62,675 nucleotides of DNA, from IMG/VR virus record IMGVR_UViG_3300022748_000002; one strand, given 5' to 3'. Below the pieces are notes generated by a model. It saw only the letters and a list, made by a program, of their open reading frames with translations, had not been told where the DNA came from and ran no database searches. Each line of letters opens with the position of its first letter. Within the stretch, counting starts at the first letter, position 1. Made by a program: the position numbers and the translations under genes. This document shows positions 1 to 62,675 of this stretch, piece after piece. The stretch comes from a virus.

Positions 1-1203
1 AACACCACAGCCTCTAACAACACTGCTGTGGGGTATCAAAGTCTTTATACAAACACTACTGGCACATACAATGCCGCTGTGGGGTATCAATCCCTTTTTG
101 CCAACACAATAGCAAACTACAACACTGCTTTTGGTTATAGAGCTGGTTATGCAACTACCACTGGTGGTATTACGGCTTTTGGCGCATCGGCAGGCACATC
201 CAATACCACTGGTGCTGGGAATACGGCTTTGGGCGCATTGGCGCTTAATTCAAACACCGCGGGTGCGGATAATACCGCTGTGGGTTCGTATGACACCAAT
301 ACTGGTGGATTACCCCCTCTTTATGCAAACACCACAGGCTCGTACAACAGTGCGGTAGGTACAGGGGCACTTGCGTCCAACACCACAGCCGGACGCAACA
401 CTGCTGTTGGTTATCAAGCTGGGTACAGCAACACCACTAGTCAGTACGGCTGCTTCTTTGGGTATCAAGCTGGTCTGAACTCAACCGGTGTTGGCAACAC
501 CTTGTTTGGCGACTCGGCTGGCGCAAGTTTGACAACTGGCAAAGGCAACACATTCCTTGGCTCCAACAACGATGTCGGAGGAGCTTCTGGCAGCAGTGTC
601 ACTACGGGTAATTACAACACGATTATTGGCGCTTACAACGGCAACCAAGGCGGTTTAGACATTCGCACCTCAAACAACTACATCGTGCTGGCTGATGGGG
701 CTGGGAATCCACAACTTTCCTCATACAACGGCGGCACTGTATCTCTTGCAGGCAATACGCCAAAAGCTGGCACAGGCATCACCTTCCCCGCGACTCAATC
801 AGCATCATCTGACGCAAACACGCTGGATGATTATGAGGAGGGGAATTGGACTCCGACTACAAGCACTTCGGGTTACACCATTTCGGCTTCTGCTGGTAAG
901 TACACAAAAGTCGGCAACTTGGTGACAGTGACTTTTTATGTGCAATTTAGCGCTGTCAGCGCCAGTAGCAATAGTGATGTACTCATTTCTGGCCTTCCAT
1001 TTTCTCCAGTTCCAGTTGCTGGTTCAATGGGTCAACCGGGCGTAGCGCGTGATGACACAACATCTGGCGCAATTTTTCTTCTCCGAGTCTCTGGAGTTGC
1101 TTCAACGGTTGAACTTAACTCCATGAACGGCGTTGCCAACAATAGCGTGCTGACTATTCAAACCTCAAAAAACTACGTTGGAACAGTTACGTACTTCGCT
1201 TAA
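1..1203 (+). CDS. Tail fibre, C-terminal part. Complete gene = 60764..62548 joined to 1..1203, 995 aa
   Basis: The frame is open from base 1 (NTTASNNTAVGYQ...) and matches the frame of the ORF opening at 60764 once 62549-62675 is recognised as a copy of 1-127. Short NT[AT]xGYxA-type repeats are followed by a non-repetitive distal domain starting LDDYEEGNWTP, a motif I recall from phage fibre tips. Stop TAA 1201-1203. Confidence 0.8.
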   Translation, partial: NTTASNNTAVGYQSLYTNTTGTYNAAVGYQSLFANTIANYNTAFGYRAGYATTTGGITAFGASAGTSNTTGAGNTALGALALNSNTAGADNTAVGSYDTNTGGLPPLYANTTGSYNSAVGTGALASNTTAGRNTAVGYQAGYSNTTSQYGCFFGYQAGLNSTGVGNTLFGDSAGASLTTGKGNTFLGSNNDVGGASGSSVTTGNYNTIIGAYNGNQGGLDIRTSNNYIVLADGAGNPQLSSYNGGTVSLAGNTPKAGTGITFPATQSASSDANTLDDYEEGNWTPTTSTSGYTISASAGKYTKVGNLVTVTFYVQFSAVSASSNSDVLISGLPFSPVPVAGSMGQPGVARDDTTSGAIFLLRVSGVASTVELNSMNGVANNSVLTIQTSKNYVGTVTYFA

Positions 1204-1263
1204 CCACCAAGTTCATTAGCCTGATTGGATTTGTCAGGCCGGACACAAACTAAAGGAAAAACC

Positions 1264-1533
1264 ATGTCACTCGAAAAAACAAAGTCAGTAGATCAAATTA
1301 CCGTCACGGAGAACGGCATTGTTCTCTACCGTGAAGCAACCCGCATCACTGAAGACGGCAACGAGATCAGCAAAACATTTCATCGCACCAGCCTGACACC
1401 GGGTCAAGACCTAGCAGGTCAGCCAAGCAATGTCGTGGCAATCTGCAACGCAGCATGGACGCCTGAAGTCATTGCTGCATACCAAGCACAGGTCGCTGCT
1501 GAAGAAGCAGCTCGTGAAACTCAAGGAGCTTAA
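1264..1533 (+). CDS. Hypothetical protein (89 aa)
   Basis: Track ORF 1225..1533 trimmed to the first ATG, which is preceded by AAAGGAAAAACC. No motif recognised. Confidence 0.5.
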   Translation: MSLEKTKSVDQITVTENGIVLYREATRITEDGNEISKTFHRTSLTPGQDLAGQPSNVVAICNAAWTPEVIAAYQAQVAAEEAARETQGA

Positions 1534-1535
1534 AG

Positions 1536-1769
1536 ATGACTGAACAAACTCAACCCCAAGTAGAACAGCCCACAGCCGAAGAAATCGCACGCCACTACAG
1601 TGCAGCGATGGACAGCGTGAATCTCATCAACGGCGGCAAGCCGGAAGGCATGGAAAATGCTGAATGGGCGGACACAGTGGCTCGCAACAAAGAGCACCTG
1701 AAGATCATGTTGGCTAAAGACTTTTGGACAACCGAAGACCTGAGTCCATTGCAAGCCGCAGCGGCATAA
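1536..1769 (+). CDS. Hypothetical acidic protein (77 aa)
   Basis: ATG preceded by GGAGCTTAAAG, 2 nt after the upstream stop. No motif recognised. Confidence 0.55.
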   Translation: MTEQTQPQVEQPTAEEIARHYSAAMDSVNLINGGKPEGMENAEWADTVARNKEHLKIMLAKDFWTTEDLSPLQAAAA

Positions 1770-1824
1770 TAGGCATGGGGTACCGTCGCTGCCCCATCTC
1801 AGCGACGCTTTGGAGAACTTAAAA

Positions 1825-2028
1825 ATGACTGAACAAGAACTGAACGCTATTTCTATTGAACTCAAACTGCCGCTGGGCGCAGTCAACTTCATTTTGGCCG
1901 CACTGGCCAAAGCCCCCTATGAGCAGGTCGCTGATTTGGTCCAAGCGATCAAGGAGCAGGCAATTCCTCAGGTTCCCGTGCCCGAGCAAGCTGCCCCTGC
2001 TGCTGAAGCTGAAGCCACTGTGCAGTAA
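1825..2028 (+). CDS. Hypothetical protein (67 aa)
   Basis: Track ORF 1810..2028 trimmed to ATG 1825, with GGAG 9 nt upstream. Ala/Pro-rich C-terminus. Confidence 0.5.
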   Translation: MTEQELNAISIELKLPLGAVNFILAALAKAPYEQVADLVQAIKEQAIPQVPVPEQAAPAAEAEATVQ

Positions 2029-2046
2029 ACATGAAAAAGGGCTGCC

Positions 2047-4146
2047 ATGCCACTAAAAAAGATTCTTCTCAAGCCGGGAGTGAATCGGGAAAACACCCGA
2101 TACACGACTGAAGGCGGTTGGTACGACTGCGACAAAATTCGCTTTCGTCAAGGCACGCCAGAAGTAATCGGGGGCTGGCAGCAATTTTCTCCCCAGACCT
2201 ATTTGGGGACTTGCCGTTCTCTCTGGGCGTGGACCACGCTTGGAGGGACAAAACTGGTTGGCGTAGGCACCAACCTCAAGTTCTACATTGAGCAGGGCAC
2301 GTTCTACTACGACATCACCCCGTTCACACAAGCTGTTTCCCTGAGCAATCCGTTCACCGCCACCAATGGCTCGAACATTGTCAGCGTGCATCAAGCAGGG
2401 CACGGCTACAGCAACGGCGACTACGTGATTTTTTACAGCGCCTCGAGCCTCGGTGGAAACATCACGGCTGCGGTACTGAATCAGCAGTTCACGATCACGG
2501 TTTACGACACGGATACTTACCTCATCAGCGTATCGGCCACGGCCAACAGCTCTGATACCGGCCATGGCGGCACGTGTTACGTGGCACATGAAATTAGCCC
2601 CGGCCCTGCCTATGCAATCCCGCTGACAGGCTGGGGTTCTGGTTCTTGGGGCTCTGGCACATGGGGCAACAGCGATGCCTCCAACGAAGCGTTGCGCCTG
2701 TGGAACCAAACCAACTTTGGTGAAGACCTGATCTTTGGCTACCGCGGTGGCCCGATGTACTACTGGAATGCTTCGTTCAACTTGACCGGTTTGACGACCT
2801 TCACAGTGACGATTGCAACGCCCGGCGTGGTGAGCACCACCATTTCCCTGTCTGATGGGGAAACGGTTGTCTTGAGCACTACAGGCACCCTGCCAACAGG
2901 GCTGATCCCGGGCCATACATACTACGTGGTCAACTCATCTGGCACGTCCTTTGAGTTGGCGGCCACTGCAGGCGGAACACCAATCAACACCACTGGTTCG
3001 CAGTCTGGTGTGCATTCATTCTCGCCACGTGCGACCTTGTTGTCGGCACAGGCGGGCGCAAGCGAAGTGCCCCTGTACCAAAACTACTTGCTGGTGTCTG
3101 ACGCCAGCCGATTCTTGTTTGCTTTTGGCACCAACGACATCTTCACAGCCACGTTCGATCCAATGTTGATCCGCTGGTCGGACCAAGAAAATCCAGTTGA
3201 GTGGAGCCCCGCGGCGACCAACCAAGCAGGCAGCATTCGCTTGTCGCACGGCTCACAGATCGTCACCGCCATCCAGACTCGTCAAGAGATTGTGGTGTTC
3301 ACGGACACCTCGCTGTACTCCCTGCAGTACCTCGGACCCCCTTATGTTTGGGGCAACCAAATCTTGGGCGACAACATCTCCATCGCCAGCCAAAACGCAG
3401 CATCGTTGGCTTCCAACGTGGTGTTCTGGATGGGCGTGGACAAGTTCTACATGTATGACGGCACGGTCAAGACCTTGCGTTGCGACTTGCGTCAATACAT
3501 TTTTGAAGACATTAACACGTCGCAGTTCGACCAAGTGTTTTCGGGCACCAGTGAAGGCTTCAACGAAATTTGGTGGTTCTACTGCTCAGGCAGCTCTACC
3601 GTGGTGGACCGCTACGTCATCTACAACTATGCTGAAGATATCTGGTGCTACGGCACGATGGGCCGCACAGCATGGCTGGATTCAGGCATCTTGAATAATC
3701 CCATCGCTGCTACTTACAGCAACAACTTGGTGACGCACGAAGTGGGTGTTGATGATGGCGAGACAGGTACTGATCAGCCCATCAATGCGTTCATCACATC
3801 GTCTGAATTTGACATTGATGACGGCCACAACTTCTCGTTCATCTGGCGCATGTTGCCTGACATCACGTTCCGTGGGTCCACGGCCAACACATCGCCTCAG
3901 GTGACGATGTACCTGTACCCACTGAAGAACTCGGGCTCTGGCTACACAACTCCTGCCTCCGTTGGTGGCGAGAACAACGCGACTGTGACGCAGACTGTGG
4001 CCTACCCAATTGAAGAGTTCACAGGGCAGATTTACACCCGCGTGCGCGGACGCCAGATGGCTATGAAGATTGCTTCCAACAAGCTCGGTACGACATGGCA
4101 GCTTGGCGCTCCTCGTATTGACATTCGTCAGGACGGTCGACGCTAA
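2047..4146 (+). CDS. Tail structural protein (699 aa), possibly tail tube/nozzle type
   Basis: Large ORF between the fibre genes and the internal virion proteins. The N-terminus KPGVNRENTRYTTEGGWYDCDKIRFRQGTPEVIGGW resembles conserved N-termini of podovirus tail proteins, from recollection only. Confidence 0.6.
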   Translation: MPLKKILLKPGVNRENTRYTTEGGWYDCDKIRFRQGTPEVIGGWQQFSPQTYLGTCRSLWAWTTLGGTKLVGVGTNLKFYIEQGTFYYDITPFTQAVSLSNPFTATNGSNIVSVHQAGHGYSNGDYVIFYSASSLGGNITAAVLNQQFTITVYDTDTYLISVSATANSSDTGHGGTCYVAHEISPGPAYAIPLTGWGSGSWGSGTWGNSDASNEALRLWNQTNFGEDLIFGYRGGPMYYWNASFNLTGLTTFTVTIATPGVVSTTISLSDGETVVLSTTGTLPTGLIPGHTYYVVNSSGTSFELAATAGGTPINTTGSQSGVHSFSPRATLLSAQAGASEVPLYQNYLLVSDASRFLFAFGTNDIFTATFDPMLIRWSDQENPVEWSPAATNQAGSIRLSHGSQIVTAIQTRQEIVVFTDTSLYSLQYLGPPYVWGNQILGDNISIASQNAASLASNVVFWMGVDKFYMYDGTVKTLRCDLRQYIFEDINTSQFDQVFSGTSEGFNEIWWFYCSGSSTVVDRYVIYNYAEDIWCYGTMGRTAWLDSGILNNPIAATYSNNLVTHEVGVDDGETGTDQPINAFITSSEFDIDDGHNFSFIWRMLPDITFRGSTANTSPQVTMYLYPLKNSGSGYTTPASVGGENNATVTQTVAYPIEEFTGQIYTRVRGRQMAMKIASNKLGTTWQLGAPRIDIRQDGRR

Positions 4147-5021
4147 TGGCACTCCCGCTCTTTCGAAACGGCAACCTGATTGCGCCTGTTGCACCCCAGC
4201 TTCCGCAGGGGCCGAAGGAGTACAGCCAGATGGAGTTCGACAAGTACAGCAACGTGCTGCGCTTGTACTTCAACCAGCTCAACAACTTCAACCAGCTCTT
4301 CACCACCAACACCGGTGGTGGATTGCTGAAGTTCCCAAACGGCGCGTTCCATCAAGACGGTACGACTGCACTGACAGGGGCCATGACCAACGTGTCAACC
4401 GCTGCCATTCAGGTCACCTCTACGGCTCAGTTCGAATCCGCGGGACATCTGCTGATCGGCTCTGAGCTTATTGCCTACACAGGCAAGACATCCACCACGT
4501 TCACAGGCATCACCCGCGGCGTGTACGGCACGACAAACACCTCCCATAGCATCGGAGATGCGGTCACCGAAGCGTTGGGGGTGGCCTCGTCTACTTCCTC
4601 AATTGCCGTTCCGTTTGACACGACGGATGCAAGCAATGGTGTCTCTATTGACACGACAACCAACTCAAAAATCGTGTTTGCGGTGGCGGGCTACTACAAC
4701 ATCCAGTTCAGCGCCCAGCTGCTGAACTACACCACCTCGGACGACAACGTCACCTTTTGGTGGCGTCAAAACGAAGTGGATATTGCCTATAGCGCAGGTA
4801 TTCAAGCTGTTCCTTCCAAACACGGCTCGTCGCCCGGTGCGGCAATCGTGTCATGGAACCTCGTCATTCCTGTAAATGCAGGGGATAATGTGCAGCTGCT
4901 TTTTGCAACGGAATCAGGGAATACGGTGACCGCTACGTACCCTGCCGGAACGCTGCCCACGCACCCCGTTTCACCCTCCGTAATTCTCACCGCGACGTTT
5001 GTCTCGGCGCTCTACCCGTGA
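4146..5021 (+). CDS. Fibre/receptor-binding-like protein with C1q/TNF-like C-terminal region (291 aa)
   Basis: TAATG coupling to the upstream gene. The C-terminal ~130 aa (GYYNIQFSAQL...VTFWWRQNEVDI...NAGDNVQLLF) has the alternating beta-strand pattern of C1q-like jelly rolls. Confidence 0.5.
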   Translation: MALPLFRNGNLIAPVAPQLPQGPKEYSQMEFDKYSNVLRLYFNQLNNFNQLFTTNTGGGLLKFPNGAFHQDGTTALTGAMTNVSTAAIQVTSTAQFESAGHLLIGSELIAYTGKTSTTFTGITRGVYGTTNTSHSIGDAVTEALGVASSTSSIAVPFDTTDASNGVSIDTTTNSKIVFAVAGYYNIQFSAQLLNYTTSDDNVTFWWRQNEVDIAYSAGIQAVPSKHGSSPGAAIVSWNLVIPVNAGDNVQLLFATESGNTVTATYPAGTLPTHPVSPSVILTATFVSALYP

Positions 5022-5057
5022 TACGATTTCAACAATTCCCCTCTGCAAGGAGCCAGC

Positions 5058-7883
5058 ATGGCAACTGACCAACAAGGCATCATGGCGTTGCCAAAAAATG
5101 GCCAAAAACAAGACACTCCTCAACTAGGTCTTGACGACTCTTACGATGCAATTCGCAAGGGTTTGGCAGAGGCCAGCCCACAGGATTCGATGCAAGTTCA
5201 GCAGCAGCTGAACCAAATGTTGCCCGCTTTGGACCAACTCACCGATGAGCAGCTCGACAGCTTGATCAACATTGTGCAGTACATGCACGATCACGAAGAT
5301 CAGTACAAAGAGCTGGTCGCCGAACTGGTCAAAAAAGGCGTTGTGGATGAGGGCACATTCCCTGAAGAGTACAACCCCGAAGTGATCGCCACGTTGGGTA
5401 TGGTGTTCTTGGAAGCCAAGCGTCAGCGTCAAGCATCTGCCCCACAAGGTCCCGTGCCTCCCATGGGCTTGGCCAAGGGCGGTATCGCTGAAGCAGCACG
5501 CATGGTGGCAGGCCATGGCCGCAACGGCGACACCATGCTGGCGCACATCAACAAACAAGAAGCAGCTTTGCTCAAGGCCCACGGCGGATCGGGCACCATC
5601 AACCCAAAGACTGGGTTGCCAGAGTACTGGGGCGGATTCATTGGTAATGCCATCAGCAGTGCTGTTGGTGCTGTAACTGGCGCAGTCAAATCCGTGGTCA
5701 ACGGTGTGGTGAACACCGTCAAATCCGTGGTGGGTTCTCCTATTGGCAAGGTGCTGGCCACTGCCGCGCTGGCCGCGTTCATCGGTCCCGCAGCCTTTGG
5801 CTTGTCCGGCGCTATGGGCGTGGGTGCACAGCTTGGTTTGGCTTCCATGGGTGCTTCCGTCTTGGGCGGTGGCAACCTGAAAGACGCTTTGCAAGCAGGC
5901 GCAAAAGGTTTCTTCCTTGGCGCTGCAGGCGCAGCGGCCGCCCCTACTTTGGGTGCAGCAACTGGTGTGACAAGCGCAGCAGGGCAGACTGCTTTGGGCG
6001 CAGGCGCAGCCGGCACAGGTTTGGGCTTGCTGACAGGCAAGGGCTTGCAAGGAGCTGTCAAGGAGGGCTTGACAGCTGCGACCGTGGCCGGATTGGCCAC
6101 CGGCGGCAGCAACATGGTTCAGGGCAAGGACTTCTTGACCCCTGCGTCTCCTCTGCCTGCTTCGGAAGTCCCTAAGACTCCCGACCAGATCAAAGCCGAT
6201 ATGGCACAGCAAGGCAACTTGTCTGTGGCCAACCAGCAAACACCTCCTCCCGGCACTGTCGGTGCTGGTCAAAGTGCAGACCCATTAGGCGACTTCATCA
6301 AGCAGAACGAAGCTTTCCGCACGGCCGCAAATACCCCTGCGGGGCCTGCTGCACCTGCTCCAACAAGCTGGACAGACAAGATTTCCGAGTTCTACGATAA
6401 GAACATCTCTCCCTCTGGCCGCGCGCAAGCAGGGTCGGATGAGGCTGTGCAGAAGATGATGGACAAATACGGCCTGACTCAACAACAGGTGCTGAATGCC
6501 CCTGAAAGTTCGGTGTTGGGCAAGCAGCTTGCTGCGGCCACGCCCGGCGTGTTGAGCAACTACGGTCCAGCGATTGCCGCGGGCCTCGGCGCAACAGCCT
6601 TGATGGGTGGTTTCAAGACTCCTGAGCAGCCACAAATGAGCCCACAAATGGCCAGCACCATGTCTGGCCAAGCCACGCGCGACCTGATGGCCGCTAATCC
6701 AAAGGATTATTTGGTGCAGAACCTCCCCGGCGTGCAGTACGACGACAAGGGCAACATCATTGGTTCCACTCCTTGGACACCACGCAAAGCAGCACAAACG
6801 GAAGTGGGCTCGAGCAGCTACATCCCATTCACGCTGCCCACCTACAACGCGCCTACGGGCAGTGTCGGTAGCCGACAAGTACAACAGCCATACAACACGG
6901 CTGACATGTACACCAACCTCATGCCTCCTCGTTATGCAGCGGACGGCGGCTTCATGCAGTCACAGCCTACCTTCCCCGGCACGCCATTGACCATGGACAG
7001 CGGACCTTTGATGGCCCAACAAGCGCACCCCTTGGCGATGAATACGCCCGGTGTGCCTATGAACATGCCCATGGGCTTGGCCAAAGGCGGTATTGCTGAC
7101 ATGGCTCACGCTTTGGCGGCACAGGGCCGCAACGGCGACACAATCTTGGCACACATCAACCCAGAAGAAGCCGCTATGCTCAAAGCACACGGCGGCTCTG
7201 GCACGATCAATCCACACACGGGACTGCCCGAGTACTGGGGTTTGGGAAACATTGCAGCATTGGTTCGCGACATGGTCGCCAATAATCCAGACCTAAAAAA
7301 TGCAGCATTGGCAAAGGAGGCGGGAAAAGGAGCCGCGATGCCTGCAGCCGCACCCGGAGTGCCTGTTGCTTCTGATCCAACGACTGCCACTGCACAGCAA
7401 AAGGCAGATTACGACGCAGCCATGAATGGCTACCAAGCGCAAATGCGCACATACAACGCACAAAATGCAGCGAATCAGCGCTTGAAGGACTACCACGCAC
7501 GCGTTGCAGCCCAACAGGCAGCGCCCGCTGCGGTGGACCCCTCGATTGCCATGGGGCAACAGGTTGGTGGCACTCTCAATCCAAGCTTAAGCAATGCCGA
7601 TTTCGCTGCTCGTTTGGCAGCAGGTGCACGTCGTCGTCCAGCAGGTGCAATGGCTGTCGGAGGTATTGCTTCTTTGGCCCCGGGCGGTTATCCTCGACGC
7701 ACAGGTCAAATCAGCGGTCCGGGGACCGAGACCTCAGACGACATCCCTGCAATGCTCTCCGACGGTGAATTCGTAATGACCGCCAAGGCCGTAAAAGGCA
7801 TGGGTGGTGGAAGCCGCCGAGCAGGCGCAAAGAAAATGTACGCTCTCATGCATCGTCTTGAGAAAAACGCAGCACGGGGATAA
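5058..7883 (+). CDS. Internal virion (ejection-type) protein, 941 aa, with an internal 56-aa duplication
   Basis: SD AGGAG. Gly/Ala-rich hydrophobic central region. Duplicated module MGLAKGGIA..GRNGDT.LAHIN..EAA.LKAHGGSGTINP.TGLPEYWG at nt 5463-5630 and 7071-7238. C-terminus SGPGTETSDDIPAMLSDGEFVMTAKAV. Confidence 0.55.
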   Translation: MATDQQGIMALPKNGQKQDTPQLGLDDSYDAIRKGLAEASPQDSMQVQQQLNQMLPALDQLTDEQLDSLINIVQYMHDHEDQYKELVAELVKKGVVDEGTFPEEYNPEVIATLGMVFLEAKRQRQASAPQGPVPPMGLAKGGIAEAARMVAGHGRNGDTMLAHINKQEAALLKAHGGSGTINPKTGLPEYWGGFIGNAISSAVGAVTGAVKSVVNGVVNTVKSVVGSPIGKVLATAALAAFIGPAAFGLSGAMGVGAQLGLASMGASVLGGGNLKDALQAGAKGFFLGAAGAAAAPTLGAATGVTSAAGQTALGAGAAGTGLGLLTGKGLQGAVKEGLTAATVAGLATGGSNMVQGKDFLTPASPLPASEVPKTPDQIKADMAQQGNLSVANQQTPPPGTVGAGQSADPLGDFIKQNEAFRTAANTPAGPAAPAPTSWTDKISEFYDKNISPSGRAQAGSDEAVQKMMDKYGLTQQQVLNAPESSVLGKQLAAATPGVLSNYGPAIAAGLGATALMGGFKTPEQPQMSPQMASTMSGQATRDLMAANPKDYLVQNLPGVQYDDKGNIIGSTPWTPRKAAQTEVGSSSYIPFTLPTYNAPTGSVGSRQVQQPYNTADMYTNLMPPRYAADGGFMQSQPTFPGTPLTMDSGPLMAQQAHPLAMNTPGVPMNMPMGLAKGGIADMAHALAAQGRNGDTILAHINPEEAAMLKAHGGSGTINPHTGLPEYWGLGNIAALVRDMVANNPDLKNAALAKEAGKGAAMPAAAPGVPVASDPTTATAQQKADYDAAMNGYQAQMRTYNAQNAANQRLKDYHARVAAQQAAPAAVDPSIAMGQQVGGTLNPSLSNADFAARLAAGARRRPAGAMAVGGIASLAPGGYPRRTGQISGPGTETSDDIPAMLSDGEFVMTAKAVKGMGGGSRRAGAKKMYALMHRLEKNAARG

Positions 7884-7886
7884 AAC

Positions 7887-9647
7887 ATGGCAGTCACAGG
7901 CGCACCTACCGCAAACATTAGCGAACAATTTGTCCGGGAAGCACCGGACATCGAAGCCTATAAGCTAGGCTTAATGAAGTCGGCGCAAGCTCTGCAAGCG
8001 CCTACTCTGCCCGACTACCAAGTCGCGGCAATGACCGACCAGCAAAAGGCGGCCATCACTGCAGGCCAGCAAGGTATTGGCGCGTATGTGCCCTACTTGC
8101 AAGGCGGTGCAGAAAACGTCATGCAAGGCGCAAACACCATCGGCGAAGCAGCTGATGTCTTGCGCGGCGCGGACACCCGCAACCAGTTCTCTGCCGCACA
8201 GAACGCATACAACCAAGCAGCAGGCGCTGCTTCTGGTATTGGTGCCCTGTCCAACGTGGCAGGCTCTGGCATGGGTCTTCTTGGCGCTGGTAGCCGAGAC
8301 ATTGACGTTGCCCAGCAAATGGCTGCGCAAAACCAATCTGCCAACCTCGGTGAATCACAAGATTTCTTGCGCGGCTCTGCTTACCAAGCCCTGAACGCTT
8401 CCCAGTTGGGCAACGCCCCGCAAGCACAAGCTGCTGGCAACGTAGGCGCTCAACAGGTCGGCGCAGGCAACATCCAAGCTGCTCAAATGGGCCCTGCCCA
8501 ACAAGTGCAGACACAAAGCTTTGCACAGCCCGGCGCGGCATCTTCGATGATGTCGCCCTACATGGACGCCGTGGTCAAGGCCCAGCAGCGCGAAGCGATG
8601 CGCAACGCCGGCATCATGGGCCTGCAACGCAACGCTGCCGCCACCAAGGCTGGCGCGTTCGGCGGTTCACGCCAAGCGATTGAGAACGCTGAAGCCAACC
8701 GCAACTTGAGCACCCAGCTGGGCGACATCGAGACCACCGGTTTGCAACAAGCCTACCAACAGGCTCAAAACCAATTCAACACCGAGCAGCAAGCGCGGCT
8801 CGCGGCCCAACAGTCCAACCAGCAGGCTGGCCTCACTGTGGGCATGCAAAACCTCAATGCGCAGCAACAAGCCAACGTGCAGAACGTGGCGAACCAGTTG
8901 CAGGCAAGCGGCATGAACGCACAGCAGGCCATGCAAGCAGCTCTGGCAAACCAAGGCGTGCAACAACAGACCAACTTGGCCAACCAAGCCATGCAGGGTC
9001 AGTACGGCATTCAAGGTGCCCAACTGGGCATGCAAGCAGCCCAACAAGCCGCCAACGTCGGTCAGACTTTGGGTGCGCAACAGGCGCAACAAGCTCAATT
9101 GGGCCAAAGCGCAGCAAGTTTGTATGGCAACCTCGGCACCAACCAAGCAGGCTTGGCGGGTCAGTACGCCAACATCGCTGGTCAGCAGGCCAACATCTTG
9201 GGCCAGCAAGCCGCCGCGCAACAAAACATTGGTCAGGGCATCGGCTCACTGGCCGCGCAGCAGTTCGGCATCGGTTCGCAGATGGCTCAGGGCCTCGGTT
9301 CGTTGGGCACGTCGCTCGGCAACATGGGTGTTCAGCAAGCCGCTTTGGGTCAAACCGCACAGCAGCTCGCCACCAACGACGTCAACAACCTGTACAGCTT
9401 GGGCGCTACTCAACAGAAGCAAAACCAAGCCGTGTTGGACGCTCAACGCGCCACCGAGATGCAAAACGCGATGCAGCCATACCAGCAGATCGCCTTCCAG
9501 TCGGACATCTACAAAGGTGCGCCATCGTCACAGATGTCGGTCACTCAGCAGCAAACTGCCCAGCCAAGTCCATTCCAGCAAGTTGCTGGCGTGGGCACAG
9601 GTATTCTTGGCTTGACCGGCGCGGCCAAAGCCACAGGCATTCTTTAA
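7887..9647 (+). CDS. Gln/Ala/Gly-rich virion protein (586 aa)
   Basis: Long ORF 3 nt after the upstream stop. Low-complexity Q/A/N/G-rich sequence, as seen in internal proteins of podoviruses. Function inferred from position only. Confidence 0.5.
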   Translation: MAVTGAPTANISEQFVREAPDIEAYKLGLMKSAQALQAPTLPDYQVAAMTDQQKAAITAGQQGIGAYVPYLQGGAENVMQGANTIGEAADVLRGADTRNQFSAAQNAYNQAAGAASGIGALSNVAGSGMGLLGAGSRDIDVAQQMAAQNQSANLGESQDFLRGSAYQALNASQLGNAPQAQAAGNVGAQQVGAGNIQAAQMGPAQQVQTQSFAQPGAASSMMSPYMDAVVKAQQREAMRNAGIMGLQRNAAATKAGAFGGSRQAIENAEANRNLSTQLGDIETTGLQQAYQQAQNQFNTEQQARLAAQQSNQQAGLTVGMQNLNAQQQANVQNVANQLQASGMNAQQAMQAALANQGVQQQTNLANQAMQGQYGIQGAQLGMQAAQQAANVGQTLGAQQAQQAQLGQSAASLYGNLGTNQAGLAGQYANIAGQQANILGQQAAAQQNIGQGIGSLAAQQFGIGSQMAQGLGSLGTSLGNMGVQQAALGQTAQQLATNDVNNLYSLGATQQKQNQAVLDAQRATEMQNAMQPYQQIAFQSDIYKGAPSSQMSVTQQQTAQPSPFQQVAGVGTGILGLTGAAKATGIL

Positions 9648-9653
9648 GGAAAA

Positions 9654-11657
9654 ATGATGGAAGACGAAGTCCTAAAACGCTCCATGTTCAATAAGCCTAT
9701 GACCAAGGCTACTCGCAGCTCTGGCATCATGGCTGGCTTTGACGATGAGGAAATGAACGAACCTGAGGGTCCCGAGGAGCCAGAAGAGCAGATGTCTCCC
9801 ATGGCCCGCACGCCTCAGAATCCTGAAATCCTGATGAATACCTTGCGCGGTGACATGCGTTCGGTGGATGCACGCTACCAAGAACTGGCCGATATGGTTG
9901 GTGAAGAAGCGGCCCACGAAACACCACCCGAAGTGCTTGCTTTGTTGCAGGCGCAAATGGCTCCTCCTACACAAGGCGGTATTGGCGCGTTGCCACAAGC
10001 CACCGGCATGCCTGCCGCACCGGGAGCCGCGGCTCAAGGACCTGCTGGCGCTGCCCCACAAGGCATGCAAGCTCCTGCCGGTGCTCCTCCTGTTGGCGGC
10101 CCACCCCAAGGTGCACCAGCTGGCGCACCACCCATGGCTCCGCCTCAAGGTCTGGCTCACGGCGGGATCGTGCAACATTTTCAAGTGGGGTCCGGTCCAG
10201 CGGGCGTGACTCCAGCTACTGACTCCGCTGATGGCGACACTACCGAAGGCGGGGACAACCTGCCCTATGGTTTTGTGACCCCTGAACTGCGCCAAGCTGC
10301 GGCTGAAGGCATGCAGCGTTTGGCCATGCAAAAGCCTGCTGCTGTGCCTGATTTGGCCGAGCGCATGCAAGCGCACTTGCCTACCTATGAGAAGATCATG
10401 GGCGGTCAAAGCGACGACTACCTCAAGGCGCGCGCCTACCTCGACATGGCAGGCCGCGGTTTTGCTTTTGCAGCGAACACAGACGAAAACGGCAACCCTT
10501 TGCGCGGCAACTTCATGGCCCGTTTGGCCGGTGCCACCAAGTCTTTGCCTGCTTCGTTGGGCGAACTTGCTGCAGAAAAGGGCAAGACCGCTCAACAGCT
10601 CAAGCTCTTGGCTTTGCAGGCCGGCGAGAAGGACATCTTGGCCACACAGGCAGCCAATGCCAAGTTGGTCGAATCTCAACGCAAATTGTTCGGCGACATT
10701 TTGAAGTCGTCTGGCGCGGGCAGCACCTTTGGCAAGGGCTCATGGGAGTGGGGCGTGATCAACACCCCCGGCTTGATGGGTCAATATGCCGAAGGCAAAA
10801 CCACGCCCGAGCAAGATGCTTTGGTTGAGAGTGCAGCCACCAAGCTGATGCAGCCACGTTCTGAGACCTACACCGATGAGTTGGGCAAGACCGTTGTGCG
10901 CACCATGCCCGGCTACGAGCCCCCATTCATGATTGCTGCCTTGAAGGCGCGCCGTGCTCTGGGCACTGGCCAACCTCCAGCAGGCGGCAAAGCAGCAACA
11001 ACTACTCCTCCCGCAGGCTCTGGCCGTGCAGGAACTGGGGCTGGCGCAGGTGCAGGCGTAGGCACAGGAACCACAGATGTGGCACCTCCTGCCGGCGCGG
11101 CTACTGTGACCCCTTCGGACAAGGGAAGCAAGGGCTCCTCGTACGGCGGCATGAACTTGTTTGACGCTGCTGAAATGGGTACCGGTGTGGTGCCATGGGT
11201 GGCATCCAAGATTGCAACCGCCCCCGGCATGGGCAACGTGGCTCCTGAAATCCAGCAGTCGCGCGCCTTCATGTTGTCTGCTCCCAACCAGATCACCAAG
11301 GCGTTGCAGAACACAACCAAGCTGTCTGAAACCGAGCGCAAACAGGTGGAAGAGCAGATTGATTTGTTGCCCTCGGTCATCGACAACCCGACCGCTTACC
11401 GCAACCGCGTGATCGGTACTGGCCAGTTGCTGTACCGTCTGCGCGACGAAAGCTTGGACAAAGCCAAGAACGAATCGCTGCACGTCAAAGACCGCAACGA
11501 AGCCCGTGAAAAGGCCGGTGAGATTGGTAAGATCATCGACTTGATGGGCGTGCCATTGCCTGTCTACGAGATGAAGACGTGGGAGAGCTTGGCCCCCGGA
11601 ACGCGCTTCATGATCCAAGATGCCAAAGGTGTCTGGAAGCCACAAATCAAAAAGTAA
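9654..11657 (+). CDS. Internal virion protein (667 aa)
   Basis: SD AAGGA. Pro/Ala/Gly-rich tracts. Contains GLAHGGIVQHF, a copy of the x-GG-hydrophobic motif shared with other virion ORFs. Confidence 0.5.
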   Translation: MMEDEVLKRSMFNKPMTKATRSSGIMAGFDDEEMNEPEGPEEPEEQMSPMARTPQNPEILMNTLRGDMRSVDARYQELADMVGEEAAHETPPEVLALLQAQMAPPTQGGIGALPQATGMPAAPGAAAQGPAGAAPQGMQAPAGAPPVGGPPQGAPAGAPPMAPPQGLAHGGIVQHFQVGSGPAGVTPATDSADGDTTEGGDNLPYGFVTPELRQAAAEGMQRLAMQKPAAVPDLAERMQAHLPTYEKIMGGQSDDYLKARAYLDMAGRGFAFAANTDENGNPLRGNFMARLAGATKSLPASLGELAAEKGKTAQQLKLLALQAGEKDILATQAANAKLVESQRKLFGDILKSSGAGSTFGKGSWEWGVINTPGLMGQYAEGKTTPEQDALVESAATKLMQPRSETYTDELGKTVVRTMPGYEPPFMIAALKARRALGTGQPPAGGKAATTTPPAGSGRAGTGAGAGAGVGTGTTDVAPPAGAATVTPSDKGSKGSSYGGMNLFDAAEMGTGVVPWVASKIATAPGMGNVAPEIQQSRAFMLSAPNQITKALQNTTKLSETERKQVEEQIDLLPSVIDNPTAYRNRVIGTGQLLYRLRDESLDKAKNESLHVKDRNEAREKAGEIGKIIDLMGVPLPVYEMKTWESLAPGTRFMIQDAKGVWKPQIKK

Positions 11658-11666
11658 GGACTGACC

Positions 11667-14600
11667 ATGGGACTGTCTGCAGAAGACCTTCAACGAATTC
11701 AAGATGAATCCGTCCCGTATTCGGCTTCGGGCGCTTTGCCTGAGGCCGACCGCGCAAAGATCATGGAAGGTTCGATTGCGCAGACCCATGACATCGAGAC
11801 CGTGATGAAGGAGCTGGGCCTCGGCGCTGCCGAAGGCGTGGGCCGCGGTGCTGCGATGGCGAGCGGTTTGTATGGTGGCGCGCGCCTCGGCGCGATGACC
11901 TCCCCAGTGACTGGCATGGCCGGCCCCGTGGTGGGCGGCGGTCTGGGCTTGATCTACGGCGGCATGAACGCTGCCGATGCTTTGAGCAACCTGATGCCAA
12001 AGGCCACCCCCGGTCTCGAGCCCTACCGCGAAGGCGCAAAAACCTTTGGCGAGAGCTTGGGCATGGCCCCGTTGGGCTATGCGATGCCCGCTGCTGGCGC
12101 AGGTGCAGGCAAGGTGGCGCAAGCCATTTCGTCCATCGGCGAGTACGCCCGTGCACACCCAATCGGCTACCTCGGCAAAGAAGCCCTATCTGCTTTCTAC
12201 TCTGGCTTGGCTGGCGGCACTGCCGTCAACTACGCTCCGGACAGCCCCGGCACGCGCATGGCGGCCGAAGTCACTGCTGGCGTGTTCGCACCCGGCAAGT
12301 TTTTGTTTGACGTCAAGGACGCTGCAAACAAGGCCATGGACATCGGCAAGGCTGCCATGACACCCGACGCTGCGCACACCCGCGTGGCCAACTTCTTGAA
12401 CACCTTGGTGACCGAGGCAGGCGAAGACCCTGACAAGCTCGTCCGCATGTTGGAAGCAAAGGGCCCTTCTGGCCTGTCCGTGGACCTCCAACCAATGCCC
12501 ACCGCCGCACAGAAGGTCGAATCCCCTGTGTTGTCGGCGCTCGAGCGCAGCTTGGCCAAGAGCAGCGAACAGTATGCTGGCCAAGCCCGTGGCCAAGGTG
12601 AGCAGACCATGCGCGCCTACACCCTGTTGATTGACCGCTTGCAGAAGTCCGGTGACCCAGCAGCTTTGAAGACCGCAGCAGAGCTGCGTGACCGCATCAA
12701 CACCGAGAAGCTGGAAGCTGCGATTGCTGCTGCCCAGACCAAGGCCCTCGATGCTGCAAGCCGTCTTGGCAAAGCAGGCTCCACGGACCGCGGACAAGTG
12801 GGCAAGATTTTGAACGCCACCGTAGATGAGGCGCTGCGTGATGCACGCTCCATGGAACGTGATTTGTGGCAAAAAGCCTTGAAAGAGGGCTACAAAGAGG
12901 TGCCTCTAAGTCAAATTAAAGACCCTTTGGACCGAAAATTGATCGAAGCCGGCCAACAAAAGGCCCCGCTAATGCCTGTGAAGGTCGATCCTGAAAAGAT
13001 GGTCCTCCAGTATTTGGACGTGGCTGCCGGCATGACCCCTGAGCGTCTGCGCAGCGAGTTTGGCAACCTGAATTCCGCCATGGCACGCATGGGCGTCAAC
13101 AAAGAGACCTTGGACTTGTACAAGCGCGGTATGGCCACGCCTGAGTTCTTGGAAACAGGTGTGCTGCCTTGGACCATCCAAGGCAAGATCAGCAAAATGG
13201 TCAAAGCCATGCCTGCTCAGGACATCATTGCCATGCGCAGTGACATGCTGGATGCGGCTCGCAAAGCTGAAGGCAACGGCGACACCGGTGGCGCAGCCAT
13301 CTTCGGCAAGATTGCAGGTGCTGCACTTGACGACATGAGCGCGCTGCCCGGCACAGGCTACGACAACGCCCGCGCATTCTCCAAGCAGCTCAACGATGTG
13401 TTCACTCGCACCTTTGCCAATGACGTTGGTGGCGTGACCCGCACCGGTGCCGAGCGCATCCCTCCAGAGGTTTTGGTGGCCAAAGCATTCAGCGGCGGCG
13501 CGGACCAAACCTTCTTGCGCATGCAGCAAGTGGAAGACGCCGTGGGCATGATGGGCCAGAAGTACAAGGACGCCGTCAAGGAGTTCGGTGCCAACAGCAC
13601 ACAAGCCAAGGCTCTCGAGCCATACGGCACTGAGTCAGCCAAGCGCGTGAACACCATCCGCGACGCCCAAGCACGCATCTTGCGCCTCGGTGCAGCAGAG
13701 ACCATCAACCCAACCACCGGCATGGTCGACCCTGCACGTCTGGACCGCTTCATGCAGAAGAATGCAGACATGATCAACAAGGTTGGTCTGATGCAGGAAT
13801 TCAAAGACACTGGCCGCGCACAGCGTGCTTTCTTGGCCGTGCAAGATCAAGGCAGCGCCGTGAACAAGGCCCTGCGCTCCGAAGAGGCGTTTGCTTCTCT
13901 TTTGAAAACAGAGGACCCCGCCCGCGCGGTGACCGACGTGCTCAAAGGCAAGAACCCTGTCAAGGGTTTGAAGAGCTTGGTTGACCTGACTGCCGACAAC
14001 CCACAAGCCAAAGAAGGCTTGTTGTCGACCGTCTACCAGTACGCTTTTGCCAAGGCCGGCGGCCTCGACAATTTCAGCATCAAAAAGTACGACGATGCGC
14101 TGTTTCAGCCCATCTCTCCAAACCAGCCTTCGCTGGTGAACGTGCTGCGCGCCAACGACTTGATGACCTTTGACCAGATGAAGAATCTGCGTCGCTTGAT
14201 CAACCCAATGCGCAAGGTGGAAGACGCCATGGCCGCGGGCAAGAGCTTCGACGAGATTTCTCCCAGCGGCGCGATGAGCCCTGTGGAAGATTTGGTCATG
14301 ACACAGATCGGTGCTCGCTTGGGCGCGGCTGTCATGCCCTCGGGCCCCGGCTCACTGTCCTTTGCCTCCAAGTCCATCCAGACGGTCAAAAAGCTCTTCA
14401 ACAAGATGCCTGCTGCCCAGACCATGGAGCTGTTGCGCGAAGTGTCATTGGACCCCGACATGACCGCTGCCATGTTGAAGCGCGGCCTGACCGAAACCGA
14501 GCAGCGCGCGCTGTCCGTGGGCCTGTTGCGTCGCATGTATTCGCAGGGTTCTGTGAACTCGGCCGTGGCCCGCTATCTGGATTCGAACGACGATGAGCAG

Positions 14601-14810
14601 CCAAAACAGACCGTGGCTCCCGCAGCACCGGCCAAGGCACCCCGTCGTCCACAACCACCTTCTGTCCCAACACGTGGCCTGCCACACTTGGACAAAGGCG
14701 CAAGCGCCGCTCCTGCTGGTCCACAGACTGAAAGTCGTGCAATGTTCCAGCAGCTTTTCCCAACGGACCCAATCTCTTCGATGATTGCTCCACCTTCTGC
14801 ACAGGCATAA
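11667..14810 (+). CDS. Large internal virion/ejection protein (1047 aa)
   Basis: SD AAGGA. The N-terminal 200 aa hold several Gly-rich hydrophobic segments and the rest is long and helical. No enzymatic motif recognised. Confidence 0.5.
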   Translation: MGLSAEDLQRIQDESVPYSASGALPEADRAKIMEGSIAQTHDIETVMKELGLGAAEGVGRGAAMASGLYGGARLGAMTSPVTGMAGPVVGGGLGLIYGGMNAADALSNLMPKATPGLEPYREGAKTFGESLGMAPLGYAMPAAGAGAGKVAQAISSIGEYARAHPIGYLGKEALSAFYSGLAGGTAVNYAPDSPGTRMAAEVTAGVFAPGKFLFDVKDAANKAMDIGKAAMTPDAAHTRVANFLNTLVTEAGEDPDKLVRMLEAKGPSGLSVDLQPMPTAAQKVESPVLSALERSLAKSSEQYAGQARGQGEQTMRAYTLLIDRLQKSGDPAALKTAAELRDRINTEKLEAAIAAAQTKALDAASRLGKAGSTDRGQVGKILNATVDEALRDARSMERDLWQKALKEGYKEVPLSQIKDPLDRKLIEAGQQKAPLMPVKVDPEKMVLQYLDVAAGMTPERLRSEFGNLNSAMARMGVNKETLDLYKRGMATPEFLETGVLPWTIQGKISKMVKAMPAQDIIAMRSDMLDAARKAEGNGDTGGAAIFGKIAGAALDDMSALPGTGYDNARAFSKQLNDVFTRTFANDVGGVTRTGAERIPPEVLVAKAFSGGADQTFLRMQQVEDAVGMMGQKYKDAVKEFGANSTQAKALEPYGTESAKRVNTIRDAQARILRLGAAETINPTTGMVDPARLDRFMQKNADMINKVGLMQEFKDTGRAQRAFLAVQDQGSAVNKALRSEEAFASLLKTEDPARAVTDVLKGKNPVKGLKSLVDLTADNPQAKEGLLSTVYQYAFAKAGGLDNFSIKKYDDALFQPISPNQPSLVNVLRANDLMTFDQMKNLRRLINPMRKVEDAMAAGKSFDEISPSGAMSPVEDLVMTQIGARLGAAVMPSGPGSLSFASKSIQTVKKLFNKMPAAQTMELLREVSLDPDMTAAMLKRGLTETEQRALSVGLLRRMYSQGSVNSAVARYLDSNDDEQPKQTVAPAAPAKAPRRPQPPSVPTRGLPHLDKGASAAPAGPQTESRAMFQQLFPTDPISSMIAPPSAQA

Positions 14811-14811
14811 C

Positions 14812-15177
14812 ATGATCGGCAAACTGATTGGCACTTTGTTCTTGGCCCGCGAGTACGCTCATCGTGAGCACTTGCGCGTCACTGGCCCCGGCAGCTTCGC
14901 CAAACACGTGGCGCTGGGTGAGTTCTACGCTGAAATCATCGAGAACGCAGACTCGCTGACCGAGGCTTACCAAGGTCGCCACGACATCATCGACATCCCG
15001 TATTTGCCGATGATTGAGGAAGAGGACCCTGTCAAAGGCTTGAAGGCACTGCTCGACTACGTCGAAGAGATTCGCTACGAAGCCATCGACAAGAAGGACA
15101 CTGCCTTGCAGAACATCGTCGATGAATCTGTGGCCACGTTCCTGTCTGCCCTGTACAAGCTCCGAAAGTTGAAGTGA
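14812..15177 (+). CDS. Hypothetical helical protein (121 aa), possibly a ferritin/Dps-like bundle
   Basis: Track ORF trimmed to ATG 14812, 1 nt after the upstream stop. LFLAREYAHREHLRVTGPGSFAKHVALGEFYAEIIENADSLTEAY loosely recalls Dps-type helices. Weak call. Confidence 0.4.
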   Translation: MIGKLIGTLFLAREYAHREHLRVTGPGSFAKHVALGEFYAEIIENADSLTEAYQGRHDIIDIPYLPMIEEEDPVKGLKALLDYVEEIRYEAIDKKDTALQNIVDESVATFLSALYKLRKLK

Positions 15178-15178
15178 T

Positions 15179-16006
15179 GTGGACCCGTTCAGTCTCCTCC
15201 TGCTGGCGCAGACTGCTGTTGGTGCTATCACAACTGGGTGCGAAATGCTCCGAGAGGGCAAGCAGCTCATTGATGACTTCAAAGGTGAAGCTGAAGGAGT
15301 TGTGGGCCAGCTCAACGAAGCTAAAGAGCAGGCTTTTGAGCTCTGGGAAACCATCAGTGGGCTCTGGGACTGGGCCCAAGGACTTTGGGCAGGTCTCACA
15401 GGAAAGCCAGCGCCAAAGCCAGCCGCAGTCAAAGAAGTCGAAGCCCCAACAGCCCAAGTCGCTGTTCAAGCCAAGCCTGTGGAGAAAAAGGCAAATCGCA
15501 AACAAGCAAAAGAGCTGACCTATGAGGAGTACCAAGCCCGTGCAGTGCATGACATCTGTGAAAACCTGAAAGTCTATTTCGAGGCGATACGCCACCTAAA
15601 AATTCATTGCCGGGAGCTTGAAGAAGAATCTCTGACCACAGAGAAGGTTGCCGACAGTGCGATTGATCGTATCGAGATTCAATGGCAAATGCAGCAGCTG
15701 TCAGCACAGCTTAAGCAGGCCATGATTTACGGTACGCCGAAAGAGCTTGGTCTTGGTGCGATGTATGAGGATTTCCTCATCAAGTATGACGAGATTGTTG
15801 AGGCGCAAGAAGTTGCTGCGACGTTAAAAATCAAAAAGGCGCGAGACAACAAATGGCAACGAGAACTCCTCAGACATCATCGAATCGACCGGGCTTTAAC
15901 GGCAGTGTCGGTGGTGGTAATGATTCTATGGATGTGGGGCATCGGGCTATCGCTCGGATGGCTCGTGAGGACACCCGATGGTTTATCGTCGCTGTGGTCA
16001 TCCTGA
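15179..16006 (+). CDS. Coiled-coil protein with C-terminal transmembrane segment (275 aa)
   Basis: GTG start 2 nt after the upstream stop. C-terminal ALTAVSVVVMILWMWGIGLSLGWLV. No motif recognised. Confidence 0.5.
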   Translation: MDPFSLLLLAQTAVGAITTGCEMLREGKQLIDDFKGEAEGVVGQLNEAKEQAFELWETISGLWDWAQGLWAGLTGKPAPKPAAVKEVEAPTAQVAVQAKPVEKKANRKQAKELTYEEYQARAVHDICENLKVYFEAIRHLKIHCRELEEESLTTEKVADSAIDRIEIQWQMQQLSAQLKQAMIYGTPKELGLGAMYEDFLIKYDEIVEAQEVAATLKIKKARDNKWQRELLRHHRIDRALTAVSVVVMILWMWGIGLSLGWLVRTPDGLSSLWSS

Positions 16007-16155
16007 GTCTGGTGCTGTTTTTGGCGCTGCCAATGGCGATCTTGATTTACGTGGACACCGCACGCATGCAGGCCGAGGTGAGGAATGAAGTGAGGCAACT
16101 GAAAAGGCTTCGCGCTGAGTTGAAACCAGTTAAAAAGGAACAGGACGATGAATGA
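15928..16155 (+). CDS. Small N-terminal-TM plus coiled-coil protein (75 aa), possible lysis accessory
   Basis: Track ORF 15853..16155 trimmed to ATG 15928 (alternative ATG 15958). WFIVAVVILSLVLFLALPMAILIYV is followed by a charged helix. It overlaps the end of the 15179 ORF and sits just upstream of the holin-like gene. Confidence 0.4.
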   Translation: MDVGHRAIARMAREDTRWFIVAVVILSLVLFLALPMAILIYVDTARMQAEVRNEVRQLKRLRAELKPVKKEQDDE

Positions 16156-16600
16156 TCTACTTAGCATGCTTAAAGGTATTGCGCCTACTCTTGCTACTGC
16201 CGTTGCTGGTCCCCTTGGCGGCGCTGCTGTGTCTGCTATTGCTTCCAAGCTTGGCGTATCTGATTCTGTGGAATCTGTTGCTCGCGCTCTCGCAAGCGAT
16301 CCAGCAGCAACAGCGAAACTGCAAGAGCTCGAACTCGAGTTCTACAAAACCGAACAAAACAACCTGACGGATCGCTTGAAAGCGGACATGGCCAGCGACT
16401 CATGGCTGTCCAAAAACATCCGTCCCATGGTGCTGATATTCCTCCTCGTCGCATACAGCGGCTTTGCCATCGCCTCCATCTTCGAGTATGAAACTCGCGG
16501 CGCGTACGTTGAATTACTTGGGCAGTGGGGAATGCTCGTCATGTCCTTCTACTTCGGTGGTCGGACTATGGAAAAAATCGCAGATAAGGTGAAAAAATGA
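16148..16600 (+). CDS. Holin-like protein (150 aa), GTA-type 3-TM holin family resemblance
   Basis: The segment DRLKADMASDSWLSKNIRPMVLIFLLV plus two further hydrophobic segments resembles the holin-of-3TMs family, from recollection. It lies upstream of the endolysin. Confidence 0.55.
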   Translation: MNDLLSMLKGIAPTLATAVAGPLGGAAVSAIASKLGVSDSVESVARALASDPAATAKLQELELEFYKTEQNNLTDRLKADMASDSWLSKNIRPMVLIFLLVAYSGFAIASIFEYETRGAYVELLGQWGMLVMSFYFGGRTMEKIADKVKK

Positions 16601-16827
16601 AAGTAAAAGATTGGATCATGCTGATTTCAGCAGGCTCTTTGTCCATGGTTGTGTTCTGCATGATGATCATCTTCATCATGGCCACACTGGACGCATCGGT
16701 GGATGACAAAGAGATTTTCACAATTGTTGGCCCAGCCTTCCAAACCATCGTTGGTGGTTTCATCGGCTTGATCACAGGCATCAACATTGCCAAGAAAGAA
16801 GAGGAAAACAATGACTCAGCTCAGTGA
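16597..16827 (+). CDS. Two-TM small membrane protein (76 aa), second holin/antiholin-like
   Basis: ATGA overlap with the upstream gene. Two hydrophobic segments and a charged C-terminus. Overlaps the endolysin start. Confidence 0.5.
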   Translation: MKVKDWIMLISAGSLSMVVFCMMIIFIMATLDASVDDKEIFTIVGPAFQTIVGGFIGLITGINIAKKEEENNDSAQ

Positions 16828-17269
16828 ACATTTCAGCCTTGAGGAAGCCACGTACAGCGAAACCGCTGTGCGCATGGACATCCCAAACCAGCCCAACGAA
16901 CAGCAGCTGGAGAACATGAAAAAGGCGGCCGCGGCCCTTGAGCCTTTGCGCGCGGTCACCGGACCTCTGCGCATCAACTCTTGGTTGCGCTTGCCCGATG
17001 TCAACGTGGCTGTGGGCGGCTCCAAGGTGTCTTCGCACATGGATGGCTGGGCCATCGACGTGTCCAGCACCAAGATGACCCCCATCGAGCTGTGCCACAA
17101 AGTGGAAGAGCTGGGCCTGAAGTTTGACCAGATGATCCACGAGTTTGGCCGCTGGATGCACATCAGCTTCGCGCCTGAAATGCGCCAGCAAAAGCTGACC
17201 ATCTTTAAGCCTGAGAACAAGTACAAGCCCGGCATCCTGACCGAAGCTGAATACCACGCTCACGCTTAA
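16811..17269 (+). CDS. Endolysin, peptidase M15 family (152 aa)
   Basis: Trimmed to ATG 16811, preceded by the purine-rich GAAGAGGAAAACA. Zn-ligand pattern SSHMDGWAIDV...FGRWMHISF, as in M15 D-Ala-D-Ala / L-Ala-D-Glu peptidases. Confidence 0.8.
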   Translation: MTQLSEHFSLEEATYSETAVRMDIPNQPNEQQLENMKKAAAALEPLRAVTGPLRINSWLRLPDVNVAVGGSKVSSHMDGWAIDVSSTKMTPIELCHKVEELGLKFDQMIHEFGRWMHISFAPEMRQQKLTIFKPENKYKPGILTEAEYHAHA

Positions 17270-17287
17270 GTTGCAGTTGCCGTCACC

Positions 17288-18052
17288 TCAGTCCGGAGTG
17301 TCTCCCTCCGAGACGGCACCTTGGTCCGGGCTCACAAGGCTCGGACCCTTTTTGTGGAACGCCTCGACACGGCGTTTCCACTGATCTTTGTAGCCCTCAA
17401 ACTCGCGGCCGCAGGACACAAACTCTTTGGTCTGGCCATCCTGCGACACCATCATGATCACGCCCTGATTGATATCGGTGCCGTGGTTCTCGTTGTGTGC
17501 AACAGCGTACGAGGCCAACTGCACAAAGTAGTCTTCAATCCACTTGCGCTCTTTCATCTTGTTCGCTTGCTTGAAGTCAATGATCGAGGGCCGCGGACCA
17601 CTGCCCACGTACAGACGGCTGCGGTAGACCCCAACACAGTCCGTGGTCCCCGCATAGCGCAGCTCGTTGGAGTAGACGTTGGCCTCTGATCCCCACACCT
17701 CATCCACGTAGGGGAAGAACTCTTCCAGCAGCTTGTACCCCATCCAGTAGCCTTTGGCCGCGAGCCACGTGCGTGGGGCGGGCAGATCGCGGTTCAACAG
17801 CAGGCGTTCGATGACCAAGTGCATGTGCGTGCCAACAAGAGCCGCGTCCATGCGAATGCGTTCGGCTTCTTCCTGCCCAACCCTCGCGGCCCACGAATCA
17901 AGGTGCCCACGATCTTTGGTGGCCGACAGGATGGTGGTGACGCTGGACAGGCGCTCTTCTGTGCCACGCAGCTGGTAATAGCGGCCCGTTGGGGCATCCA
18001 CGCGTTTGAGCGTGGGGTATTTGTAGCGCGGGCGGAGTGGAACTAGCTGCAT
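17288..18052 (-). CDS. PD-(D/E)xK (RecB/Cas4-like) exonuclease (254 aa)
   Basis: Trimmed to ATG 18052. Motifs SVTTIL, GTHMHLVIE, GTTDCVG, IIDFKQ and QLASYAV match the D...(D/E)xK...QxxxY arrangement. Confidence 0.7.
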   Translation of the reverse strand: MQLVPLRPRYKYPTLKRVDAPTGRYYQLRGTEERLSSVTTILSATKDRGHLDSWAARVGQEEAERIRMDAALVGTHMHLVIERLLLNRDLPAPRTWLAAKGYWMGYKLLEEFFPYVDEVWGSEANVYSNELRYAGTTDCVGVYRSRLYVGSGPRPSIIDFKQANKMKERKWIEDYFVQLASYAVAHNENHGTDINQGVIMMVSQDGQTKEFVSCGREFEGYKDQWKRRVEAFHKKGPSLVSPDQGAVSEGDTPD

Positions 18053-18210
18053 GAGGCTTCTCTGAAAAATTTGGTGATGTCGGTGGAGGTGGCATCTTTC
18101 CATTCAATGTGAAAGTCGCCGGGCGGATAGCTGGGCACACGGTAGCCCCGCTGCAGAATGACCTTGCCAAAGAAGTTGACGCGAAAGCGCCATTTGTCTG
18201 GGAACTTCAT
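18043..18210 (-). CDS. Hypothetical protein (55 aa)
   Basis: Not in the ORF track (<60 aa). My translation is MKFPDKWRFRVNFFGKVILQRGY.... ATGA overlap with the SNF2 stop, and the ORF overlaps the exonuclease start. Confidence 0.45.
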   Translation of the reverse strand: MKFPDKWRFRVNFFGKVILQRGYRVPSYPPGDFHIEWKDATSTDITKFFREASCS

Positions 18211-19658
18211 TTGATCCAATCTTTCAGTTCTTCGCCAAGCACTTGGTTGGCGATGTTGATTTTGTTGCGCAGCGCCTTGACGATGTGCTCGTCCACGGTG
18301 CCGGGGCTGATGAAGTCAATGTAGGTCACCTTGTCGGTCTGGCCGATACGGTGTGCGCGGTCCTCGGACTGCAGCCGCTTTTCCAAGTCAAAGCTGTTGC
18401 TGTAGTAGATGACGGTCTTGGCTTCGGTCAAGGTGATGCCGTAGCCGCCGGTGCTGGGGTTGCCAACAAAGAAGCGCAGGTCATTGGCTGGGTCTTGGAA
18501 TCGCGTCACGATTTCTTGGCGCTCCTCCGCTTCGGTGTCGCCGAAGTAGGTGGCCACAGAGGTCATGCCGTACTCCTTTTGGATGGCCAGCTTGATGTTC
18601 TCAATGTCGCGGCGGTAGTTGGCCCAGATGATGACCTTGCCTTGGCATTCCTCGAGCGTGGACATCAGCTCATTGACGCGGTTGCTGGGGATGTCGATCT
18701 GCTGGCCATCATCGAACTTCACGTGGCCACAGCAAATCTGATGCAGGCGCATGATCTGGGTCAGCGCGTTGTTGGTTGACATCAGGTTGCCGTCAATCAA
18801 GGTCAGCGCCATCAACTTCATCTGGTTGTAGTAGGTGATCTGCTCTTTGGTGAGCTCGATCTCGCGGCGCAGGAACACCTTGTCTGGCAGGTCCAAGCAC
18901 TCGTCTTTGGTCACGCGGAATGCAAAGCTCTCCAGCTTTTTCTGCAGCTCGTCCAAGTGCCGGTAGCCGACGATCTGTTTGAAGGTGTGGGTGGCCATCT
19001 TGCGTTCAACGAGGACCGCGTACCGTGCTTGGAAAGCGAAGTAGCTGTTGTAGTTGAGGTAGCCGGGGCCGAGGAATTCACACTGACTGTAGACATCCAG
19101 CGGGGACTTGGTGACCGGCGAGCCCGTGGCGATGCGGCGGTAGCGCGCCTCTTTGCCCACCTTGACGATGCCCTTGGTGCGCTTGGCTTTGGAGTTTTTG
19201 ATGGTGGTCGATTCGTCGATGGCCATGAAGGCATCGGTGACGCGAAGGAAGGTGCGGGCGAACAGAATGCCCTTCTCAGTGCTGAACGCTTCGACGTTCA
19301 TGACCAAGATGCGCATGCTGTCCACGTCGTTGAGCATCTTGTCCATTTCCAGCTTTTCCGCCTTGCGGGGGCTGGGCGACCAAGCTGCCATGGTGTAGGG
19401 CACGTGGTCTGGCATGTGTTTGGGGATTTCGGAGGTGTACCAGTTCCGGTAAACGCCCTTTGGTGCTACGATAAGCATCGCATTTATTTTGCCTTTGTCG
19501 TACAACATGGCCGCATTGTTGATGAGCATAAAGCTCTTGCCAGTGCCCATTTCGGCAAAGAGGGCAGCCCCTTCATCTTCCCAGAAACGCTGTAAATACG
19601 CGGCTTGGTGGACAAATGGCTTGTTCTTGAACGGGTACCGTTCCAAAAAATAATTCAT
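18207..19658 (-). CDS. SNF2-family (SF2) DNA helicase/translocase (483 aa)
   Basis: Motif I AEMGTGKS, motif II AIDESTTIKN, and C-terminal motifs V/VI YYSNSFDLEKRLQSEDRAHRIGQ. Confidence 0.85.
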   Translation of the reverse strand: MNYFLERYPFKNKPFVHQAAYLQRFWEDEGAALFAEMGTGKSFMLINNAAMLYDKGKINAMLIVAPKGVYRNWYTSEIPKHMPDHVPYTMAAWSPSPRKAEKLEMDKMLNDVDSMRILVMNVEAFSTEKGILFARTFLRVTDAFMAIDESTTIKNSKAKRTKGIVKVGKEARYRRIATGSPVTKSPLDVYSQCEFLGPGYLNYNSYFAFQARYAVLVERKMATHTFKQIVGYRHLDELQKKLESFAFRVTKDECLDLPDKVFLRREIELTKEQITYYNQMKLMALTLIDGNLMSTNNALTQIMRLHQICCGHVKFDDGQQIDIPSNRVNELMSTLEECQGKVIIWANYRRDIENIKLAIQKEYGMTSVATYFGDTEAEERQEIVTRFQDPANDLRFFVGNPSTGGYGITLTEAKTVIYYSNSFDLEKRLQSEDRAHRIGQTDKVTYIDFISPGTVDEHIVKALRNKINIANQVLGEELKDWIK

Positions 19659-19696
19659 GATCTTTCTGCGCTTTCTTTAAAAAAGGTGGTGACACC

Positions 19697-19726
19697 TTGA
19701 AAAGTAGTGTACACTAATCGTACGTT
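19697..19726 (+). promoter_or_regulatory. Candidate promoter of the replication unit
   Basis: TTGAAA, 18 nt, TACGTT, then TTTAGAAAGGATAGTGTAAC-GTG (19747). Confidence 0.4.
19705..19716. promoter_or_regulatory. 12-bp perfect palindrome TAGTGTACACTA (operator-like)
   Basis: Lies in the spacer of the plus-strand promoter and next to the -10 of the minus-strand promoter. Confidence 0.3.
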
Positions 19727-19745
19727 TTTAGAAAGGATAGTGTAA
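19717..19745 (-). promoter_or_regulatory. Candidate face-to-face promoter for the SNF2 operon
   Basis: On the minus strand: TTACAC, 17 nt, TACGAT. It overlaps the plus-strand promoter. Confidence 0.35.
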
Positions 19746-19746
19746 C

Positions 19747-20088
19747 GTGACTGAACGAACTGCCACCGTGTATGTTGTGCAAGAGATGCCCAACCATGAC
19801 ATTGCTTCTGCAATGCGTTTTGGTGATCTAAGCGTCTTGCTGCCATCAAACACACAGATTGCTTTTTCTACTGTGCCCACCGTGCGCCTGCTCAAACGCA
19901 AGCTGCGCGGTTTCACAGACAAGGATTTCCTGTTGTTGACAGGAGACCCTGTAGCTATGGGCTTGGCCAGCTCGATAGCCGCAGCCTATAACTCTGGCCG
20001 CTACCGTGTGTTGAAGTGGGACCGTCGCGAACGCATGTACATCCCTGTTAGCATTGACATTACTGAGAATGGAGAAAGAGATGAGTGA
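19747..20088 (+). CDS. Hypothetical protein (113 aa)
   Basis: GTG start preceded by the conserved leader TAGAAAGGATAG. First gene of the rightward replication unit. Confidence 0.55.
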   Translation: MTERTATVYVVQEMPNHDIASAMRFGDLSVLLPSNTQIAFSTVPTVRLLKRKLRGFTDKDFLLLTGDPVAMGLASSIAAAYNSGRYRVLKWDRRERMYIPVSIDITENGERDE

Positions 20089-20638
20089 AAACATCAACAT
20101 GTTTGAGCAGGACGCTGGTGCCCTGCAAGTCAAGAACGAGGACCTGTCCTCAGTTGGCGCATTGGCCAAGCGTGCCAAAGAGCTCGAGAAAGAAATCGAA
20201 GAGATCGATGACATCTTGAAAGAGCGCAAAGAGCAGCAACGCAAGTTGCTCGAAGAGACCATCCCCTCCATGTTGCAAGAGCTCGGCATGTCCGACTTCA
20301 CCATGGCCGATGGCAGCAAGATCACCGTCAAGCCTTTCTACAGCGCAAGCATCAAGGAAGACAACCGTGCCCAAGCCTACGAATGGCTGCGCGAGCACGG
20401 CTATGACGACATCATCAAAAACACTGTGTCTGTACGTTTTGGCCGTGGCGAAGACGGCTTGTGCGACACGTTACTGAATCAACTGCGCGAGCAAAACTAC
20501 CCAGTCGAGCAAGCGCAGAAGATCGAGCCCCAGACCTTGAAAGCTTGGGTTCGCGAACAGGTGGAGCGCGGAAGCGACTTCCCTACCGAGCTGTTTGGCG
20601 CATACGTGGGCCAAAAAGCAACCATCAAATCAGCATGA
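20081..20638 (+). CDS. Coiled-coil protein (185 aa), replication/recombination accessory by context
   Basis: Trimmed to ATG 20081 with SD GGAGAAAGAG. N-terminal charged coiled coil. No confident family call. Confidence 0.55.
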   Translation: MSENINMFEQDAGALQVKNEDLSSVGALAKRAKELEKEIEEIDDILKERKEQQRKLLEETIPSMLQELGMSDFTMADGSKITVKPFYSASIKEDNRAQAYEWLREHGYDDIIKNTVSVRFGRGEDGLCDTLLNQLREQNYPVEQAQKIEPQTLKAWVREQVERGSDFPTELFGAYVGQKATIKSA

Positions 20639-20655
20639 ACGAAGGACATTTAAAA

Positions 20656-21429
20656 ATGGCTAAGAACGAAGTTGCAGTAAAAGACGCCAACACTGCATTG
20701 GCAATGGTCGGTGGTTTTGAAGAGGACGCAAATAGCGGCTTCGAGGGCATGGGTCAGGAAGACTTTGCGCTTCCATTCCTCAAGCTCTTGACCAACACAA
20801 GCCCAGAAGTGGGCGAAGTTGACGGCGCTATGCCCGGCTTCATCATGAACACCGTGACAGGCGAGTTGCACGACGGCAAGAAGGGCATCATTGTCATTCC
20901 AGTCGCCTACGTGCGTCAGTACATTGAATGGGCACCACGCGGCTCCGGCAGCGGCGCACCTATCAATATCTACCCCGCCACGTCAGACATCTTGACTCGC
21001 ACACACCGCGAGCCCGGCGAATCCAAGGACTACTTGGACAACGGTAACTACATCGAAAACACAGCCAACCACTACGTGATGGTCGTCAACGATGCAGGCA
21101 TCCCTGAGCCAGCTTTGATTGTGATGAAGTCGACACAGCTGAAAAAATCACGCAAGTGGAACAGCATGTTGATGTCTACCAAGCTGATGGGCAAAAACGG
21201 CCCCTTCACGCCTCCTATGTACTCACACACCTATCGTTTGACATCGCAAGCCGAGTCGAATGACAAGGGCAAGTGGTTTGGCTGGGAAGTCGAGAAGATC
21301 GGACCAATCGAAGACATGAATCAGTACGCTGCCGCCAAGGCTTTCGCTGCACAAATCGGTGCCGGCGAAGTCAAGGTCAAGCATGAGCACGAAGGCGCTG
21401 GTACCAACGCCGGACCCGCACCATTCTGA
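20656..21429 (+). CDS. Putative ssDNA-binding protein (257 aa)
   Basis: ATG 20656 (alternative ATG 20635 overlapping the upstream stop). The C-terminus ends ...GPAPF, like the aromatic tails of SSBs. Its position before the primase fits. Weak functional call. Confidence 0.4.
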   Translation: MAKNEVAVKDANTALAMVGGFEEDANSGFEGMGQEDFALPFLKLLTNTSPEVGEVDGAMPGFIMNTVTGELHDGKKGIIVIPVAYVRQYIEWAPRGSGSGAPINIYPATSDILTRTHREPGESKDYLDNGNYIENTANHYVMVVNDAGIPEPALIVMKSTQLKKSRKWNSMLMSTKLMGKNGPFTPPMYSHTYRLTSQAESNDKGKWFGWEVEKIGPIEDMNQYAAAKAFAAQIGAGEVKVKHEHEGAGTNAGPAPF

Positions 21430-21434
21430 TTTCA

Positions 21435-21456
21435 GGGGCCCCTTAGCGGGGGCCCC
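21435..21456 (+). terminator. Stable GC hairpin after the SSB-like gene (attenuator/terminator candidate, no U-run)
   Basis: GGGGCCCC-TTAGCG-GGGGCCCC, followed by GCTTCC. Confidence 0.35.
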
Positions 21457-21476
21457 GCTTCCGATAGAGAGACGAG

Positions 21477-23009
21477 ATGACCGATATAACAAAATTCAAA
21501 GCGATATTCAGCGGTCTGGATATTGCATATGGCACGTACAGAATCAAAGCGGAGCGCGGAGATGGAAAACAAGCCGGGCAGGCCACGGTGGTTAGAAAAC
21601 CACCAACAGATGATCTTTGGGTCAAACATTTGGAAGGCGTTGAGCCTTCTCTTGGCATTATCCCTATTCGTGCCGATAACAGTTGCATATGGGGTTGCAT
21701 CGATATTGACCAGTACCCTCTCGACCATAAAGGGTTGGTTGAAAAAGTAGCACAGCTCAAGCTACCCATGGTGGTATGCCGAAGCAAATCAGGAGGTGCA
21801 CATGTATTCCTTTTCACTCGCACGCCACAGCCAGCGCGCGATTTCCAAACCTATCTCAAAAATGCAGCTGCGCTACTTGGCGAAGCTGGACGTGAAATCT
21901 TCCCCAAGCAAGCTGAAATTCTTGTCGACCGTGGTGACACGGGAAACTTCCTCAACCTGCCCTACTTCGCAGGTGAACTCAGCACGCGCTATGCCTTCAA
22001 CAGTGATGGGTCAGCGGCAACGATGGATGAGTTCTACGCGCTATACGAAGCCAATGTCCAAGATACGCTCGATGCTGTCCCTGAAGCGCCAAAGCAAGCT
22101 GAGAGTCCCATCAAAGACGGCCCGCCTTGCCTTCAAGCTCTATGTGCCCAAGGATTCCCAGAGGGCACGCGCAATAATGGACTATTCAACATTGCTGTGT
22201 ATCTTAAAAAGGCTCACCCCGGATCGTGGGAAGACAAAATGGTGGAGTACAACTTTAAGTACGTATCTCCCCCCTTGCCAAACAATGAAGTTCAGATTGT
22301 CCTCAAGCAGGCCAATAAGAAAGACTACCATTACAAATGCAAAGACGCGCCACTCAATGGCTTCTGCAATAGCGGCCTCTGCCGCACGCGCAAGCATGGC
22401 ATCGGAGCAAACAGTCCTGATGCACCTCAGATAGCATCCCTCTCCAAGTACGCCAGCGAACCACCACTGTGGTTCTTGGATGTGAACGGTCGTCGCATTG
22501 AGCTCGAGACAGATGCTCTGCACACACAAACCCTGTTCCAAAAAGCGTGCCTCGAGAAAATCAATTTGCTGCCACCCACGCTGCGCAAGCAGGATTGGGA
22601 GAACCTGTTGAACGCCTTGCTCAAAGAGATGGTGGAAACAGAGCAGATCACCGAAGCCTCGGAAGACACCAGCGTCACCGGCAAATTCAACGACCTGTTG
22701 GAAGAGTTCGCTGCCCACATGCAGCAGGCCATGGCCCGCGAAGAGTTGCTCATGGGCCGCCCATGGACTGACGACGACGAAGCCAAGACCTACTTCCGCA
22801 TGAAGGACCTCGAAGCGCATTTGAAGCGCAACAACTTTGCTGGCCTGTCAGCACCGAAGATGGCACAGCGTCTGCGTGACATGGGGGGTGAGCCCATCAG
22901 CTTGTTCCTCAAAGGTCGCACCGTGCGCTGCTGGCGCATTCCAAAGTTCGACAAGCAAGACGCACCGTTTGACACACACACCGTACGCACCGAAGGGAGC
23001 CCCTTCTGA
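21477..23009 (+). CDS. Primase-polymerase (AEP family) with PriCT-like domain (510 aa)
   Basis: AEP motifs WGCIDIDQY and SKSGGAHVFLF. PriCT-type segment FPEGTRNNGLFNIAVYLKKA. Confidence 0.8.
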   Translation: MTDITKFKAIFSGLDIAYGTYRIKAERGDGKQAGQATVVRKPPTDDLWVKHLEGVEPSLGIIPIRADNSCIWGCIDIDQYPLDHKGLVEKVAQLKLPMVVCRSKSGGAHVFLFTRTPQPARDFQTYLKNAAALLGEAGREIFPKQAEILVDRGDTGNFLNLPYFAGELSTRYAFNSDGSAATMDEFYALYEANVQDTLDAVPEAPKQAESPIKDGPPCLQALCAQGFPEGTRNNGLFNIAVYLKKAHPGSWEDKMVEYNFKYVSPPLPNNEVQIVLKQANKKDYHYKCKDAPLNGFCNSGLCRTRKHGIGANSPDAPQIASLSKYASEPPLWFLDVNGRRIELETDALHTQTLFQKACLEKINLLPPTLRKQDWENLLNALLKEMVETEQITEASEDTSVTGKFNDLLEEFAAHMQQAMAREELLMGRPWTDDDEAKTYFRMKDLEAHLKRNNFAGLSAPKMAQRLRDMGGEPISLFLKGRTVRCWRIPKFDKQDAPFDTHTVRTEGSPF

Positions 23010-23269
23010 TGACGCAAGAAATTATTGAGCTGGCTAAAAAAATTGCCACCGAAGCAAGCAAAGTTGGCCCTTATCGCACTTGGACACATGAATACGCCAT
23101 GAGCTTAATCATGCAGCTGGTTGACGCCAGCGCAGCTAAAAAGCAAGCGGAGATGCAGGAGCAGATTGAAACCCTGTATGCGATGTACAAACAGGCTTGC
23201 GATCAGCGCGATGCGCTGATGGACCAGCAGAGCTCCATGATCGCTGCGATGCGTGGGAAGCTGCAGTGA
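23009..23269 (+). CDS. Hypothetical protein (86 aa)
   Basis: ATGA-type overlap with the primase stop. Helical. Confidence 0.55.
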   Translation: MTQEIIELAKKIATEASKVGPYRTWTHEYAMSLIMQLVDASAAKKQAEMQEQIETLYAMYKQACDQRDALMDQQSSMIAAMRGKLQ

Positions 23270-23436
23270 TGACAAAAATTGTTCGACGATTTGTACTGAT
23301 CGAAGGCAAGACGCTGTCCCTGTATGTGGATGGAAAGCGCAGAGCAGTCTTTGATTGGGTTGACGATGAGGAAAGCTATGAAGAGCTCCTCAAAACTGTT
23401 GAGTACGTGCGCACATTTGTTCCGGAGGCCAAATGA
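23269..23436 (+). CDS. Hypothetical protein (55 aa)
   Basis: Track ORF 23197..23436 trimmed to ATG 23269, which overlaps the upstream TGA. Confidence 0.45.
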   Translation: MTKIVRRFVLIEGKTLSLYVDGKRRAVFDWVDDEESYEELLKTVEYVRTFVPEAK

Positions 23437-23690
23437 CATATCCAATGTTGGCCGTGGCCATGACAAGATCACTGGGAATCGCCCTGTCTACTGAAGACGC
23501 ACAGCGCCTGCACGAAAAGCTACAGGAGATTGCCTCTCAGGTAGCACTGCAAGAGCGAGCTGCATGTATTCAGATATGTAAAGAGCAGGCCAAGGTGTAT
23601 CTCAGTCTGCCGAAGACCATCACCACCGACACCTCATGGGCCGTGTGTGTTGATATTGCAGATGCCATCCAAGCACGGGGCCAGCAATGA
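23433..23690 (+). CDS. Hypothetical protein (85 aa)
   Basis: ATGA overlaps on both sides. Confidence 0.55.
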   Translation: MTYPMLAVAMTRSLGIALSTEDAQRLHEKLQEIASQVALQERAACIQICKEQAKVYLSLPKTITTDTSWAVCVDIADAIQARGQQ

Positions 23691-25189
23691 GCCACATCCA
23701 CAAGGTCTTCGGACCACCCGGATCAGGCAAGACAACCTACTTGCTGAACGTGGTGGAGAAAGAATTAGCGGATGGCATCCACCCGATGCACATCGGCTAT
23801 TTCAGCTTCACGCGCAAGGCGGCCAACGAAGCGCGCGACCGTGCGATTCTGAAGTTCCCCTCGCTCAACGCCAAGACAGATTTCCCCTTCTTTCGCACGC
23901 TGCACAGCCTCGCATTTCGATGCATGTCGGTCAAGGCCGACATGATCATGCAGCCAGAACACTACCGCGAGTTCGCTGCCCAAGTAGGCATCGAGCTGAC
24001 CGTCACATCAGAAGATGAAGTGGACGTGGCCAAGGCCGACAACCCCATCCTGAACGAGATCAACCTAGCCCGCATCCGCGGCGTGGACCTGCGCCAGCAC
24101 TACAACCAGAGCGGCCTCGACATTGAGTGGTACCACTTCGAGTTTGTGGAGCGTAGCTACAGACACTACAAACGGTCCAAGGACCTGCTGGATTTCACCG
24201 ACTTGCTGGAGATGGCGGTGGTGGACCACAACCGATTACCCTCACTGGAGGTTCTAATCGTCGACGAAGCGCAGGATTTAAGTCGTTTGCAGTGGCAAAT
24301 GGTCGAAGCCTTGGCCGCGAAGGCGAAAAGGGTCTTCCTCGCCGGAGACGACGATCAGGCAGTATTCACTTGGGCCGGTGCCGATGTCAAGAGCTTTCTG
24401 TCATTCACTGGCCACGTGACCGTGCTCCAGCAGTCCTACCGCGTGCCGTCGACCGTGCATGCCTTGGCCAACCGCATCGTGCACCGCATCCGCGAGCGCC
24501 AGCCCAAGGAATGGAAGGCCCGCGACTTCGAAGGCATGGTCAAGACCTACTACCGCTTTGAAGACATCGACGTGGGCGAAGGCCAGTGGCTCATCATGGC
24601 CGCCACCAACTACATGCTCAACTCAGTGCACGAATGGCTGCGCAGCCAAGGCATCTTGTTTGAGCGCGGCGGTGTGCCAAGCCTGAACCCCGCCATGATC
24701 AAAGCTGTGATCACATGGGAGCGCCTGCGCGCCGGCCAAGACGCCAATTACGAAGACGTGAAAAACGTCTACAAATATCTCGGTGGTGAGTTCGTGAACC
24801 GTGGCCACCGGACCTTCAAGAACGGTGACCCCGACCTGATCTATTTCCTTGAAGACCTGCAACGCGACCACGGCCTGACCACCAAAGCAATTTGGCACGA
24901 AGCCCTGTCCCGCATTCCGGACGACAAGCGTGAGTATTTGATCGCGGTCCTGCGCCGCAAAACAAAGCTCTCCAGCGTTGGCCGCATCAAGTTATCCACA
25001 ATCCACGGAGCCAAAGGCGGAGAGGCCGACAACGTCATGTTGCTCATGGACCTTTCACCGAAGTTCGCCAAGGAATATGCAGATAACGGCGACAACGTCC
25101 ACCGACTTTTTTACGTGGGCATTACCCGCGCAAAGCAATCATTGCACTTAGTGCTTCCCCGCTTTCAAGAAAAAGGATTCCGTCTATGA
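23687..25189 (+). CDS. UvrD/Rep-like SF1 DNA helicase (500 aa)
   Basis: Walker A FGPPGSGKTT, Walker B LIVDEAQDL, and C-terminal STIHGAKGGEADNV and LFYVGITRAKQSL. Confidence 0.85.
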   Translation: MSHIHKVFGPPGSGKTTYLLNVVEKELADGIHPMHIGYFSFTRKAANEARDRAILKFPSLNAKTDFPFFRTLHSLAFRCMSVKADMIMQPEHYREFAAQVGIELTVTSEDEVDVAKADNPILNEINLARIRGVDLRQHYNQSGLDIEWYHFEFVERSYRHYKRSKDLLDFTDLLEMAVVDHNRLPSLEVLIVDEAQDLSRLQWQMVEALAAKAKRVFLAGDDDQAVFTWAGADVKSFLSFTGHVTVLQQSYRVPSTVHALANRIVHRIRERQPKEWKARDFEGMVKTYYRFEDIDVGEGQWLIMAATNYMLNSVHEWLRSQGILFERGGVPSLNPAMIKAVITWERLRAGQDANYEDVKNVYKYLGGEFVNRGHRTFKNGDPDLIYFLEDLQRDHGLTTKAIWHEALSRIPDDKREYLIAVLRRKTKLSSVGRIKLSTIHGAKGGEADNVMLLMDLSPKFAKEYADNGDNVHRLFYVGITRAKQSLHLVLPRFQEKGFRL

Positions 25190-27051
25190 GAACCATGCCT
25201 ATGTTTCCAACCCACACTGAATGGGTTGCGCCACAATCTTTCCCCAATTTATCCACTGCCAAGGAGATTGCAATTGACCTCGAAACCTGCGACCCGAATC
25301 TGGAATCTTTTGGACCGGGCTGGCCCCGCAACGATGGTTTTATTGTTGGCTACGCTGTCGCCGTTGAGGGATGGTCTGGCTATTACCCTGTCGCCCATCA
25401 AGGCGGCGGTAACCTCGACAAGCGACTCGTCGAGCGATGGGTCGCAGACGTCTGCAAAACGCAAGCAGACAAGATCATGCACAACGCTGCATATGACTTG
25501 GGCTGGCTCCGCGCCTCGGGCTTCGAAGTCAACGGCACCATTTACGACACCATGCTTGCGGCCCCACTACTCGATGAGAATCGTTTCAGCTTCTCCCTCA
25601 ATGCCTTGGGATTCGATTACCTCAAAGAGATCAAGTCTGAACAGGGTTTGAAGCAAGCGGCCGCCGACTTCGGTGTGCACCCCAAGAAAGAGCTGTGGAA
25701 GCTGCCGGCCATGTACGTGGGCGACTACGCCGAGCAAGACGCTGCGCTCACGCTCAAACTCTGGCAGGCATTCAAAACCAAGATGCGCATCGACGATGTC
25801 GAGTCCATCTTCCAACTCGAAACCGAAGTCTTCCCCGTCCTGTTCAACATGACATACAAGGGGATTCGCTTTGACCGTGAGAAGTGCGCCAAGCTCATCG
25901 ACCAGTTGGTGGCGCGCGAGAAGCAGATTCACAAAGACCTGCGCAGTGCCTGCGGCTCCACAGTGGATATTTGGGCTGCTGCGTCCATCGCTCACGCCTT
26001 CGACAAACTGGGCGTGCAGTACGGCAAAACAGCAGCAGGTCAGCCCAGCTTCACCAAGGGTTTCTTGGACTCTTGCGACCACCCTGTGGCCAAGATGATT
26101 GTTGAGGCCCGCGAGACCAACAAAACACACAGCACCTTCTTGCAGCCCTACATGGATTTCAGCGCCAAAACTGGCCGCATCCACCCGCACGTCAACCAGA
26201 TGCGCTCGGATGATGGCGGTACGGTCACCGGCCGACTGTCCATGGCCCAGCCCAATCTGCAGCAAGTGCCTGCGCGTCACGAAATCATCGGCCCTATGGT
26301 GCGCGGTCTCTTCCTGCCGGAAGAGGGCGAGCTGTGGGCATCCAACGACTTTTCATCACAGGAACCACGCCTGCTGGTGCACTATGCGTCGCTGCTGAAT
26401 TTGCCCGGCGCGGAGACCATGGTCGAGGCGTACCAGACCGATCCGAACACCGACTTCCACCAAATGGTCGCAGACATGGCAGGAATCAAGCGCAAGGCCG
26501 CCAAAACGATTGGCCTAGGGCTCATGTACGGTATGGGCAAAAACAAGCTTGCAGGGCAGCTAGATTTGTCTTTGGACGAGGCTTCTGAACTCATCGACAC
26601 CTTCCACAAGAAGGTTCCGTTCCTGAAGGGCACCGTCAACGCCGTGATGAAACGCATCGACCACCCCGCTTCTGGCGGCGCGATCCGCACCCTGCTGGGC
26701 CGCAAGTGCCGCTTCCCGCTGTGGGAGCCAATGGAGTGGGGCGTGAACAAGGCTCTGCCCCATGAGCAGGCCGTCATTGAATATGGCCAACGGATCAAGC
26801 GTGCGGGCACCTACAAGGGCCTGAATCGTTTGATTCAGGGCTCTGCTGCCGACCAAACCAAAGCAGCCATGGTGGCGCTGGCCAAAGCGGGCCACACCCC
26901 CATCCTGCAGGTGCACGACGAAGTGGCCTTGAGTGTCAAATCACGCGACGAGGCTCAAGCGGCTGCAGAGATAATGGCAAAAGCCGCGAACATGGTGGTG
27001 CCAAGCCGCTGTGACGTTGAAGTTGGACCAAGCTGGGGAGAAGCGAAATGA
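25186..27051 (+). CDS. Family A DNA polymerase with 3'-5' exonuclease domain (621 aa)
   Basis: Exo motifs IDLETCD, HNAAYDLGWL and YAEQDA. Pol motif A NDFSSQEPRLL, motif B RKAAKTIGLGLMYGMG, motif C LQVHDEV. Confidence 0.9.
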   Translation: MRTMPMFPTHTEWVAPQSFPNLSTAKEIAIDLETCDPNLESFGPGWPRNDGFIVGYAVAVEGWSGYYPVAHQGGGNLDKRLVERWVADVCKTQADKIMHNAAYDLGWLRASGFEVNGTIYDTMLAAPLLDENRFSFSLNALGFDYLKEIKSEQGLKQAAADFGVHPKKELWKLPAMYVGDYAEQDAALTLKLWQAFKTKMRIDDVESIFQLETEVFPVLFNMTYKGIRFDREKCAKLIDQLVAREKQIHKDLRSACGSTVDIWAAASIAHAFDKLGVQYGKTAAGQPSFTKGFLDSCDHPVAKMIVEARETNKTHSTFLQPYMDFSAKTGRIHPHVNQMRSDDGGTVTGRLSMAQPNLQQVPARHEIIGPMVRGLFLPEEGELWASNDFSSQEPRLLVHYASLLNLPGAETMVEAYQTDPNTDFHQMVADMAGIKRKAAKTIGLGLMYGMGKNKLAGQLDLSLDEASELIDTFHKKVPFLKGTVNAVMKRIDHPASGGAIRTLLGRKCRFPLWEPMEWGVNKALPHEQAVIEYGQRIKRAGTYKGLNRLIQGSAADQTKAAMVALAKAGHTPILQVHDEVALSVKSRDEAQAAAEIMAKAANMVVPSRCDVEVGPSWGEAK

Positions 27052-27275
27052 CGAATGAAATCGATATTGGCTACACACCAAACTGCAATTCAGCGACGAC
27101 ACACATGCGTCGCATCGATGGTGAACTGAAAGTGACAACCACAACATCCAGTTGCCTCAATCGATTTGAGGTGATGACCAAGTTTGGGATAGAGCTAGAC
27201 CAAATCAATCGCGCATGCCTGCATGTGGCATTGGATGAATGGTTGGATGATCGTGAAAAAATAATGGCCGGATAA
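27048..27275 (+). CDS. Hypothetical protein (75 aa)
   Basis: ATGA overlap with the polymerase stop. Last gene before the convergent terminator. Confidence 0.5.
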   Translation: MTNEIDIGYTPNCNSATTHMRRIDGELKVTTTTSSCLNRFEVMTKFGIELDQINRACLHVALDEWLDDREKIMAG

Positions 27276-27309
27276 GTATCCAATCCAGCTTTTTAAGTAT
27301 CAAGCAAAA

Positions 27310-27325
27310 GGGCCCCGCGGGGCCC
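27310..27325. terminator. GC palindrome at the convergence of the replication (+) and leftward (-) units, candidate bidirectional terminator
   Basis: GGGCCCCGCGGGGCCC, a 16-nt perfect palindrome flanked by AAAA and TT. Confidence 0.5.
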
Positions 27326-27580
27326 TTAGTTGTTGGTGGCGGCCGGGAACCCCCAACCCTGTACTCTATCGCCAGATTTTGAACTTGACCACCAACACGA
27401 CTGAGGACTGTTTAGGGTAGCTACTCCCATGCTCTCATCGGGTTTAAGGACTTGTAGTTGGCTGGCTTGCAAGACACCAAACTCTCAGAGGCCCACTGAC
27501 CGATTCTATGAACCAATCCTCATGCATGTTGGCGCTGGCGTTTTGCGTCCGCCAGCACGACGTTTCTCATCCCGGAGAAA

Positions 27581-27880
27581 TTACTTGAACAGTTTGGATT
27601 TTAGACGCTGCCAGAAGCTTGGTGTGTGCTTGGCATCGTAAAAAAGGTCCAGCTGCGTCAGAGTGAATCGATATTCGCCCTTGCCGCGACCGGGCACCAG
27701 AACCGCTTCCACTTCATTCTTGGCCGCCATGATCAAGCCAGCACGGCGCACCACAGAAGCCTGCAGGCCCGTCCACTCCGACAGCTCAGTCGTCTTGCCT
27801 GTGTAGTTGTGCAAGCGCAGCTGCGCGAGGACCATTTCCCGTGCGTCAGCTGCTGCTACCTTAAGCTTTTTCTCTGTCAT
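27581..27880 (-). CDS. Hypothetical protein (99 aa), possibly winged-helix
   Basis: Last gene of the leftward arm. ATGA overlap with the upstream gene. Confidence 0.55.
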   Translation of the reverse strand: MTEKKLKVAAADAREMVLAQLRLHNYTGKTTELSEWTGLQASVVRRAGLIMAAKNEVEAVLVPGRGKGEYRFTLTQLDLFYDAKHTPSFWQRLKSKLFK

Positions 27881-28206
27881 AGGTCAATGCTTTCTATCAG
27901 GCCAAGGATGCGCTGATTGTGTTGATCCAACGTGGTCATCAAGATTCGCAAATGGTCCGCCGCTGCAGAGCCCGAGGGGGCCATGTGTGCTTTGGGGACA
28001 TCTGCCGTTTGTGCGACCATGGGTTTTGTGATGAAAGATAACCGGCTTTCGAGCTGACACAAGACATCATTTTGAAAGGCGACTATGTTCTCCAAACGCT
28101 CCATCTGAGACATGATCCCATTTGAGATGGGGGCGGTCATATTCATCGCTTGCTCCGGACCGCGGCCCGCTGATCCACCCAAAGTTGTTCCATAGATTTG
28201 ACTCAT
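27877..28206 (-). CDS. Hypothetical protein (109 aa)
   Basis: ATGA overlaps on both sides. Confidence 0.55.
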   Translation of the reverse strand: MSQIYGTTLGGSAGRGPEQAMNMTAPISNGIMSQMERLENIVAFQNDVLCQLESRLSFITKPMVAQTADVPKAHMAPSGSAAADHLRILMTTLDQHNQRILGLIESIDL

Positions 28207-28853
28207 CGTGTGTTCCCCTTCAAGCGGTCGGCGACCAGCGTGGCGTAGCCTGCGATGTCCACCCAGTTGTCGATGTGGTCAGGGTTGCCATTCACGATGC
28301 GGCCCAGCTTGTGGACGATCATGTCAATCGCTTCGAGCTGATCAAAAGCCAGTGACGTGCCGCGCTGCTCAACGTAGTTGTGCACCAAGCGCTTGACCAT
28401 CTGCATGATCTCTGCGCCTTCGATGAACTTGCCGTAGTTCTTGGCGCGCGCGTTCAGGACATCGTCCACCGTGTCTTCTGGCTCATCGCACTCTTCGCAT
28501 ACGTCTTCAACAGGCAGCTTCTCGTCGTCATACTTGATCGTGCCGTTGGCCAAGCCTGCTTTGACAAAGGTTTGCAGCGGAATGTCGAACTTCTTTGCGA
28601 TTGCTACTTGCGCAGAGTTGAGCGTGATCTTGCGGCCAGCGTTTGGATTGGCCATGTCATTGGGGTCCAGTTCCTTAAAGACAGGAAACACGTCCTTCAA
28701 TGCGTTGTTGACCACCTCGGTATTCATGGCTCGCTTGCGCAGCTTGTAGACCATAGGCACAGCAGCATCAAACTTCTTGGCCACGACCTTCACGTCAGAC
28801 GACGGATGCTTGACGAACCAGTCAATAATTTTTTGGGTTTTCGTTACTTTCAT
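28203..28853 (-). CDS. Two-domain protein (216 aa): N-terminal HTH-like region, C-terminal DUF6378-like region
   Basis: The C-terminal NYGKF...QLEAIDMIVHKLGRIVNGNPDHIDNWVDIAGYATL resembles a phage domain I recall as DUF6378. Low certainty on the name. Confidence 0.55.
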   Translation of the reverse strand: MKVTKTQKIIDWFVKHPSSDVKVVAKKFDAAVPMVYKLRKRAMNTEVVNNALKDVFPVFKELDPNDMANPNAGRKITLNSAQVAIAKKFDIPLQTFVKAGLANGTIKYDDEKLPVEDVCEECDEPEDTVDDVLNARAKNYGKFIEGAEIMQMVKRLVHNYVEQRGTSLAFDQLEAIDMIVHKLGRIVNGNPDHIDNWVDIAGYATLVADRLKGNTR

Positions 28854-29122
28854 TTCTTTTCTCCAGTTGGTTTAATTCCACACACTTTTTCCATGTAGGC
28901 CAGATAGACCTGATCCGCTGTTGTAAACACGCGCGTATCGTCTTTCAGGTGATACGTGGTGTACGACGCCCCGAAGCCACCGTGCTTCTTGACGCGGGTG
29001 ATGACGATCTTGCCTACGCCTACATCCGCGTTGTGACGGTGAAGGTAGTGCTCCTTCTCCCCGCTGATGTGCATCACCAGCTGCATTGGTTGGGCGCAAA
29101 ACTCTTCAAACGTGAGTTCCAT
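28850..29122 (-). CDS. Hypothetical protein (90 aa)
   Basis: ATGA overlap with the downstream gene. Confidence 0.55.
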   Translation of the reverse strand: MELTFEEFCAQPMQLVMHISGEKEHYLHRHNADVGVGKIVITRVKKHGGFGASYTTYHLKDDTRVFTTADQVYLAYMEKVCGIKPTGEKK

Positions 29123-29618
29123 GCTCTTCTCCTTCCGTTACAAAATCGCGTTCGTTTTCCATGATGATGGGACGCGCGCGTTTGCCGCGGATGTCCTGCT
29201 CAACGATGTCCATCGCCTTCTCAAGTTGTGCTATCGTCGTCTCTTGCAGTTGGGCGTCATGCACCTCCATTGCCAGATTCAACGAGGTGAGCTCGGGTCC
29301 GCTCAAAATAAACTTGCCAGTCTTCACGCCTCTGCGTCCCACCGCAAGAAGCGCGTCCTGAGCGGCCCGAAGCTCAACCAACCAATCGCGGCCAATCTTC
29401 AATCGCATGAGAGCCTCAGCGATATTCAATGCCCCGATCACCTTGTCGATGTCATCACGCGTCGCGTTACCAAGACGGATGTTGTTCATCGCGTCATGGT
29501 TTTTGATCTGCAGTGTGAGACCAGCGTCAATACGCCCTACGCGCTGAATGCCACTGGTCACATACCACATGTTGTCAGCCCTGATGGGCTTTGGTTTGTA
29601 TTTACTCTTCTTCCTCAT
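29106..29618 (-). CDS. Hypothetical protein (170 aa)
   Basis: Trimmed to ATG 29618 (MRKKSKYKPKPI...). Overlaps both neighbours by 17 nt. Confidence 0.55.
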   Translation of the reverse strand: MRKKSKYKPKPIRADNMWYVTSGIQRVGRIDAGLTLQIKNHDAMNNIRLGNATRDDIDKVIGALNIAEALMRLKIGRDWLVELRAAQDALLAVGRRGVKTGKFILSGPELTSLNLAMEVHDAQLQETTIAQLEKAMDIVEQDIRGKRARPIIMENERDFVTEGEEHGTHV

Positions 29619-29970
29619 CGTCTTCCCCTTGAATCGCTTCAATCAAATAGTCCGGCATCACATAGCCTTCCTCTTTCAGCATCTTCAATGTGTCTACCAT
29701 CGAATCGCGATCAAGGCAGTAGAACGATTGCCCATCGTGTGGCAAGCCAATCGGCTCCCGCTTGGCACTCTCCAGCCACTTTTGTTGCTGCTGATGCCTT
29801 AACACGAACTCCTCAGGGGAGACATCCCCGTAGCGTTCGGGCATTTTTGGGATGGGTGTGTCGCCCACGCATTTCATGCCAGCCACATGGCAGGTGTACC
29901 CGCCATTGACATCCGCATAAACGTAGACAGCACACGCAAAGTCCATGCTGCTCCAGCGGCAGTAACTCAT
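29602..29970 (-). CDS. Hypothetical protein (122 aa) with acidic tail
   Basis: Trimmed to ATG 29970 (MSYCRWSS...), with ATGA overlap on the SPFH stop. C-terminus GEDDEEEE. Confidence 0.55.
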   Translation of the reverse strand: MSYCRWSSMDFACAVYVYADVNGGYTCHVAGMKCVGDTPIPKMPERYGDVSPEEFVLRHQQQQKWLESAKREPIGLPHDGQSFYCLDRDSMVDTLKMLKEEGYVMPDYLIEAIQGEDDEEEE

Positions 29971-30776
29971 TTGCCCACGTGCACGAATGGGGTTGACGAA
30001 CCGGGGACCATGGTCTGGGGCAGCTTGCCGTCCCACTTTTCGATGGCCTTCAATTCAATGTATTCCTTGCCCCCTTGCGCCGAAACTGCGGCCGCTTTGA
30101 TACGGACCGAATCCGCAATACCTTGCGCTTCCACACGTTGACGTTCAGCCTCCGCCTTAGCCAGTTCCACTTCCTTTTGCTTGGCGTTGATTTGAAACTG
30201 GCGGTTGGCCGCCTCCATGATGGCCTTCTCCAATGCTGGGTCAGTCACGAGGTTGCGCACGTTGGCGCTGCGCACAAAGAACCAGCCCTTGCCTGCGGAC
30301 TCATCCAGATCAGCCTGCAGGTTTTTAACGATGTCCGCCGCGATGGAAGTGCGCTCGGTGTGAACGGTGGCCGAACCGTACTTCGCGACGGTGTTGTAGA
30401 TGTTTTCGCGGGCTTGGCGCTGCACATAGTTCATGCCGATCCGATTGCCGTCCTCCCCGCTCACATGCGTCACGTCTCCCGGCCAACGGGTCATGATGTC
30501 CGCAGCTTTGCCCGGGTCGATCTGGATGTACAGGTCCACATCCAAGTCCGCCAGCGTGATCTTGTCGCTCGTCTGCGGCTTCATATCGTCGAACGACAAG
30601 CGGAGCTCCTTTGCGGAGACCTCGGTCACGCGCTTGAACAAAGTGAAATACACACCGGGTGGCATGGTCTCGTGTTTAACTTGACCTAGTGTGGATTCCA
30701 CACCGATGTTGCCTGTGTCGATTTGCGAGCAGGCGGTCAAGAACATTGCAGTCAGGATCAAAAGTAATTTTTTCAT
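29967..30776 (-). CDS. SPFH/Band-7 (prohibitin-like) domain lipoprotein (269 aa)
   Basis: Trimmed to ATG 30776. Signal peptide plus lipobox MKKLLLILTAMFLTAC. SPFH-type core (PPGVYFTLF..V..VS...L.F...KPQTSDKITLADLDVDLYIQI). C-terminal IEKWDGKLPQTMVPG. Confidence 0.8.
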   Translation of the reverse strand: MKKLLLILTAMFLTACSQIDTGNIGVESTLGQVKHETMPPGVYFTLFKRVTEVSAKELRLSFDDMKPQTSDKITLADLDVDLYIQIDPGKAADIMTRWPGDVTHVSGEDGNRIGMNYVQRQARENIYNTVAKYGSATVHTERTSIAADIVKNLQADLDESAGKGWFFVRSANVRNLVTDPALEKAIMEAANRQFQINAKQKEVELAKAEAERQRVEAQGIADSVRIKAAAVSAQGGKEYIELKAIEKWDGKLPQTMVPGSSTPFVHVGK

Positions 30777-30784
30777 TTTGTGTC

Positions 30785-30979
30785 TCACAAGAGTTTGGTT
30801 GAGTTAAGGTAGAACTGCGCCACCAAGAGGATGAGCAGTGCTGCGATGATCAAGAAGATTTTTTCTCCATGACCTTTCAGGAAAGCCCTGAATTGGTTGC
30901 GATCTCGGATGCGTATGGTCTGCCAAAGGACATACATACCCAACGCCCAGATCAAAAGTACAAGGAAGTGGCGCATCAA
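30785..30979 (-). CDS. Two-TM membrane protein (64 aa)
   Basis: Two hydrophobic helices. ATGA overlap upstream, and ends 9 nt before the SPFH ATG. Confidence 0.6.
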   Translation of the reverse strand: MMRHFLVLLIWALGMYVLWQTIRIRDRNQFRAFLKGHGEKIFLIIAALLILLVAQFYLNSTKLL

Positions 30980-31641
30980 AAACTGTCCGATGATGTGTCG
31001 GACCCTCCAAATGAATCAGACGATGTGTCAGAGCTGTAGCTCGACGATGAAGAACTGCTGTCGTTGAAGTACGACGACGCTGGCGCTGGTGCATCCACTC
31101 GCGAAGATGTCGGTGCATCAGTGATGGGTGGACCACTTGGCGAGATCGTCGACGCATGCACACCAGTTGGCTGGTTCAACATGCTTTGCACTGCCCACAG
31201 ATTGACGATGTTGTCTGCCAAGTCGCTGCCGTAGGTCTGGCGTGGGTCCATGTAGCCAAAGGGATTGGCTTGTGACTGCATAGCTGCCTGACGCTGCGCT
31301 GCAGCTTGCTGCATAGCATTCTGGTGCATCATGTCCATCTGCTGCTGTTGATACTGGCGGTATTGATTGCGACGAGCATCTTCACGATCACGTGCGTCCA
31401 AGTGCGCTTTGTTGTGCGCGGCTCGCAGCTCACGTTCCTTTTCCCAAAACGCATCGGACTCTGCCTTGCGCTTCAAGAACTCTTCGTTACGCTGCTTGCG
31501 TGAGGTACGCCACTTGGTCACAGCGAAGTACCCAATAGGCACCATCCAGATGAGCAAAGCTTCAAGGCAGTTACCCACCAACAAAGCACCGAGGCCCGCG
31601 GCTGCGCACACACCGGTTAAAAGAAGTTGTATCAATGTCAT
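30976..31641 (-). CDS. Membrane protein with Gln-rich middle and Ser-rich C-terminus (221 aa)
   Basis: Trimmed to ATG 31641, which is preceded by the conserved leader TTAGAAAGGATAGAT. N-terminal TM pair. C-terminal SSSSSSSYSSDTSSDSFGGSDTSSDSF. Confidence 0.6.
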   Translation of the reverse strand: MTLIQLLLTGVCAAAGLGALLVGNCLEALLIWMVPIGYFAVTKWRTSRKQRNEEFLKRKAESDAFWEKERELRAAHNKAHLDARDREDARRNQYRQYQQQQMDMMHQNAMQQAAAQRQAAMQSQANPFGYMDPRQTYGSDLADNIVNLWAVQSMLNQPTGVHASTISPSGPPITDAPTSSRVDAPAPASSYFNDSSSSSSSYSSDTSSDSFGGSDTSSDSF

Positions 31642-31670
31642 ATCTATCCTTTCTAAGAATCTTGACGATA

Positions 31671-31703
31671 CCATAACGAGGAGAACCTCGTCATGGTTTT
31701 TTT
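31671..31703 (+). terminator. Canonical hairpin plus T7 run oriented on the + strand inside a minus-strand unit
   Basis: CCATAACGAGG-AGAA-CCTCGTCATGG-TTTTTTT. In the sense of the local genes the run is A7 and precedes the stem. Confidence 0.4.
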
Positions 31704-31706
31704 CTA

Positions 31707-32012
31707 TCACCACTTGAGTACCGATTGGCAAAGCGTAAAGTGCTTTGAATCACTGTGCTCATCCAGCAGGTTCAGCATGTCTTCCGCGTCCTCCTTCTTG
31801 CGGAAAGCCACATTCAGTACCCCAGAGGCACTGTTGTCGCTGTAGCGCCACATGATGGTGTACACGTAGTCCTTACGAGGGGCCGAGGCCCACGGATCAA
31901 CCGTGATACGGCGATCCTGAGGGCTGCCTTCGCGCAAAGCACGGCAGGAATCCCATTCATTGCACTGTTCAGTGCAGGCCATGCCAGTGGCAGGGCATTT
32001 TTTGATACTCAT
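31707..32012 (-). CDS. Hypothetical Cys-rich protein (101 aa)
   Basis: N-terminal KKCPATGMACTEQCNEWDSC. ATGA overlap upstream. Confidence 0.55.
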   Translation of the reverse strand: MSIKKCPATGMACTEQCNEWDSCRALREGSPQDRRITVDPWASAPRKDYVYTIMWRYSDNSASGVLNVAFRKKEDAEDMLNLLDEHSDSKHFTLCQSVLKW

Positions 32013-32392
32013 TTTTTCATTCCTCTCACAAAAGCAGCAAAACTTGCTGCGGTATCTCCAAAAGGCATCCTGTCGAATTCCTTGGCCACCTCTTCAAGGG
32101 TTTCGTTTCGGCTGACAGGCATGATGTCATGGATGGTGTATTCCTTTGGAAACGCATCGCGGTAGCGGATGGTCTCCGCCTCGATCTTGCCTTGGTTGTT
32201 CATAGAAACCTTCATCATTCCTGTGCCATAGAGCAAAGCGTCTTGGCTCATCTCCAACACGGCTTCCTCAAACGGTCGCATGAGCTGTTGGATGATCTCA
32301 CTCTGGGAAATAAGTGTCGTCGCCGTAGAAGCCTGTTGGCTTCTTTCCACTGCCTCGAACGCCTCGTCCTCTGGGGATTTTTCCTGCGTCAT
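32009..32392 (-). CDS. Hypothetical protein (127 aa)
   Basis: ATG 32392 has GGAG 7 nt upstream. Natural-looking sequence from the first residue. Confidence 0.6.
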   Translation of the reverse strand: MTQEKSPEDEAFEAVERSQQASTATTLISQSEIIQQLMRPFEEAVLEMSQDALLYGTGMMKVSMNNQGKIEAETIRYRDAFPKEYTIHDIMPVSRNETLEEVAKEFDRMPFGDTAASFAAFVRGMKK

Positions 32393-32648
32393 CTTTGGTC
32401 TCCTGTTTTTTCATCAAAAGGTCTTCGTGGAATTTCTTCAGAGCTGTCAAGCGATACTTGACACTTCCGGCCTGTGCGGCCTTCAGCGACGTGTATTGCT
32501 TGTTGTTGCTGTAGACGGTGAACAAGTCCCGATGACCGCGCTCGATGGAGTCAACCACCTCGCCATCCTCAGACTCGCACACCCAGTAGAAAACGCCCCA
32601 CTCTTTCCACTTCTCTTTGCCAAGGGATACTTCGGTCAATGGAACCAT
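32298..32648 (-). CDS. Hypothetical protein (116 aa)
   Basis: Track ORF 32298..32810 trimmed to ATG 32648, which overlaps the stop of the 51-aa ORF. The 3' end runs 95 nt into the next gene in another frame. Confidence 0.45.
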   Translation of the reverse strand: MVPLTEVSLGKEKWKEWGVFYWVCESEDGEVVDSIERGHRDLFTVYSNNKQYTSLKAAQAGSVKYRLTALKKFHEDLLMKKQETKDDAGKIPRGRGVRGSGKKPTGFYGDDTYFPE

Positions 32649-32791
32649 AAGTAGAACCCGTGCAAGATACCGATGGGGAAGAAGATCGCGCCGGCAACAA
32701 GGAAGCCCCAAAGGCCCGCGCCGAAGCAACCAAAGATGTGCGTGAGCCACGCGATAAAGCATGTAATGCCAATAATTCCTGTCCAATCCAT
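32636..32791 (-). CDS. Small two-TM membrane protein (51 aa)
   Basis: Not in the track. My translation is MDWTGIIGITCFIAWLTHIFGCFGAGLWGFLVAGAIFFPIGILHGFYLWFH. GGAG lies 7 nt upstream of the ATG. Confidence 0.5.
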   Translation of the reverse strand: MDWTGIIGITCFIAWLTHIFGCFGAGLWGFLVAGAIFFPIGILHGFYLWFH

Positions 32792-32806
32792 CACTCTCTC
32801 CTTGAA

Positions 32807-33049
32807 TCAATATGTAACCACAGTGCCGCCAGTAAGCCCAGTATCAACAGGCCGCAGAGCATTACCAACACCATCAGCAAGACGTTGCCAACCATAAATT
32901 TCCTCCTTGAGTCGTTGGTTCTCAATCACCAGCTCGCGCCATGCGCGATGGACGATGTAGGCATCATTCGATGCTTGGACCAACGCTTCGAACATGTCGG
33001 TCTCTTGTTGAATCAGCGCTTTAAGCTGATCATGCGTAGGGGCGGGCAT
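32807..33049 (-). CDS. Hypothetical protein (80 aa)
   Basis: Trimmed to ATG 33049 (MPAPTHDQLKAL...), 1 nt after the upstream stop. Confidence 0.5.
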   Translation of the reverse strand: MPAPTHDQLKALIQQETDMFEALVQASNDAYIVHRAWRELVIENQRLKEEIYGWQRLADGVGNALRPVDTGLTGGTVVTY

Positions 33050-33050
33050 C

Positions 33051-33284
33051 TCAGTGCCCCACCTTCGAGGCGTGCTCGACTTTGGCCACCATGAAACGCA
33101 GGCGGGCATACATGTCCACCGCGGTGTTTTGCATGTACTCCTTGAGCTGCAATGCATCAGGCAGCGTGCCAACAGGAATGGTCACCTCAATGAGGCATCC
33201 GCACTGCTCCATGCTGATCTTCAAATCGTTGCTGTTGTTCTCGCCCACCTGCTCGGCGGGTACTACCTTGTGTCCGTTGATCAT
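33051..33284 (-). CDS. Hypothetical protein (77 aa)
   Basis: Compact spacing to both neighbours. Confidence 0.55.
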   Translation of the reverse strand: MINGHKVVPAEQVGENNSNDLKISMEQCGCLIEVTIPVGTLPDALQLKEYMQNTAVDMYARLRFMVAKVEHASKVGH

Positions 33285-33285
33285 C

Positions 33286-33501
33286 TCAATCCTCCTGTTG
33301 ACGTGCTTCTAGGTTTCTACGAATTTCACTGCGCTCACGCAGCTGGGCTTGTTGCTCATCGAACATGGCTTTCCAGTTGCGATACTTGTCTTGGCACTTC
33401 TTGCAGTTGCAGACAAACTCAAATTCGTCTGGGTCAGCAATCATGCCTTCGCCTTTGGCCGCCACGCGGTTGTAGGGGCTGGTGCTCATCATGTTGTTCA
33501 T
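33286..33501 (-). CDS. Hypothetical protein (71 aa)
   Basis: Contains a CNCKKC motif and a charged C-terminal helix. Confidence 0.55.
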   Translation of the reverse strand: MNNMMSTSPYNRVAAKGEGMIADPDEFEFVCNCKKCQDKYRNWKAMFDEQQAQLRERSEIRRNLEARQQED

Positions 33502-33503
33502 GC

Positions 33504-33668
33504 TTAGTCCTTCAAGAAAGCTTCGGTGTAGATAGAGAGCTCTCCGCTCAGTACCTCAGCGCTGGTCTGATCAATCACAATCGTCATATGAGGATTGCCA
33601 TTTTTGTTGAGCCACTCGATCAGTGGTAGTGCGAGTTTTTCAAACTCGGCTCTTTGTGCGTGTGTCAT
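33504..33668 (-). CDS. Hypothetical protein (54 aa)
   Basis: Not in the track. My translation is MTHAQRAEFEKLALPLIEWLNKNGNPHMTIVIDQTSAEVLSGELSIYTEAFLKD. ATGA overlap upstream. Confidence 0.5.
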   Translation of the reverse strand: MTHAQRAEFEKLALPLIEWLNKNGNPHMTIVIDQTSAEVLSGELSIYTEAFLKD

Positions 33669-33916
33669 TTGCTTCCTGCCTTGCTGTATGTGAAGTACGG
33701 TGTGCGGTCCAGATTTATTTTCTTGGCTGCTTTGGTCTTTGGGAACACGTTGATTGTGTTTACCGTCTTGGACCCTGTGGCCTCACGGTTTGCTTTGGAC
33801 TTAGCCCCGTTGATCTTGCCGTTCTGTACCTGTATCGCTTCCGCTTTCAGCGACGCCAGCACGTGTGGCATGTGTGTCTTCACGTAGTCCGGATGGAATG
33901 CATTCATTACTGTCAT
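33665..33916 (-). CDS. Hypothetical basic protein (83 aa)
   Basis: Trimmed to ATG 33916, preceded by GGAAAGAAGAAAA. Overlaps the 33801..34010 ORF out of frame. Confidence 0.45.
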   Translation of the reverse strand: MTVMNAFHPDYVKTHMPHVLASLKAEAIQVQNGKINGAKSKANREATGSKTVNTINVFPKTKAAKKINLDRTPYFTYSKAGSK

Positions 33917-34010
33917 TTTTCTTCTTTCCAAAAATAATATCCATTTGTTCTGCGAATGTCTGGTAGTTGGTCGGGCGCTGACGGCTACCCTTTCCTGCTT
34001 CACGGCTCAT
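33801..34010 (-). CDS. Small protein with GKGSRQRP...IFGKK motif (69 aa as open frame)
   Basis: Trimmed to ATG 34010, with ATGA overlap upstream. MSREAGKGSRQRPTNYQTFAEQMDIIFGKKK resembles a short phage peptide family I recall. The frame stays open 116 nt into the next gene. Confidence 0.45.
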   Translation of the reverse strand: MSREAGKGSRQRPTNYQTFAEQMDIIFGKKKNDSNECIPSGLREDTHATRAGVAESGSDTGTERQDQRG

Positions 34011-34213
34011 ATCTGCTCCTTTGTGACGTACTGCACGCGCAACAGCATCATCCAGCCGAAGGTGGCAGAGATGATGAAGTAAAACATCCGGTCTTGGCGC
34101 TCCCACATGAATGGGTCAAAGCTCGCACCGACGATGGCCATGAATGGGTACGTCATCAGGCCCGAGACGATGAACGGTGTGATGCAGGTCAGTATTTCTT
34201 TTGCGGATTTCAT
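34007..34213 (-). CDS. Membrane protein (68 aa)
   Basis: Two hydrophobic segments. ATGA overlaps on both sides. Confidence 0.55.
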   Translation of the reverse strand: MKSAKEILTCITPFIVSGLMTYPFMAIVGASFDPFMWERQDRMFYFIISATFGWMMLLRVQYVTKEQI

Positions 34214-34485
34214 GATTTTTCCTTTGTCTCTCGTTGGTAAAACGTCACGAGATTCATCACGCCACGTTTGCCATCAGGGCCGCCACGGATGATCCACTTG
34301 CCAGTACCGGGCCAGAAATCAATCATCTGGCCTGCGCATTCAATGATGATGTGCGCACCGTGGTTGTGGACAGAGTGTGGGACCTTGAACTGCGTCAGGA
34401 TCCGCTCGCTCTGTTCACGGTTTTTGGCCCGCTTGACTTTGCTGCGCTCGGCATAGCCTTCCCAGACTTCGGCCATGTCACCCAT
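34210..34485 (-). CDS. Hypothetical protein (91 aa)
   Basis: Natural composition. 8-nt overlap upstream. Confidence 0.6.
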   Translation of the reverse strand: MGDMAEVWEGYAERSKVKRAKNREQSERILTQFKVPHSVHNHGAHIIIECAGQMIDFWPGTGKWIIRGGPDGKRGVMNLVTFYQRETKEKS

Positions 34486-34873
34486 GGTTGACCCCTTTCA
34501 TGCGTCGTTCAACTTCTTTTTGAACTTGGATTTGTCGGCCATCAATCACGCCGCGCTCGTACTCTTTTTGCACCAGCTGCTTCAAGTAGGTGTCCAAAGC
34601 TTTGATGACATACTTCGCCCCTTCGTCGACAGGGAATTCAGGGTTGGTGGTGATGCCATCCTTGGAAATGCGCATCACTTCCCTCGTGCCACCGTCCATG
34701 AAGATAAAGCTAGAGGGGCCTAAGTTTGAATTGGAGACGGAGTACCCTTGACCGTGGACCGTGAGCTTGTCCATCTCTTCCTTGTTGTAGGTGAACTGCA
34801 TCGCCGCGCACTTGGTGCAGCGAATGCGTTTGGTCAGGCCATCAACAAAATGCCAGTTGTGCTTGCAGGTCAT
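34478..34873 (-). CDS. Hypothetical protein (131 aa)
   Basis: Trimmed to ATG 34873, with AAGGA 5 nt upstream. N-terminal CKHNWH...CTKC. Confidence 0.55.
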   Translation of the reverse strand: MTCKHNWHFVDGLTKRIRCTKCAAMQFTYNKEEMDKLTVHGQGYSVSNSNLGPSSFIFMDGGTREVMRISKDGITTNPEFPVDEGAKYVIKALDTYLKQLVQKEYERGVIDGRQIQVQKEVERRMKGVNHG

Positions 34874-34874
34874 G

Positions 34875-35030
34875 TCAGTCCTTTGAAATTGGCACGCACT
34901 TGGTGCTGTAGGGCGAGTTGCGCCGGAAGTCTTTCGAGTCCGCCACGCATGCGGCCCGTGATTTGTACTCCACCACGTACTCAACAAAGCAGGTGGGTGT
35001 GCACAGCATGTAGACAAGGGCCCAAGTCAT
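34875..35030 (-). CDS. Hypothetical Cys-containing peptide (51 aa)
   Basis: Not in the track. My translation is MTWALVYMLCTPTCFVEYVVEYKSRAACVADSKDFRRNSPYSTKCVPISKD. ATGA overlap upstream. Confidence 0.4.
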   Translation of the reverse strand: MTWALVYMLCTPTCFVEYVVEYKSRAACVADSKDFRRNSPYSTKCVPISKD

Positions 35031-35245
35031 GATTTCATCTTTCCAATAACTTCACGCATTTGTTCGATGGTGCTATCCAATCGAGCGCGGTCCGTGCCTG
35101 TATCTGGGTATCGGCTGCATGCTTCCCACGCAGCGATGACCCCCTGTGCTTTCTTTGCCAGCAACTCATAGTCGCCTGTCGCGCCACATTCAGGGCAGTA
35201 GTCAAGCACACCTGCAATGCTGAAAGGCTTGAGCTTCTTCGTCAT
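35027..35245 (-). CDS. Hypothetical protein (72 aa), zinc-ribbon-like
   Basis: Trimmed to ATG 35245 with SD GGAGG. Contains a CPECG motif. Confidence 0.5.
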   Translation of the reverse strand: MTKKLKPFSIAGVLDYCPECGATGDYELLAKKAQGVIAAWEACSRYPDTGTDRARLDSTIEQMREVIGKMKS

Positions 35246-35403
35246 GATTCCTCCCTCATAACGGCCATCAACGAGCATGCCCAGCCCAGCGTGGCAGAAC
35301 CCCAAGCACCTGCCCTTGAGAGGTCGTGATCCCACAGAGAAATGAGGAAGCTTAGGAGCGCCAGCACACAAGGGATGACATTCAATAGGATTCTGATACT
35401 CAT
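35242..35403 (-). CDS. Small membrane protein (53 aa)
   Basis: Not in the track. My translation is MSIRILLNVIPCVLALLSFLISLWDHDLSRAGAWGSATLGWACSLMAVMREES. ATGA overlaps on both sides. Confidence 0.45.
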   Translation of the reverse strand: MSIRILLNVIPCVLALLSFLISLWDHDLSRAGAWGSATLGWACSLMAVMREES

Positions 35404-35591
35404 GGCGACACCACGCATTTCGTATGCTTCGACACCCAGATGTCACCAGCCATGCGCTCGTACAGCGCGCCTTCGATGCACTTGTACCTTGCTTGGGTTT
35501 CCACGCTGCGCATGCGGTCGTCAATTGATGCTTCTTTCTTGCCACACGCCACCATGGACAGCAGTGTGAGCAGGGCTACAAAGTATTTCAT
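35400..35591 (-). CDS. Small lipoprotein (63 aa)
   Basis: Signal peptide plus lipobox MKYFVALLTLLSMVAC. Confidence 0.6.
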   Translation of the reverse strand: MKYFVALLTLLSMVACGKKEASIDDRMRSVETQARYKCIEGALYERMAGDIWVSKHTKCVVSP

Positions 35592-35794
35592 GCTGTTGCT
35601 CCTGTAGGTTTGATGCGGGCCACCTTCACGCGGATCATTCCGCGCTCGTAGTAGTGCTGAAAGAACTTCAAGAAGTCGCTTCGCATGTTCTGCGCGTCCA
35701 GTTCAATGAACGCATCGTTCGTGGCCACCATGCCATTGCTGATGCGCACCGGATCACGGACCACGATCTTGTAGTCATGTCGGGAGATGTTCAT
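35588..35794 (-). CDS. Hypothetical protein (68 aa)
   Basis: ATGA overlaps on both sides. Confidence 0.55.
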   Translation of the reverse strand: MNISRHDYKIVVRDPVRISNGMVATNDAFIELDAQNMRSDFLKFFQHYYERGMIRVKVARIKPTGATA

Positions 35795-36096
35795 GGCAGC
35801 ACCTCGTAAGAGTCAAAGGAAAGCTGGCGCGAGCCCCAGCTGTCAATCACGTCGGCGTTCAAGTAAACGCTGTGGTCGTACATCCGTGGGCCCCAGCCGG
35901 GTTGCGTGACGCGCACATCAGTGACCTTGGCCCGATGACCACGGCCATCACCGGCGGTGATCAGGACCTCGTCGCCGACCTTCACGCCCCTGTCGTACTT
36001 GATTGGCAAAGCCTCGCATTCATGCGCAGCCTGCTCTGTGCTGTGGGGCTTCAAGCACTTTTCGCATTGGTACAAAGTGGTGGTGATGATCTTCAT
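35791..36096 (-). CDS. Hypothetical protein (101 aa), N-terminal zinc-ribbon-like
   Basis: N-terminal CEKC...HEC. ATGA overlaps on both sides. Confidence 0.6.
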   Translation of the reverse strand: MKIITTTLYQCEKCLKPHSTEQAAHECEALPIKYDRGVKVGDEVLITAGDGRGHRAKVTDVRVTQPGWGPRMYDHSVYLNADVIDSWGSRQLSFDSYEVLP

Positions 36097-36332
36097 TTCT
36101 CCACCCCCTCAAACTTCTGATCAGCGTCCTTGTAAAACGACATGAACATGTGGATGGCACGGTGCAAGTCCATTCCTCCCATAGCCGCGCATCCCGCAGC
36201 TACGCGCACCGCAGCCACCATGCACACCCGCTTGTCTTTGCTGGCATTGAACATGGCCTTGGCCATGTCGGCTGCAACCAGTGTGGCTTCCAGTTGAAAT
36301 TTGTCGAGGTCTTCTTTGGTTGGCTTAGTCAT
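36093..36332 (-). CDS. Hypothetical protein (79 aa)
   Basis: Compact overlaps with both neighbours. Confidence 0.55.
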   Translation of the reverse strand: MTKPTKEDLDKFQLEATLVAADMAKAMFNASKDKRVCMVAAVRVAAGCAAMGGMDLHRAIHMFMSFYKDADQKFEGVEK

Positions 36333-36558
36333 TTGTCTGTTCCTTTGCTTGTTTGCGTGCGTTGTCCCATGCTTTGTGTGTGTCCCACCATTCCTGCAGC
36401 TCTGGGTCGGTGAGCTTCAAGGGGGCTTGTTGGATGTGTTCTAACGAACCGAGGACCGAGCACAGCCAGCGGGCCAGCTGCGCGCGCTCCTTCTCCGTCT
36501 TGGCTTCGGTTTCAGCGCGGACGTAGTCAGGGGAATTTCTATGGTCATAGCACGGCAT
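36325..36558 (-). CDS. Hypothetical protein (77 aa)
   Basis: Trimmed to ATG 36558 (MPCYDHRNSPDY...). Confidence 0.5.
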   Translation of the reverse strand: MPCYDHRNSPDYVRAETEAKTEKERAQLARWLCSVLGSLEHIQQAPLKLTDPELQEWWDTHKAWDNARKQAKEQTND

Positions 36559-36769
36559 ATGGGTCTCCTTCGGGTGAGTCAATTGCGCCCAATGAACCTT
36601 CTTCCCACTGGTCACAGGTTTTTGTTTTTGTGGTGTACTTGGCACGGTTTGGGGACCGCGGACCGAGGCACAGGGCCTGCATTCCACTCTCTCCCGATTG
36701 CGCGATCATTTCTGACCAGTAGCGACACCCGTGGCAGTTTTTTGTTTCGCCCCAGCTTCGGTAATCCAT
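36545..36769 (-). CDS. Hypothetical Cys-containing protein (74 aa)
   Basis: Contains CHGCRYW...C...C. Confidence 0.55.
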   Translation of the reverse strand: MDYRSWGETKNCHGCRYWSEMIAQSGESGMQALCLGPRSPNRAKYTTKTKTCDQWEEGSLGAIDSPEGDPYAVL

Positions 36770-37059
36770 CAGATTTCTCCCTTTTGGGTCTCAAAATAAT
36801 TCACGGCGCGCTCTTGTATGTCCTGCAGGATCGATTCATGCAAGATGCCAAAAATGTCTAGGCCATCGGGCAAGTGGACGTACTGCAAGTTCCACGCTTC
36901 GGGGTAGTCGGGCTCCAGCTTCAAGCCAGACATCGGCTCCACAGAGCCCAGCTCTTCCTCTTCGTATTCAAAGAAGCAGGCCAGCTCCACGCCATTCAAC
37001 TCGTCGCACTCATAGTCAAAGCGAACCAAGTCGCTGTGTTCGGGGATTTTGCTCATCAT
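36769..37059 (-). CDS. Hypothetical acidic protein (96 aa)
   Basis: SD AAGGAG upstream of the ATGATG start. Glu/Asp-rich. Confidence 0.55.
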   Translation of the reverse strand: MMSKIPEHSDLVRFDYECDELNGVELACFFEYEEEELGSVEPMSGLKLEPDYPEAWNLQYVHLPDGLDIFGILHESILQDIQERAVNYFETQKGEI

Positions 37060-37066
37060 TTACTCC

Positions 37067-37150
37067 TTAGCGGGTTATTGCCCAAACCCAAAAACAAAAC
37101 GCGGCCAACAAAAAGGCGTTGTTCAAAACATCGGCGGTGGTTTCAGTCAT
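37067..37150 (-). CDS. Possible hydrophobic micro-ORF (27 aa)
   Basis: ATGA overlap with the upstream stop. MTETTADVLNNAFLLAAFCFWVWAITR. Its stop lies inside the SD of the next gene. Very short, so tentative. Confidence 0.3.
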   Translation of the reverse strand: MTETTADVLNNAFLLAAFCFWVWAITR

Positions 37151-37434
37151 CGGGCACAACCTTTCATGAAAGAAATCAAAATCAACACCACGCCCACAGC
37201 ACCGATCAAGGACCACGGGCTTTGATTGATCCAGTCCGAGATGCGACGTTCGAGGCTCAAGGGCCATCCCATCAGGTTGGCCTGAATCTTCTCGGCATCC
37301 GCGTCCATGGCGGGCATTGGCGGGGTGTACAACAGGCCAATCTTCACTTTGCCTGTGTCGTATGGCACCACCTGCTTTTGGTGGGCCTTGTGGCTGTTTT
37401 TGATGCGCCTGTTGCGCTTGGAAGAGGGCTTCAT
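37147..37434 (-). CDS. Protein with basic N-terminus and C-terminal TM segment (95 aa)
   Basis: N-terminal KPSSKRNRRIKNSHKAHQK. C-terminal WSLIGAVGVVLILISF. Confidence 0.55.
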   Translation of the reverse strand: MKPSSKRNRRIKNSHKAHQKQVVPYDTGKVKIGLLYTPPMPAMDADAEKIQANLMGWPLSLERRISDWINQSPWSLIGAVGVVLILISFMKGCAR

Positions 37435-37889
37435 AGTAAGTTCAACTTTTTGTTTGTAACGGCATCATCGCCATAGGTTTTTTCCGCTTCGTGGTCATAT
37501 GCTTTTGCGGCCAGCACTTCGTCCTTAAACAGGCCTACATACTTTCCGCCCACATAAACCTGCCACTTGTCCTTGTGCTTTCCCACGCCCTTGTATTTGC
37601 TTGTGCCCCTGCTCGCTTGATTGAGCGCATTCAAAAAAGGAGTCACAACACGCAGGTTTGCTTTCCGGTTGTCCAGCTTGTTTCGGTTGATGTGGTCAAC
37701 TATCTCGTTGTCTTTCGCTTGCAAAACCATTCTGTGCATCGGTACATATTTCCTGACCCCAACTGCTACGCGAACCCATGTTCTTGCATAGCCTCTAGGG
37801 GAAATATTCCAGCTCATGCGATGAGCCCACTCGAATGTGTCCTCATCAACCAGAATTTCTTTTCCTGAAGCAGCTTTGATAATTGGCAT
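37431..37889 (-). CDS. HNH endonuclease with AP2-type DNA-binding domain (152 aa), homing-endonuclease-like
   Basis: Trimmed to ATG 37889 with SD GGAGG. HNH core DHINRNKLDNRKANLR. AP2-like SKYKGVGKHKDKWQVYVGGKYVGLFKDEVLAAKAYD. Confidence 0.8.
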   Translation of the reverse strand: MPIIKAASGKEILVDEDTFEWAHRMSWNISPRGYARTWVRVAVGVRKYVPMHRMVLQAKDNEIVDHINRNKLDNRKANLRVVTPFLNALNQASRGTSKYKGVGKHKDKWQVYVGGKYVGLFKDEVLAAKAYDHEAEKTYGDDAVTNKKLNLL

Positions 37890-38012
37890 ATGTCCTCCTT
37901 GTGGTACTGGCCCTATGATACTACAGGGGTGAGTCCTCATGGTTGGCAGGATTGAACTTCGGGACGCTGTTGCCGCGGTCCAAAGGATTGGGGAAGGGCG
38001 GGAACGGCCAGC

Positions 38013-38336
38013 TCATCGCGCAGCCGCCTTCACCGCTGCCCCCAAACGGGCATAGTGATCCAAAGCCTTGGCCGACGGGACCAAATACTTGGTTCGACGG
38101 TTCTCGTCTTCATACTTGTGCTCAATCAAGCCCTTCTCCAACAATTCGTCCAACTTGCGGTGGATCGTGGCAGGCGAGGCAATGAAGGACAACGTCATGG
38201 CTTCAGTCACGGACAACGGTTCAGCATCACAGAGGCTGATTTCATCCAACAAGGCGACCGAAACACGGTCCACGGACAACGAAGCAGGGATGTCGCCGGC
38301 ATGCGCCAGAAATTTGAAATAGGTACGGTCAATCAT
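38013..38336 (-). CDS. MarR-like winged-helix transcriptional regulator (107 aa)
   Basis: LSVTEAMTLSFIASPATIHRKLDELLEKGLIEHKYEDENRRTKYLVPS fits a MarR-type wHTH. Second gene of the leftward unit. Confidence 0.6.
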   Translation of the reverse strand: MIDRTYFKFLAHAGDIPASLSVDRVSVALLDEISLCDAEPLSVTEAMTLSFIASPATIHRKLDELLEKGLIEHKYEDENRRTKYLVPSAKALDHYARLGAAVKAAAR

Positions 38337-38572
38337 TGCAAAGGCTCCTTCTTACCACGCTTGGTGGCCAAATCGTTATAGGCAGAGGCGACACCAGCCA
38401 AGGTGTGCTCCAAATCAATCCCCATGCCATGGCTCAAAGACGCAGTCGTCAAAATCAACGCGACATAGGCATCGACAGGGTTTTCAAAGTTCTCGTGCAA
38501 GATGTTCAACAACATCCGCGACGCATTCAACGTGTCACGGACCAAGGTGCTCTCATCAATATCAGGGCTCAT
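38333..38572 (-). CDS. Hypothetical protein (79 aa), first gene of the leftward arm
   Basis: ATG preceded by CTAGAAAGGATAGAGCG (the conserved leader) and a strong promoter-like site. Confidence 0.6.
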   Translation of the reverse strand: MSPDIDESTLVRDTLNASRMLLNILHENFENPVDAYVALILTTASLSHGMGIDLEHTLAGVASAYNDLATKRGKKEPLQ

Positions 38573-38612
38573 CGCTCTATCCTTTCTAGGGTTTTTGGGA
38601 AATCACGGGGTT

Positions 38613-38640
38613 ACTATAGCATACGATTATGTTCTTGCAA
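38613..38640 (-). promoter_or_regulatory. Sigma70-like promoter for the leftward arm
   Basis: On the minus strand: TTGCAA, 16 nt, TGC-TATAGT (extended -10). A leader ending CTAGAAAGGATAGAGCG-ATG (38572) follows. Confidence 0.55.
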
Positions 38641-38728
38641 ACACTTTTTTAGTTCTTTGTTGAACTATTTGGTAGGGGTTTACCCTTATACATGGTGGAG
38701 GGAAAAGGGCTGTTGATAAGTGGGTAAT

Positions 38729-38737
38729 TGTGGATAA
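38729..38737. promoter_or_regulatory. Perfect DnaA-box 9-mer (TGTGGATAA = TTATCCACA)
   Basis: Exact consensus. A 7/9 relative, TGTGGACAG, lies at 38741-38749. An AT-rich stretch lies about 150 bp downstream. Confidence 0.25.
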
Positions 38738-39070
38738 GTCTGTGGACAGGTTGGAAAAGTAATGAGGAAGTGTGCGTGGACCGCGGACCGAGGGCCTTGA
38801 GGAGTGGGTTAGGGTTTACCCTTAAAAGAGGGGGTATTTTGGACCGTGGATCGGGGCTTTTTCGCGAATTTTCGAATCCTATAGAGCCTCTGGCTGAAAA
38901 AAAAGTGTTTTATTTTTCAAGTATCTTGTAAAATGGACATTTCAGTGTAATGGACGAAATTTGAGAGGGGAATGATCCATTACGGCATGAAAAGTGAACT
39001 GTAGGGCAGTGTGAGAGGTGTATTTTGATTAAAAAACAGGCATTTTTCAGGGGGGCTCCGTGAGTCACTT

Positions 39071-39099
39071 TTGAAAATTCAAAAACTACCTCTTACCCT
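39071..39099 (+). promoter_or_regulatory. Candidate promoter for the rightward unit starting at 39142
   Basis: TTGAAA, 17 nt, TACCCT. It overlaps the inverted repeats TTTGAA-AA-TTCAAA and ACCC-TTTTT-GGGT. Confidence 0.35.
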
Positions 39100-39141
39100 T
39101 TTTGGGTCTATAGGGCCGCGCAACAACTTTGAAGGAACCAC

Positions 39142-39357
39142 ATGACAATCCCGCACGACATCCTGATGCCGCAGAATAACGGCCGATTCAAATACCCCTT
39201 TGGCACCATGCAGATCGGGGAGACTTTTTTGGTGACCATCAAGGAAGTGGCCGACAGCGTCCGCGTGTCCGCCATCAGCTACACCAAGTCGCATCCTGAT
39301 CGACATTTTCAAATCTACAAGGTCGACCAAGGGTGGCGCACCGTCCGCACAAGGTGA
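39142..39357 (+). CDS. Hypothetical protein (71 aa), paralog 1
   Basis: SD AAGGA. RFKYPFGTMQIGETFLVT...ADSVRVSAISY...GWRTVRT aligns with the next ORF. Confidence 0.6.
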   Translation: MTIPHDILMPQNNGRFKYPFGTMQIGETFLVTIKEVADSVRVSAISYTKSHPDRHFQIYKVDQGWRTVRTR

Positions 39358-39386
39358 TTGCACGAAAAGAATTCCGCCTTTACACT
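39358..39386 (+). promoter_or_regulatory. Candidate internal promoter between the two paralogs
   Basis: TTGCAC, 17 nt, TACACT. Confidence 0.4.
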
Positions 39387-39417
39387 CACGTACAGAAAAG
39401 TTTCCGAGAGTTACAAA

Positions 39418-39633
39418 ATGTACAAAGTAGATCGCGGGATTGAATATCCCGACAGCCGCACCCGATACCCATTCAATGACATGGAAGTGGGGGACAGCAT
39501 CCTGTTCACCGAGCGCGCGCCCGCAGACAGCGCCCGCGTGGCCGCTTTGCGGTTCGCCCGCATCCAGACACCACCATGGCGGTTTTCCCTGCGCACGGTG
39601 TCGAATGGTTTCCGCCTGTGGAGAACCTTGTAA
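39418..39633 (+). CDS. Hypothetical protein (71 aa), paralog 2
   Basis: Track ORF 39358..39633 trimmed to ATG 39418. RTRYPFNDMEVGDSILFT...ADSARVAALRF...GFRLWRT parallels the 39142 ORF. Confidence 0.55.
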   Translation: MYKVDRGIEYPDSRTRYPFNDMEVGDSILFTERAPADSARVAALRFARIQTPPWRFSLRTVSNGFRLWRTL

Positions 39634-40307
39634 TGGGAAAAAAGGACGTTTACAACGTACCGCCTGCACTGCGCGACAAAGCAGCGTCCCGCATGGCCAC
39701 CGAAGTGGCCCCGCTGCGAAAACAGCCCCGCACGGTCAACGCCAAGGAATGGAAGTTCATCACCGAGCTGGTAAGCGGGGACGGGCGCGTCACCATGAAA
39801 GAGGCGGCCATCAGGGCAGGGTACAAACCCAGCTCCGCCTCCGTCATGGCGTGGAAGCTGACAAACCCAGAATTGAACCCGCACGTGGTGGCCGCGATTC
39901 AGGCATACCGCGCAGAGTTGAATTCGAAGTACAACACCAGCTACGAGCGCCACATGCGCGACCTGCAGATCATCCGCGACAAAGCTTTGGAAAATGGTGC
40001 GTACGCGGCAGCCGTGCAGGCAGAGTATCGACGCGGCCAAGCCTTGGGCAGCATTTACGTGGACCGCAAGGAAATTCGCACGGGCACAATCGACAGCATG
40101 AGCAAGGAAGAGGTCCAGAAAAAGCTCGACGAATTGAAAAAGCTCTACGGCGGACCACCACCCAGCGCCTTGATTGACGCCAGCACAGGACAAATAATTG
40201 ACAGTCTCGAACGCGAAAAAGACCCGGCTTTTGACGCTGGAGTGGCAGAGCCTCCGCCCGATATATTTGAACGGGACAATGATTTGGGGCCCGACGATGA
40301 AACCTGA
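39633..40307 (+). CDS. terS: Terminase small subunit-like protein (224 aa)
   Basis: Trimmed to ATG 39633 (TAATG coupling). AKEWKFITELVSGDGRVTMKEAAIRAGYKPSSASVMAWKLTNPELNPHVVAAIQ matches the N-terminal HTH pattern of Terminase_2-type small terminases, as I recall it. Confidence 0.7.
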   Translation: MGKKDVYNVPPALRDKAASRMATEVAPLRKQPRTVNAKEWKFITELVSGDGRVTMKEAAIRAGYKPSSASVMAWKLTNPELNPHVVAAIQAYRAELNSKYNTSYERHMRDLQIIRDKALENGAYAAAVQAEYRRGQALGSIYVDRKEIRTGTIDSMSKEEVQKKLDELKKLYGGPPPSALIDASTGQIIDSLEREKDPAFDAGVAEPPPDIFERDNDLGPDDET

Positions 40308-40716
40308 GGCCAGATTTTCCGCGCGGGTGCGTGATGCCCTGATACGGTTCGACGTGGCAATTGAGCGCATTGAAAACCGCGTCAATCTGGGAATTCCTGA
40401 CATGTTGGTCGGCGTGGGCGACCGGTTTGTCATGATGGAGCTGAAAGTCGTTTCCAGCGGCTTGAAGGTTTCACTTCGGCCGCACCAGATCGCATTTTTG
40501 ACCCGGCACGCAGCGAAGGGCCGGCCGTGCTTTATTTTGGTCCTGCAGGAAGGGGGCACCACTTTGAAACCGGCGAAGATTCACCTATACCGGGGCAGCG
40601 ACGCCATGGACGTGGCCGCGCATGGCCTGCGCCATCCAGCATTGGCAGTGTGGCCGTCGCATGGCATGCCATGGGCGGACCTATACGGGTGGCTATCGAA
40701 TACCGAAAAGGCATAG
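40297..40716 (+). CDS. VRR-NUC-like PD-(D/E)xK nuclease (139 aa)
   Basis: Core GIPDMLVGVGDRFVMMELKVVSSGLKVSLRPHQIAFL. ATG 40297 (alternative ATG 40279). Overlaps the terS end. Confidence 0.65.
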   Translation: MKPEARFSARVRDALIRFDVAIERIENRVNLGIPDMLVGVGDRFVMMELKVVSSGLKVSLRPHQIAFLTRHAAKGRPCFILVLQEGGTTLKPAKIHLYRGSDAMDVAAHGLRHPALAVWPSHGMPWADLYGWLSNTEKA

Positions 40717-40721
40717 AAAAA

Positions 40722-40783
40722 ATCAACCGGGCCGGCCATTGTCCTGCGATATGATGGACACCCAATTTAGAAAGGATAGAGAA
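40722..40783 (+). promoter_or_regulatory. Cassette copy A (degenerate): leader retained, -35 and hairpin lost
   Basis: GAAAAAATCAACCGGGCCGGCCATTGTCCTGCGATATGATGG...TTTAGAAAGGATAGAGAA-ATG. Has a TATGAT -10-like hexamer but a poor -35. Confidence 0.3.
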
Positions 40784-40900
40784 ATGACACCCGCTCAAAT
40801 TTGCGAATACTATGACGCGCACCCAAACCTTACCCTGCGAGAGCTGTCGGCCATCACTGGCCTGAGCGTGCCCGCGTTGAAGGCCATATTGATGCCATGA
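40784..40900 (+). CDS. Mini HTH protein (38 aa)
   Basis: ATG directly after the leader TAGAAAGGATAGAGAA. MTPAQICEYYDAHPNLTLRELSAITGLSVPALKAILMP contains a classic HTH. Confidence 0.5.
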   Translation: MTPAQICEYYDAHPNLTLRELSAITGLSVPALKAILMP

Positions 40901-41037
40901 AGACCCGACGCAACCGCATGGCCGCGGTGCGACTTCGGACCCCGTTAAAACGCGAACCAGCAAAGCCGCTAAAGCCACAATTGTGGCGCGTGGTGTTCAT
41001 GATCGTGATGGCCACGATCCTGCACCACATCACGTGA
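40897..41037 (+). CDS. Small basic protein with C-terminal TM segment (46 aa)
   Basis: Not in the track. ATGA overlap. MKTRRNRMAAVRLRTPLKREPAKPLKPQLWRVVFMIVMATILHHIT. Confidence 0.4.
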   Translation: MKTRRNRMAAVRLRTPLKREPAKPLKPQLWRVVFMIVMATILHHIT

Positions 41038-41063
41038 CGGGGCTATCGGTCGCGCCTGCGCCA

Positions 41064-41148
41064 TTGAAAAAATCAATTGGACCGGCATTATTTCCGTGAT
41101 AATATTCCACCCAGTCGCAAACCCGCGACGCCTAGAAAGGATAGAGAC
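41064..41148 (+). promoter_or_regulatory. Cassette copy B: promoter, hairpin, leader
   Basis: A-tract. TTGGAC (41077-82), 17 nt, TGA-TAATAT (41100-05). Hairpin GTCGC-AAACCC-GCGAC (41114-29). TAGAAAGGATAGAGAC-ATG. Confidence 0.6.
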
Positions 41149-41844
41149 ATGCTGAAAACCGTACCCGTTACCGCCAATAAAAAGACCGGCCCCATTGCAG
41201 TGACTTACCGCAGTGGCACCCATGAAACTTATGCCACGTGCCCGAAGTCCTGCGCGCTGCACCCTAAGTCGGAAACCGGCACCACGCAGGTGGACGCGGA
41301 ATATCTGGCCGCTTTGCTGGACGCAGTGCCCCGTCGCGGTATCGCGTGGACTTATTCGCACTTCTCTGCTGCCCTGCTGCCCAAAGCAAAAAAGGGTCAG
41401 ACCGTGATCAACGCGTCCTGCGATAACGTGCACGAAGCGGTCGACGCAGTGGTGCGACTAGGTCGCCCAGCGGTATTGGCCGCACCCAGTGGCACCCAAT
41501 GGCCGCAGACGATCAACGGGGTAAGGTTTCACCGCTGCCCAGCTGAATTGGCCGACAATTTCACCTGCGCCCAATGCGGTAACGGTTCGCCATTGTGTGC
41601 ACGCGCGGACCGCAAAGACGTGGTGGTTTTTGTTGCCCACGGTAGCGGGGCCAAAAAGGTCGGGACCGGGTCGGGTGGATGCTATGCGGCCAGCGGGCCG
41701 ACGGCCATCCAATGGCATAACACCCGCAAAGCCGCGACACCAAACGACGCGCAGGCCCTGCGCGCATTCGCGAAGTCCCTGCCCGCTGGGTCCATGCTGC
41801 GCCACCACGTGGCCGGCGATATCGGCCACGAAGTATCGATTTAA
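41149..41844 (+). CDS. Cys-rich protein of unknown function (231 aa), possibly GP88-like
   Basis: ATG after cassette B. Motifs TCPKSC, FTCAQCGNGSPLC and GGCYAASG. The resemblance to phage GP88-type proteins is a recollection only. Confidence 0.6.
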   Translation: MLKTVPVTANKKTGPIAVTYRSGTHETYATCPKSCALHPKSETGTTQVDAEYLAALLDAVPRRGIAWTYSHFSAALLPKAKKGQTVINASCDNVHEAVDAVVRLGRPAVLAAPSGTQWPQTINGVRFHRCPAELADNFTCAQCGNGSPLCARADRKDVVVFVAHGSGAKKVGTGSGGCYAASGPTAIQWHNTRKAATPNDAQALRAFAKSLPAGSMLRHHVAGDIGHEVSI

Positions 41845-41923
41845 AAAATCAATTGGCCCGGTATTATTTCCGTGATAATATTCACCACGTCGCGATTTTG
41901 CGACGCCTAGAAAGGATAGAGAC
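41841..41923 (+). promoter_or_regulatory. Cassette copy C: promoter, hairpin, leader
   Basis: TTGGCC (41853-58), 17 nt, TGA-TAATAT (41876-81). Hairpin CGTCGC-GATTTT-GCGACG (41888-905). TAGAAAGGATAGAGAC-ATG. Confidence 0.6.
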
Positions 41924-42373
41924 ATGATCGACTTCAACGCATACAAAAACGGTTTTTTTGCAACCCGCGACAATCTGGACGACGCACTGGAATACGCGGC
42001 CGAAGTGGCCGCAGGGTCAAACGATAGCGCGGCCGTTTATACCGCCCTGCACGTGGTCCTGAATACTTTCATTGCCCAGCAGGAAAAGCAGGCACCGGCC
42101 ACCCCTGCCCCGCAGGCGGTAACCCTTACCCCATTGGTGCACGATATCGTCGCCCAGCAGGTAGAGCAGGCCATTGAAGCCCACGCGGACGGACTGCAGG
42201 AAAAAGTCGCGGAATTGGTGCAGGAATGGGCCGACGAAAATCTGCAGGCCCACGTGAGCACGGCCGTGAATGAATGGCTGGATGAAAACCTGAACGACCG
42301 CCTGCAGGGTGAAGGGCTTTGTGAAGCCATTCGCGACGCATTCCGCAACAATCTGCAGATCAGTATCAGCTAA
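41924..42373 (+). CDS. Hypothetical acidic helical protein (149 aa)
   Basis: ATG after cassette C. Confidence 0.6.
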   Translation: MIDFNAYKNGFFATRDNLDDALEYAAEVAAGSNDSAAVYTALHVVLNTFIAQQEKQAPATPAPQAVTLTPLVHDIVAQQVEQAIEAHADGLQEKVAELVQEWADENLQAHVSTAVNEWLDENLNDRLQGEGLCEAIRDAFRNNLQISIS

Positions 42374-42390
42374 TCGACCCGGCTGGACCG

Positions 42391-42475
42391 ATTGAAAAAT
42401 ACAATTGGACCGGCATTGTCTCTGTGATAATATTCAACCCGTCGCAACGTCGCGACGTTTAGAAAGGATAGAGAA
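42391..42475 (+). promoter_or_regulatory. Cassette copy D: promoter, hairpin, leader
   Basis: TTGGAC (42405-10), 17 nt, TGA-TAATAT (42428-33). Hairpin CGTCGC-AACGTC-GCGACG (42440-57). TAGAAAGGATAGAGAA-ATG. Confidence 0.6.
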
Positions 42476-43135
42476 ATGGCCCACGTTTACGAATCAAAAG
42501 AAATGCGTCACGGTTTCCGCGTTGAAGTCCTGCAGGATGAATGCGCGGAAAGTCCCCGCGAATGGGACAACGTCGGCACGATTGTGATTGGCGACCGCGT
42601 CCGGTATAACGTCGGCGACCGTGCTGCACCGGTGGCCCAGATCGACGCATTGTGCAAAGATCCCCAAAATATCTGGCTGCCCGTTTATATGCTGGATCAT
42701 TCAGGCATTCGCCTGAATACTTCGGGCTTCGGCTGCCCATGGGATAGCGGGCAGGTCGGCATTATCTACACCACGAAGGCGCGCGCGGTGCAGGAATGGG
42801 GCGGGAAAGTATGCACCGCGAAGGTACGCGCGGCCGCACTGGAATGCCTGCGGGCCGAAGTGGCCGCGCTGGATCAATTCGTGGCCGGCGACGTTTATTT
42901 TTACCGCGTGCAGGACGCCGAAGGCGACACCGTCGACGCGTGCCACGGTTATTACGGGACCGCCGACGCATTGGCCGAAGGTATCGCGGCCGCAGAGTAT
43001 CACGTGGCAGCGGTGGACGGTTTCCACGCATTGCAGGCCGAAAAAGCCGCGGCCCAATTTCATGCGGCCATTGTCGACCGCCTGCAGGCGTCGCCCAGCT
43101 GGGTCGCTGATCATGTGATTGTCCGCCACGTATGA
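42476..43135 (+). CDS. Conserved-looking phage/plasmid protein of unknown function (219 aa)
   Basis: ATG after cassette D. The motifs ESPREWDN...GD...YMLDHSGIRL...CPWDSGQVGIIY recall a widespread family with no known function. Confidence 0.65.
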   Translation: MAHVYESKEMRHGFRVEVLQDECAESPREWDNVGTIVIGDRVRYNVGDRAAPVAQIDALCKDPQNIWLPVYMLDHSGIRLNTSGFGCPWDSGQVGIIYTTKARAVQEWGGKVCTAKVRAAALECLRAEVAALDQFVAGDVYFYRVQDAEGDTVDACHGYYGTADALAEGIAAAEYHVAAVDGFHALQAEKAAAQFHAAIVDRLQASPSWVADHVIVRHV

Positions 43136-43335
43136 CGGCCAGCCACTACACCGCCGACGGGCTTTGTCCCGTCCACAATACCCGCGCGGTCGGCATGGTG
43201 CAGGAATTGCCGGCCCAATGGGCAGGCGTTTGCCCATACTGCGCGCGACGCATTACCACGGCCACCCAGCCCGCGTGGCTATCGCCTGCACCCGACCGAT
43301 TGAAAAATACAATTGGACCGGCTTTGTCGGCGTGA
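43132..43335 (+). CDS. Possible small zinc-binding protein (67 aa)
   Basis: ATGA overlap. CPVH...CPYC. The 3' end runs into cassette E, with the stop inside the promoter spacer. Confidence 0.4.
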   Translation: MTASHYTADGLCPVHNTRAVGMVQELPAQWAGVCPYCARRITTATQPAWLSPAPDRLKNTIGPALSA

Positions 43336-43383
43336 TAATATTCACCCCGTCGCAACGTCGCGACGATTAGAAAGGATAGAGAA
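43299..43383 (+). promoter_or_regulatory. Cassette copy E: promoter, hairpin, leader
   Basis: TTGGAC (43313-18), 17 nt, TGA-TAATAT (43336-41). Hairpin CGTCGC-AACGTC-GCGACG (43348-65). TAGAAAGGATAGAGAA-ATG. Confidence 0.6.
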
Positions 43384-43815
43384 ATGGGAAATCGTGCAGT
43401 TATCACAATTGGCCAGACATTCAACCCAGCGGCCGTGGGCGTTTATTTGCATTGGAATGGCGGACGCGCCAGCGTTGAAGGCTTTTTAAAAGCCGCGCGC
43501 CTGCTGGAATATCGCAGCCCAGCTGCGGACCCGTCCTATTCATTCGCCCGATTGGTGGCCGTCATTGGTGCATTTTTCCCCGACGGTTTATCTGTCGGCG
43601 TCGGCACCTGCACGCAGCTGGACTGCGACAATGGCGACAATGGCACCTATTTGATCGGCGACGATTGGCAGATTGTCGGCCGCCACTTTCACAGTGGCCC
43701 CGAAGAGATAAACCCAGAGAAGTCGGACGCGATAGCCGCGGCCATTGTTGAACGACTGCAGGCCGTGCAGTCCACCGCCGACGATCAGGACAAAAAAGAA
43801 AGGGCCGCAGCATGA
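43384..43815 (+). CDS. Hypothetical protein (143 aa)
   Basis: ATG after cassette E. MGNRAVITIG...GVYLHWNGGRASVEGFL...DCDNGDNGTYLIG. Confidence 0.65.
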   Translation: MGNRAVITIGQTFNPAAVGVYLHWNGGRASVEGFLKAARLLEYRSPAADPSYSFARLVAVIGAFFPDGLSVGVGTCTQLDCDNGDNGTYLIGDDWQIVGRHFHSGPEEINPEKSDAIAAAIVERLQAVQSTADDQDKKERAAA

Positions 43816-43970
43816 TCTACATACAACGACGCGACCGCGCCCAGCTGGAAACCGTGGACGAATTCCCGACAATGCGCGAAGCCCGTGCAATGCTGCAGGA
43901 ATACCGCACGGCCGACCCGTCCGCGGACTATTACCTAAGCCGACGCGCCTGCAGAGCGTGGCACGAATAA
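43812..43970 (+). CDS. Hypothetical protein (52 aa)
   Basis: Not in the track. ATGA overlap. MIYIQRRDRAQLETVDEFPTMREARAMLQEYRTADPSADYYLSRRACRAWHE. Followed by an intrinsic terminator. Confidence 0.45.
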   Translation: MIYIQRRDRAQLETVDEFPTMREARAMLQEYRTADPSADYYLSRRACRAWHE

Positions 43971-43991
43971 CCCAGCCGATACCGGCCACCC

Positions 43992-44015
43992 AGCCCGCAC
44001 AATGCGGGCTTTTTT
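43992..44015 (+). terminator. Intrinsic terminator ending the 39.1-44.0 kb unit
   Basis: AGCCCGCA-CAA-TGCGGGCT followed by a T-run. Confidence 0.75.
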
Positions 44016-44036
44016 GCGTCCGCGGTTAACCTGCGG

Positions 44037-44057
44037 TAATTGGGGACAGATCAACCG
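44037..44057 (+). repeat. 21-bp direct repeat, copy 1 (TAATTGGGGACAGATCAACCG)
   Basis: Identical to 44082-44102. Confidence 0.9.
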
Positions 44058-44081
44058 CACGGCCACGGGGGAAACGCTGAA

Positions 44082-44102
44082 TAATTGGGGACAGATCAAC
44101 CG
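44082..44102 (+). repeat. 21-bp direct repeat, copy 2
   Basis: Identical to 44037-44057. 45-bp period. Confidence 0.9.
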
Positions 44103-44163
44103 GTAAACTGCAGCCCGTAAACTAGGCCCACGGGCCCCGCACGGTCGACGCCTGAAACGTGGG

Positions 44164-44392
44164 CCACGGGCCCCGACCCGCCGGCCACGGCCCCCGGTCC
44201 GCCCAGCTGGACCCCTGCGCAGCGGCCCACGGGGCACCGGCCACGGCCACCGCACCCAGTACCCCGCACCGCTGGCCACGCCACCCCAGCCACGGCCCAC
44301 GATCCCCGACGCATGCACCACGCACCGCGCGCCCAGCCACCACGCCCACGCCCAGCGGTCCACGGGGCATGGGCCCAGCGGCCGCACCACGC
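44164..44392 (+). repeat. Degenerate heptanucleotide array (CCACG[GCA]N and CCNNNNN units), C-rich on the + strand
   Basis: CCACG[GCA] starts at 44164, 44185, 44227, 44241, 44276, 44290, 44297, 44318, 44346 and 44360, all congruent modulo 7. Most of the other in-register heptads begin with CC. Confidence 0.8.
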
Positions 44393-44584
44393 ACCGCGGA
44401 CCCCGACGCCCGAAGGGGGGAGGGCCATAAACGGCCCCGGTCCGCGCGGGCCAGCCTCCGCCCATGTTTCTGACATAGGATTTGTCCATAAATACTTATC
44501 AGTAAAATAGCGAACCCACCCCCTTGTTTAGAAAAAGGCTAGGGTGGGGTAATATATAAAAATTCCAGAACCTGAGGGTCTGCC

Positions 44585-46051
44585 ATGGCATACGCACCTG
44601 CTGACATTGAAGAAGAACGACTGCGCCTCGAGCTACGGCTCAAGCTCCTTGAAACGCACGAGCGCGCAACAACCAAATTCATCGACTTTTGCCAATACGT
44701 TTGGCCTGAAATGCTGGTCGGTGAGCACCATCGGATCATCGCGGACAAGTTCGACCGCGTCATCAGCGGCGACTGCAAACGCCTGATCATTGCCATGCCG
44801 CCCCGGCACGGTAAATCCCAGCTCGGGAGCTACTTGTTCCCCGCCTACTTGATGGGCCGCCTGCCTCAATCCAAGCTGATCGTCGGTTCGCACACCGCGG
44901 AGCTCGCTCAACGCTTCGGCCGGATGATCCGAAACCTCGTGGACGACGAAAAGTACAAAGAGCTCTTTCCAAACATGCTCCTGTCTGCCGACTCCAAGGC
45001 CGCCGGACGGTGGAACACGGCCCAAGGCGGGGAAGCCTTCTTCATCGGTAAGGGCGGCGCGATGACCGGGCGCGGCGGCGACATCATCATTTTGGACGAC
45101 ATCTTGGACGAACAGGATGCCAACTCTGAAACCGCGATGGAAAGCACGTGGGACTGGTACGAATCCGGCCCTCGTCAGCGTTTGCAACCGGGCGGCGCAA
45201 TCATCCTGATCAACACCCGCTGGAAAACAGACGATCCTGCCGGCCGCTTGATCAAGATGCAGAAAAACCTCAAGGCGGACCAGTGGGAGGTCTTGGAATT
45301 TCCTGCGATCCTGCCCTCTGGCAAGCCCCTTTGGCCGGGGTACTGGAAGATCGACGAATTGGAGAAGGTCAAGTTCTCCATCGGCCTGCCAAAATGGAAC
45401 GCCCAGTGGCAACAACAGCCGACCAACGCTGAGGGCGCGATCCTGAAGCGCGAATGGTGGCGCAAGTGGCAGTATTCGGAGCCACCATCCTGCGAGTACA
45501 TCCTGCAGTGCATGGACACGGCCTACTCCAAGAAGGAAACGGCTGACTTTTCCGTGATCAGCACTTGGGGCGTGTTCTATCCTGACGCGGATTCGGGTCC
45601 GAACCTCATCTTGTTGAACGTGCGCAAAGGTCGCTGGGATTTCCCAGAGCTCAAACGCGTCGCACGGGACGAGTACCAGTATTGGAAACCCGACAACGTC
45701 TTGATCGAGGCCAAAGCTACTGGCACGCCGCTGCAGCAAGAACTCCGAAAACTCGGAATCCCTGTCACCATGTACTCGCCCGGCGGGCGGCGCACGGGGC
45801 AAGACAAGATCAGCCGCGCCAACTCTGTTGCACCAATTCTGGAGTCCGGCATGGTCTGGTATCCGGAGGATCAGGAGTGGGCCGATGAGATGGTGGAGGA
45901 GTGCGCGGCGTTTCCCAACGGATCGAACGATGACCAAGTGGACACCGCGGTCATGGCTTGGAACCGGTTCCGCCAAGGCGGGTTTATCTCGCTCAAGGAT
46001 GACGAGTGGGACGAGCCAGAGGTCACGAACGCCCCTGTTGAGTATTACTGA
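44585..46051 (+). CDS. terL: Terminase large subunit (488 aa)
   Basis: Walker A IIAMPPRHGKSQ, Walker B GGDIIILDD, and a C-terminal RNaseH-like nuclease region (CMDTAYSKKETADFSV...NDDQVD). Confidence 0.85.
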   Translation: MAYAPADIEEERLRLELRLKLLETHERATTKFIDFCQYVWPEMLVGEHHRIIADKFDRVISGDCKRLIIAMPPRHGKSQLGSYLFPAYLMGRLPQSKLIVGSHTAELAQRFGRMIRNLVDDEKYKELFPNMLLSADSKAAGRWNTAQGGEAFFIGKGGAMTGRGGDIIILDDILDEQDANSETAMESTWDWYESGPRQRLQPGGAIILINTRWKTDDPAGRLIKMQKNLKADQWEVLEFPAILPSGKPLWPGYWKIDELEKVKFSIGLPKWNAQWQQQPTNAEGAILKREWWRKWQYSEPPSCEYILQCMDTAYSKKETADFSVISTWGVFYPDADSGPNLILLNVRKGRWDFPELKRVARDEYQYWKPDNVLIEAKATGTPLQQELRKLGIPVTMYSPGGRRTGQDKISRANSVAPILESGMVWYPEDQEWADEMVEECAAFPNGSNDDQVDTAVMAWNRFRQGGFISLKDDEWDEPEVTNAPVEYY

Positions 46052-46096
46052 TTTGGGCCATAAAATGTCTGCAACTCCCACCTAGGACCGCGGACC

Positions 46097-48820
46097 ATGG
46101 CCAACGAACAACTCAACCAGCTACTTGACGATGCGATTGCGCGTCACGATGAAACTCTTGCTCAGTTCGGGGGCCCCGCTCCTGTGCACTTGGCTTCTGG
46201 TGGTATCCCCTTTGTTCCGCGTGCGGTGATGTCGGGCACGGCGCGCGATGAGTTGCAGGCCATCAAGGATCAGTGGGATGCGTACACTCCGCAGGCTCAA
46301 GCCTACAACGATGCTTTGAACAAGTGGAAGACTGAGACCTACGAGCCCTACATCGCTGCGGTGGACAAGTACAACGCTGATGCGGCGACCTATAACGCCG
46401 GTCCGCGGACCACGGCTTTTGCTGCAACAGCCCCCACGGCCATCCAAGATTTCAGCATGGCTGCCCCCAAGGCTCCTGAAATCACGCAAGAGCAGTACCA
46501 AGCCAAAGCCGATGCTGCCAACGCTGCACTCAAGGGCCGCCAGATGGGCATCGATGCGTTCACCGATCCTGATCGGTTCAATCTGAGCATCAACTCCCAT
46601 TTTGCTGATGGCGGGGAAGTAGGCGAGGTCAAGGAACCGTGGCTCCCGCAGGTCTCCACCTATTCCGAACTCACCGCGCAGGACATGTATCCCGGCCAGC
46701 AAGGTCAGTACGACCAGCGCGACGCGGCCCGTCACATGTTGGCGGCCGGCACTTTGGCCCGCAAGTACGGCCCAACAGCCGCGGAGATGATGGGCAAGGC
46801 GCATGAGATCACCACCTCTCCCTTCCGCTACATTGGCTCAAAGCTCGGCATCAGCCAAATGCCTGTTGATTACGAGCAGGATTTGCACAACAACCAGATC
46901 GGTATTGAACTGGCCCGCCGGTCCAAGAGCCAAAAAGATTTGGAAGACTTGGTCCAGCAGATGGCCGAGCAGCACCGCACCAGCCAAACGCAAGGCCAAG
47001 CTTGGACAGGCAAGCCTGTGCGCAAGCGCGCGGACGGCAGCCCCGAGTACGGCGAGATTCCCACTGGCGGAATCACCGAAGACACACGCACAACTCTTGC
47101 ACAGCCAATCACGGCCCGCGGAGCTTTGCAAGCGCTGAAGGATGTGGGCACAGATGTTGGTCGCGGCGCGCTCAGTAATGCGGAGTCCTTGGCCCGCGGA
47201 GCTTTGTCCGTGGTCCCCGGATCAATCGGCGATTTGGAAGCGCTGGCACGCAAGGGCATCAACTGGTCGTTTGGTCCCGGTGGCGTCAAGGTCAGCGAGA
47301 AGACCTACGCGCCCACCAGCGAAGAGATTCGCGCCTCTGTTCCACGTGAAACACCACTGCGTCCAGAGAGTGCGGGCATGGAGTCTTTGGGCGAGATTAT
47401 GTCGCCCGGGTTTGCCAAAGCAACCAAAGGAATGCCTGTTGGCATGGCCGTGCGCCCCGTGGGTGGCGGCACATCATTCACCGGCACTGTGTACGGCGAC
47501 AAGATGATGTCCAAGATGGATGAGATGGTCTACAATGGTCAGACTTCCGGCCTGTCGGAAGTTGGACCGGAACTCAAGGACGCGATCACCAAATTCTGGG
47601 AAGGCAAGGCCAAGAACTACTTGACCCGCCAGATGGGCACCGCGGACGATCCGATCTTCAACGCAATTTTGCGCAAGGACATCAAAGGTTCCCGCGTGGA
47701 AGAGCACTTCCCAGAAGACCGCCTCGATGCGGCCCTGATGGGCAAGACCCGCGTCAATCCAGAAACAGGCGAAGAACGCTTCTTTCCCAAGTATCCAAAC
47801 GTCATTCCCGCCCTGACCAAGGCTTACGACGAGCTGACCGGCATCAAGGGCGTGTCTTTTGACAAGGGCGCGGCCGACGCACGGTGGACAAATATCTTGT
47901 CTGATGAAGCACGGGTCAAGGAACGCTTGATGAATGAGCAGATGATCGACAAGATCATGGGTCAGACCAACTTGCCGCCTAACCGCATCAATCCCAGTGT
48001 GCACATCACAGGGCCAAAGGCTGACGACGTTGAAAGTTTGGTCAATTCTCCCGGTGATCGGTTCAAGCAACTGCACCAGTCGTACCTGCACCAGCAAAGA
48101 ACACCCAACGAAGAGGTCGTTCCGCAGCATTTACGGCAGGCGATTGAGTCAGGCGAGCCTATTTACGACATTGCACCGCGCGGAATTCTGTCCGACGTCC
48201 TGTCTCCGGACAACATCAACAAGTATTTGAAGACCTTGGACCCCAAGCAGATCGAAAAAATGCGCTTTGATGACGTGGTCAAGAACTCGGCCAAGTACAA
48301 CATGAAGCTTTTTGCTCGTGCAGACTTGGAGCGCGACATCCGAAACGGAAAACGAGTGCCAAATTCAGTGTTTGAAGAGGGTGTGAGCAAGCCAATCATG
48401 CAGTTTGGCGAAGATTCCAGCCACCCCGGCTTTGCTTGGAAGCGGATTGAGAAGGATGAGTCCACTGTTCCGGAAGGCGCGTACCTCGGCCACTCTGTTG
48501 GTGGCTACGCACCCGGCGGAATGTACGGCCCAGAGAAGAACAAGCTGTTCAACGAGGGCAAATATCAGGTGTACACTTTGCGCGACAACAACAACCGCCC
48601 AGTGAACACCATTGAGGTGCGCATGGATTCGGAGAACGCCCCTGTTGTGACACAAATCAAGGGCAATGGACGCGCAACCGGCAACACTGCCCCGACCGAC
48701 TATGATCAGCTGGTCAAAGAGTTCTTGATCAAACAAATCAAACCCGTCAGAATCACGGAATTCGATAAATTTCTCACGCCTTCTCTCATTAATTTGAAGA
48801 ACAGCTTGCCCGGACAGTAA
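46097..48820 (+). CDS. Large protein of unknown function between terL and portal (907 aa), C-terminal PcfJ-like region
   Basis: The C-terminal EGAYLGHSVGGY...YQVYTLRDNNNRPVNTIEV...VTQIKGNGRA resembles PcfJ-like domains, from recollection. Mid-N region RDAARHMLAAGTLARKYG...AHE...DLHNNQIGIELA. Also contains LASGGIPF and FADGGEV motifs. Confidence 0.6.
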   Translation: MANEQLNQLLDDAIARHDETLAQFGGPAPVHLASGGIPFVPRAVMSGTARDELQAIKDQWDAYTPQAQAYNDALNKWKTETYEPYIAAVDKYNADAATYNAGPRTTAFAATAPTAIQDFSMAAPKAPEITQEQYQAKADAANAALKGRQMGIDAFTDPDRFNLSINSHFADGGEVGEVKEPWLPQVSTYSELTAQDMYPGQQGQYDQRDAARHMLAAGTLARKYGPTAAEMMGKAHEITTSPFRYIGSKLGISQMPVDYEQDLHNNQIGIELARRSKSQKDLEDLVQQMAEQHRTSQTQGQAWTGKPVRKRADGSPEYGEIPTGGITEDTRTTLAQPITARGALQALKDVGTDVGRGALSNAESLARGALSVVPGSIGDLEALARKGINWSFGPGGVKVSEKTYAPTSEEIRASVPRETPLRPESAGMESLGEIMSPGFAKATKGMPVGMAVRPVGGGTSFTGTVYGDKMMSKMDEMVYNGQTSGLSEVGPELKDAITKFWEGKAKNYLTRQMGTADDPIFNAILRKDIKGSRVEEHFPEDRLDAALMGKTRVNPETGEERFFPKYPNVIPALTKAYDELTGIKGVSFDKGAADARWTNILSDEARVKERLMNEQMIDKIMGQTNLPPNRINPSVHITGPKADDVESLVNSPGDRFKQLHQSYLHQQRTPNEEVVPQHLRQAIESGEPIYDIAPRGILSDVLSPDNINKYLKTLDPKQIEKMRFDDVVKNSAKYNMKLFARADLERDIRNGKRVPNSVFEEGVSKPIMQFGEDSSHPGFAWKRIEKDESTVPEGAYLGHSVGGYAPGGMYGPEKNKLFNEGKYQVYTLRDNNNRPVNTIEVRMDSENAPVVTQIKGNGRATGNTAPTDYDQLVKEFLIKQIKPVRITEFDKFLTPSLINLKNSLPGQ

Positions 48821-48829
48821 GGAATACAC

Positions 48830-51322
48830 ATGGCTATTGAACGCAACATCAACTCCGATGACTTGCCAGCAGGCGAAGCGCTGATTGAGTTTGACAAAGA
48901 GGCCGCAGCGCCCGATGTCGAAATCGAAATCGATGACGAAGGCGGCGCGACCGTCAACATCGGCGAGGAAGAAGACGAAAAAGTTGGGTTTGATAGCAAC
49001 TTGGCAGAGGTTTTGGACCCCGGTGTCCTCGCTACGCTGTCCTCGGACCTGCGCTCCCTGTTTGAAGCGGACGAAGCGTCGCGCAAAGAGTGGGAAGAGC
49101 AGTACGGCAAGGGCTTGAAGCTTCTTGGCTTCACGTTTGAAGAGCGCACCAAGCCGTTCAAGGGTGCATGCGGCGTGTCACACCCACTGCTGACCGAATC
49201 CATCGTTCAATTCCAGTCCACTGCACTCAAAGAATTGATGCCGGCCGAGGGTCCTGTGCGCACACAGGTCTTGGGCAAGGAAACACGCGAAAAGTTGGCG
49301 CAAGCAGAGCGCGTGCGCAACTTCATGAACTACCAAATCACCACGGTGATGGAAGAGTACACGCCTGACTTTGATCAGATGCTGTTCTACGTCGGTTACG
49401 GCGGCTCTGCGTTCAAGAAAATCTATTTTGACGAGAACAAGCAGCGCATGGTGAGCCAACTGGTACTCCCAGACAACCTGTACATCCCGTACAACGGCTC
49501 GTCAGTGATGAGCGAGTGCGCGCGGATCACGCACCGCGTGTTCATGACCACCAACGACTACCAAAAAGCAGTCGTGCGCGGTCAGTACCTCGACAACGCG
49601 ATGCCCACCACCTCAGGCGAGGCCGGCCAAAGCATCATCAAGAAGGAAGTCGACCGCACGGTGGGCGTGCAGCCCAACTCGACCGAAGAAGAGATGTCTT
49701 TGCTCGAGTTCCAAGTCGATTTGGACCTCCAAGGCTTCGAGCACAAGGACAAAGAAGGCCAAGAGACCGGTATTGCGCTGCCCTACATCGTCACATTGGA
49801 CGAAACCACGGGTGACGTGGTCGGTGTGCGCCGCAACTGGAAAGAAGGCGACGAAAAGTACGCCCGCAAGCAGTACTACATCCACTATTTGCTCGTTCAG
49901 GGTCCCGGCGCGTACGGTTTGGGCTTCTTGCACCTCATCGGCGGCCTGACAAAGACTTCGACAGCTGCTTTGCAGCAATTGATTGACTCGGGCACGCTCT
50001 CCAACCTGCCAGCAGGCTTCAAGGCCAAGGGCGCGCGCATCATGAACGACGATGTGCCTCTGAGCCCCGGCGAATGGCGTGACATTGACGTGGGCGGTGC
50101 TGATTTGCAGGCATCCATCCTACCGCTACCCTACAAAGAGCCAAGCCAGACCCTCATGGCGCTGTTGGGCTCTTGCGTGGACTCTGGACGCCGCTTGGCC
50201 AGCATCACCGACATGCAAGTCGGCGACAGCAACCAAAATGCAGCCGTGGGCACGACCATCGCATTGCTTGAAAAGGGCAGCGCGGTCATGTCGTCCATCC
50301 ACAAGCGCATGCACTACAGCCAGAAGCTGGAATTCAGCTTACTGGCCAAAGGTTTTGGCGAGTTTTTGCCAGACGAGTACCCATACGACGTGCCCGGCGA
50401 GAGCCGTTGGATCAAGAAGCGTGATTTCGACAACCGCGTCGATGTCCTGCCTGTCTCTGACCCCAACATCTTCTCTGTGGCCCAGCGCATCACCATGGCG
50501 CAGACTCAGCTGCAGCTCGCTCAAAGCGCACCGCAGATGCACAACATGTATGAGGCATACCGCCGCATGTACGAGGCCATCGGCGTGCGCGATATCGACG
50601 ATCTGCTCAATGGCTCCAACGTGGACAAGCCAAAGGACCCTGCAAGCGAGAACGCACAAGTCTTGGACGGTGTGGCGCTCAAGGCGTTTGCCGGCCAGCA
50701 GCACGATTCGCACATCATGGCCCACTTGATGATGGGCATGTCCCCATTGGTGGCCAGCATGCCAAACGTCGCGGTCAATCTGCAAAAGCACGTGTTCGAG
50801 CACATCAAGCTCAAGGCCGAAGAGGAAGTCGAAGCCGAATTGTTCCGCCAGTACGGCGCGGACCCACAAGGCATGGTCTCTGCACTGCAGCGCGAGGCCA
50901 TGATCGCAGTCAAAACGGCCGAGTACTACCAAGAGGCCAAGAAGATGCAATCCGACATGCAGGGCAGCCAAGAAGACCCATTGGTGGGCCTCAAGAAGCA
51001 AGAACTCGACCAGAACGCGCAGCGCGATCAGGCCAAGAGCAAGATCGATCAGGAGCGCGTGGGCTTGGAGCAGCAAAAGCTCCAGCTCGAGCAGCAGACC
51101 GAACAGACCAACCAAGCCGAGACATCTGCCAAGCTCGCCCTAGAGCGCGAGAAGGCTTTTGGCCAGCACGGCATCGAACATCGTCGCATCGACCAACAAG
51201 GGGTACAACATGCCAACCAGCTCACGCACCAAGCCATCCAAAACGCGCAGCAAGTCGCCCAGCAAAATGCTGACCGGTTCACCCAAGCGAACAAAGCCGG
51301 CGAGCCCACAGCAGGACATTAA
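48830..51322 (+). CDS. Portal protein (830 aa)
   Basis: SD AAGGA. Called from size, its position after terL, an acidic N-terminus and a long Gln-rich C-terminal coiled coil. No motif-level proof. Confidence 0.7.
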   Translation: MAIERNINSDDLPAGEALIEFDKEAAAPDVEIEIDDEGGATVNIGEEEDEKVGFDSNLAEVLDPGVLATLSSDLRSLFEADEASRKEWEEQYGKGLKLLGFTFEERTKPFKGACGVSHPLLTESIVQFQSTALKELMPAEGPVRTQVLGKETREKLAQAERVRNFMNYQITTVMEEYTPDFDQMLFYVGYGGSAFKKIYFDENKQRMVSQLVLPDNLYIPYNGSSVMSECARITHRVFMTTNDYQKAVVRGQYLDNAMPTTSGEAGQSIIKKEVDRTVGVQPNSTEEEMSLLEFQVDLDLQGFEHKDKEGQETGIALPYIVTLDETTGDVVGVRRNWKEGDEKYARKQYYIHYLLVQGPGAYGLGFLHLIGGLTKTSTAALQQLIDSGTLSNLPAGFKAKGARIMNDDVPLSPGEWRDIDVGGADLQASILPLPYKEPSQTLMALLGSCVDSGRRLASITDMQVGDSNQNAAVGTTIALLEKGSAVMSSIHKRMHYSQKLEFSLLAKGFGEFLPDEYPYDVPGESRWIKKRDFDNRVDVLPVSDPNIFSVAQRITMAQTQLQLAQSAPQMHNMYEAYRRMYEAIGVRDIDDLLNGSNVDKPKDPASENAQVLDGVALKAFAGQQHDSHIMAHLMMGMSPLVASMPNVAVNLQKHVFEHIKLKAEEEVEAELFRQYGADPQGMVSALQREAMIAVKTAEYYQEAKKMQSDMQGSQEDPLVGLKKQELDQNAQRDQAKSKIDQERVGLEQQKLQLEQQTEQTNQAETSAKLALEREKAFGQHGIEHRRIDQQGVQHANQLTHQAIQNAQQVAQQNADRFTQANKAGEPTAGH

Positions 51323-51436
51323 GTACGTATATCGAAAAGATGCGTTCAAAAAAGTAAAAATTGCGTAACTTTTTGTGCATAATGTGCACACATCCCTCGG
51401 ACAGGGGCCTATCTGTCTGCTTCATTGGAGTTATCC

Positions 51437-51637
51437 ATGCTTGAGTTTGTTGAAAAACTGCACAAAACCATACGAGACCTTGAGCGCGAGACGCAAGAGA
51501 TCGTTGTGGCTGGAAAAGTGCGGGACATGGAGCAGTACAAGTTCCTGATGGGCCGTCTTGAGGGGTACCGATTTGTGAGAGAAGGAATCAATAACCTTCT
51601 TCGCAATAACCCCGACTTACAAGAGGACCAACCATGA
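51437..51637 (+). CDS. Hypothetical protein (66 aa)
   Basis: Track ORF trimmed to ATG 51437, with GGAG 7 nt upstream. Confidence 0.5.
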   Translation: MLEFVEKLHKTIRDLERETQEIVVAGKVRDMEQYKFLMGRLEGYRFVREGINNLLRNNPDLQEDQP

Positions 51638-52107
51638 CTGAACTGACCCCATTGGAGAAAAAGTGGGCGGAGGAACAGGCCGCTGCGGAGCTTGCTGCCG
51701 CAGAGAAGGCCCGAGCCGATGCCATTGCCACTGAAGAGGCTCGCGAAGAGCATCAACAGCAGGTGTCTGACCTGAAAGCACATTTGCCCAAAGCCACTGG
51801 CTGGCGCGTGATTGTGTTGCCGTACCGTGGTGCTCGCAAGACCAAGGGCGGTATTGAACTATCCGATCAAACCCTCGAACGCCAACAACTGACGACCACG
51901 TGCGCGTACGTTCTGGCGGTGGGGGACCTCGCGTACCAAGACAAGGAAAAATTCCCTTCGGGCCCTTGGTGCAAGGAAGGTGATTGGATCATCTTTGGCC
52001 GCTACGCGGGTGCGCGCATGGCCATCGACGGAGGCGAGATTCGCATCTTGAACGATGATGAAATCTTGGCCACCATAAAAGACCCAGAAGACATTCTGCA
52101 TATGTGA
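51634..52107 (+). CDS. GroES/Cpn10-like co-chaperonin domain protein (157 aa)
   Basis: WRVIVLPYRGARKTKGGIELSDQ...AYVLAVGD...KEGDWIIFGRYAGARMAIDGGEIRILNDDEILATI aligns by eye with GroES (RVIV..KT.GGI.L...VLAVG...GD.V.F..Y.G......ILA). It also has a 55-aa Ala/Glu-rich N-terminal extension. Confidence 0.6.
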   Translation: MTELTPLEKKWAEEQAAAELAAAEKARADAIATEEAREEHQQQVSDLKAHLPKATGWRVIVLPYRGARKTKGGIELSDQTLERQQLTTTCAYVLAVGDLAYQDKEKFPSGPWCKEGDWIIFGRYAGARMAIDGGEIRILNDDEILATIKDPEDILHM

Positions 52108-52115
52108 GGTGAGCA

Positions 52116-53060
52116 ATGGCAACAAATTTAATGAACGACGATCAGCTGGAATTTGACCTCGGTGCCGATGAAAAGGCCACCGATGTTTCAGTCCAGAATG
52201 ACGCTGTCGACGAAAAGGGCGGCCAGTCCGCTCCTGCCGTTGAAACAGCGCCAGCTGAACAACAACAAAACGACACTCGCAGTGAGCTCGAGACGGTCAA
52301 CGACGCGGTGCAAAAACGCATCTCCAAGTTGACCGCGCGCATGCGCGAAGCCGAGCGCCGAGAACAAGCGGCAATCGAGTATGCCAAGGGCTTGCAGACG
52401 CAAACCCAAACGCTGCAACAGCGCCTCGTGCAGACCGACTACAGTCGCCTGACCGAAGCCAAAGCACGTTTGGATACGCAGCAAACCGCCCTGCGTGGCA
52501 TCATCACCAAGGCTCGCGAAGAGGGTGATGTACAAACCGAAATCGAAGCACAAGAACGCTTGTCCGCTTTGGTACAGGAACAACGACAAGTTGCGGGCTG
52601 GTTGCAAAACCAAGAGCAAGAGCAGATTGCACAACAGCAACGCCCTGCCCAGCAGCAAGCCCAACAACCAGCACAGCCACAAGCTCCACGTCCTAGCCCC
52701 AAGGCTGAGGCATGGGCATCCAAGAACACTTGGTATGGCCAAAACCGTATGCTGACGTACGGTGCTTGGGGCATCCATCAGTCACTTATTGAGGAAGAGG
52801 GTATTGAACCCGACTCAGAAGAGTACTATACTGAATTGGACCGAAGACTTCGTGATGAATTTCCGAAGCACTTCGCGGATGAGCAATCATCTAACCAATC
52901 TTCCAGACAACAGCGTTCCGCGCCTGCTGTTGCACCTGCCACCCGTAGTTCGGGAATAAATAGTGCGCGCCGAACTGTCCGGTTATCGCCGAGTCAGGTT
53001 GCTATTGCAAAAAAACTGGGTGTTCCTCTCGAGGAATATGCCAAGTACGTAAAGGAGTAA
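52116..53060 (+). CDS. Scaffolding-like protein (314 aa)
   Basis: Gln/Glu-rich coiled coil, positioned upstream of the capsid genes. Confidence 0.55.
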   Translation: MATNLMNDDQLEFDLGADEKATDVSVQNDAVDEKGGQSAPAVETAPAEQQQNDTRSELETVNDAVQKRISKLTARMREAERREQAAIEYAKGLQTQTQTLQQRLVQTDYSRLTEAKARLDTQQTALRGIITKAREEGDVQTEIEAQERLSALVQEQRQVAGWLQNQEQEQIAQQQRPAQQQAQQPAQPQAPRPSPKAEAWASKNTWYGQNRMLTYGAWGIHQSLIEEEGIEPDSEEYYTELDRRLRDEFPKHFADEQSSNQSSRQQRSAPAVAPATRSSGINSARRTVRLSPSQVAIAKKLGVPLEEYAKYVKE

Positions 53061-53064
53061 GAAC

Positions 53065-53544
53065 ATGGGCAAAGAAATCACTATCGACCGCGCAACCCGC
53101 AGCACGACCACTCGTGCCAAAGATGAGCGTCGCAAGCCATGGGCACCACCCTCACGTCTTGACGCACCACCCGCGCCTGAAGGTTACGAGCACCGTTGGA
53201 TTCGTGCAGAAGTCAACGGCCATCAAGACAAGCAGAACGTGTATTCCAAGTTGCGCGAAGGTTATGAACTCGTGCGTTTGGAAGAGTTGCCTGATGAATA
53301 TCAGTCAATGCTCCCTACATTGGAAGAAGGAAAGCATGCTGGCGTAGTAGCCGTTGGTGGACTCTTGCTTGCAAGAATCCCCAAGGAAACGCTACAAGAG
53401 CGCGCAGAGTACTTCCGCCGCAAAGCGCAGGATCAGTTGACGGCAGTGGACAACGAGATGATGCGTGAGAACGCTCACTCTTCAATGCGAATTCAATCAC
53501 CCGAAAGAAGTTCGCGCACAACTTTCCGTCAACCGCAAGGTTGA
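53065..53544 (+). CDS. Head-module protein of unknown function (159 aa)
   Basis: SD AAGGAG. No motif recognised. Confidence 0.5.
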   Translation: MGKEITIDRATRSTTTRAKDERRKPWAPPSRLDAPPAPEGYEHRWIRAEVNGHQDKQNVYSKLREGYELVRLEELPDEYQSMLPTLEEGKHAGVVAVGGLLLARIPKETLQERAEYFRRKAQDQLTAVDNEMMRENAHSSMRIQSPERSSRTTFRQPQG

Positions 53545-53571
53545 TAACCCAAACTCGTAGGAGCTAAACAA

Positions 53572-54159
53572 ATGGCAAACACAAATACGCCTTTTGGTCT
53601 GCGCCCTGTCGGTAACTTGTCAGCCACTGGCGCTCAAAAGCAGTACGGCTACCAAATTGCCAACGGTCAGGCCGGAGCCATCTATCAAGGCGACTTAGTC
53701 GTCGTGTATGACGGTTACATCATCAAGTACGATCCAGCTACACATGCCGCCCCAACAGGCGTCTTCAACGGCTGCCAGTACAACGACCCAACTCGTGCAA
53801 ACAAACCCACTTGGAAGAACTACTACCCCGGTAGCATTACGACCAATGACGGCTTGATCATTTGCGAAGTGTTGGATGACCCCAGCCAATTGTTCTTGGT
53901 GCAAGCTGACGGCTCTGTCGTTGCAGCAAACATCGGCAAGAACGCTGATCCAACCGCTTCCACCACTGGTAGCACAACTTCTGGTGTGTCGAACGGCTCT
54001 TTGAGCTCTGCTTCTATCGCCAAAACCGCCGCATTGACATTCAAGATTGTGGGCATCAGCACCAATCCTGAGAATGCATTTGGCAACTACGCTGTTGTAG
54101 TTGTGAAACTCAACCAACACCAGTACGGTAGCGTCGGTGTTGCATCTGACGGAGCATAA
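53572..54159 (+). CDS. Putative auxiliary/decoration capsid protein (195 aa)
   Basis: SD AGGAG. Immediately upstream of the major capsid gene. The N-terminus MANTNTPFGLRPVG recalls phage structural proteins. Tentative role. Confidence 0.45.
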   Translation: MANTNTPFGLRPVGNLSATGAQKQYGYQIANGQAGAIYQGDLVVVYDGYIIKYDPATHAAPTGVFNGCQYNDPTRANKPTWKNYYPGSITTNDGLIICEVLDDPSQLFLVQADGSVVAANIGKNADPTASTTGSTTSGVSNGSLSSASIAKTAALTFKIVGISTNPENAFGNYAVVVVKLNQHQYGSVGVASDGA

Positions 54160-54161
54160 TC

Positions 54162-55073
54162 ATGGCTATTACACGTTCACAACTTGTTAAAGAGCTGGAA
54201 CCCGGCCTGAACGCTTTGTTCGGCTTGGAGTACAAGCGCTACGAAAACGAGCACGAAGAAATCTTCGCAATCGAGACTTCTGACCGTGCATTCGAAGAAG
54301 AAGTTATGTTGACAGGCTTCGGCTCTGCCCCAGTGAAAACTGAAGGCGCTGGCTTGCAATATGACAACGCAATCGAATCGTTCACTGCTCGCTACACCCA
54401 CGAAACCATCGCCATGGCGTTTGCCCTGACCGAAGAAGCCGTTGAGGACAACCTCTACGACCGTCTGTCTGGCCGTTACACCAAAGCTTTGGCTCGTTCG
54501 ATGGCAAACACCAAGCAGGTCAAAGGCGCTTCTGTGTTGAACAACGCCTTCACTGGCGGTGCTTATGCAGGCGGCGACGGCGTGGCTTTGTGCTCTGACG
54601 CTCACCCAACAGCCTTGGGCCCCAACTTCAGCAACACTCCTGCTGTCCCTGCTGACTTGAACGAGACTTCTCTCGAGCAAGGCATCATCGACGTGGCAGC
54701 GTTCACTGACGAACGTGGCTTGCGCGTGGCTTTGACCGTGCGTAAGATGATCGTTCCTAAGGAACTGCAGTTCACTGCAGAGCGTTTGATGAAGTCCACA
54801 TTGCGTACCGGCACTGCCGATAACGATGTGAACGCCATCAAGTCTATGGGCTTGGTCCCAGAAGGCTACGCTGTCAACCACTTCTTGACAGACACCAACG
54901 CTTGGTTCTTGATCACTGATGCGCCTAACGGCCTGAAGATGTTCGAGCGTTCGCCAATCAAGACTGCTTTCGAAGGCGACTTTGACACTGGTAACGTCCG
55001 TTACAAGGCCCGTGAGCGTTACAGCTTCGGCTGGTCTGACCCACGTGGTATCTACGGTTCTCCCGGCGCGTAA
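54162..55073 (+). CDS. Major capsid protein, Mu gpT-like (303 aa)
   Basis: Length and sequence pattern (LTGFGSAPVKTEGAGLQYD...) resemble Mu-like gpT major head subunits. Followed by the strongest intrinsic terminator in the window. Confidence 0.8.
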   Translation: MAITRSQLVKELEPGLNALFGLEYKRYENEHEEIFAIETSDRAFEEEVMLTGFGSAPVKTEGAGLQYDNAIESFTARYTHETIAMAFALTEEAVEDNLYDRLSGRYTKALARSMANTKQVKGASVLNNAFTGGAYAGGDGVALCSDAHPTALGPNFSNTPAVPADLNETSLEQGIIDVAAFTDERGLRVALTVRKMIVPKELQFTAERLMKSTLRTGTADNDVNAIKSMGLVPEGYAVNHFLTDTNAWFLITDAPNGLKMFERSPIKTAFEGDFDTGNVRYKARERYSFGWSDPRGIYGSPGA

Positions 55074-55090
55074 GCATCGGAAACCTACAA

Positions 55091-55119
55091 AAGGGGCCTT
55101 CGGGCCCCTTTTCTTTTTC
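55091..55119 (+). terminator. Intrinsic terminator after the major capsid gene
   Basis: AAGGGGCC-TTCG-GGCCCCTT followed by TTCTTTTTC. Confidence 0.8.
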
Positions 55120-55227
55120 TGTGGATGGTGTATATTCAAACCATTCCGGGAATTTCCGGTGCTCTGACAGTCCCGGCTGACGACATGCAGACAGACGCAC
55201 CCCAACTCGCATGTGAGGAACACAGAA

Positions 55228-55668
55228 ATGGCACGCACAAGTTTTAACGGCCCAGTAGCATCCGCAAACGGCTTCATCGGTAATTTCACTGGCAACATCA
55301 CCGGTAACGTGACCGGCAACGTCACTGGTAACGTGACGGGCAACGTCACTGGTCTTTTGACTGGTCGCGTACAAAACAGCGTTCAGAACTTGTCTGGCGC
55401 TGGCGCAGCTAACCTGACCACTGGTGTGACTTTCTGTACCTCCACAGGTGCAGGTCAAGTTGTGACTTTGGCCAACGGTACTGCAGGCCAAGCAGGTTTG
55501 CGCAAAACAATCGTTCACGTTGCAGACGGCGGCAGCATCGTTGTGACTCCTGCTACAGCTTCCGGTTTCACTACCGTGACTTTGGCCAACGTCGGCCAAT
55601 CTGTTGACTTGATGTTCACTGGCGCGGCTTGGGTCGTGTTGAGCACCAACGGCGGCACAGTCGCTTAA
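55228..55668 (+). CDS. Structural protein with tandem G-N-x-T repeats (146 aa)
   Basis: Trimmed to ATG 55228. Seven consecutive 12-nt units GNFT GNIT GNVT GNVT GNVT GNVT GLLT (55279-55362). Confidence 0.55.
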   Translation: MARTSFNGPVASANGFIGNFTGNITGNVTGNVTGNVTGNVTGLLTGRVQNSVQNLSGAGAANLTTGVTFCTSTGAGQVVTLANGTAGQAGLRKTIVHVADGGSIVVTPATASGFTTVTLANVGQSVDLMFTGAAWVVLSTNGGTVA

Positions 55669-55680
55669 TAGGAGCCCACC

Positions 55681-55980
55681 ATGAGTGGCTTTCAGTACGA
55701 CGTAAAAGCGAAAACGATGACCAGCACTGGCGCGACCAGTGTTGGTCAGCCCCGTGCTCGCATCAAAGCAGTCTACTTCGTTCCCGGCGCATCCGTGGGC
55801 TCCGTTTCGTTTAAAAACGGCGGTTCCTCTGGCGCTGAGTTGCTGAAGTTTGACACACCGGCCAACACGACAGGCACTGGCTGCATGTACGCATTGATCC
55901 CCGGTGACGGTGTCCGCTTCGAAGCAGACCCCTATCTCACTCTCACGAACGTGACCTCCGTTACGTTCTTCTACGGTTAA
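55681..55980 (+). CDS. Hypothetical structural-module protein (99 aa)
   Basis: SD AGGAG. Confidence 0.55.
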   Translation: MSGFQYDVKAKTMTSTGATSVGQPRARIKAVYFVPGASVGSVSFKNGGSSGAELLKFDTPANTTGTGCMYALIPGDGVRFEADPYLTLTNVTSVTFFYG

Positions 55981-55990
55981 GGAGTCCATC

Positions 55991-56176
55991 ATGGGACGTG
56001 CAGCAAAAATGGCAGATGACCAATATCAAGGCGAAGTGCAACCTCATGCACAGAAGCAAGATATGAGCAAAGGTGGCCCTAAGCAGACCCCACGCAAGAA
56101 CTACCAAGCCCCAAGTGGCTCGGTGGCTCCTCGCGGCGTAGGCCAAGCTCGCAACAAACAGTGCAAGATGTATTGA
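55991..56176 (+). CDS. Hypothetical basic protein (61 aa)
   Basis: SD AAGGAG. Confidence 0.45.
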   Translation: MGRAAKMADDQYQGEVQPHAQKQDMSKGGPKQTPRKNYQAPSGSVAPRGVGQARNKQCKMY

Positions 56177-56177
56177 C

Positions 56178-56441
56178 ATGGAAATGTGGGTATGGAACGC
56201 CGCCTTGTCAATCATCCTAGCCCTTGTTGGCTGGGGTGTGCGCACAAAGGATAAGCAACTTGAGGTCATGGACGAAGAGGTCAAGCGCCTCCAAGTCCTG
56301 CTCAATCGCACTCGTGAAGAGATAGCAAAAGAGTACGTCACCAAGAGCGAAGTGCATACCGACATCAACCGTGTATTGGACCGTTTAGAGCGACTCGATA
56401 CCAAACTGGACAGGCTAATGGAGGCTCGACATGCCAGCTAA
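56178..56441 (+). CDS. N-terminal TM plus coiled-coil protein (87 aa)
   Basis: WVWNAALSIILALVGWGV followed by a charged helix. Starts 1 nt after the upstream stop. Confidence 0.5.
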   Translation: MEMWVWNAALSIILALVGWGVRTKDKQLEVMDEEVKRLQVLLNRTREEIAKEYVTKSEVHTDINRVLDRLERLDTKLDRLMEARHAS

Positions 56442-56787
56442 GTCAGCAAAGCAAAAGCGTTTGATGGACGCAGCGGCGCACAACCCTGCATTCGCCAAGA
56501 AAGTGGGCATTCCTTCCAAGGTTGCCAAAGAGTTTAGCGAGGCCAGCAAAGGCCAAAAATTCAGGAAAGGCGGTGACGCTATGAAAAATTGTTACGCAAA
56601 AGGCGGCTTGGCCAAAAAAGGCGAAGGCGTTGCCAAAAAGGGTTTTGCAGGCGGCGGCATGGTGTCTGGCATGGGTCAATCCCAAGGTCGCACATTGAGC
56701 ACTCCTGTGAAAACTACCGTACCCGGTGACACAGTTCAGGTTCGCGGTGTGGGCGCTGCTCGCTCACGTGTTGCACGCATCTACTAA
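56431..56787 (+). CDS. Basic protein (118 aa), DUF3008-like N-terminus
   Basis: SD GGAGG. KSAKQKRLMDAAAHNPAFAKKVGIPSKVAKEF recalls a small phage protein family. Contains AKGGLA and FAGGGMV motifs. Confidence 0.55.
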   Translation: MPAKSAKQKRLMDAAAHNPAFAKKVGIPSKVAKEFSEASKGQKFRKGGDAMKNCYAKGGLAKKGEGVAKKGFAGGGMVSGMGQSQGRTLSTPVKTTVPGDTVQVRGVGAARSRVARIY

Positions 56788-56790
56788 GCC

Positions 56791-57468
56791 ATGACCACTT
56801 CAGGCGTAGCCGACTTCGACCTGCAGTTCGATGACATGATTGCCGAGGCGTATGAACGCTGCGGCATTGAAGTCAGGGACGGCTACGACATGAAGACGGC
56901 GTTGCGCTCGCTCAACCTGATGTTTGCCGAATGGGCGAACCGCGGGTTGAACTTGTGGACGATTGAGCAGCGACAGCAGGTGCTGACGGCGGGCGTGTAC
57001 GAATACAACCTGCCTTCAGACACGGTCAACGCGCTCTCTGGGGTCATTCGCACGAATTCTGGCTTGCCCACCCAGCAAGACATCACGATTGACCGCATCA
57101 GCCGCGCAGAGTGGCTGCATATCCCGAACAAGAACACACAGTCGCGCCCCGCGCAGTACTACGTGCAGCGTTCAGTGCCCACCACGGTGTATTTTTACCC
57201 CGCCCCGGATGCCACCCAAGAGTGGACATTCGTGTACTACGCCATTCGCCGCATCGAAAATGCGGGCACGTACCTCAACACGGCCGACATTGTTTTCCGC
57301 TTCCTCCCAGCTTTGACAGCGGGTCTGGCGTTCCATTTGTCGGTCAAGAAGGCCCCTGATCGCATGCAGATGCTCAAGGCGCTGTACGAAGAAGAATTTG
57401 CCCGCGCAGCAACTGAAGACCGAGACACCGCAAGTGTCTTCTTGGTCCCAACTTACACCTCGAGGTAA
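56791..57468 (+). CDS. Putative head-tail adaptor/completion protein (225 aa)
   Basis: Called from its position between the head and tail genes. No motif-level support. Confidence 0.5.
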   Translation: MTTSGVADFDLQFDDMIAEAYERCGIEVRDGYDMKTALRSLNLMFAEWANRGLNLWTIEQRQQVLTAGVYEYNLPSDTVNALSGVIRTNSGLPTQQDITIDRISRAEWLHIPNKNTQSRPAQYYVQRSVPTTVYFYPAPDATQEWTFVYYAIRRIENAGTYLNTADIVFRFLPALTAGLAFHLSVKKAPDRMQMLKALYEEEFARAATEDRDTASVFLVPTYTSR

Positions 57469-57470
57469 GC

Positions 57471-57806
57471 ATGGGAGCAGGGTACGCTTCTGGCAAATTT
57501 GCGATAGCGCTGTGCGATCAATGCGGACAGCGCTACAAGCTTTTGACGCTCATCAAGGACTGGAAGGGCTTCAAGGTTTGTCCAGAATGCTACGAGCCAA
57601 AGCATCCTCAACTTGAGCCCAAGCGCAACATCACAGAGCCGCAGGCGCTGTACCAGCCCCGCCCAGAAAAGCGGATGGCATTGACCGTGTACGTGGGTGA
57701 AACTTCTGACACATCCTTCGCGAGCATTGGTATGATGCCAATGCCTCCCTCAAAACAGCTTGCAGCAACTGGCCTGCTTGCCCAAGTGACGGTGCAGATA
57801 TCATGA
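57471..57806 (+). CDS. Zinc-ribbon protein (111 aa)
   Basis: CDQCG...CPEC. SD GAGGT. Confidence 0.5.
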   Translation: MGAGYASGKFAIALCDQCGQRYKLLTLIKDWKGFKVCPECYEPKHPQLEPKRNITEPQALYQPRPEKRMALTVYVGETSDTSFASIGMMPMPPSKQLAATGLLAQVTVQIS

Positions 57807-58453
57807 ACTACGCCCAACTCATCGCCTCTATTCAGGACTACACCGAGAACACGTTCACGGATGTCGAGTTGCAGACGTTTGTTCAGCAGGCAGAGCAACG
57901 CATCTACAACGCTGTTCAGTTGGCCAACTTGCGCAAGAACGTGACGGGCACGTTGACGATGCACAACAAGTATCTCAACACCCCAGCAGACTTCTTGTCG
58001 GTGTACGAGCTGTCCGTCATTGATGACAATGGCGACTATCACTACATGCTGGACAAGGACGTGAGCTTCATGCGGGAAGTGTTTCCCTCAGCCTCGTTCT
58101 ATGACCTGCCCAAGTACTATGCCATCTTTGGCCCGGTCTACAACCAGCAGACAGAGCTGTCGCTAATTGTGGGCCCCACACCAGACAAGTCGTACTCGGT
58201 TGAACTGCACTACTATTACTACCCAGAATCGATTGTCACCGCCAACACCACATGGCTGGGCGACAACTTTGACAGCGTGCTGTTGTACGGCTCGTTGGTG
58301 GAAGCCTACACCTTTATGAAGGGTGAGCAAGACATGATGGCCATCTATGATGGCAAGTACAAAGAAGCGCTTGCATTGCTCCAGAACTTGGGCGAAGGCA
58401 AACAGCGCGGTGACGCATACCGCGATGGCCAAATCAAGATTCCAGCGAGGTAA
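57803..58453 (+). CDS. Structural-module protein (216 aa), possible connector component
   Basis: ATGA overlap. Role is positional inference only. Confidence 0.5.
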   Translation: MNYAQLIASIQDYTENTFTDVELQTFVQQAEQRIYNAVQLANLRKNVTGTLTMHNKYLNTPADFLSVYELSVIDDNGDYHYMLDKDVSFMREVFPSASFYDLPKYYAIFGPVYNQQTELSLIVGPTPDKSYSVELHYYYYPESIVTANTTWLGDNFDSVLLYGSLVEAYTFMKGEQDMMAIYDGKYKEALALLQNLGEGKQRGDAYRDGQIKIPAR

Positions 58454-58456
58454 TAC

Positions 58457-58873
58457 ATGTTTGTCGCAGGACTCACCACCAGTTTCAAAGAGCAAGTGCT
58501 GCTTGGTGTCCACAACTTGGACACCGACGACATTTTCATTGCGCTGTACGACGACACAGCAGTTCTTGACGCCACGACAACGGAATACACCACCGTGGGC
58601 GAAGTCACGAGCGCGGGCTACGTTGCAGGCGGCATCCAGTTGGTCTCAGAAGGCGTTGGCGGTGCCAACGGCACGGGCTACTGCAACTTCGTCAACCCAA
58701 CTTGGTACGGCACGACCTTTACTGTTCGTGGGGCGCTAATCTACAATGCATCAAAGGGCAACAAGTCAATTGGTGTGCTGAATTTTGGTCTCAATCAGAC
58801 AACGCTGACGCAAGACTTCACGATCCAATTTCCTTTCAACAATCCGGAAACTGCGCTGGTGCGCATTGCCTAA
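58457..58873 (+). CDS. Structural-module protein (138 aa)
   Basis: SD GAGGT. Confidence 0.5.
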   Translation: MFVAGLTTSFKEQVLLGVHNLDTDDIFIALYDDTAVLDATTTEYTTVGEVTSAGYVAGGIQLVSEGVGGANGTGYCNFVNPTWYGTTFTVRGALIYNASKGNKSIGVLNFGLNQTTLTQDFTIQFPFNNPETALVRIA

Positions 58874-58882
58874 GGAGCTACT

Positions 58883-59464
58883 ATGTTTTCAGACAAATCC
58901 AAAGCCAGCGACGCAGTTTCTGCCGCGTTGACAACCACCTTGGGCGCAAGCGATTCAGCCTCTGCCAAGGGCGTGTACACCCTCGAATGCCGCGATGCTG
59001 ACGGCAACCTGAAATGGTCCAATGAACTGCCAAACTTGGTGGTGAATCAGGGCTTGCAGGACATGAACGCCAAGTATTTCACTGGTAGCAGCTACTCCGC
59101 CACTTGGTACATCGGTTTGTATGGCGCAGCAGCGTCCAACAACCCTGTTGCCGGTGACACAGCTGCTTCGCATGCGGGCTTCACAGAGATCGTGCCTTAC
59201 AGCAACAGCACTCGTCCTGCTTGCACATTTGGCACGCCCTCCACAGCAAACCCCTCAGTGGCCACCAACTCAGGCTCTCCTGCCGCTTTCTTGATCAACG
59301 CAACTGCCACCGTTGGTGGCGCATTCTTGATCAGCAACAGCACAAAGAGCGGCACAAGCGGTGTCCTGTTCTCTGCTTCGGACTTCCAGTCCCCCGGCGA
59401 CCGTACTGTGGCCTCTGGCGACACGTTGAATGTGACCTACACATTCAGCCTCACTGCAACCTGA
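58883..59464 (+). CDS. Structural-module protein (193 aa)
   Basis: SD AAGGAG. Ser/Thr/Ala-rich. Confidence 0.5.
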   Translation: MFSDKSKASDAVSAALTTTLGASDSASAKGVYTLECRDADGNLKWSNELPNLVVNQGLQDMNAKYFTGSSYSATWYIGLYGAAASNNPVAGDTAASHAGFTEIVPYSNSTRPACTFGTPSTANPSVATNSGSPAAFLINATATVGGAFLISNSTKSGTSGVLFSASDFQSPGDRTVASGDTLNVTYTFSLTAT

Positions 59465-59476
59465 TAGGAGAACCAC

Positions 59477-59653
59477 ATGGCGTTCAAAATTGGTGACCAA
59501 GTAAAACTCAAGGCCGTGATCCCTGAGGGACCCGTCCAGCGCATGCGCATGGACGAAACGACCGGTGAAATTTCATACCTTCTAGAGTGGACTGACGCTG
59601 AGGGCGAAGTTCAGCATCGTTGGTTCAAAGAAGATCAGCTCACAGGAGCATGA
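59477..59653 (+). CDS. Small SH3-like protein (58 aa)
   Basis: Not in the track. SD AGGAG. MAFKIGDQVKLKAVIPEGPVQRMRMDETTGEISYLLEWTDAEGEVQHRWFKEDQLTGA. Confidence 0.45.
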   Translation: MAFKIGDQVKLKAVIPEGPVQRMRMDETTGEISYLLEWTDAEGEVQHRWFKEDQLTGA

Positions 59654-59656
59654 TAG

Positions 59657-60754
59657 ATGGCCGAGGGCGGCTGGAGCTCCGGCACTTGGGGTGAAGCAGG
59701 ATGGGGCATGTCCGTTTACTACCGGAGTGCCTCAGAGACCGCCTCGGCCGTAGATAGCGACACCTCCGCGGGCAGCACGTACAACTCGGCTGTCACAGAG
59801 GCCGCCAGCGGCGTAGATAGCGTCGCTTCCGCCCAAACCTTTGCCACAAATATTGCGGAGGCTTCCAGTGGGCTGGACACTACCTCAACCGTTCAAACTT
59901 TCGCATGTGACATCGCTGAAACAGGCTCCGGATTGGATGCCATTTCAGCCGCCCAAACCTTTGTCACAGCCGTTTCTGAGACAGCGTCTGCCGCGGATAC
60001 AGAAGTCGTTGCAGGAAGTGATTTCTATTCATCGGTCAACGAAGCTGCCTCGGGCGTCGATTCTGAAGTTGTAGCAGGCAGTGAATTCAACGTCTCGGTG
60101 GCTGAGACAAGCAGCGGCTTGGACAGCACGCTGGTGGCTTCGAGCGAATTCAATGTCTACGTGGCCGAAACAGGTGATGCGGTAGATGCTATGCAGGCAT
60201 CTCAAATTTTTGAAGTTTTGGTCGCAGAAGCATCATCGGCGCTGGACGAGACGCAGGCATCTCAAATCTTTGCGGTGCTGGTGACAGAGGCCGCGAGCGG
60301 TATTGATCTACTGGACGCAGCATTTGGCTATTTTGTCCAAGTGGACGAGGCCATCAATGCGGCAGAGACTTTTGCGTCAAACCCAATCTTTGGTGCTTCA
60401 GTGGTTGAAAATTCCTCCGCGTCTGATACCATGGCTACTCAGCAGGTCTTCGACGTGAGGGTGTCCGAGTCTGCTTCGGCGCAGGAGGAATTCCTTCTGT
60501 ATGCATCGTTTGTGGTCTCGATCAATGAGTCCGCCGAGGCAGCCGATATCATCGTGTCTGCGTTCCTCTGGAACGAAATCGACGACACGCAAACCCCTGA
60601 TTGGCAAAGCCTTGCCAACTCGACTTCTGCCGGATGGACGGAAGTGGATGACACGCAGGGCCCCAACTGGCAAAATATCGCAAATTCGACGGCATTGGCA
60701 TGGTCCGAGGTCGACGATGTGCAAACCCCAAACTGGCAAAATATTGCCACGTAA
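59657..60754 (+). CDS. Tandem-repeat tail-associated protein (365 aa)
   Basis: About 14 units of 20-21 aa (x-V-x-E-[AT]-[AS]-S-[GA]-x-D...F) followed by three 22-aa units W-x-E-[VI]-DD-x-Q-x-P-[DN]-WQ-x-[IL]-A. Lies immediately upstream of the fibre gene. Confidence 0.6.
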   Translation: MAEGGWSSGTWGEAGWGMSVYYRSASETASAVDSDTSAGSTYNSAVTEAASGVDSVASAQTFATNIAEASSGLDTTSTVQTFACDIAETGSGLDAISAAQTFVTAVSETASAADTEVVAGSDFYSSVNEAASGVDSEVVAGSEFNVSVAETSSGLDSTLVASSEFNVYVAETGDAVDAMQASQIFEVLVAEASSALDETQASQIFAVLVTEAASGIDLLDAAFGYFVQVDEAINAAETFASNPIFGASVVENSSASDTMATQQVFDVRVSESASAQEEFLLYASFVVSINESAEAADIIVSAFLWNEIDDTQTPDWQSLANSTSAGWTEVDDTQGPNWQNIANSTALAWSEVDDVQTPNWQNIAT

Positions 60755-60763
60755 GGAACTTAA

Positions 60764-62675
60764 ATGACGACAGCTTACACCTCCCTCTTAGGTCTGGCCC
60801 TCCCGGTCACAGGCGAACTCCAAGGTACTTGGGGCGACACAGTCAACAACAGCATCACTTCGCTGTTGGATTCAGCTGTTGCAGGCACCACGACCATCAG
60901 CACAGATGGGGATGTAACGCTCTCAACGACCACTGGCGCGGCCAATCAAGCACGTGAAGCAATTCTGCTGTTCTCTGGTGCACGCACCGCGCAGCGCACA
61001 ATCACAGCTCCTGCACAGTCCAAGATTTACACTGTCATCAACGCCACCACTGGCGGCTATGCGGTCAAGTTGGTCGGCGCAGGCCCAACTACAGGTTTGA
61101 CCATTCCCAACGGCGCAACAGCTGTCGTGGCATGGAACGGCTCTGACTTCATCGAAATCGGCTCTGGCACGATTGGCAACCTGACTGTCAATGGTAACTT
61201 GACTGTTACAGGCACATCGACCTTGACAGGCGGCGCAACCATCCAAGGTTTGACAGTCGGCAAGGGCGCCGGTGCTGTGGCTACCAACACTGCTGTTGGT
61301 GCTAGTGCTTTGGCGACAAACTCAACAGGAGCTCAAAACACCGCAATTGGTATCAATGCTCTGAAGTTGGCTACTGATTCACTGAACACGGCTGTTGGTA
61401 CAAACTCATTGCAGACGCAATCAACTGGCTACCGCAATACTGCCGTTGGCGCTCAGTCATTTCCCGTGCTGACCACTGGAATCGACAACGTAGCTGTTGG
61501 TACATACGCAGGAAATGGAACAACAACAGGCTCATCTAACACTGCGCTTGGTTCTAACGCTCTCTACTCCAACACCACAGCCTCTAACAACACTGCTGTT
61601 GGGTATCAGGCTGGGTACACAAATACCACTGGTGATCTGCTTACAGCTATTGGTCGTTTTGCTTTGTATAGCAACACCACTGGTACACGAAACATAGCTG
61701 TTGGCGACAACTCTTTGGGGCTAAACACCACAGGAAACTACAACACAGCGCAAGGCTATCAAGCCCTTTACTCCAACACCACAGCCAATGAAGGTACTGC
61801 TGTCGGCTACCAAGCATCGTATTCAAACACCACAGGTGTTAACTCGTCGTTCGGCAGTTCCGCGCTAAAGAACACCACCACTGGCACATCGAATACGGCC
61901 ATTGGTAAGAACTCAGTTCAGTTGAACACCACAGGCAACTACAACACTGCGCTTGGAGAATATGCCCTTTACTCCAACACCACATACTCTGCAAACGTAG
62001 CTGTCGGTTACAGCGCTGGATACACAGCCAACGGAGCGACTGTCACAGCAGTTGGCCACCAAGCCGCTTATTCCGCAAGCACAACAGGCCACGTAACCGC
62101 CTTCGGTTATCAGGCGGGCTACGGGTACACCAGCGTCTCTGAAAACTCGTCCAGTACATACATCGGATTCCGCTCTGGCTACAGCGGAACTATTACCGGC
62201 CGCGACAACACTTCTGTTGGCGGCGCAAGCTCGTACTCAATGTCAAGCGGTTCGCTCAATGCGGCACTGGGCGCCTATGCGTTGTTCGCAAACACTACTG
62301 GTAATAGCAATGCAGTTGTTGGTTACTCTGCCCTTACTTCAAACACAACAGGCTCAGGAAACTCTGCATTCGGATATGTCGCTGGGCAGGCTGGAACTGT
62401 CGCCAACAACGTGTCTTACTTCGGATATGCCGCAGGCCAGTACCAGACAGGAAATTACAACACAGCGGTTGGCTCGAACGCGATGCAAGGGACCGCAGCT
62501 TCGACAGGAACCAGCAATACTGCTGTTGGCATGTCAGCTCTTGCATCTAACACCACAGCCTCTAACAACACTGCTGTGGGGTATCAAAGTCTTTATACAA
62601 ACACTACTGGCACATACAATGCCGCTGTGGGGTATCAATCCCTTTTTGCCAACACAATAGCAAACTACAACACTG
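60764..62675 (+). CDS. Tail fibre, N-terminal part (ORF open at the window end, continues at base 1 of the circular genome)
   Basis: SD AAGGA. No in-frame stop to the window end. The N-terminus MTTAYTSLLGLALPVTGELQGTWGDTVNNSITSLLDSAVAG is typical of podovirus fibre/adaptor N-termini, from recollection. Repeats of N-T-A-x-G-x-x-A follow. Confidence 0.8.
   Translation, partial: MTTAYTSLLGLALPVTGELQGTWGDTVNNSITSLLDSAVAGTTTISTDGDVTLSTTTGAANQAREAILLFSGARTAQRTITAPAQSKIYTVINATTGGYAVKLVGAGPTTGLTIPNGATAVVAWNGSDFIEIGSGTIGNLTVNGNLTVTGTSTLTGGATIQGLTVGKGAGAVATNTAVGASALATNSTGAQNTAIGINALKLATDSLNTAVGTNSLQTQSTGYRNTAVGAQSFPVLTTGIDNVAVGTYAGNGTTTGSSNTALGSNALYSNTTASNNTAVGYQAGYTNTTGDLLTAIGRFALYSNTTGTRNIAVGDNSLGLNTTGNYNTAQGYQALYSNTTANEGTAVGYQASYSNTTGVNSSFGSSALKNTTTGTSNTAIGKNSVQLNTTGNYNTALGEYALYSNTTYSANVAVGYSAGYTANGATVTAVGHQAAYSASTTGHVTAFGYQAGYGYTSVSENSSSTYIGFRSGYSGTITGRDNTSVGGASSYSMSSGSLNAALGAYALFANTTGNSNAVVGYSALTSNTTGSGNSAFGYVAGQAGTVANNVSYFGYAAGQYQTGNYNTAVGSNAMQGTAASTGTSNTAVGMSALASNTTASNNTAVGYQSLYTNTTGTYNAAVGYQSLFANTIANYNT
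62549..62675. repeat. 127-bp exact duplicate of bases 1-127 (circular-assembly overlap)
   Basis: Base-for-base identity read directly. The fibre reading frame is continuous across the join. Confidence 0.9.

Follow-up and report, generated by a model that had tools for sequence, protein, structure and literature searches.

A repeated putative promoter–hairpin–leader cassette between the terminase genes of an uncultivated freshwater phage

Several gene starts in a short island between the two terminase genes (terS and terL) of a ~62.5-kb genome are preceded by similar intergenic DNA, which raises the question of what this repeated unit does. The genome is that of an uncultivated freshwater phage of ~62 kb (IMG/VR record IMGVR_UViG_3300022748_000002; the 62 675 nt analysed are referred to here as the window), the TerL of which is nearest to those of HTVC023P/027P-type pelagiphages.

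Cassette anatomy and predicted transcription units

The initial annotation had placed a five-copy unit before the ATG codons at 40784, 41149, 41924, 42476 and 43384, and this was confirmed as four full copies (B–E) and one decayed copy (A) of ~85–110 nt. When the sequence was re-read, copies B–E had the layout claimed for them: an A-rich tract, TTGG(A/C)C, exactly 17 nt, TGA-TAATAT, 6–8 nt, the hairpin (C)GTCGC-N6-GCGAC(G), 2–3 nt, the leader TAGAAAGGATAGAG, 2 nt and the ATG, with the loops also as described. Copy A lacks TTGGAC and the hairpin; it had been said to keep only a TATGAT hexamer and the leader, both of which are present, but the A-tract is retained as well. The weak similarity reported further upstream (GGCTATCG...CGATTG) was real, ATCG being invariant in 10/10 aligned cassettes of the window's subclade. 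The five cassettes head five units, with eight ORFs in all.

Cassette A (decayed), 40691..40786, + strand: GGCTATCG 40691–40698, A-tract ~40713–40726, TATGAT 40750–40755, leader 40768–40781
Start codon of cassette A, ATG 40784, + strand: 38-aa ORF downstream
46-aa ORF, 40897..41037, + strand: start overlaps the stop of the 38-aa ORF (ATGA), no cassette; homologues in relatives L057, L076 and L036
Cassette B, 41041..41151, + strand: GGCTATCG 41041–41048, A-tract 41064–41076, −35 TTGGAC 41077–41082, 17-nt spacer, TG 41097–41098, −10 TAATAT 41100–41105, leader 41133–41146, ATG 41149 (DUF7227 protein)
Hairpin of cassette B, + strand: stem GTCGC 41114–41118, loop AAACCC, GCGAC 41125–41129
Cassette C, 41816..41926, + strand: −35 TTGGCC 41853–41858, −10 TAATAT 41876–41881, leader 41908–41921, ATG 41924 (149-aa ORF)
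Hairpin of cassette C, + strand: stem CGTCGC 41888–41893, loop GATTTT, GCGACG 41900–41905
Cassette D, 42369..42478, + strand: GCTAATCG 42369–42376, −35 TTGGAC 42405–42410, −10 TAATAT 42428–42433, leader 42460–42473, ATG 42476 (219-aa ORF, phrog_6186)
Hairpin of cassette D, + strand: stem CGTCGC 42440–42445, loop AACGTC, GCGACG 42452–42457
ORF, 43132–43335, + strand: start overlaps the preceding stop (ATGA), no cassette
Cassette E, 43277..43386, + strand: GGCTATCG 43277–43284, −35 TTGGAC 43313–43318, −10 TAATAT 43336–43341, leader 43368–43381, ATG 43384 (143-aa ORF)
Hairpin of cassette E, + strand: stem CGTCGC 43348–43353, loop AACGTC, GCGACG 43360–43365
ORF, 43812–43970, + strand: start overlaps the preceding stop (ATGA), no cassette
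Intrinsic-terminator-like hairpin, 43992..44010, + strand: AGCCCGCACAATGCGGGCT followed by TTTTTT, from a terminator scan

The description of a cassette in front of each of five consecutive genes thus holds for the five starts, but the genes are not strictly consecutive, as three ATGA-overlapping ORFs have no cassette. The end of the DUF7227 gene overlaps the 5' part of cassette C, its stop codon (41842–41844) lying within the A-tract. Repetition in the window was far above chance: families of cassette repeats were recovered independently by a repeat finder, the 14-nt leader occurred eight times with two or fewer mismatches (0.06 expected) and GTCGC-N6-GCGAC occurred four times (0.15 expected), always at cassettes B–E and nowhere else.

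The cassettes have the anatomy of a host sigma-70-type promoter with a short 5' UTR, as predicted from the sequence layout. To call these promoters near-consensus was too strong, since TTGGAC and TAATAT together agree with the consensus at seven of 12 positions, and the cassette sites were not called when promoters were sought by simple consensus matching. The case for a putative promoter is drawn from conservation and from three features of the layout, namely the A-tract, the 17-nt spacer and the TG extension. A scan of bacterial genomes for the element gave only approximately chance-level matches and misbinned phage contigs. The proposal that each gene is transcribed on its own was half right: the terminator scan of the island found none between units, the sole good candidate being the hairpin at 43992–44010, so a nested set of 3'-coterminal transcripts is more likely than separate ones. 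This hairpin closes the island and is likely to be the 3' end shared by all five nested transcripts.

The leader, relatives and rearrangements

The exact leader followed by ATG was found in at least 120 IMG/VR contigs, most of which belong to the phage group of the window, with the copies concentrated in the terS–terL island; ~86 of the contigs encode the TerS (75–92 % amino acid identity) and the DUF7227 protein of this group. Of 58 distinct sequences 5' of DUF7227 orthologues, sampled by protein similarity (69–94 % identity) and not by motif, 45 carried the core with two or fewer mismatches. The unit was kept in relatives with the same genes, as seen in the closest relative, L057, and in the subclade alignment; orthologues of cassette E in L057 and L076 kept the stem, with loops ACCGTC and AACTTC. 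The DSL-LC04 subclade has a different leader (ACATACAGGAGAAA) in the same architecture.

All 274 distinct copies of the 13-nt core AGAAAGGATAGAG found in relatives lie 0–4 nt before a start codon, in each case that of an ORF of at least 30 aa. The most fitting reading of the leader is that of an extended Shine–Dalgarno region: it is an invariant, purine-only stretch of 13–14 nt, of which the first 8 nt (AGAAAGGA) would form a long Shine–Dalgarno sequence at optimal distance from the ATG and could set the strength of translation. This octamer would match a 16S rRNA 3' tail ending UCCUUUCU. Other window genes have shorter (A)AAGGA(G) motifs 6–9 nt 5' of the ATG. The GATAGAG half of the leader is as strongly conserved as the half able to pair with 16S rRNA, and a Shine–Dalgarno role alone would not explain this. 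Some leader copies in relatives lie inside operons and have neither promoter nor hairpin, which argues that the leader is a translation signal able to work alone. Three further window copies each head another transcription unit, with a different promoter-like sequence and no GTCGC hairpin.

Leader copy, 19690..19749 (leader 19729), + strand: one mismatch, before GTG 19747, the first gene of a replication module (Pam3 gp32-like, gp33-like, primase, UvrD helicase and DNA polymerase A)
Leader copy, 31642..31700, − strand: one mismatch, before ATG ~31641 (membrane protein), behind an A-tract and a promoter-like site with the palindrome ACGAGGttctCCTCGT inside its spacer
Leader copy, 38575..38641, − strand: exact, with a TTGCAA-16-TGCTATAGT promoter-like site and a 24-nt unstructured linker
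Start codon of the 38575 copy, ATG 38572, − strand: first gene of a leftward operon

The window is collinear with L057 apart from a gene replacement in slot A and a one-gene indel (the 149-aa gene and one cassette, absent from L057), and the junctions of these differences fall inside cassettes, in the A-tract/−35 core. Slot A of L057 has a full promoter and a broken hairpin before an unrelated gene that replaces the 38-aa ORF. Cassette C of the window is 93.8 % identical to cassette B' of L057, in a non-orthologous slot, with flanks at ~83 %. Paralogous cassettes D and E are 93 % alike, compared with 82 % for orthologous pairs, which argues for recombination between cassettes. Island gene content is a mosaic across 37 relatives, and from the few events seen the cassettes appear to act as seams for swapping single genes.

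The hairpin and rival explanations

The hairpin starts 6–8 nt after the −10 in the window, and 6–7 nt after it in 31/63 cassettes of relatives (4–8 nt in 45/63), so that it is predicted to begin at +1 or 1 nt later. In each of the four predicted 5' UTRs of the window it formed part of the minimum-free-energy structure, and the 60-nt 5' regions had no significant folding advantage over shuffles (z = −0.9 to −2.2); support for the hairpin comes from comparison and not from folding energy. Within the 42 nt 5' of the leader, 52 of 134 unique cassettes had a best perfect stem of 7 bp or more, compared with 0.5 % of shuffles, and stem 5' arms in relatives comprised at least 54 different sequences at the same place. 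Compensatory changes, with both sides changing, were seen at 8/8 stem positions in a loop-anchored subset, which was selected for perfect stems, making its 100 % pairing circular. Sense-strand G.U-compatible mismatches outnumbered A.C mismatches by 14 to 4 (p = 0.03). The invariant stem had been attributed either to an RNA 5' stem-loop or to a DNA operator; the diversity of arms, the stem differences between cassettes of one contig, the compensatory changes and the G.U excess favour a 5'-terminal RNA stem-loop and argue against a GTCGC-N6-GCGAC operator. Approximately half of the promoter-bearing cassettes in relatives have no perfect stem of at least 6 bp, which, with the three hairpin-free leader sites in the window, indicates that the hairpin is dispensable.

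If the repeat were nevertheless an operator near +10, at which a dimeric regulator of the phage, such as the 38-aa HTH peptide or the MarR-like protein, switched the island genes together, off or on, this would fit its perfect and identical form at four window cassettes and at no other site in the genome, its location over the start site, where repressors usually act, its persistence in L057 and L076 while the loop drifts, and the HTH-like ORFs nearby (weak, sub-threshold Pfam matches). We regard this as very unlikely. Across the wider family, 27 of 30 cassette pairs from the same contig have different stem sequences (the inner stem being shared in three), and stems vary between 5 and 12 bp and loops between 3 and 9 nt without sharing a half-site. 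Short-term purifying selection on an RNA helix, with gene conversion between copies, would also keep a stem constant and leave its loop free. The earlier choice of the 38-aa peptide or the MarR-like protein as cis regulator found no support, as L057 keeps its stems although the 38-aa gene of the slot was replaced, and L036 has a MarR-like protein 67 % identical to that of the window, yet entirely different stems. A transcription terminator or attenuator, stopping read-through from the upstream unit or gating the downstream gene, is suggested by a GC-rich stem-loop between genes and by relative L016, which has a true terminator-like hairpin and T-run at this position; it is highly improbable here, as in the window GCC, CC, TT or AT separates the stem from the purine-rich leader and a U-tract is absent, the terminator scan did not call the stems, and they lie downstream of their own promoter's −10, at the predicted +1.

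Two further readings concern the leader and the cassette as a whole. It is unlikely, if conceivable, that the leader is the recognition site of a trans-acting factor coordinating translation or decay of cassette-led mRNAs, such as an endoribonuclease or an RNA-binding protein of phage or host origin, in the manner of T4 RegA or RegB and as proposed for mycobacteriophage SAS motifs. All 13 nt are conserved, including GATAGAG with no obvious 16S rRNA partner, while promoters, hairpins and coding sequences diverge; the leader occurs only on first genes of early or accessory units and not on structural genes; and the same argument was made for mycobacteriophage SAS motifs (PMC3203893). However, no candidate factor was identified, an antisense copy of the motif is absent from the genome, the DSL-LC04 variant and intermediate forms fit drift plus homogenisation equally well, and an unstructured purine-only stretch may be selected merely for accessibility. 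It is distinctly unlikely that the cassettes are primarily recombination modules, mobile regulatory cassettes like the PeSLs described below that might form gene-plus-cassette mini-circles, with expression secondary and the palindromes serving as substrates of a structure-specific nuclease or recombinase. Breakpoints within cassettes, a best match in a non-orthologous slot, concerted evolution, the mosaic island, three zones of sequence-varying palindromes per cassette in relatives, a gene for a PD-(D/E)XK-like nuclease that borders the island in every relative and the precedent in T4-like phages (PMC2839356, PMC4122927) speak for it. Against this, expression but not recombination explains the strict positions of the leader before the start codon and of the hairpin after the −10, ordinary homologous recombination of 90-nt repeats suffices for the events seen, and the island has no recombinase gene. 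The recombination reading is compatible with that of an expression cassette and adds to it.

Known analogues and the preferred explanation

The initial statement that no phage element with this architecture had been described was wrong in kind, as promoter-early stem-loops (PeSLs) and SAS/extended SAS (ESAS) motifs are close analogues; the window cassette belongs to neither. With PeSLs, known from T4-like myoviruses (Arbiol et al., 2010, PMC2839356; Comeau et al., 2014, PMC4122927), the cassettes have in common a repeated intergenic composite of an AT-rich tract, a sigma-70-like promoter with N17, a Shine–Dalgarno sequence and the start of a small accessory gene; both cluster in a hyperplastic region, at insertions, deletions and replacements between close relatives, and have degraded 'half' copies comparable to cassette A. 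However, the PeSL stem-loop is a terminator just upstream of the promoter, whereas the window-type hairpin lies downstream of the −10 at the transcript start with no U-tract; approximately one-quarter of the cassettes in relatives have an upstream stem-loop (CTATCGG...CCGATAG), of which the window retains a vestige. The invariant 13-nt leader is not a feature of PeSLs, and the window phage is not a T4-like virus.

The SAS and ESAS of cluster K mycobacteriophages (Pope et al., 2011, PMC3203893) likewise comprise a 13-nt asymmetric motif with a Shine–Dalgarno core a few nucleotides 5' of the ATG of a subset of non-structural genes, which have long upstream gaps, with conservation beyond rRNA pairing and an inverted repeat just upstream at about half of the sites. 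The SAS sequence GGGATAGGAGCCC differs from the window leader, its definition includes no promoter, and host phylum and phage group are different. ESAS inverted repeats have conserved half-sites with no support for RNA pairing, and a DNA-binding protein was proposed for them (PMC3203893), whereas window-type repeats vary with compensatory changes. A third analogue, as cited in a review (PMC3997798), is the ompA and papA 5' UTR stabilisers (Emory, Bouvet & Belasco, 1992), which have a short 5'-end hairpin with at most 1–2 unpaired nucleotides and then a single-stranded ribosome-binding region. These stabilisers belong to individual cellular genes whose ends were mapped by experiment, whereas the window type is a multi-copy, family-wide module with a predicted 5' end.

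The cassette is probably a portable, self-contained unit of expression. Its A-rich UP-like tract, TTGNNN, 17 nt and TG-extended −10 would serve as a promoter for the host housekeeping RNA polymerase, and its short GC-rich hairpin would give the mRNA a base-paired 5' end. E. coli mRNAs are stabilised by 5'-terminal stem-loops, according to work listed in the same review (Emory, 1992; Bouvet & Belasco, 1992; PMC3997798), and the hairpin may likewise shield the mRNA from 5'-end-dependent decay of the RppH/RNase E type; it may also prevent the leader from pairing with the downstream gene, whichever that may be. As the same ~90 nt recurs between genes, the cassettes would also give homology for recombination, by which single-gene modules of the terS–terL island could be added, deleted, replaced and homogenised. 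The cassette is probably used lineage-wide in these uncultivated freshwater phages.

Putative promoter cassettes between the terminase genes

Five putative promoter/hairpin/leader units of approximately 85–110 nt (cassettes A–E) precede the ATG codons at 40784, 41149, 41924, 42476 and 43384, within a 2.7 kb island located between the genes for the small and large terminase subunits, TerS and TerL. The leader is a purine-only sequence of 13–14 nt before the start codon, with a 13 nt core (AGAAAGGATAGAG) whose first 8 nt form a putative Shine–Dalgarno sequence. The following features define the setting of the cassettes.

Terminase genes, additional leader copies and terminator in the window
39576–40307, small terminase gene terS (phrog_51)
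44585–46051, large terminase gene terL
19729, (+), extra leader copy at the start of the replication module
31642, (−), extra leader copy at a membrane-protein gene
38575, (−), extra leader copy at the first gene of a leftward operon
43992–44010, the only good terminator, after the last unit of the island

The cassette described in the initial annotation was borne out almost to the letter by a reading of positions 40500–43700. In copies B–E, an A-rich tract leads into TTGG(A/C)C, and a spacer of invariably 17 nt, with TGA at its end, separates this from TAATAT; 6–8 nt further on come a (C)GTCGC stem arm, a 6 nt loop and GCGAC(G), and then, after 2–3 nt, TAGAAAGGATAGAG, 2 nt and ATG. The −10 region read TGATAATAT in all four, 17 nt from TTGG(A/C)C and with the A-tract present, and the hairpin loops were AAACCC, GATTTT, AACGTC and AACGTC, respectively. 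Copy A retains only the A-tract, a TATGAT hexamer and the leader. A repeat finder recovered the cassette families independently. With up to two mismatches allowed, the leader occurred at eight sites in the window (0.06 expected), all in gene orientation and five of them inside the island, and the four occurrences of GTCGC-N6-GCGAC in the window (0.15 expected) were all in cassettes B–E; the repeat is thus well above chance. Each of the three non-island leader copies lies behind a different promoter-like sequence and lacks the GTCGC hairpin. Three further island ORFs, starting at 40897, 43132 and 43812, lack a cassette, and the start of each overlaps the stop codon before it, so that the five cassettes head five units comprising eight ORFs. 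Cassettes B and C were 88 % identical over approximately 88 nt, with five of the approximately 10 differences in the 6 nt loop (41119–41124 and 41894–41899); the loop is either hypervariable or was swapped as a block.

The promoters had been described as near-consensus, which overstates their quality: only seven of the 12 positions of the two hexamers agree with the consensus, and a simple scan for consensus promoters does not pick up these sites. The case for promoters rests instead on the fixed 17 nt spacing, the TG extension, the A-tract, which occupies the position of a proximal UP element, and conservation in the family, where the −35 hexamer is TTGACA, TTGCAA or TTGGMC (TTGNNN being conserved throughout) and the −10 hexamer is TATAAT-like. 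An alternative register, TTGAAA-16-CATTAT, was called by the scan in copies B and C only and was rejected, being unconserved in D, E and the relatives. Since there are no terminators between the units, the cassette promoters are likely to yield five nested transcripts, all ending at 43992–44010. No phage RNA polymerase was found among the large ORFs examined in the window.

The first and last 127 nt of the window are identical (1–127 and 62549–62675), which indicates a complete genome, circularly assembled, of about 62.5 kb. At the DNA level the sole relative in GenBank was the metagenome-assembled, unclassified phage DSL-LC04, and the only paper on this phage says nothing of cassette motifs. 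The nearest cultured TerL proteins were those of Pelagibacter phages HTVC027P and HTVC023P (52–55 % aa identity); no comparable island was found in HTVC027P, the nearest cultured relative. Beyond DUF7227, phrog_6186 and weak, sub-threshold HTH matches, searches of Pfam, PHROGs and NCBIfam provided no clue to what the island proteins do. The ORF at 40198–40716 (+) overlaps the end of terS, bears a PD-(D/E)XK-like motif and matches the PHROG endonuclease/helicase families phrog_93 and phrog_2165; every relative examined retains it on the left-hand border of the island. Neither Pfam nor a sequence search of solved structures returned a match for this nuclease-like protein.

Several other non-coding or repetitive regions were observed. 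Between the island terminator and terL (44020–44440), two 20 nt direct repeats, AATTGGGGACAGATCAACCG, at approximately 44039 and 44083 are followed by a C-rich tract of approximately 300 nt composed of GGCCACGG/CCCACGG-like repeats; a similar tract occupies the equivalent place in relatives (10220–10530 in L057, the closest relative, and 10270–10570 in DSL-LC04). This region may function in packaging (pac) or in replication. A non-coding stretch of approximately 550 nt (38600–39140) separates the leftward operon (leader at 38575–38588, minus strand) from the rightward genes on the terS side and probably represents a divergent regulatory region or an origin. Diverged copies of a repeat with a period of 51 nt, CAACACTGCTGTTGG, are numerous across the window ends (18–440 and 61285–62631), probably as parts of one repeat-rich tail-fibre-like gene, and a 173 nt direct repeat (79 % identity) was found at 5460–5632 and 7068–7240 within large structural ORFs.

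The leader and its distribution among related phages

The exact leader followed by NNATG was present in at least 120 IMG/VR contigs. Among the 120 contigs listed, approximately 86 encode the TerS (75–92 % aa identity) and the DUF7227 protein of this phage group, and TerL is encoded by 65. With few exceptions, the 95 nt upstream of the leader copies in these relatives comprised an A-rich tract, TTGNNN, a spacer, a TATAAT-like hexamer, a hairpin and 2–7 nt. To avoid selecting on the motif itself, 80 loci were also taken by similarity to the DUF7227 protein, a relative of which is encoded by at least 588 IMG/VR contigs. The core, with up to two mismatches, was found in 45 of the 58 distinct DUF7227-upstream regions, although the proteins were only 69–94 % identical. 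The regions without it preceded within-operon genes or carried variant leaders grading to the DSL-LC04 type. DSL-LC04 itself has a syntenic island (6190–9050) with five analogous cassettes of the same architecture, in which the hairpins are unrelated and a different leader, ACATACAGGAGAAA, is conserved. Some IMG/VR relatives carry intermediate leaders (CATACAG...AGAAAG...).

A leader scan of 185 579 bacterial and archaeal genomes, aimed at a host or prophage, gave 109 matches compared with approximately 70 estimated by chance and provided no host clue. Several leader copies occurred together only on short contigs of metagenome-assembled genomes (MAGs). These contigs (L133, L131/L201 and L126) were binned in Crocinitomicaceae, Armatimonadetes and Gammaproteobacteria MAGs, and resemble misbinned members of this phage group rather than prophages. 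A literature search on the motif string returned no relevant paper.

The position of the core relative to coding sequences was strikingly uniform. Among 274 distinct copies in the fetched loci, the core lay 0–4 nt from a start codon in every case (2 nt in 224), the start codon was ATG in 273, and the ORF thus opened was at least 30 aa long in all. Some copies lie within operons without promoter and hairpin, indicating that the leader is a translation-initiation signal able to stand alone. Other genes in the window have shorter (A)AAGGA(G) Shine–Dalgarno motifs, of which AGAAAGGA, contained in the leader, is the longest version. It would pair over 8 bp, at an aligned spacing of approximately 5 nt, with a 16S rRNA 3′ tail ending in UCCUUUCU. 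TAGAG plus 2 nt, which make up the remainder of the leader, are rich in purines, do not fold on themselves and are conserved as strongly as the pairing part. A Shine–Dalgarno role alone does not explain the conservation of this non-pairing half, and an equal puzzle of over-conservation has been reported for the start-associated sequence (SAS) of cluster K mycobacteriophages (PMC3203893). A GATAG theme recurring in hairpin loops, at the base of the upstream stem and in the leader was dropped, as it was minor in the loops.

The hairpin and associated palindromes

In the window, in L057 and in a further close relative, L076, the stem of the hairpin was invariant and the loop varied (GATTGT, ACTTTC, ACCGTC and AACTTC in the two relatives). 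The initial annotation had read this pattern either as an RNA stem-loop or as the half-sites of a DNA operator, naming an HTH peptide and a MarR-like protein as candidate regulators. An invariant stem with a free loop cannot by itself separate the two, but the wider family can. A half-site shared in the manner of an operator was indeed present at all four window sites and in L057. Across the family, however, the inner 5 bp were common to only three of 30 same-contig cassette pairs, so there is no single half-site per genome, and the operator reading with the named regulators is unlikely. The 134 unique cassettes carried 54 different 5′ stem arms, and in the 42 nt before the leader the best perfect stem was at least 7 bp long in 52 of them, compared with 0.5 % of shuffles. 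When 17 hairpins were aligned without gaps around their loops, changes on both sides were seen at each of the eight stem pairs; this set was picked for perfect stems, so that its diversity alone counts and its 100 % pairing does not. In imperfect stems, mismatches of the G.U type in the sense RNA outnumbered A.C mismatches (14 vs 4; p = 0.03), an excess that is modest because the sequences are related. The stem began 6–7 nt past the −10 hexamer in 31 of 63 relatives' cassettes and 4–8 nt past it in 45, i.e. at the predicted +1, as it does in the window (6–8 nt). These comparisons, which bear out the RNA half of the earlier proposal, led us to conclude that selection appears to act on a sense-strand RNA stem-loop at the predicted 5′ end of the mRNA.

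An intrinsic terminator or attenuator was also considered for the hairpin and rejected: no U-tract (T-run) follows the stem in the window cassettes, and a terminator scan does not call it. The hairpin was part of the predicted minimum-free-energy fold in all four window 5′ UTRs, and 60 nt 5′ segments as a whole did not fold significantly better than shuffles. Rfam 15 covariance models gave no match in 38400–44700 at E-values up to 1. When 34 cassettes were aligned with MAFFT, the variable hairpins were out of register, and RNAalifold consequently predicted no structure; the loop-anchored gapless alignments and alignment-free stem statistics against shuffles were used thereafter. The best-documented role of a 5′-terminal stem-loop is protection from 5′-end-dependent decay (Emory 1992; Bouvet & Belasco 1992, as cited in PMC3997798), and the hairpin would protect the cassette mRNAs in this way. 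In a second, compatible role it may shield the leader from the differing coding sequences downstream. The hairpin is dispensable: approximately half of the promoter-bearing cassettes of relatives have no perfect stem of at least 6 bp, and three window sites lack one as well.

Two further zones of the cassette, upstream of the promoter and between the −35 and −10 hexamers, were enriched in palindromes among the relatives, and in neither zone does the palindrome precede a U-tract. Approximately 27 % of the relatives' cassettes (e.g. those of L036, L040, L025 and L013) have a stem-loop upstream of the promoter, followed by the A-tract. Its outer half-sites, CTATCG...CGATAG, are conserved (CTATCGG...CCGATAG stems), and its inner stem varies with compensatory changes. 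The corresponding zone of the window, GGCTATCG-N13–15-CGATTG, forms no stable stem and is a remnant of this upstream stem. Remnants of the half-sites were seen in 40691–40726, 41041–41076 and 43277–43312. Either protein binding or the decay of a former hairpin could account for the CTATCG...CGATAG element. In many cassettes of relatives the spacer is itself palindromic, connecting the 3′ half of the −35 hexamer with the extended −10 and its TG; perfect stems of 8 bp or more were found in 15 % of the relatives' cassettes, compared with 0.3 % of shuffles. Examples are TGCACAGCGGACAAAATGTCCGCTATAAT in L013 and TTGCACAGGCGTGAGCCTGTGCTATAAT in L056, and GGCCACGG-like palindromes also occupy spacers in relatives' cassettes. 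The spacer palindrome is absent from the island cassettes of the window and present at the 31.7 kb site (31660–31690, minus strand).

Probable gene exchange at the cassettes and relation to known systems

The window and L057, whose TerS proteins are 92 % identical, were collinear except at two places. The gene behind cassette A is replaced (a 38 aa ORF in the window, an unrelated ORF of approximately 120 aa in L057), and a 149 aa gene and one cassette are missing from L057. In an alignment of ten cassettes, which explains the second of these differences, the 5′ half of cassette C was that of the single L057 cassette D′, namely the end of the DUF7227 gene, and its 3′ half was of the B type, with the junction in the conserved A-tract/−35 core. 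Cassette C was 93.8 % identical to L057 cassette B′, compared with approximately 83 % for the flanking genes. Window cassettes D and E were 93 % identical to each other and only 82 % identical to their L057 counterparts; this closer similarity of paralogues than of orthologues points to concerted evolution. The few events seen suggest that the cassettes serve as recombination seams.

Island maps were drawn for 37 relatives that have both terminase genes. The shared backbone consisted of the nuclease-like gene, the DUF7227 gene, a gene of approximately 318 aa, which is lacking in the window, the 149 aa family and the last small gene. The remaining content was mosaic (by a crude ORF call, 419 ORFs fell into 144 families, of which 88 had a single member), and most island genes were led by a cassette. 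The hyperplastic regions of T4-like phages have been described as showing the same pattern at their promoter-early stem-loop (PeSL) cassettes (PMC4122927).

It had been suggested that no described phage element has this architecture, but precedents exist in PeSL (PMC2839356; PMC4122927) and SAS. Like PeSLs, the cassettes are repeated intergenic units with a sigma-70-like −35/−10 promoter at N17 spacing and an upstream AT-rich tract (here as judged from sequence), they end in a Shine–Dalgarno sequence with a start codon downstream, and they are concentrated in a hyperplastic region, at indels and replacements between close relatives (the window compared with L057 and L036). Unlike the conserved hairpin found here downstream of the −10, the stem-loop of a PeSL lies just upstream of the promoter and is a terminator, and PeSLs are carried by T4-like myoviruses rather than by a 62.5 kb genome with a TerL nearest those of HTVC027P and HTVC023P; the cassette is therefore not a member of PeSL. 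The resemblance to SAS lies in a 13 bp asymmetric motif shortly before mostly ATG starts (3–7 bp in SAS, 0–4 nt here), with a Shine–Dalgarno core and many copies per genome in one orientation. The SAS consensus, however, is GGGATAGGAGCCC, different from the core found here, and the extended SAS (ESAS) has 17 bp imperfect inverted repeats with conserved half-sites and no RNA pairing, whereas the present stems vary with compensatory changes. The different leader and the opposite behaviour of the repeats mean that it is not a member of SAS/ESAS either. The cassette represents a clean and abundant variant, not described before, of the regulatory cassettes of phages and does not amount to a system of a new kind, and the overall mechanism set out here is plausible.

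A more far-reaching reading, which we consider unlikely, is that this abundant lineage of uncultivated freshwater phages (at least 588 contigs) uses a standardised mobile cassette that moves together with one gene, the island being a promoter-carrying analogue of an integron array. On this reading the cassette would have up to three palindromes, conserved in structure and variable in sequence, upstream of the promoter, in the spacer and at the mRNA 5′ end, and its invariant 13 nt leader would be read by a dedicated factor of phage or host origin. Movement by a PeSL-like mini-circle or by structure-guided exchange, with the array holding accessory genes, is as speculative as the rest.

The cassettes extend cassette-mediated modular gene shuffling from T4-like phages to an unrelated, environmentally abundant lineage and pinpoint where this lineage keeps its fast-evolving accessory genes. 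For annotation of these genomes, the 13 nt core marks precisely both true start codons and the points where transcription units begin. The compact, insulated expression unit is a candidate genetic part for the non-model freshwater bacteria that these phages infect. The function of SAS has been a standing question since 2011, and the hundreds of natural promoter/5′ hairpin/leader variants in this family constitute a comparative data set on the function of the hairpin and of an over-conserved leader.

Follow-up and report, generated by a model that had tools for sequence, protein, structure and literature searches.

What is the C-rich, repetitive DNA that fills the largest gene-free gap of this phage genome, directly 5′ of the large terminase gene terL? 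The window analyzed here is the whole stretch of 62,675 nt, a circular assembly (127-bp overlap) from an uncultured freshwater phage whose nearest relatives are HTVC023P-type phages and whose TerL is of the Terminase_6 type. Its genome is of the lytic type, and a Pfam scan of the non-structural ORFs shows that it encodes DNA polymerase A, helicases and an AEP-type primase. The gap spans positions 44018–44584 (hereafter the block), and the elements needed to place it are as follows.

39633–40307, + strand: candidate small terminase gene, terS (phrog_51, E=6e-10)
43992–44015, + strand: intrinsic terminator, 8-bp stem with 6 GC pairs, then TTTTTT
44128–44414, + strand: heptad array of ~40 degenerate CCNCGNN units, C-rich on the terL strand
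44572–46051, + strand: Shine-Dalgarno region (GAGGG) and terL (ATG at 44585; gene 44585–46051)

A terminator scan recovered the hairpin that the preliminary description had placed at 43992–44015. It closes an upstream accessory-gene cluster, forms the left border of the gap, and is also present in two relatives, L005 and L285. The assignment of the gene at 44585 to terL was likewise sound: its product has Terminase_6N/6C domains, matches phrog_38 (E=6e-109) and is 63% identical to TerL of phage DSL-LC04. The array adjoins terL instead of terS, the end of which lies ~3.7 kb upstream.

All sequence items listed in the preliminary description are present where it had put them. The block contains 14 CCACG pentamers (8 CCACGG, 5 CCACGC, 1 CCACGA), matching the earlier counts, and every one is on the + strand. 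Their density, 24.7 per kb versus 1.7 per kb genome-wide, amounts to a 15-fold enrichment; dinucleotide shuffles of the block yielded 2.2 copies on average and 7 at most (n=1000). The ten starts reported to share one phase do so (congruent to 1 mod 7; binomial bound P ≤ 1.4e-5), as do 14 of 19 copies of the looser core CC[AC]CG. The spectral analysis that had been proposed gave a period-7 power of 9.5 at 44121–44412, compared with a mean of 0.59 and a maximum of 3.73 in shuffles (n=1000) and with a period-3 power of 1.0 in the same interval. Among 300-nt windows of the whole genome the array ranks first at period 7 (8.6; 99th percentile 2.6). Both the heptad register and the periodicity are thus far beyond chance.

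The core of the array (44164–44380) is made of 31 consecutive heptads in a single register, while its flanks (44128–44141 and 44387–44414) are offset from this register by one base. Forty-four heptads (44122–44430) define the consensus C C [A/C] C G N N, with C at position 1 in 73% of units, C at position 2 in 77% and G at position 5 in 73%; positions 6 and 7 have no dominant base (36–41%). The top strand is indeed C-rich, the array being 80% G+C (C148 G85 A46 T13), and a CGTGG/CCACG inverted pair lies within it at 44158–44168. The first two 21-mers of the array match at 16 of 21 positions by direct reading, as had been stated, and are returned by TRF as a tandem repeat of 21 nt (2.0 copies, 85% matches). 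Degeneracy of the units lets TRF detect the array only piecemeal (21-nt ×2, 56-nt ×2). There is one array per genome.

The array is embedded between a leader on its left and a control module on its right.

44037–44057 and 44082–44102, + strand: perfect 21-bp direct repeat TAATTGGGGACAGATCAACCG, spacing 45 bp, 0 copies expected by chance
44101–44133, + strand: conserved array leader CGGTAAACTGCAGCCCGTAAACTAGGCCCACGG, with two CSGTAAACT copies inside
44415–44428, + strand: conserved box GGGGGGAGGGCCAT, abutting the array and found in nearly all loci examined
44453–44462 and 44490–44502, + strand: conserved islands AGCCTCCGCC and AAATACTTATCAG within the control module
44515–44555, + strand: putative sigma70-like late/terL promoter, with C-run CCCACCCCCTTG, TTTAGA (44527–44532), a 17-nt spacer and TAATAT (44550–44555)

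The duplication of the 21-mer, noted before, is real, and no other site occurs in the window even with 3 mismatches; the repeat is particular to this genome, L005 and L285, its two closest relatives with an array, having unrelated sequence there. The leader is the same in the window and L005 and differs at one position in L285. Both the 21-mer and CSGTAAACT were considered as genome-wide signals and rejected, since they are local only and CSGTAAACT is not enriched elsewhere in the window. In most relatives the box lies 157–191 nt 5′ of the terL start. It directly adjoins the array in the window, L005 and L082, and is separated from it by ~65 nt of unrelated sequence in L285. A hairpin or terminator formed by the box with CCT(C/T)CGCCC was discarded: RNAalifold found no structure on 21 relatives and the single-sequence fold had z=0.33. 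The two islands are common to the window, L005, L006 and L255, and L008 has only the second; spacers differ. The promoter pattern CCCCCTTGTT ... TA(T/A)AT(A/T) is kept across relatives. A consensus promoter scan reported no site at 44515–44555, where the match (8/12) is below threshold, and we therefore infer the putative terL promoter from conservation. The array ends at 44414, ~110 nt 5′ of the putative −35 element.

Comparison of the locus across about 160 relatives, which the preliminary description had called for, revealed equivalent arrays at the same place in other phages. The slot itself is fixed, with the upstream terminator on one side and the control module (box, sigma70-like promoter, terL) on the other; its content is a heptad array, a 27-nt G-box or, in many relatives, neither, and some carry unrelated hairpins. 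CCACG-type arrays are found in three independent assemblies: the window, L005 (1331–1690) and L285 (10131–10440). Most differences from the window array are insertions or deletions of complete heptads (7, 14 and 21 nt); in the case of L005 the gaps are 14, 7 and 21 nt, plus 1 and 29 nt. Identity among the arrays of close relatives is about 70% versus about 97% in the flanks; the array diverges much faster than its surroundings. In DSL-LC04 and L254 related arrays lie in the opposite orientation relative to terL (G-rich on the terL strand) and show local heptad runs only, with no global register. L082 has a different period-7 array in the slot, with a period-7 power of 12.4, even stronger than in the window, and an end composed of GGGCCGC ×3 plus G6AG3. 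These distant arrays share more 8-mers than expected from composition: 30 versus 9.9±4.3 for the window and DSL-LC04 (inverted), 28 versus 5.6 for DSL-LC04 and L254, and 23 versus 5.3 for L254 and L082 (inverted). In L281 this position is taken up by simple, perfect tandem repeats (CTCCCGG ×4, CCGCCCG, (CCCG)n).

The G-box, GGTGGTGGCGGGGGTGGGTGGGCCCGC, is present in most relatives and holds GGGGGTGGGTGGG tracts with single-T loops; a search of the window allowing 3 mismatches did not find it. Phages with a G-box and no array include some with nearly the same TerL (L255, 99% identical; L205 and L006, 94%), and different upstream genes adjoin 99% identical terL, which marks the junction as mosaic. 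The array and the 27-nt G-box cassette are interchangeable in near-identical phages, and the array can lie in either orientation. Exact-pattern scans of viral contigs for further arrays returned almost only chance singletons. Two other candidates at this locus were rejected. An upstream 143-aa gene is not tied to the array, as G-box phages have homologues of it too and homologues lie at other positions as well, and a CCCTGG/CCAGGG site common with marine pelagiphages turned out, in HTVC023P and HTVC027P, to be the stems of the upstream terminator hairpin. We conclude that the block is a degenerate heptanucleotide array of ~40 units, non-coding, placed in a variable slot between a terminator and a control module.

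The preliminary description saw no credible gene here. The block is indeed non-coding, but long ORFs do overlap it, three on the − strand (184, 126 and 90 aa) and one of 104 aa on the + strand. These frames are an artefact of the scarcity of T, as the negative coding test shows: relatives differ by indels of 7, 14 and 21 nt, of which those of 7 and 14 nt break the frame, and period-3 power is low, on which grounds a protein-coding block was rejected. None of the overlapping ORFs has a Pfam or PHROG match. An Rfam search of the block gave no family at gathering score, and no known RNA or tRNA was found; a structured strand was also rejected, as the single-strand fold of the array is weaker than that of shuffles (z=+1.4). 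That the block is a transcribed element, be it a protein gene, a non-coding RNA or a C-rich Rho-loading (rut) tract backing up the upstream terminator, might be argued from the 90–184 aa frames spanning it and from a + strand RNA that would be C-rich and poorly structured. We regard this as largely refuted and barely credible. In addition to the frame-breaking indels and the empty Pfam, PHROG and Rfam searches, the tract contains 29% G and so is not G-poor, and the array is inverted in DSL-LC04 and L254, which therefore leaves no common sense-strand RNA role. The block is non-random and strand-asymmetric as DNA.

Could the DNA adopt an unusual structure? The bottom strand had been thought capable of forming G-quadruplexes. 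The corresponding prediction did not support this, as no canonical (G3+N1–7)×3 G3+ motif occurs on either strand anywhere in the window. Bottom-strand G-quadruplexes or top-strand i-motifs that stall polymerases or serve as a structural signal would nevertheless fit the fact that the strongest |G4Hunter| windows of the genome (−1.76 and −1.64) fall in the array, as well as the tracts of the G-box and the G-rich end of the L082 array. We consider such a role very unlikely, given that four-tract motifs with loops ≤7 nt are absent, G4Hunter averages only −0.72 across the array, the C-rich strand is 29% G, which favours duplex, and the spacing of G-tracts does not require a 7-bp CC..G lattice.

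The preliminary description took the block to be most likely a pac or terminase-binding array, or a boundary of the physical genome ends. The array is a single-copy feature directly 5′ of terL, in the largest non-coding gap; the TerL is of the Terminase_6 type, and Aaphi23 is among the more distant relatives. Aaphi23 packages by the headful mechanism from a pac site, and the pac site of P1 contains hexamer clusters. Contig starts show an enrichment of about 3.5-fold over the 120 nt that precede terL, and known pac sites hold sets of short direct repeats (SPP1: PMC4737164). On this view the array would lie in a terminase-bound pac region, or flank the physical ends like the short-repeat arrays of T7. 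A terminase recognition region would be expected to accompany a given terminase, and this is not what we observe. The N-terminal ~200 residues of TerS (counted from the real start) are 99–100% identical between array-bearing phages (the window and L285) and the G-box phage L008, so the array is not the site that determines small-terminase specificity. It is in this part of TerS that the DNA-binding domain is expected. Phages with 94–99% identical TerL (L255, L205, L006) have no array, and the orientation relative to terL flips in DSL-LC04 and L254. SPP1/SF6-type small terminase rings follow a model of roughly one helical turn with A/T tracts, whereas a 7-bp period does not coincide with the helical repeat, and the array is rich in G+C rather than bendable through A/T tracts (PMC4737164). 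As to genome ends, the circular assembly does not reveal them, and contig ends near terL, arriving from either side, are scattered over the conserved module and share no site. The contig ends were rejected on this account as a sign of a physical terminus, the scatter being better explained by assembly-graph branching at a conserved block. Thus, the array is an optional DNA element and not the essential packaging signal of the phage; a packaging role of any kind is in our view unlikely.

An iteron array beside an A+T-rich unwinding region, that is, a replication origin, would also produce repeats of this sort. A 120-nt A+T-rich stretch (44460–44584) does follow the array, the phage has its own polymerase, helicases and primase, and no origin has been assigned for this phage group. 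Yet that stretch is fully explained by the conserved promoter module, and no skew extreme lies near 44 kb: detrended GC skew has its extremes at 10.1 and 21.8 kb and AT skew at 27.3 and 39.1 kb. The replication genes are 17–23 kb away, the neighbours are accessory genes and terL with no adjacent initiator gene, and close relatives dispense with the array. An origin at this place is highly improbable.

Two readings rank above these. The first is a neutral heptanucleotide satellite, expanded by slippage and unequal crossing-over where variable accessory genes meet the conserved late operon, a junction prone to recombination and the one non-coding gap of notable size; it would have no function, and the CC..G pattern would descend from a founding unit homogenized by turnover. 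Allelic differences of unit length and unit periodicity, as in tandem-repeat satellites, are exactly what the array displays, and its rapid divergence, its presence or absence among near-identical phages whose slot may instead hold a G-box or unrelated hairpins, the perfect repeats of L281, the mosaic junction and the lack of a binding protein among the Pfam families listed all agree with it. What a satellite explains poorly is that arrays sharing k-mers persist at one locus down to 63% TerL identity in compact genomes, that the 7-bp period recurs with different core motifs, that heptad positions differ strongly in conservation, and that more than 30 units stay in register in arrays about 30% diverged. 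A neutral origin is a real possibility, though on balance we doubt it.

The second, to which we give a cautious preference short of calling it probable, is a dispensable, fast-evolving heptad array that acts at the DNA level, possibly as a protein-loading lattice. Whole heptads would be gained and lost, most simply by slipped-strand or unequal recombination, the indels being observed and the mechanism supposed. The array would be an optional, orientation-independent element working as DNA, most likely as a lattice in which every 7 bp provide a protein site of low specificity. Such a lattice could assemble a nucleoprotein segment on DNA that is insulated from transcription, the array lying between the terminator and the conserved box, which is itself 5′ of the promoter. 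Placed beside the control module of the late operon and packaging, it may modulate these events rather than specify them. Position-specific information (C1, C2 and G5 at 73–77%) and the 8-mers shared by distant relatives beyond composition point in this direction, and there is a precedent in parS of pSM19035, where 7–10 contiguous 7-bp repeats, in either orientation, each bind one omega dimer (PMC9499535).

Several observations weigh against a protein-loading lattice. The conserved core covers only about 3 of 7 positions, which leaves little specificity, and ~40 units are far more than in known heptad operators. Presence or absence varies at 94–99% TerL identity and many relatives have neither array nor G-box; a neutral satellite would look alike. 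The arrays of DSL-LC04 and L254 keep no global register. Slippage by itself would produce indels in multiples of 7, which are therefore no proof of selection on the register. As a partner, no RHH, HTH or ParB family appeared among the 25 of 27 Pfam families listed for 48 non-structural ORFs, a scan that may miss a divergent small protein.

A bolder version of the lattice seems to us improbable but worth stating. Heptad arrays and the G-box would represent versions of a single cis-element, independent of orientation, in freshwater relatives of the HTVC023P-type phages; next to the conserved GGGGGAGGGCCAT box this element would nucleate a protein filament (7-bp footprint) and thereby set the timing or efficiency of late transcription or of packaging initiation. 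Changes in array length would then serve as a rapidly evolving means of tuning, and restriction pressure from the host would remodel the core motif, with CCWGG-containing heptads only in CCWGG-tolerating lineages.

The preliminary description did not recognize the block as any described element, and this agrees with the absence of an Rfam match and of any account in the literature on this phage group; as far as we searched, that literature describes no packaging signal, origin or late-gene control for HTVC023P-like phages. These have been reported as the most abundant phage group in marine viromes (bioRxiv 10.1101/2019.12.14.876532). The freshwater clade of the window phage belongs with them. 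The single large non-coding region of these genomes is now resolved into a deeply conserved control module and an adjacent hypervariable slot. Should the array prove functional, strict 7-bp lattices for protein binding would have a second example, unrelated to the first; should it be neutral, it would show clearly how a satellite can persist in a phage genome that is otherwise compact, and would stand as a known source of broken assemblies 5′ of terL.

Among known systems, the parS sites and operators of pSM19035, bound by the RHH protein omega (ParB-pSM), come closest: like the array, they consist of contiguous, gapless, non-palindromic 7-bp units that may lie in either orientation, and their function depends on an unbroken heptad lattice (PMC9499535). 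Their consensus is WATCACW, compared with CCNCGNN here, and their 7–10 units overlap promoters, whereas the ~40 units of the window stop well upstream of the putative −35 element. pSM19035 also has a cognate RHH/ParA pair, and no RHH, ParA or ParB was seen among the Pfam families listed for the window phage.

The SRL and SRR arrays of the T7 group resemble the window array in being non-coding, built of a short motif on one strand, located near genome maturation regions and variable among relatives. In T7, by Dunn and Studier's 1983 account, a 7-nt motif (CCTAAAG-like) reportedly recurs ~13 bp apart in A+T-rich DNA immediately inside a defined terminal repeat. In the window the period itself is 7 bp, the DNA is 80% G+C and TerL belongs to a different type, Terminase_6; as the assembly is circular, no terminal repeat is known. 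A T7-type RNA polymerase was absent from the 25 of 27 Pfam families listed (48 non-structural ORFs), and none is annotated in the examined 50 kb of DSL-LC04.

The pac boxes of SPP1/SF6 are likewise a non-coding repeat cluster beside terminase genes, one per genome, but they are few, lie at or in terS, and show helical-turn spacing with bendable A/T tracts (PMC4737164). The window array is beside terL, has a 7-bp period, is dispensable, and does not co-vary with the N-terminal part of TerS.

A more distant parallel exists in a eukaryotic virus. The 'a' sequence of herpes simplex virus contains G+C-rich DR2/DR4 reiterations (units of 12 and 37 bp) beside pac1/pac2, with canonical G-quadruplex clusters. 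These reiterations and the window array are both strand-asymmetric, G+C-rich, variable in copy number and placed beside conserved motifs, and neither is itself essential. The window array differs in its 7-bp units and in having no canonical G-quadruplex motif, and a relation of the box to cleavage would be conjectural.

Finally, bacterial and phage micro- and minisatellites share with the array the gain and loss of whole units, fast divergence and presence/absence polymorphism. The array departs from them in occupying a single locus across deep lineages, in keeping the same period with different motifs, and in its position-specific conservation.

The window is a circular metagenomic assembly whose positions 1-127 and 62549-62675 are identical, giving a phage genome of ~62.5 kb; this exact 127-bp terminal overlap falls within a gene with a 51-bp tandem repeat (25-122). 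Its non-structural genes code for a family A DNA polymerase, an AEP-type primase and helicases of the UvrD and SNF2 types; the list of 25 Pfam families from 48 non-structural ORFs has no integrase. The closest database relatives by TerL are the uncultured freshwater phage DSL-LC04 (63% identity), 023Pt_psg01, and the Pelagibacter phages HTVC027P and HTVC023P. Relatives of terL also occur in two MAGs, a Rhodoferax sp. (locus L496, JAURGS010000038.1; 88% identity) and a Crocinitomicaceae (L497; 83%); these bins, whose taxonomy conflicts, hint faintly that the host of the phage group is perhaps Comamonadaceae. The terminase genes are located as follows:

39633-40307, + strand, TerS candidate
44585-46051, + strand, terL (Terminase_6N/6C; phrog_38, E=6e-109)

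In the 567-nt gap ahead of terL, CCACG occurs 14 times, always on the + strand (24.7 per kb vs 1.7 per kb genome-wide), while dinucleotide shuffles of the region gave a mean of 2.2 and a maximum of 7. Ten copies share a single residue modulo 7 (bound P<=1.4e-5), and 14 of the 19 copies of the looser core CC[AC]CG lie in the shared phase. Spectral power at period 7 reached 9.5 for 44121-44412 (1000 shuffles: mean 0.59, maximum 3.73), with a period-3 power of 1.0 over the same stretch; the array is the top period-7 window of the genome. In-phase heptads mostly start with CC and follow the consensus C C A/C C G N N, with positions 1, 2 and 5 at 73-77% and positions 6 and 7 lacking a dominant base. 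The stretch is C-rich (80% G+C, T at only 13 of 292 nt). A 21-bp direct repeat is present in two exact copies (44037 and 44082), with no third in the window at up to 3 mismatches. The common phase, the CC-starting units, the composition and the repeat had all been noted in the preliminary description, whose sequence observation is confirmed in all particulars.

The same description found no credible gene in the gap, and this stands. Long ORFs stay open on both strands across the array because of its T-poor composition. Alignment of the window with its two closest array-bearing relatives, L005 and L285, requires gaps whose lengths are 14, 7 and 21 nt, besides 1 and 29 nt, so that no reading frame is kept between relatives, and products of array-overlapping ORFs gave zero matches in Pfam or PHROGs. 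The block matched no Rfam family, tRNA or tmRNA, and its single-strand fold is less stable than that of its own shuffles (z=+1.4). A coding gene and a known or structured RNA are largely ruled out by the frame-breaking gaps, the missing RNA matches and the fold; that the array acts as a transcribed product is extremely improbable. The suggested G-quadruplexes of the bottom strand did not materialize as a canonical cluster: a four-tract motif with loops of up to 7 nt was found on neither strand of the whole window, and G4Hunter averages -0.72 over the array. Its peaks (-1.76) are the highest in the genome, which speaks for a non-B DNA element, but given the zero canonical motifs we regard this reading as quite improbable. 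A replication origin at the array is very improbable, since the extremes of detrended GC and AT skew lie away from it.

We compared ~160 loci anchored on terL, taken from viral and metagenome collections, and 76 anchored on terS. The interval from the terminator of the upstream gene to a conserved box upstream of terL is a slot whose content varies. Most relatives carry there the G-box GGTGGTGGCGGGGGTGGGTGGGCCCGC, a 27-nt cassette ~60 nt upstream of the conserved box (L006 3768-3794, L008 3770-3796, L255 ~2370-2396 and ~45 other loci), kept almost base-for-base over relatives with 79-99% TerL identity; marine 023Pt_psg01 carries its reverse-complement core GGGCCCACCCACCCC twice (L002 ~5685-5760), and the whole window lacks a copy. 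Three loci have the C-rich heptad array of CCACG type in the slot, namely the window, L005 (TerL 97%) and L285 (94%; one phage with L007); the 21-bp direct repeat is absent from the latter two loci. A different period-7 array occupies it in L082 (79%), with units CCAGGGT, CCGATGG and GGGCCGC and a power of 12.4, above the window's 9.5. In DSL-LC04 (63%) and L254 (75%) the units are CGTGG and CCCTGG, arranged as local heptad runs that lie on the other strand with respect to terL, and L281 (72%) has plain tandem repeats of CTCCCGG, CCGCCCG and (CCCG)n. At L281 2080-2300 and L261 ~2180-2400 (TerL 72-73%) the slot is 90% G+C and made of C-rich simple repeats, namely (CCCG)n, CTCCCGG x4 and CCGCCCG xn.

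Sharing of 8-mers, from which relative orientation was read, is well above the composition expectation: 30 between window-type and DSL-LC04 arrays, inverted (9.9+-4.3 expected), 28 between DSL-LC04 and L254, direct (5.6 expected), and 23 between L254 and L082, inverted (5.3 expected). The arrays therefore belong to one element family that has flipped at least two times. Some close relatives are array-less and bear the G-box: L255 (TerL 99% over the available part), L205 and L006 (both 94%); judged from these genomes, the array is dispensable. Genes upstream differ among the window, L255, L205 and L006, and the slot thus sits at a mosaic junction.

CCWGG is absent from positions 1-62548 (0 observed vs ~141 expected, both strands pooled), and the palindromes GGCGCC (4 vs 51), CGATCG (0 vs 23), AACGTT (0 vs 23), AGATCT (0 vs 14.5) and AGGCCT (2 vs 21) are strongly depleted in the window as well, which looks like restriction-site avoidance. 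Relatives are of two kinds, CCWGG-free lineages and lineages with 4-10 CCWGG per kb. CCWGG-containing heptads (CCAGGGT, CCCTGGT) are limited to arrays of the CCWGG-rich L082, L254 and DSL-LC04, whereas CCWGG-free lineages have CCACG-type arrays, (CCCG)n-type arrays or the G-box. Array motifs track this split; therefore, restriction-site avoidance can apparently alter the core motif and leave the 7-bp period constant. Such a change argues against a highly sequence-specific reader and is compatible with a protein that reads shape or period, or with no reader at all.

A module upstream of terL is common to nearly all loci examined:

157-191 nt before the terL start in most loci, conserved box GGGGGAGGGCCAT (window 44415-44428, in the form GGGGGGAGGGCCAT)
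then short conserved islands
then a C-run and a sigma70-like putative promoter (window 44527-44555, TTTAGA-17-TAATAT)
then a Shine-Dalgarno sequence

No other non-coding motif of the family is as well conserved as the box, whose spacing to terL is near-constant; its conservation is at the sequence level, RNA structure in it being unsupported, and as a candidate for an essential cis-site it outranks the array. Some ~500 nt are inserted between the promoter module and terL in L051 (~1760-2290) and L075; by eye, the L051 insert is an extra gene that reads as HNH-type endonuclease-like. Two further repeated elements were seen:

47339-47352, palindrome GTTCCACGTGRAAC (also L018 3962-3975, L082 3964-3977, L254 2877-2890 and ~50 other loci)
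40769, 41134, 41909, 42461, 43369 (+ strand) and 38575 (- strand), 13-nt leader AGAAAGGATAGAG, with near-matches at 19730 and 31642

In relatives, the palindrome lies in the promoter-terL interval and also ~1.9 kb downstream, and L253 and L254 have CGTGGAAC half-sites in repeated copies ahead of terL; its core, CCACG, is that of the array, and it may be an operator. The leader (8 in the window vs 0.01 expected) ends 3 nt ahead of the gene starts 41924, 42476 and 43384 at 41909, 42461 and 43369, and in relatives a hairpin-TATAAT-hairpin unit precedes it; its appearance is that of a conserved promoter/RBS cassette serving small accessory genes upstream of the array.

The array had been proposed as a pac or terminase-binding site. 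The DNA-binding domain of TerS is expected in the N-terminal part, covered whole here by a ~200-residue stretch from the real start. This stretch is 99-100% identical between the array-bearing window and L285 and the G-box-bearing L008; therefore, any TerS target in this region must be common to both genome kinds, which points to the conserved module rather than the array. SPP1/SF6-type small terminases form HTH-motif rings with ~one-turn spacing and prefer bendable A/T-tract DNA (PMC4737164), unlike the array, which is G+C-rich and whose 7-bp period does not match the helical repeat. A directional signal is also hard to square with an orientation that flips relative to terL. Contig starts are ~3.5-fold enriched in the last 120 nt before terL, and contig ends approaching from both sides are scattered over the module. 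Starts 18-115 nt before terL were seen in the independent contigs L004, L007, L022, L038, L060, L078, L211 and L234, three of which begin no more than 2 nt from where the CCCCCTTG run ends. These breaks are most likely due to assembly (de Bruijn) graph branching at the conserved promoter block of co-occurring strains; the scatter is as expected because the block is common to such strains. The HTVC023P-type phage literature examined reports circular assemblies only and is silent on ends, packaging sites and the array region. Non-coding cis-DNA is thus the part of the proposal that is supported; its pac part is weakened by the invariant TerS, the array-less relatives, the flips and the period, and an auxiliary packaging or terminus role is unlikely.

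The block is a single-copy, non-coding and optional heptad lattice that gains and loses whole units, is bracketed by the terminator and the promoter module, and is orientation-independent in action, if active at all. We tentatively read it, by analogy, as a protein-loading element acting at the DNA level: a low-specificity protein with a 7-bp footprint would load on it, abutting the conserved box, and might thereby influence late transcription or the initiation of packaging. Several points speak against it: no partner protein turned up, the list of 25 Pfam families from 48 non-structural ORFs having no partition or RHH protein, the conserved core is just ~3 positions, and slippage alone yields multiple-of-7 indels; a purely neutral satellite is only slightly less likely. 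The closest working analogy for a protein-loaded lattice comes from pSM19035, whose parS/operator has 7-10 contiguous 7-bp repeats that bind one RHH dimer each, tolerate either orientation and function only as an unbroken lattice (PMC9499535); known heptad operators are far shorter than the window array, which also counts against protein loading. As the preliminary description supposed, the array matches no described family. Its general kind is familiar from short-iteron arrays and satellites, but three features set it apart from every known one: a strict 7-bp lattice, the way it alternates like a cassette with a conserved G-box, and the orientation flips of its family.
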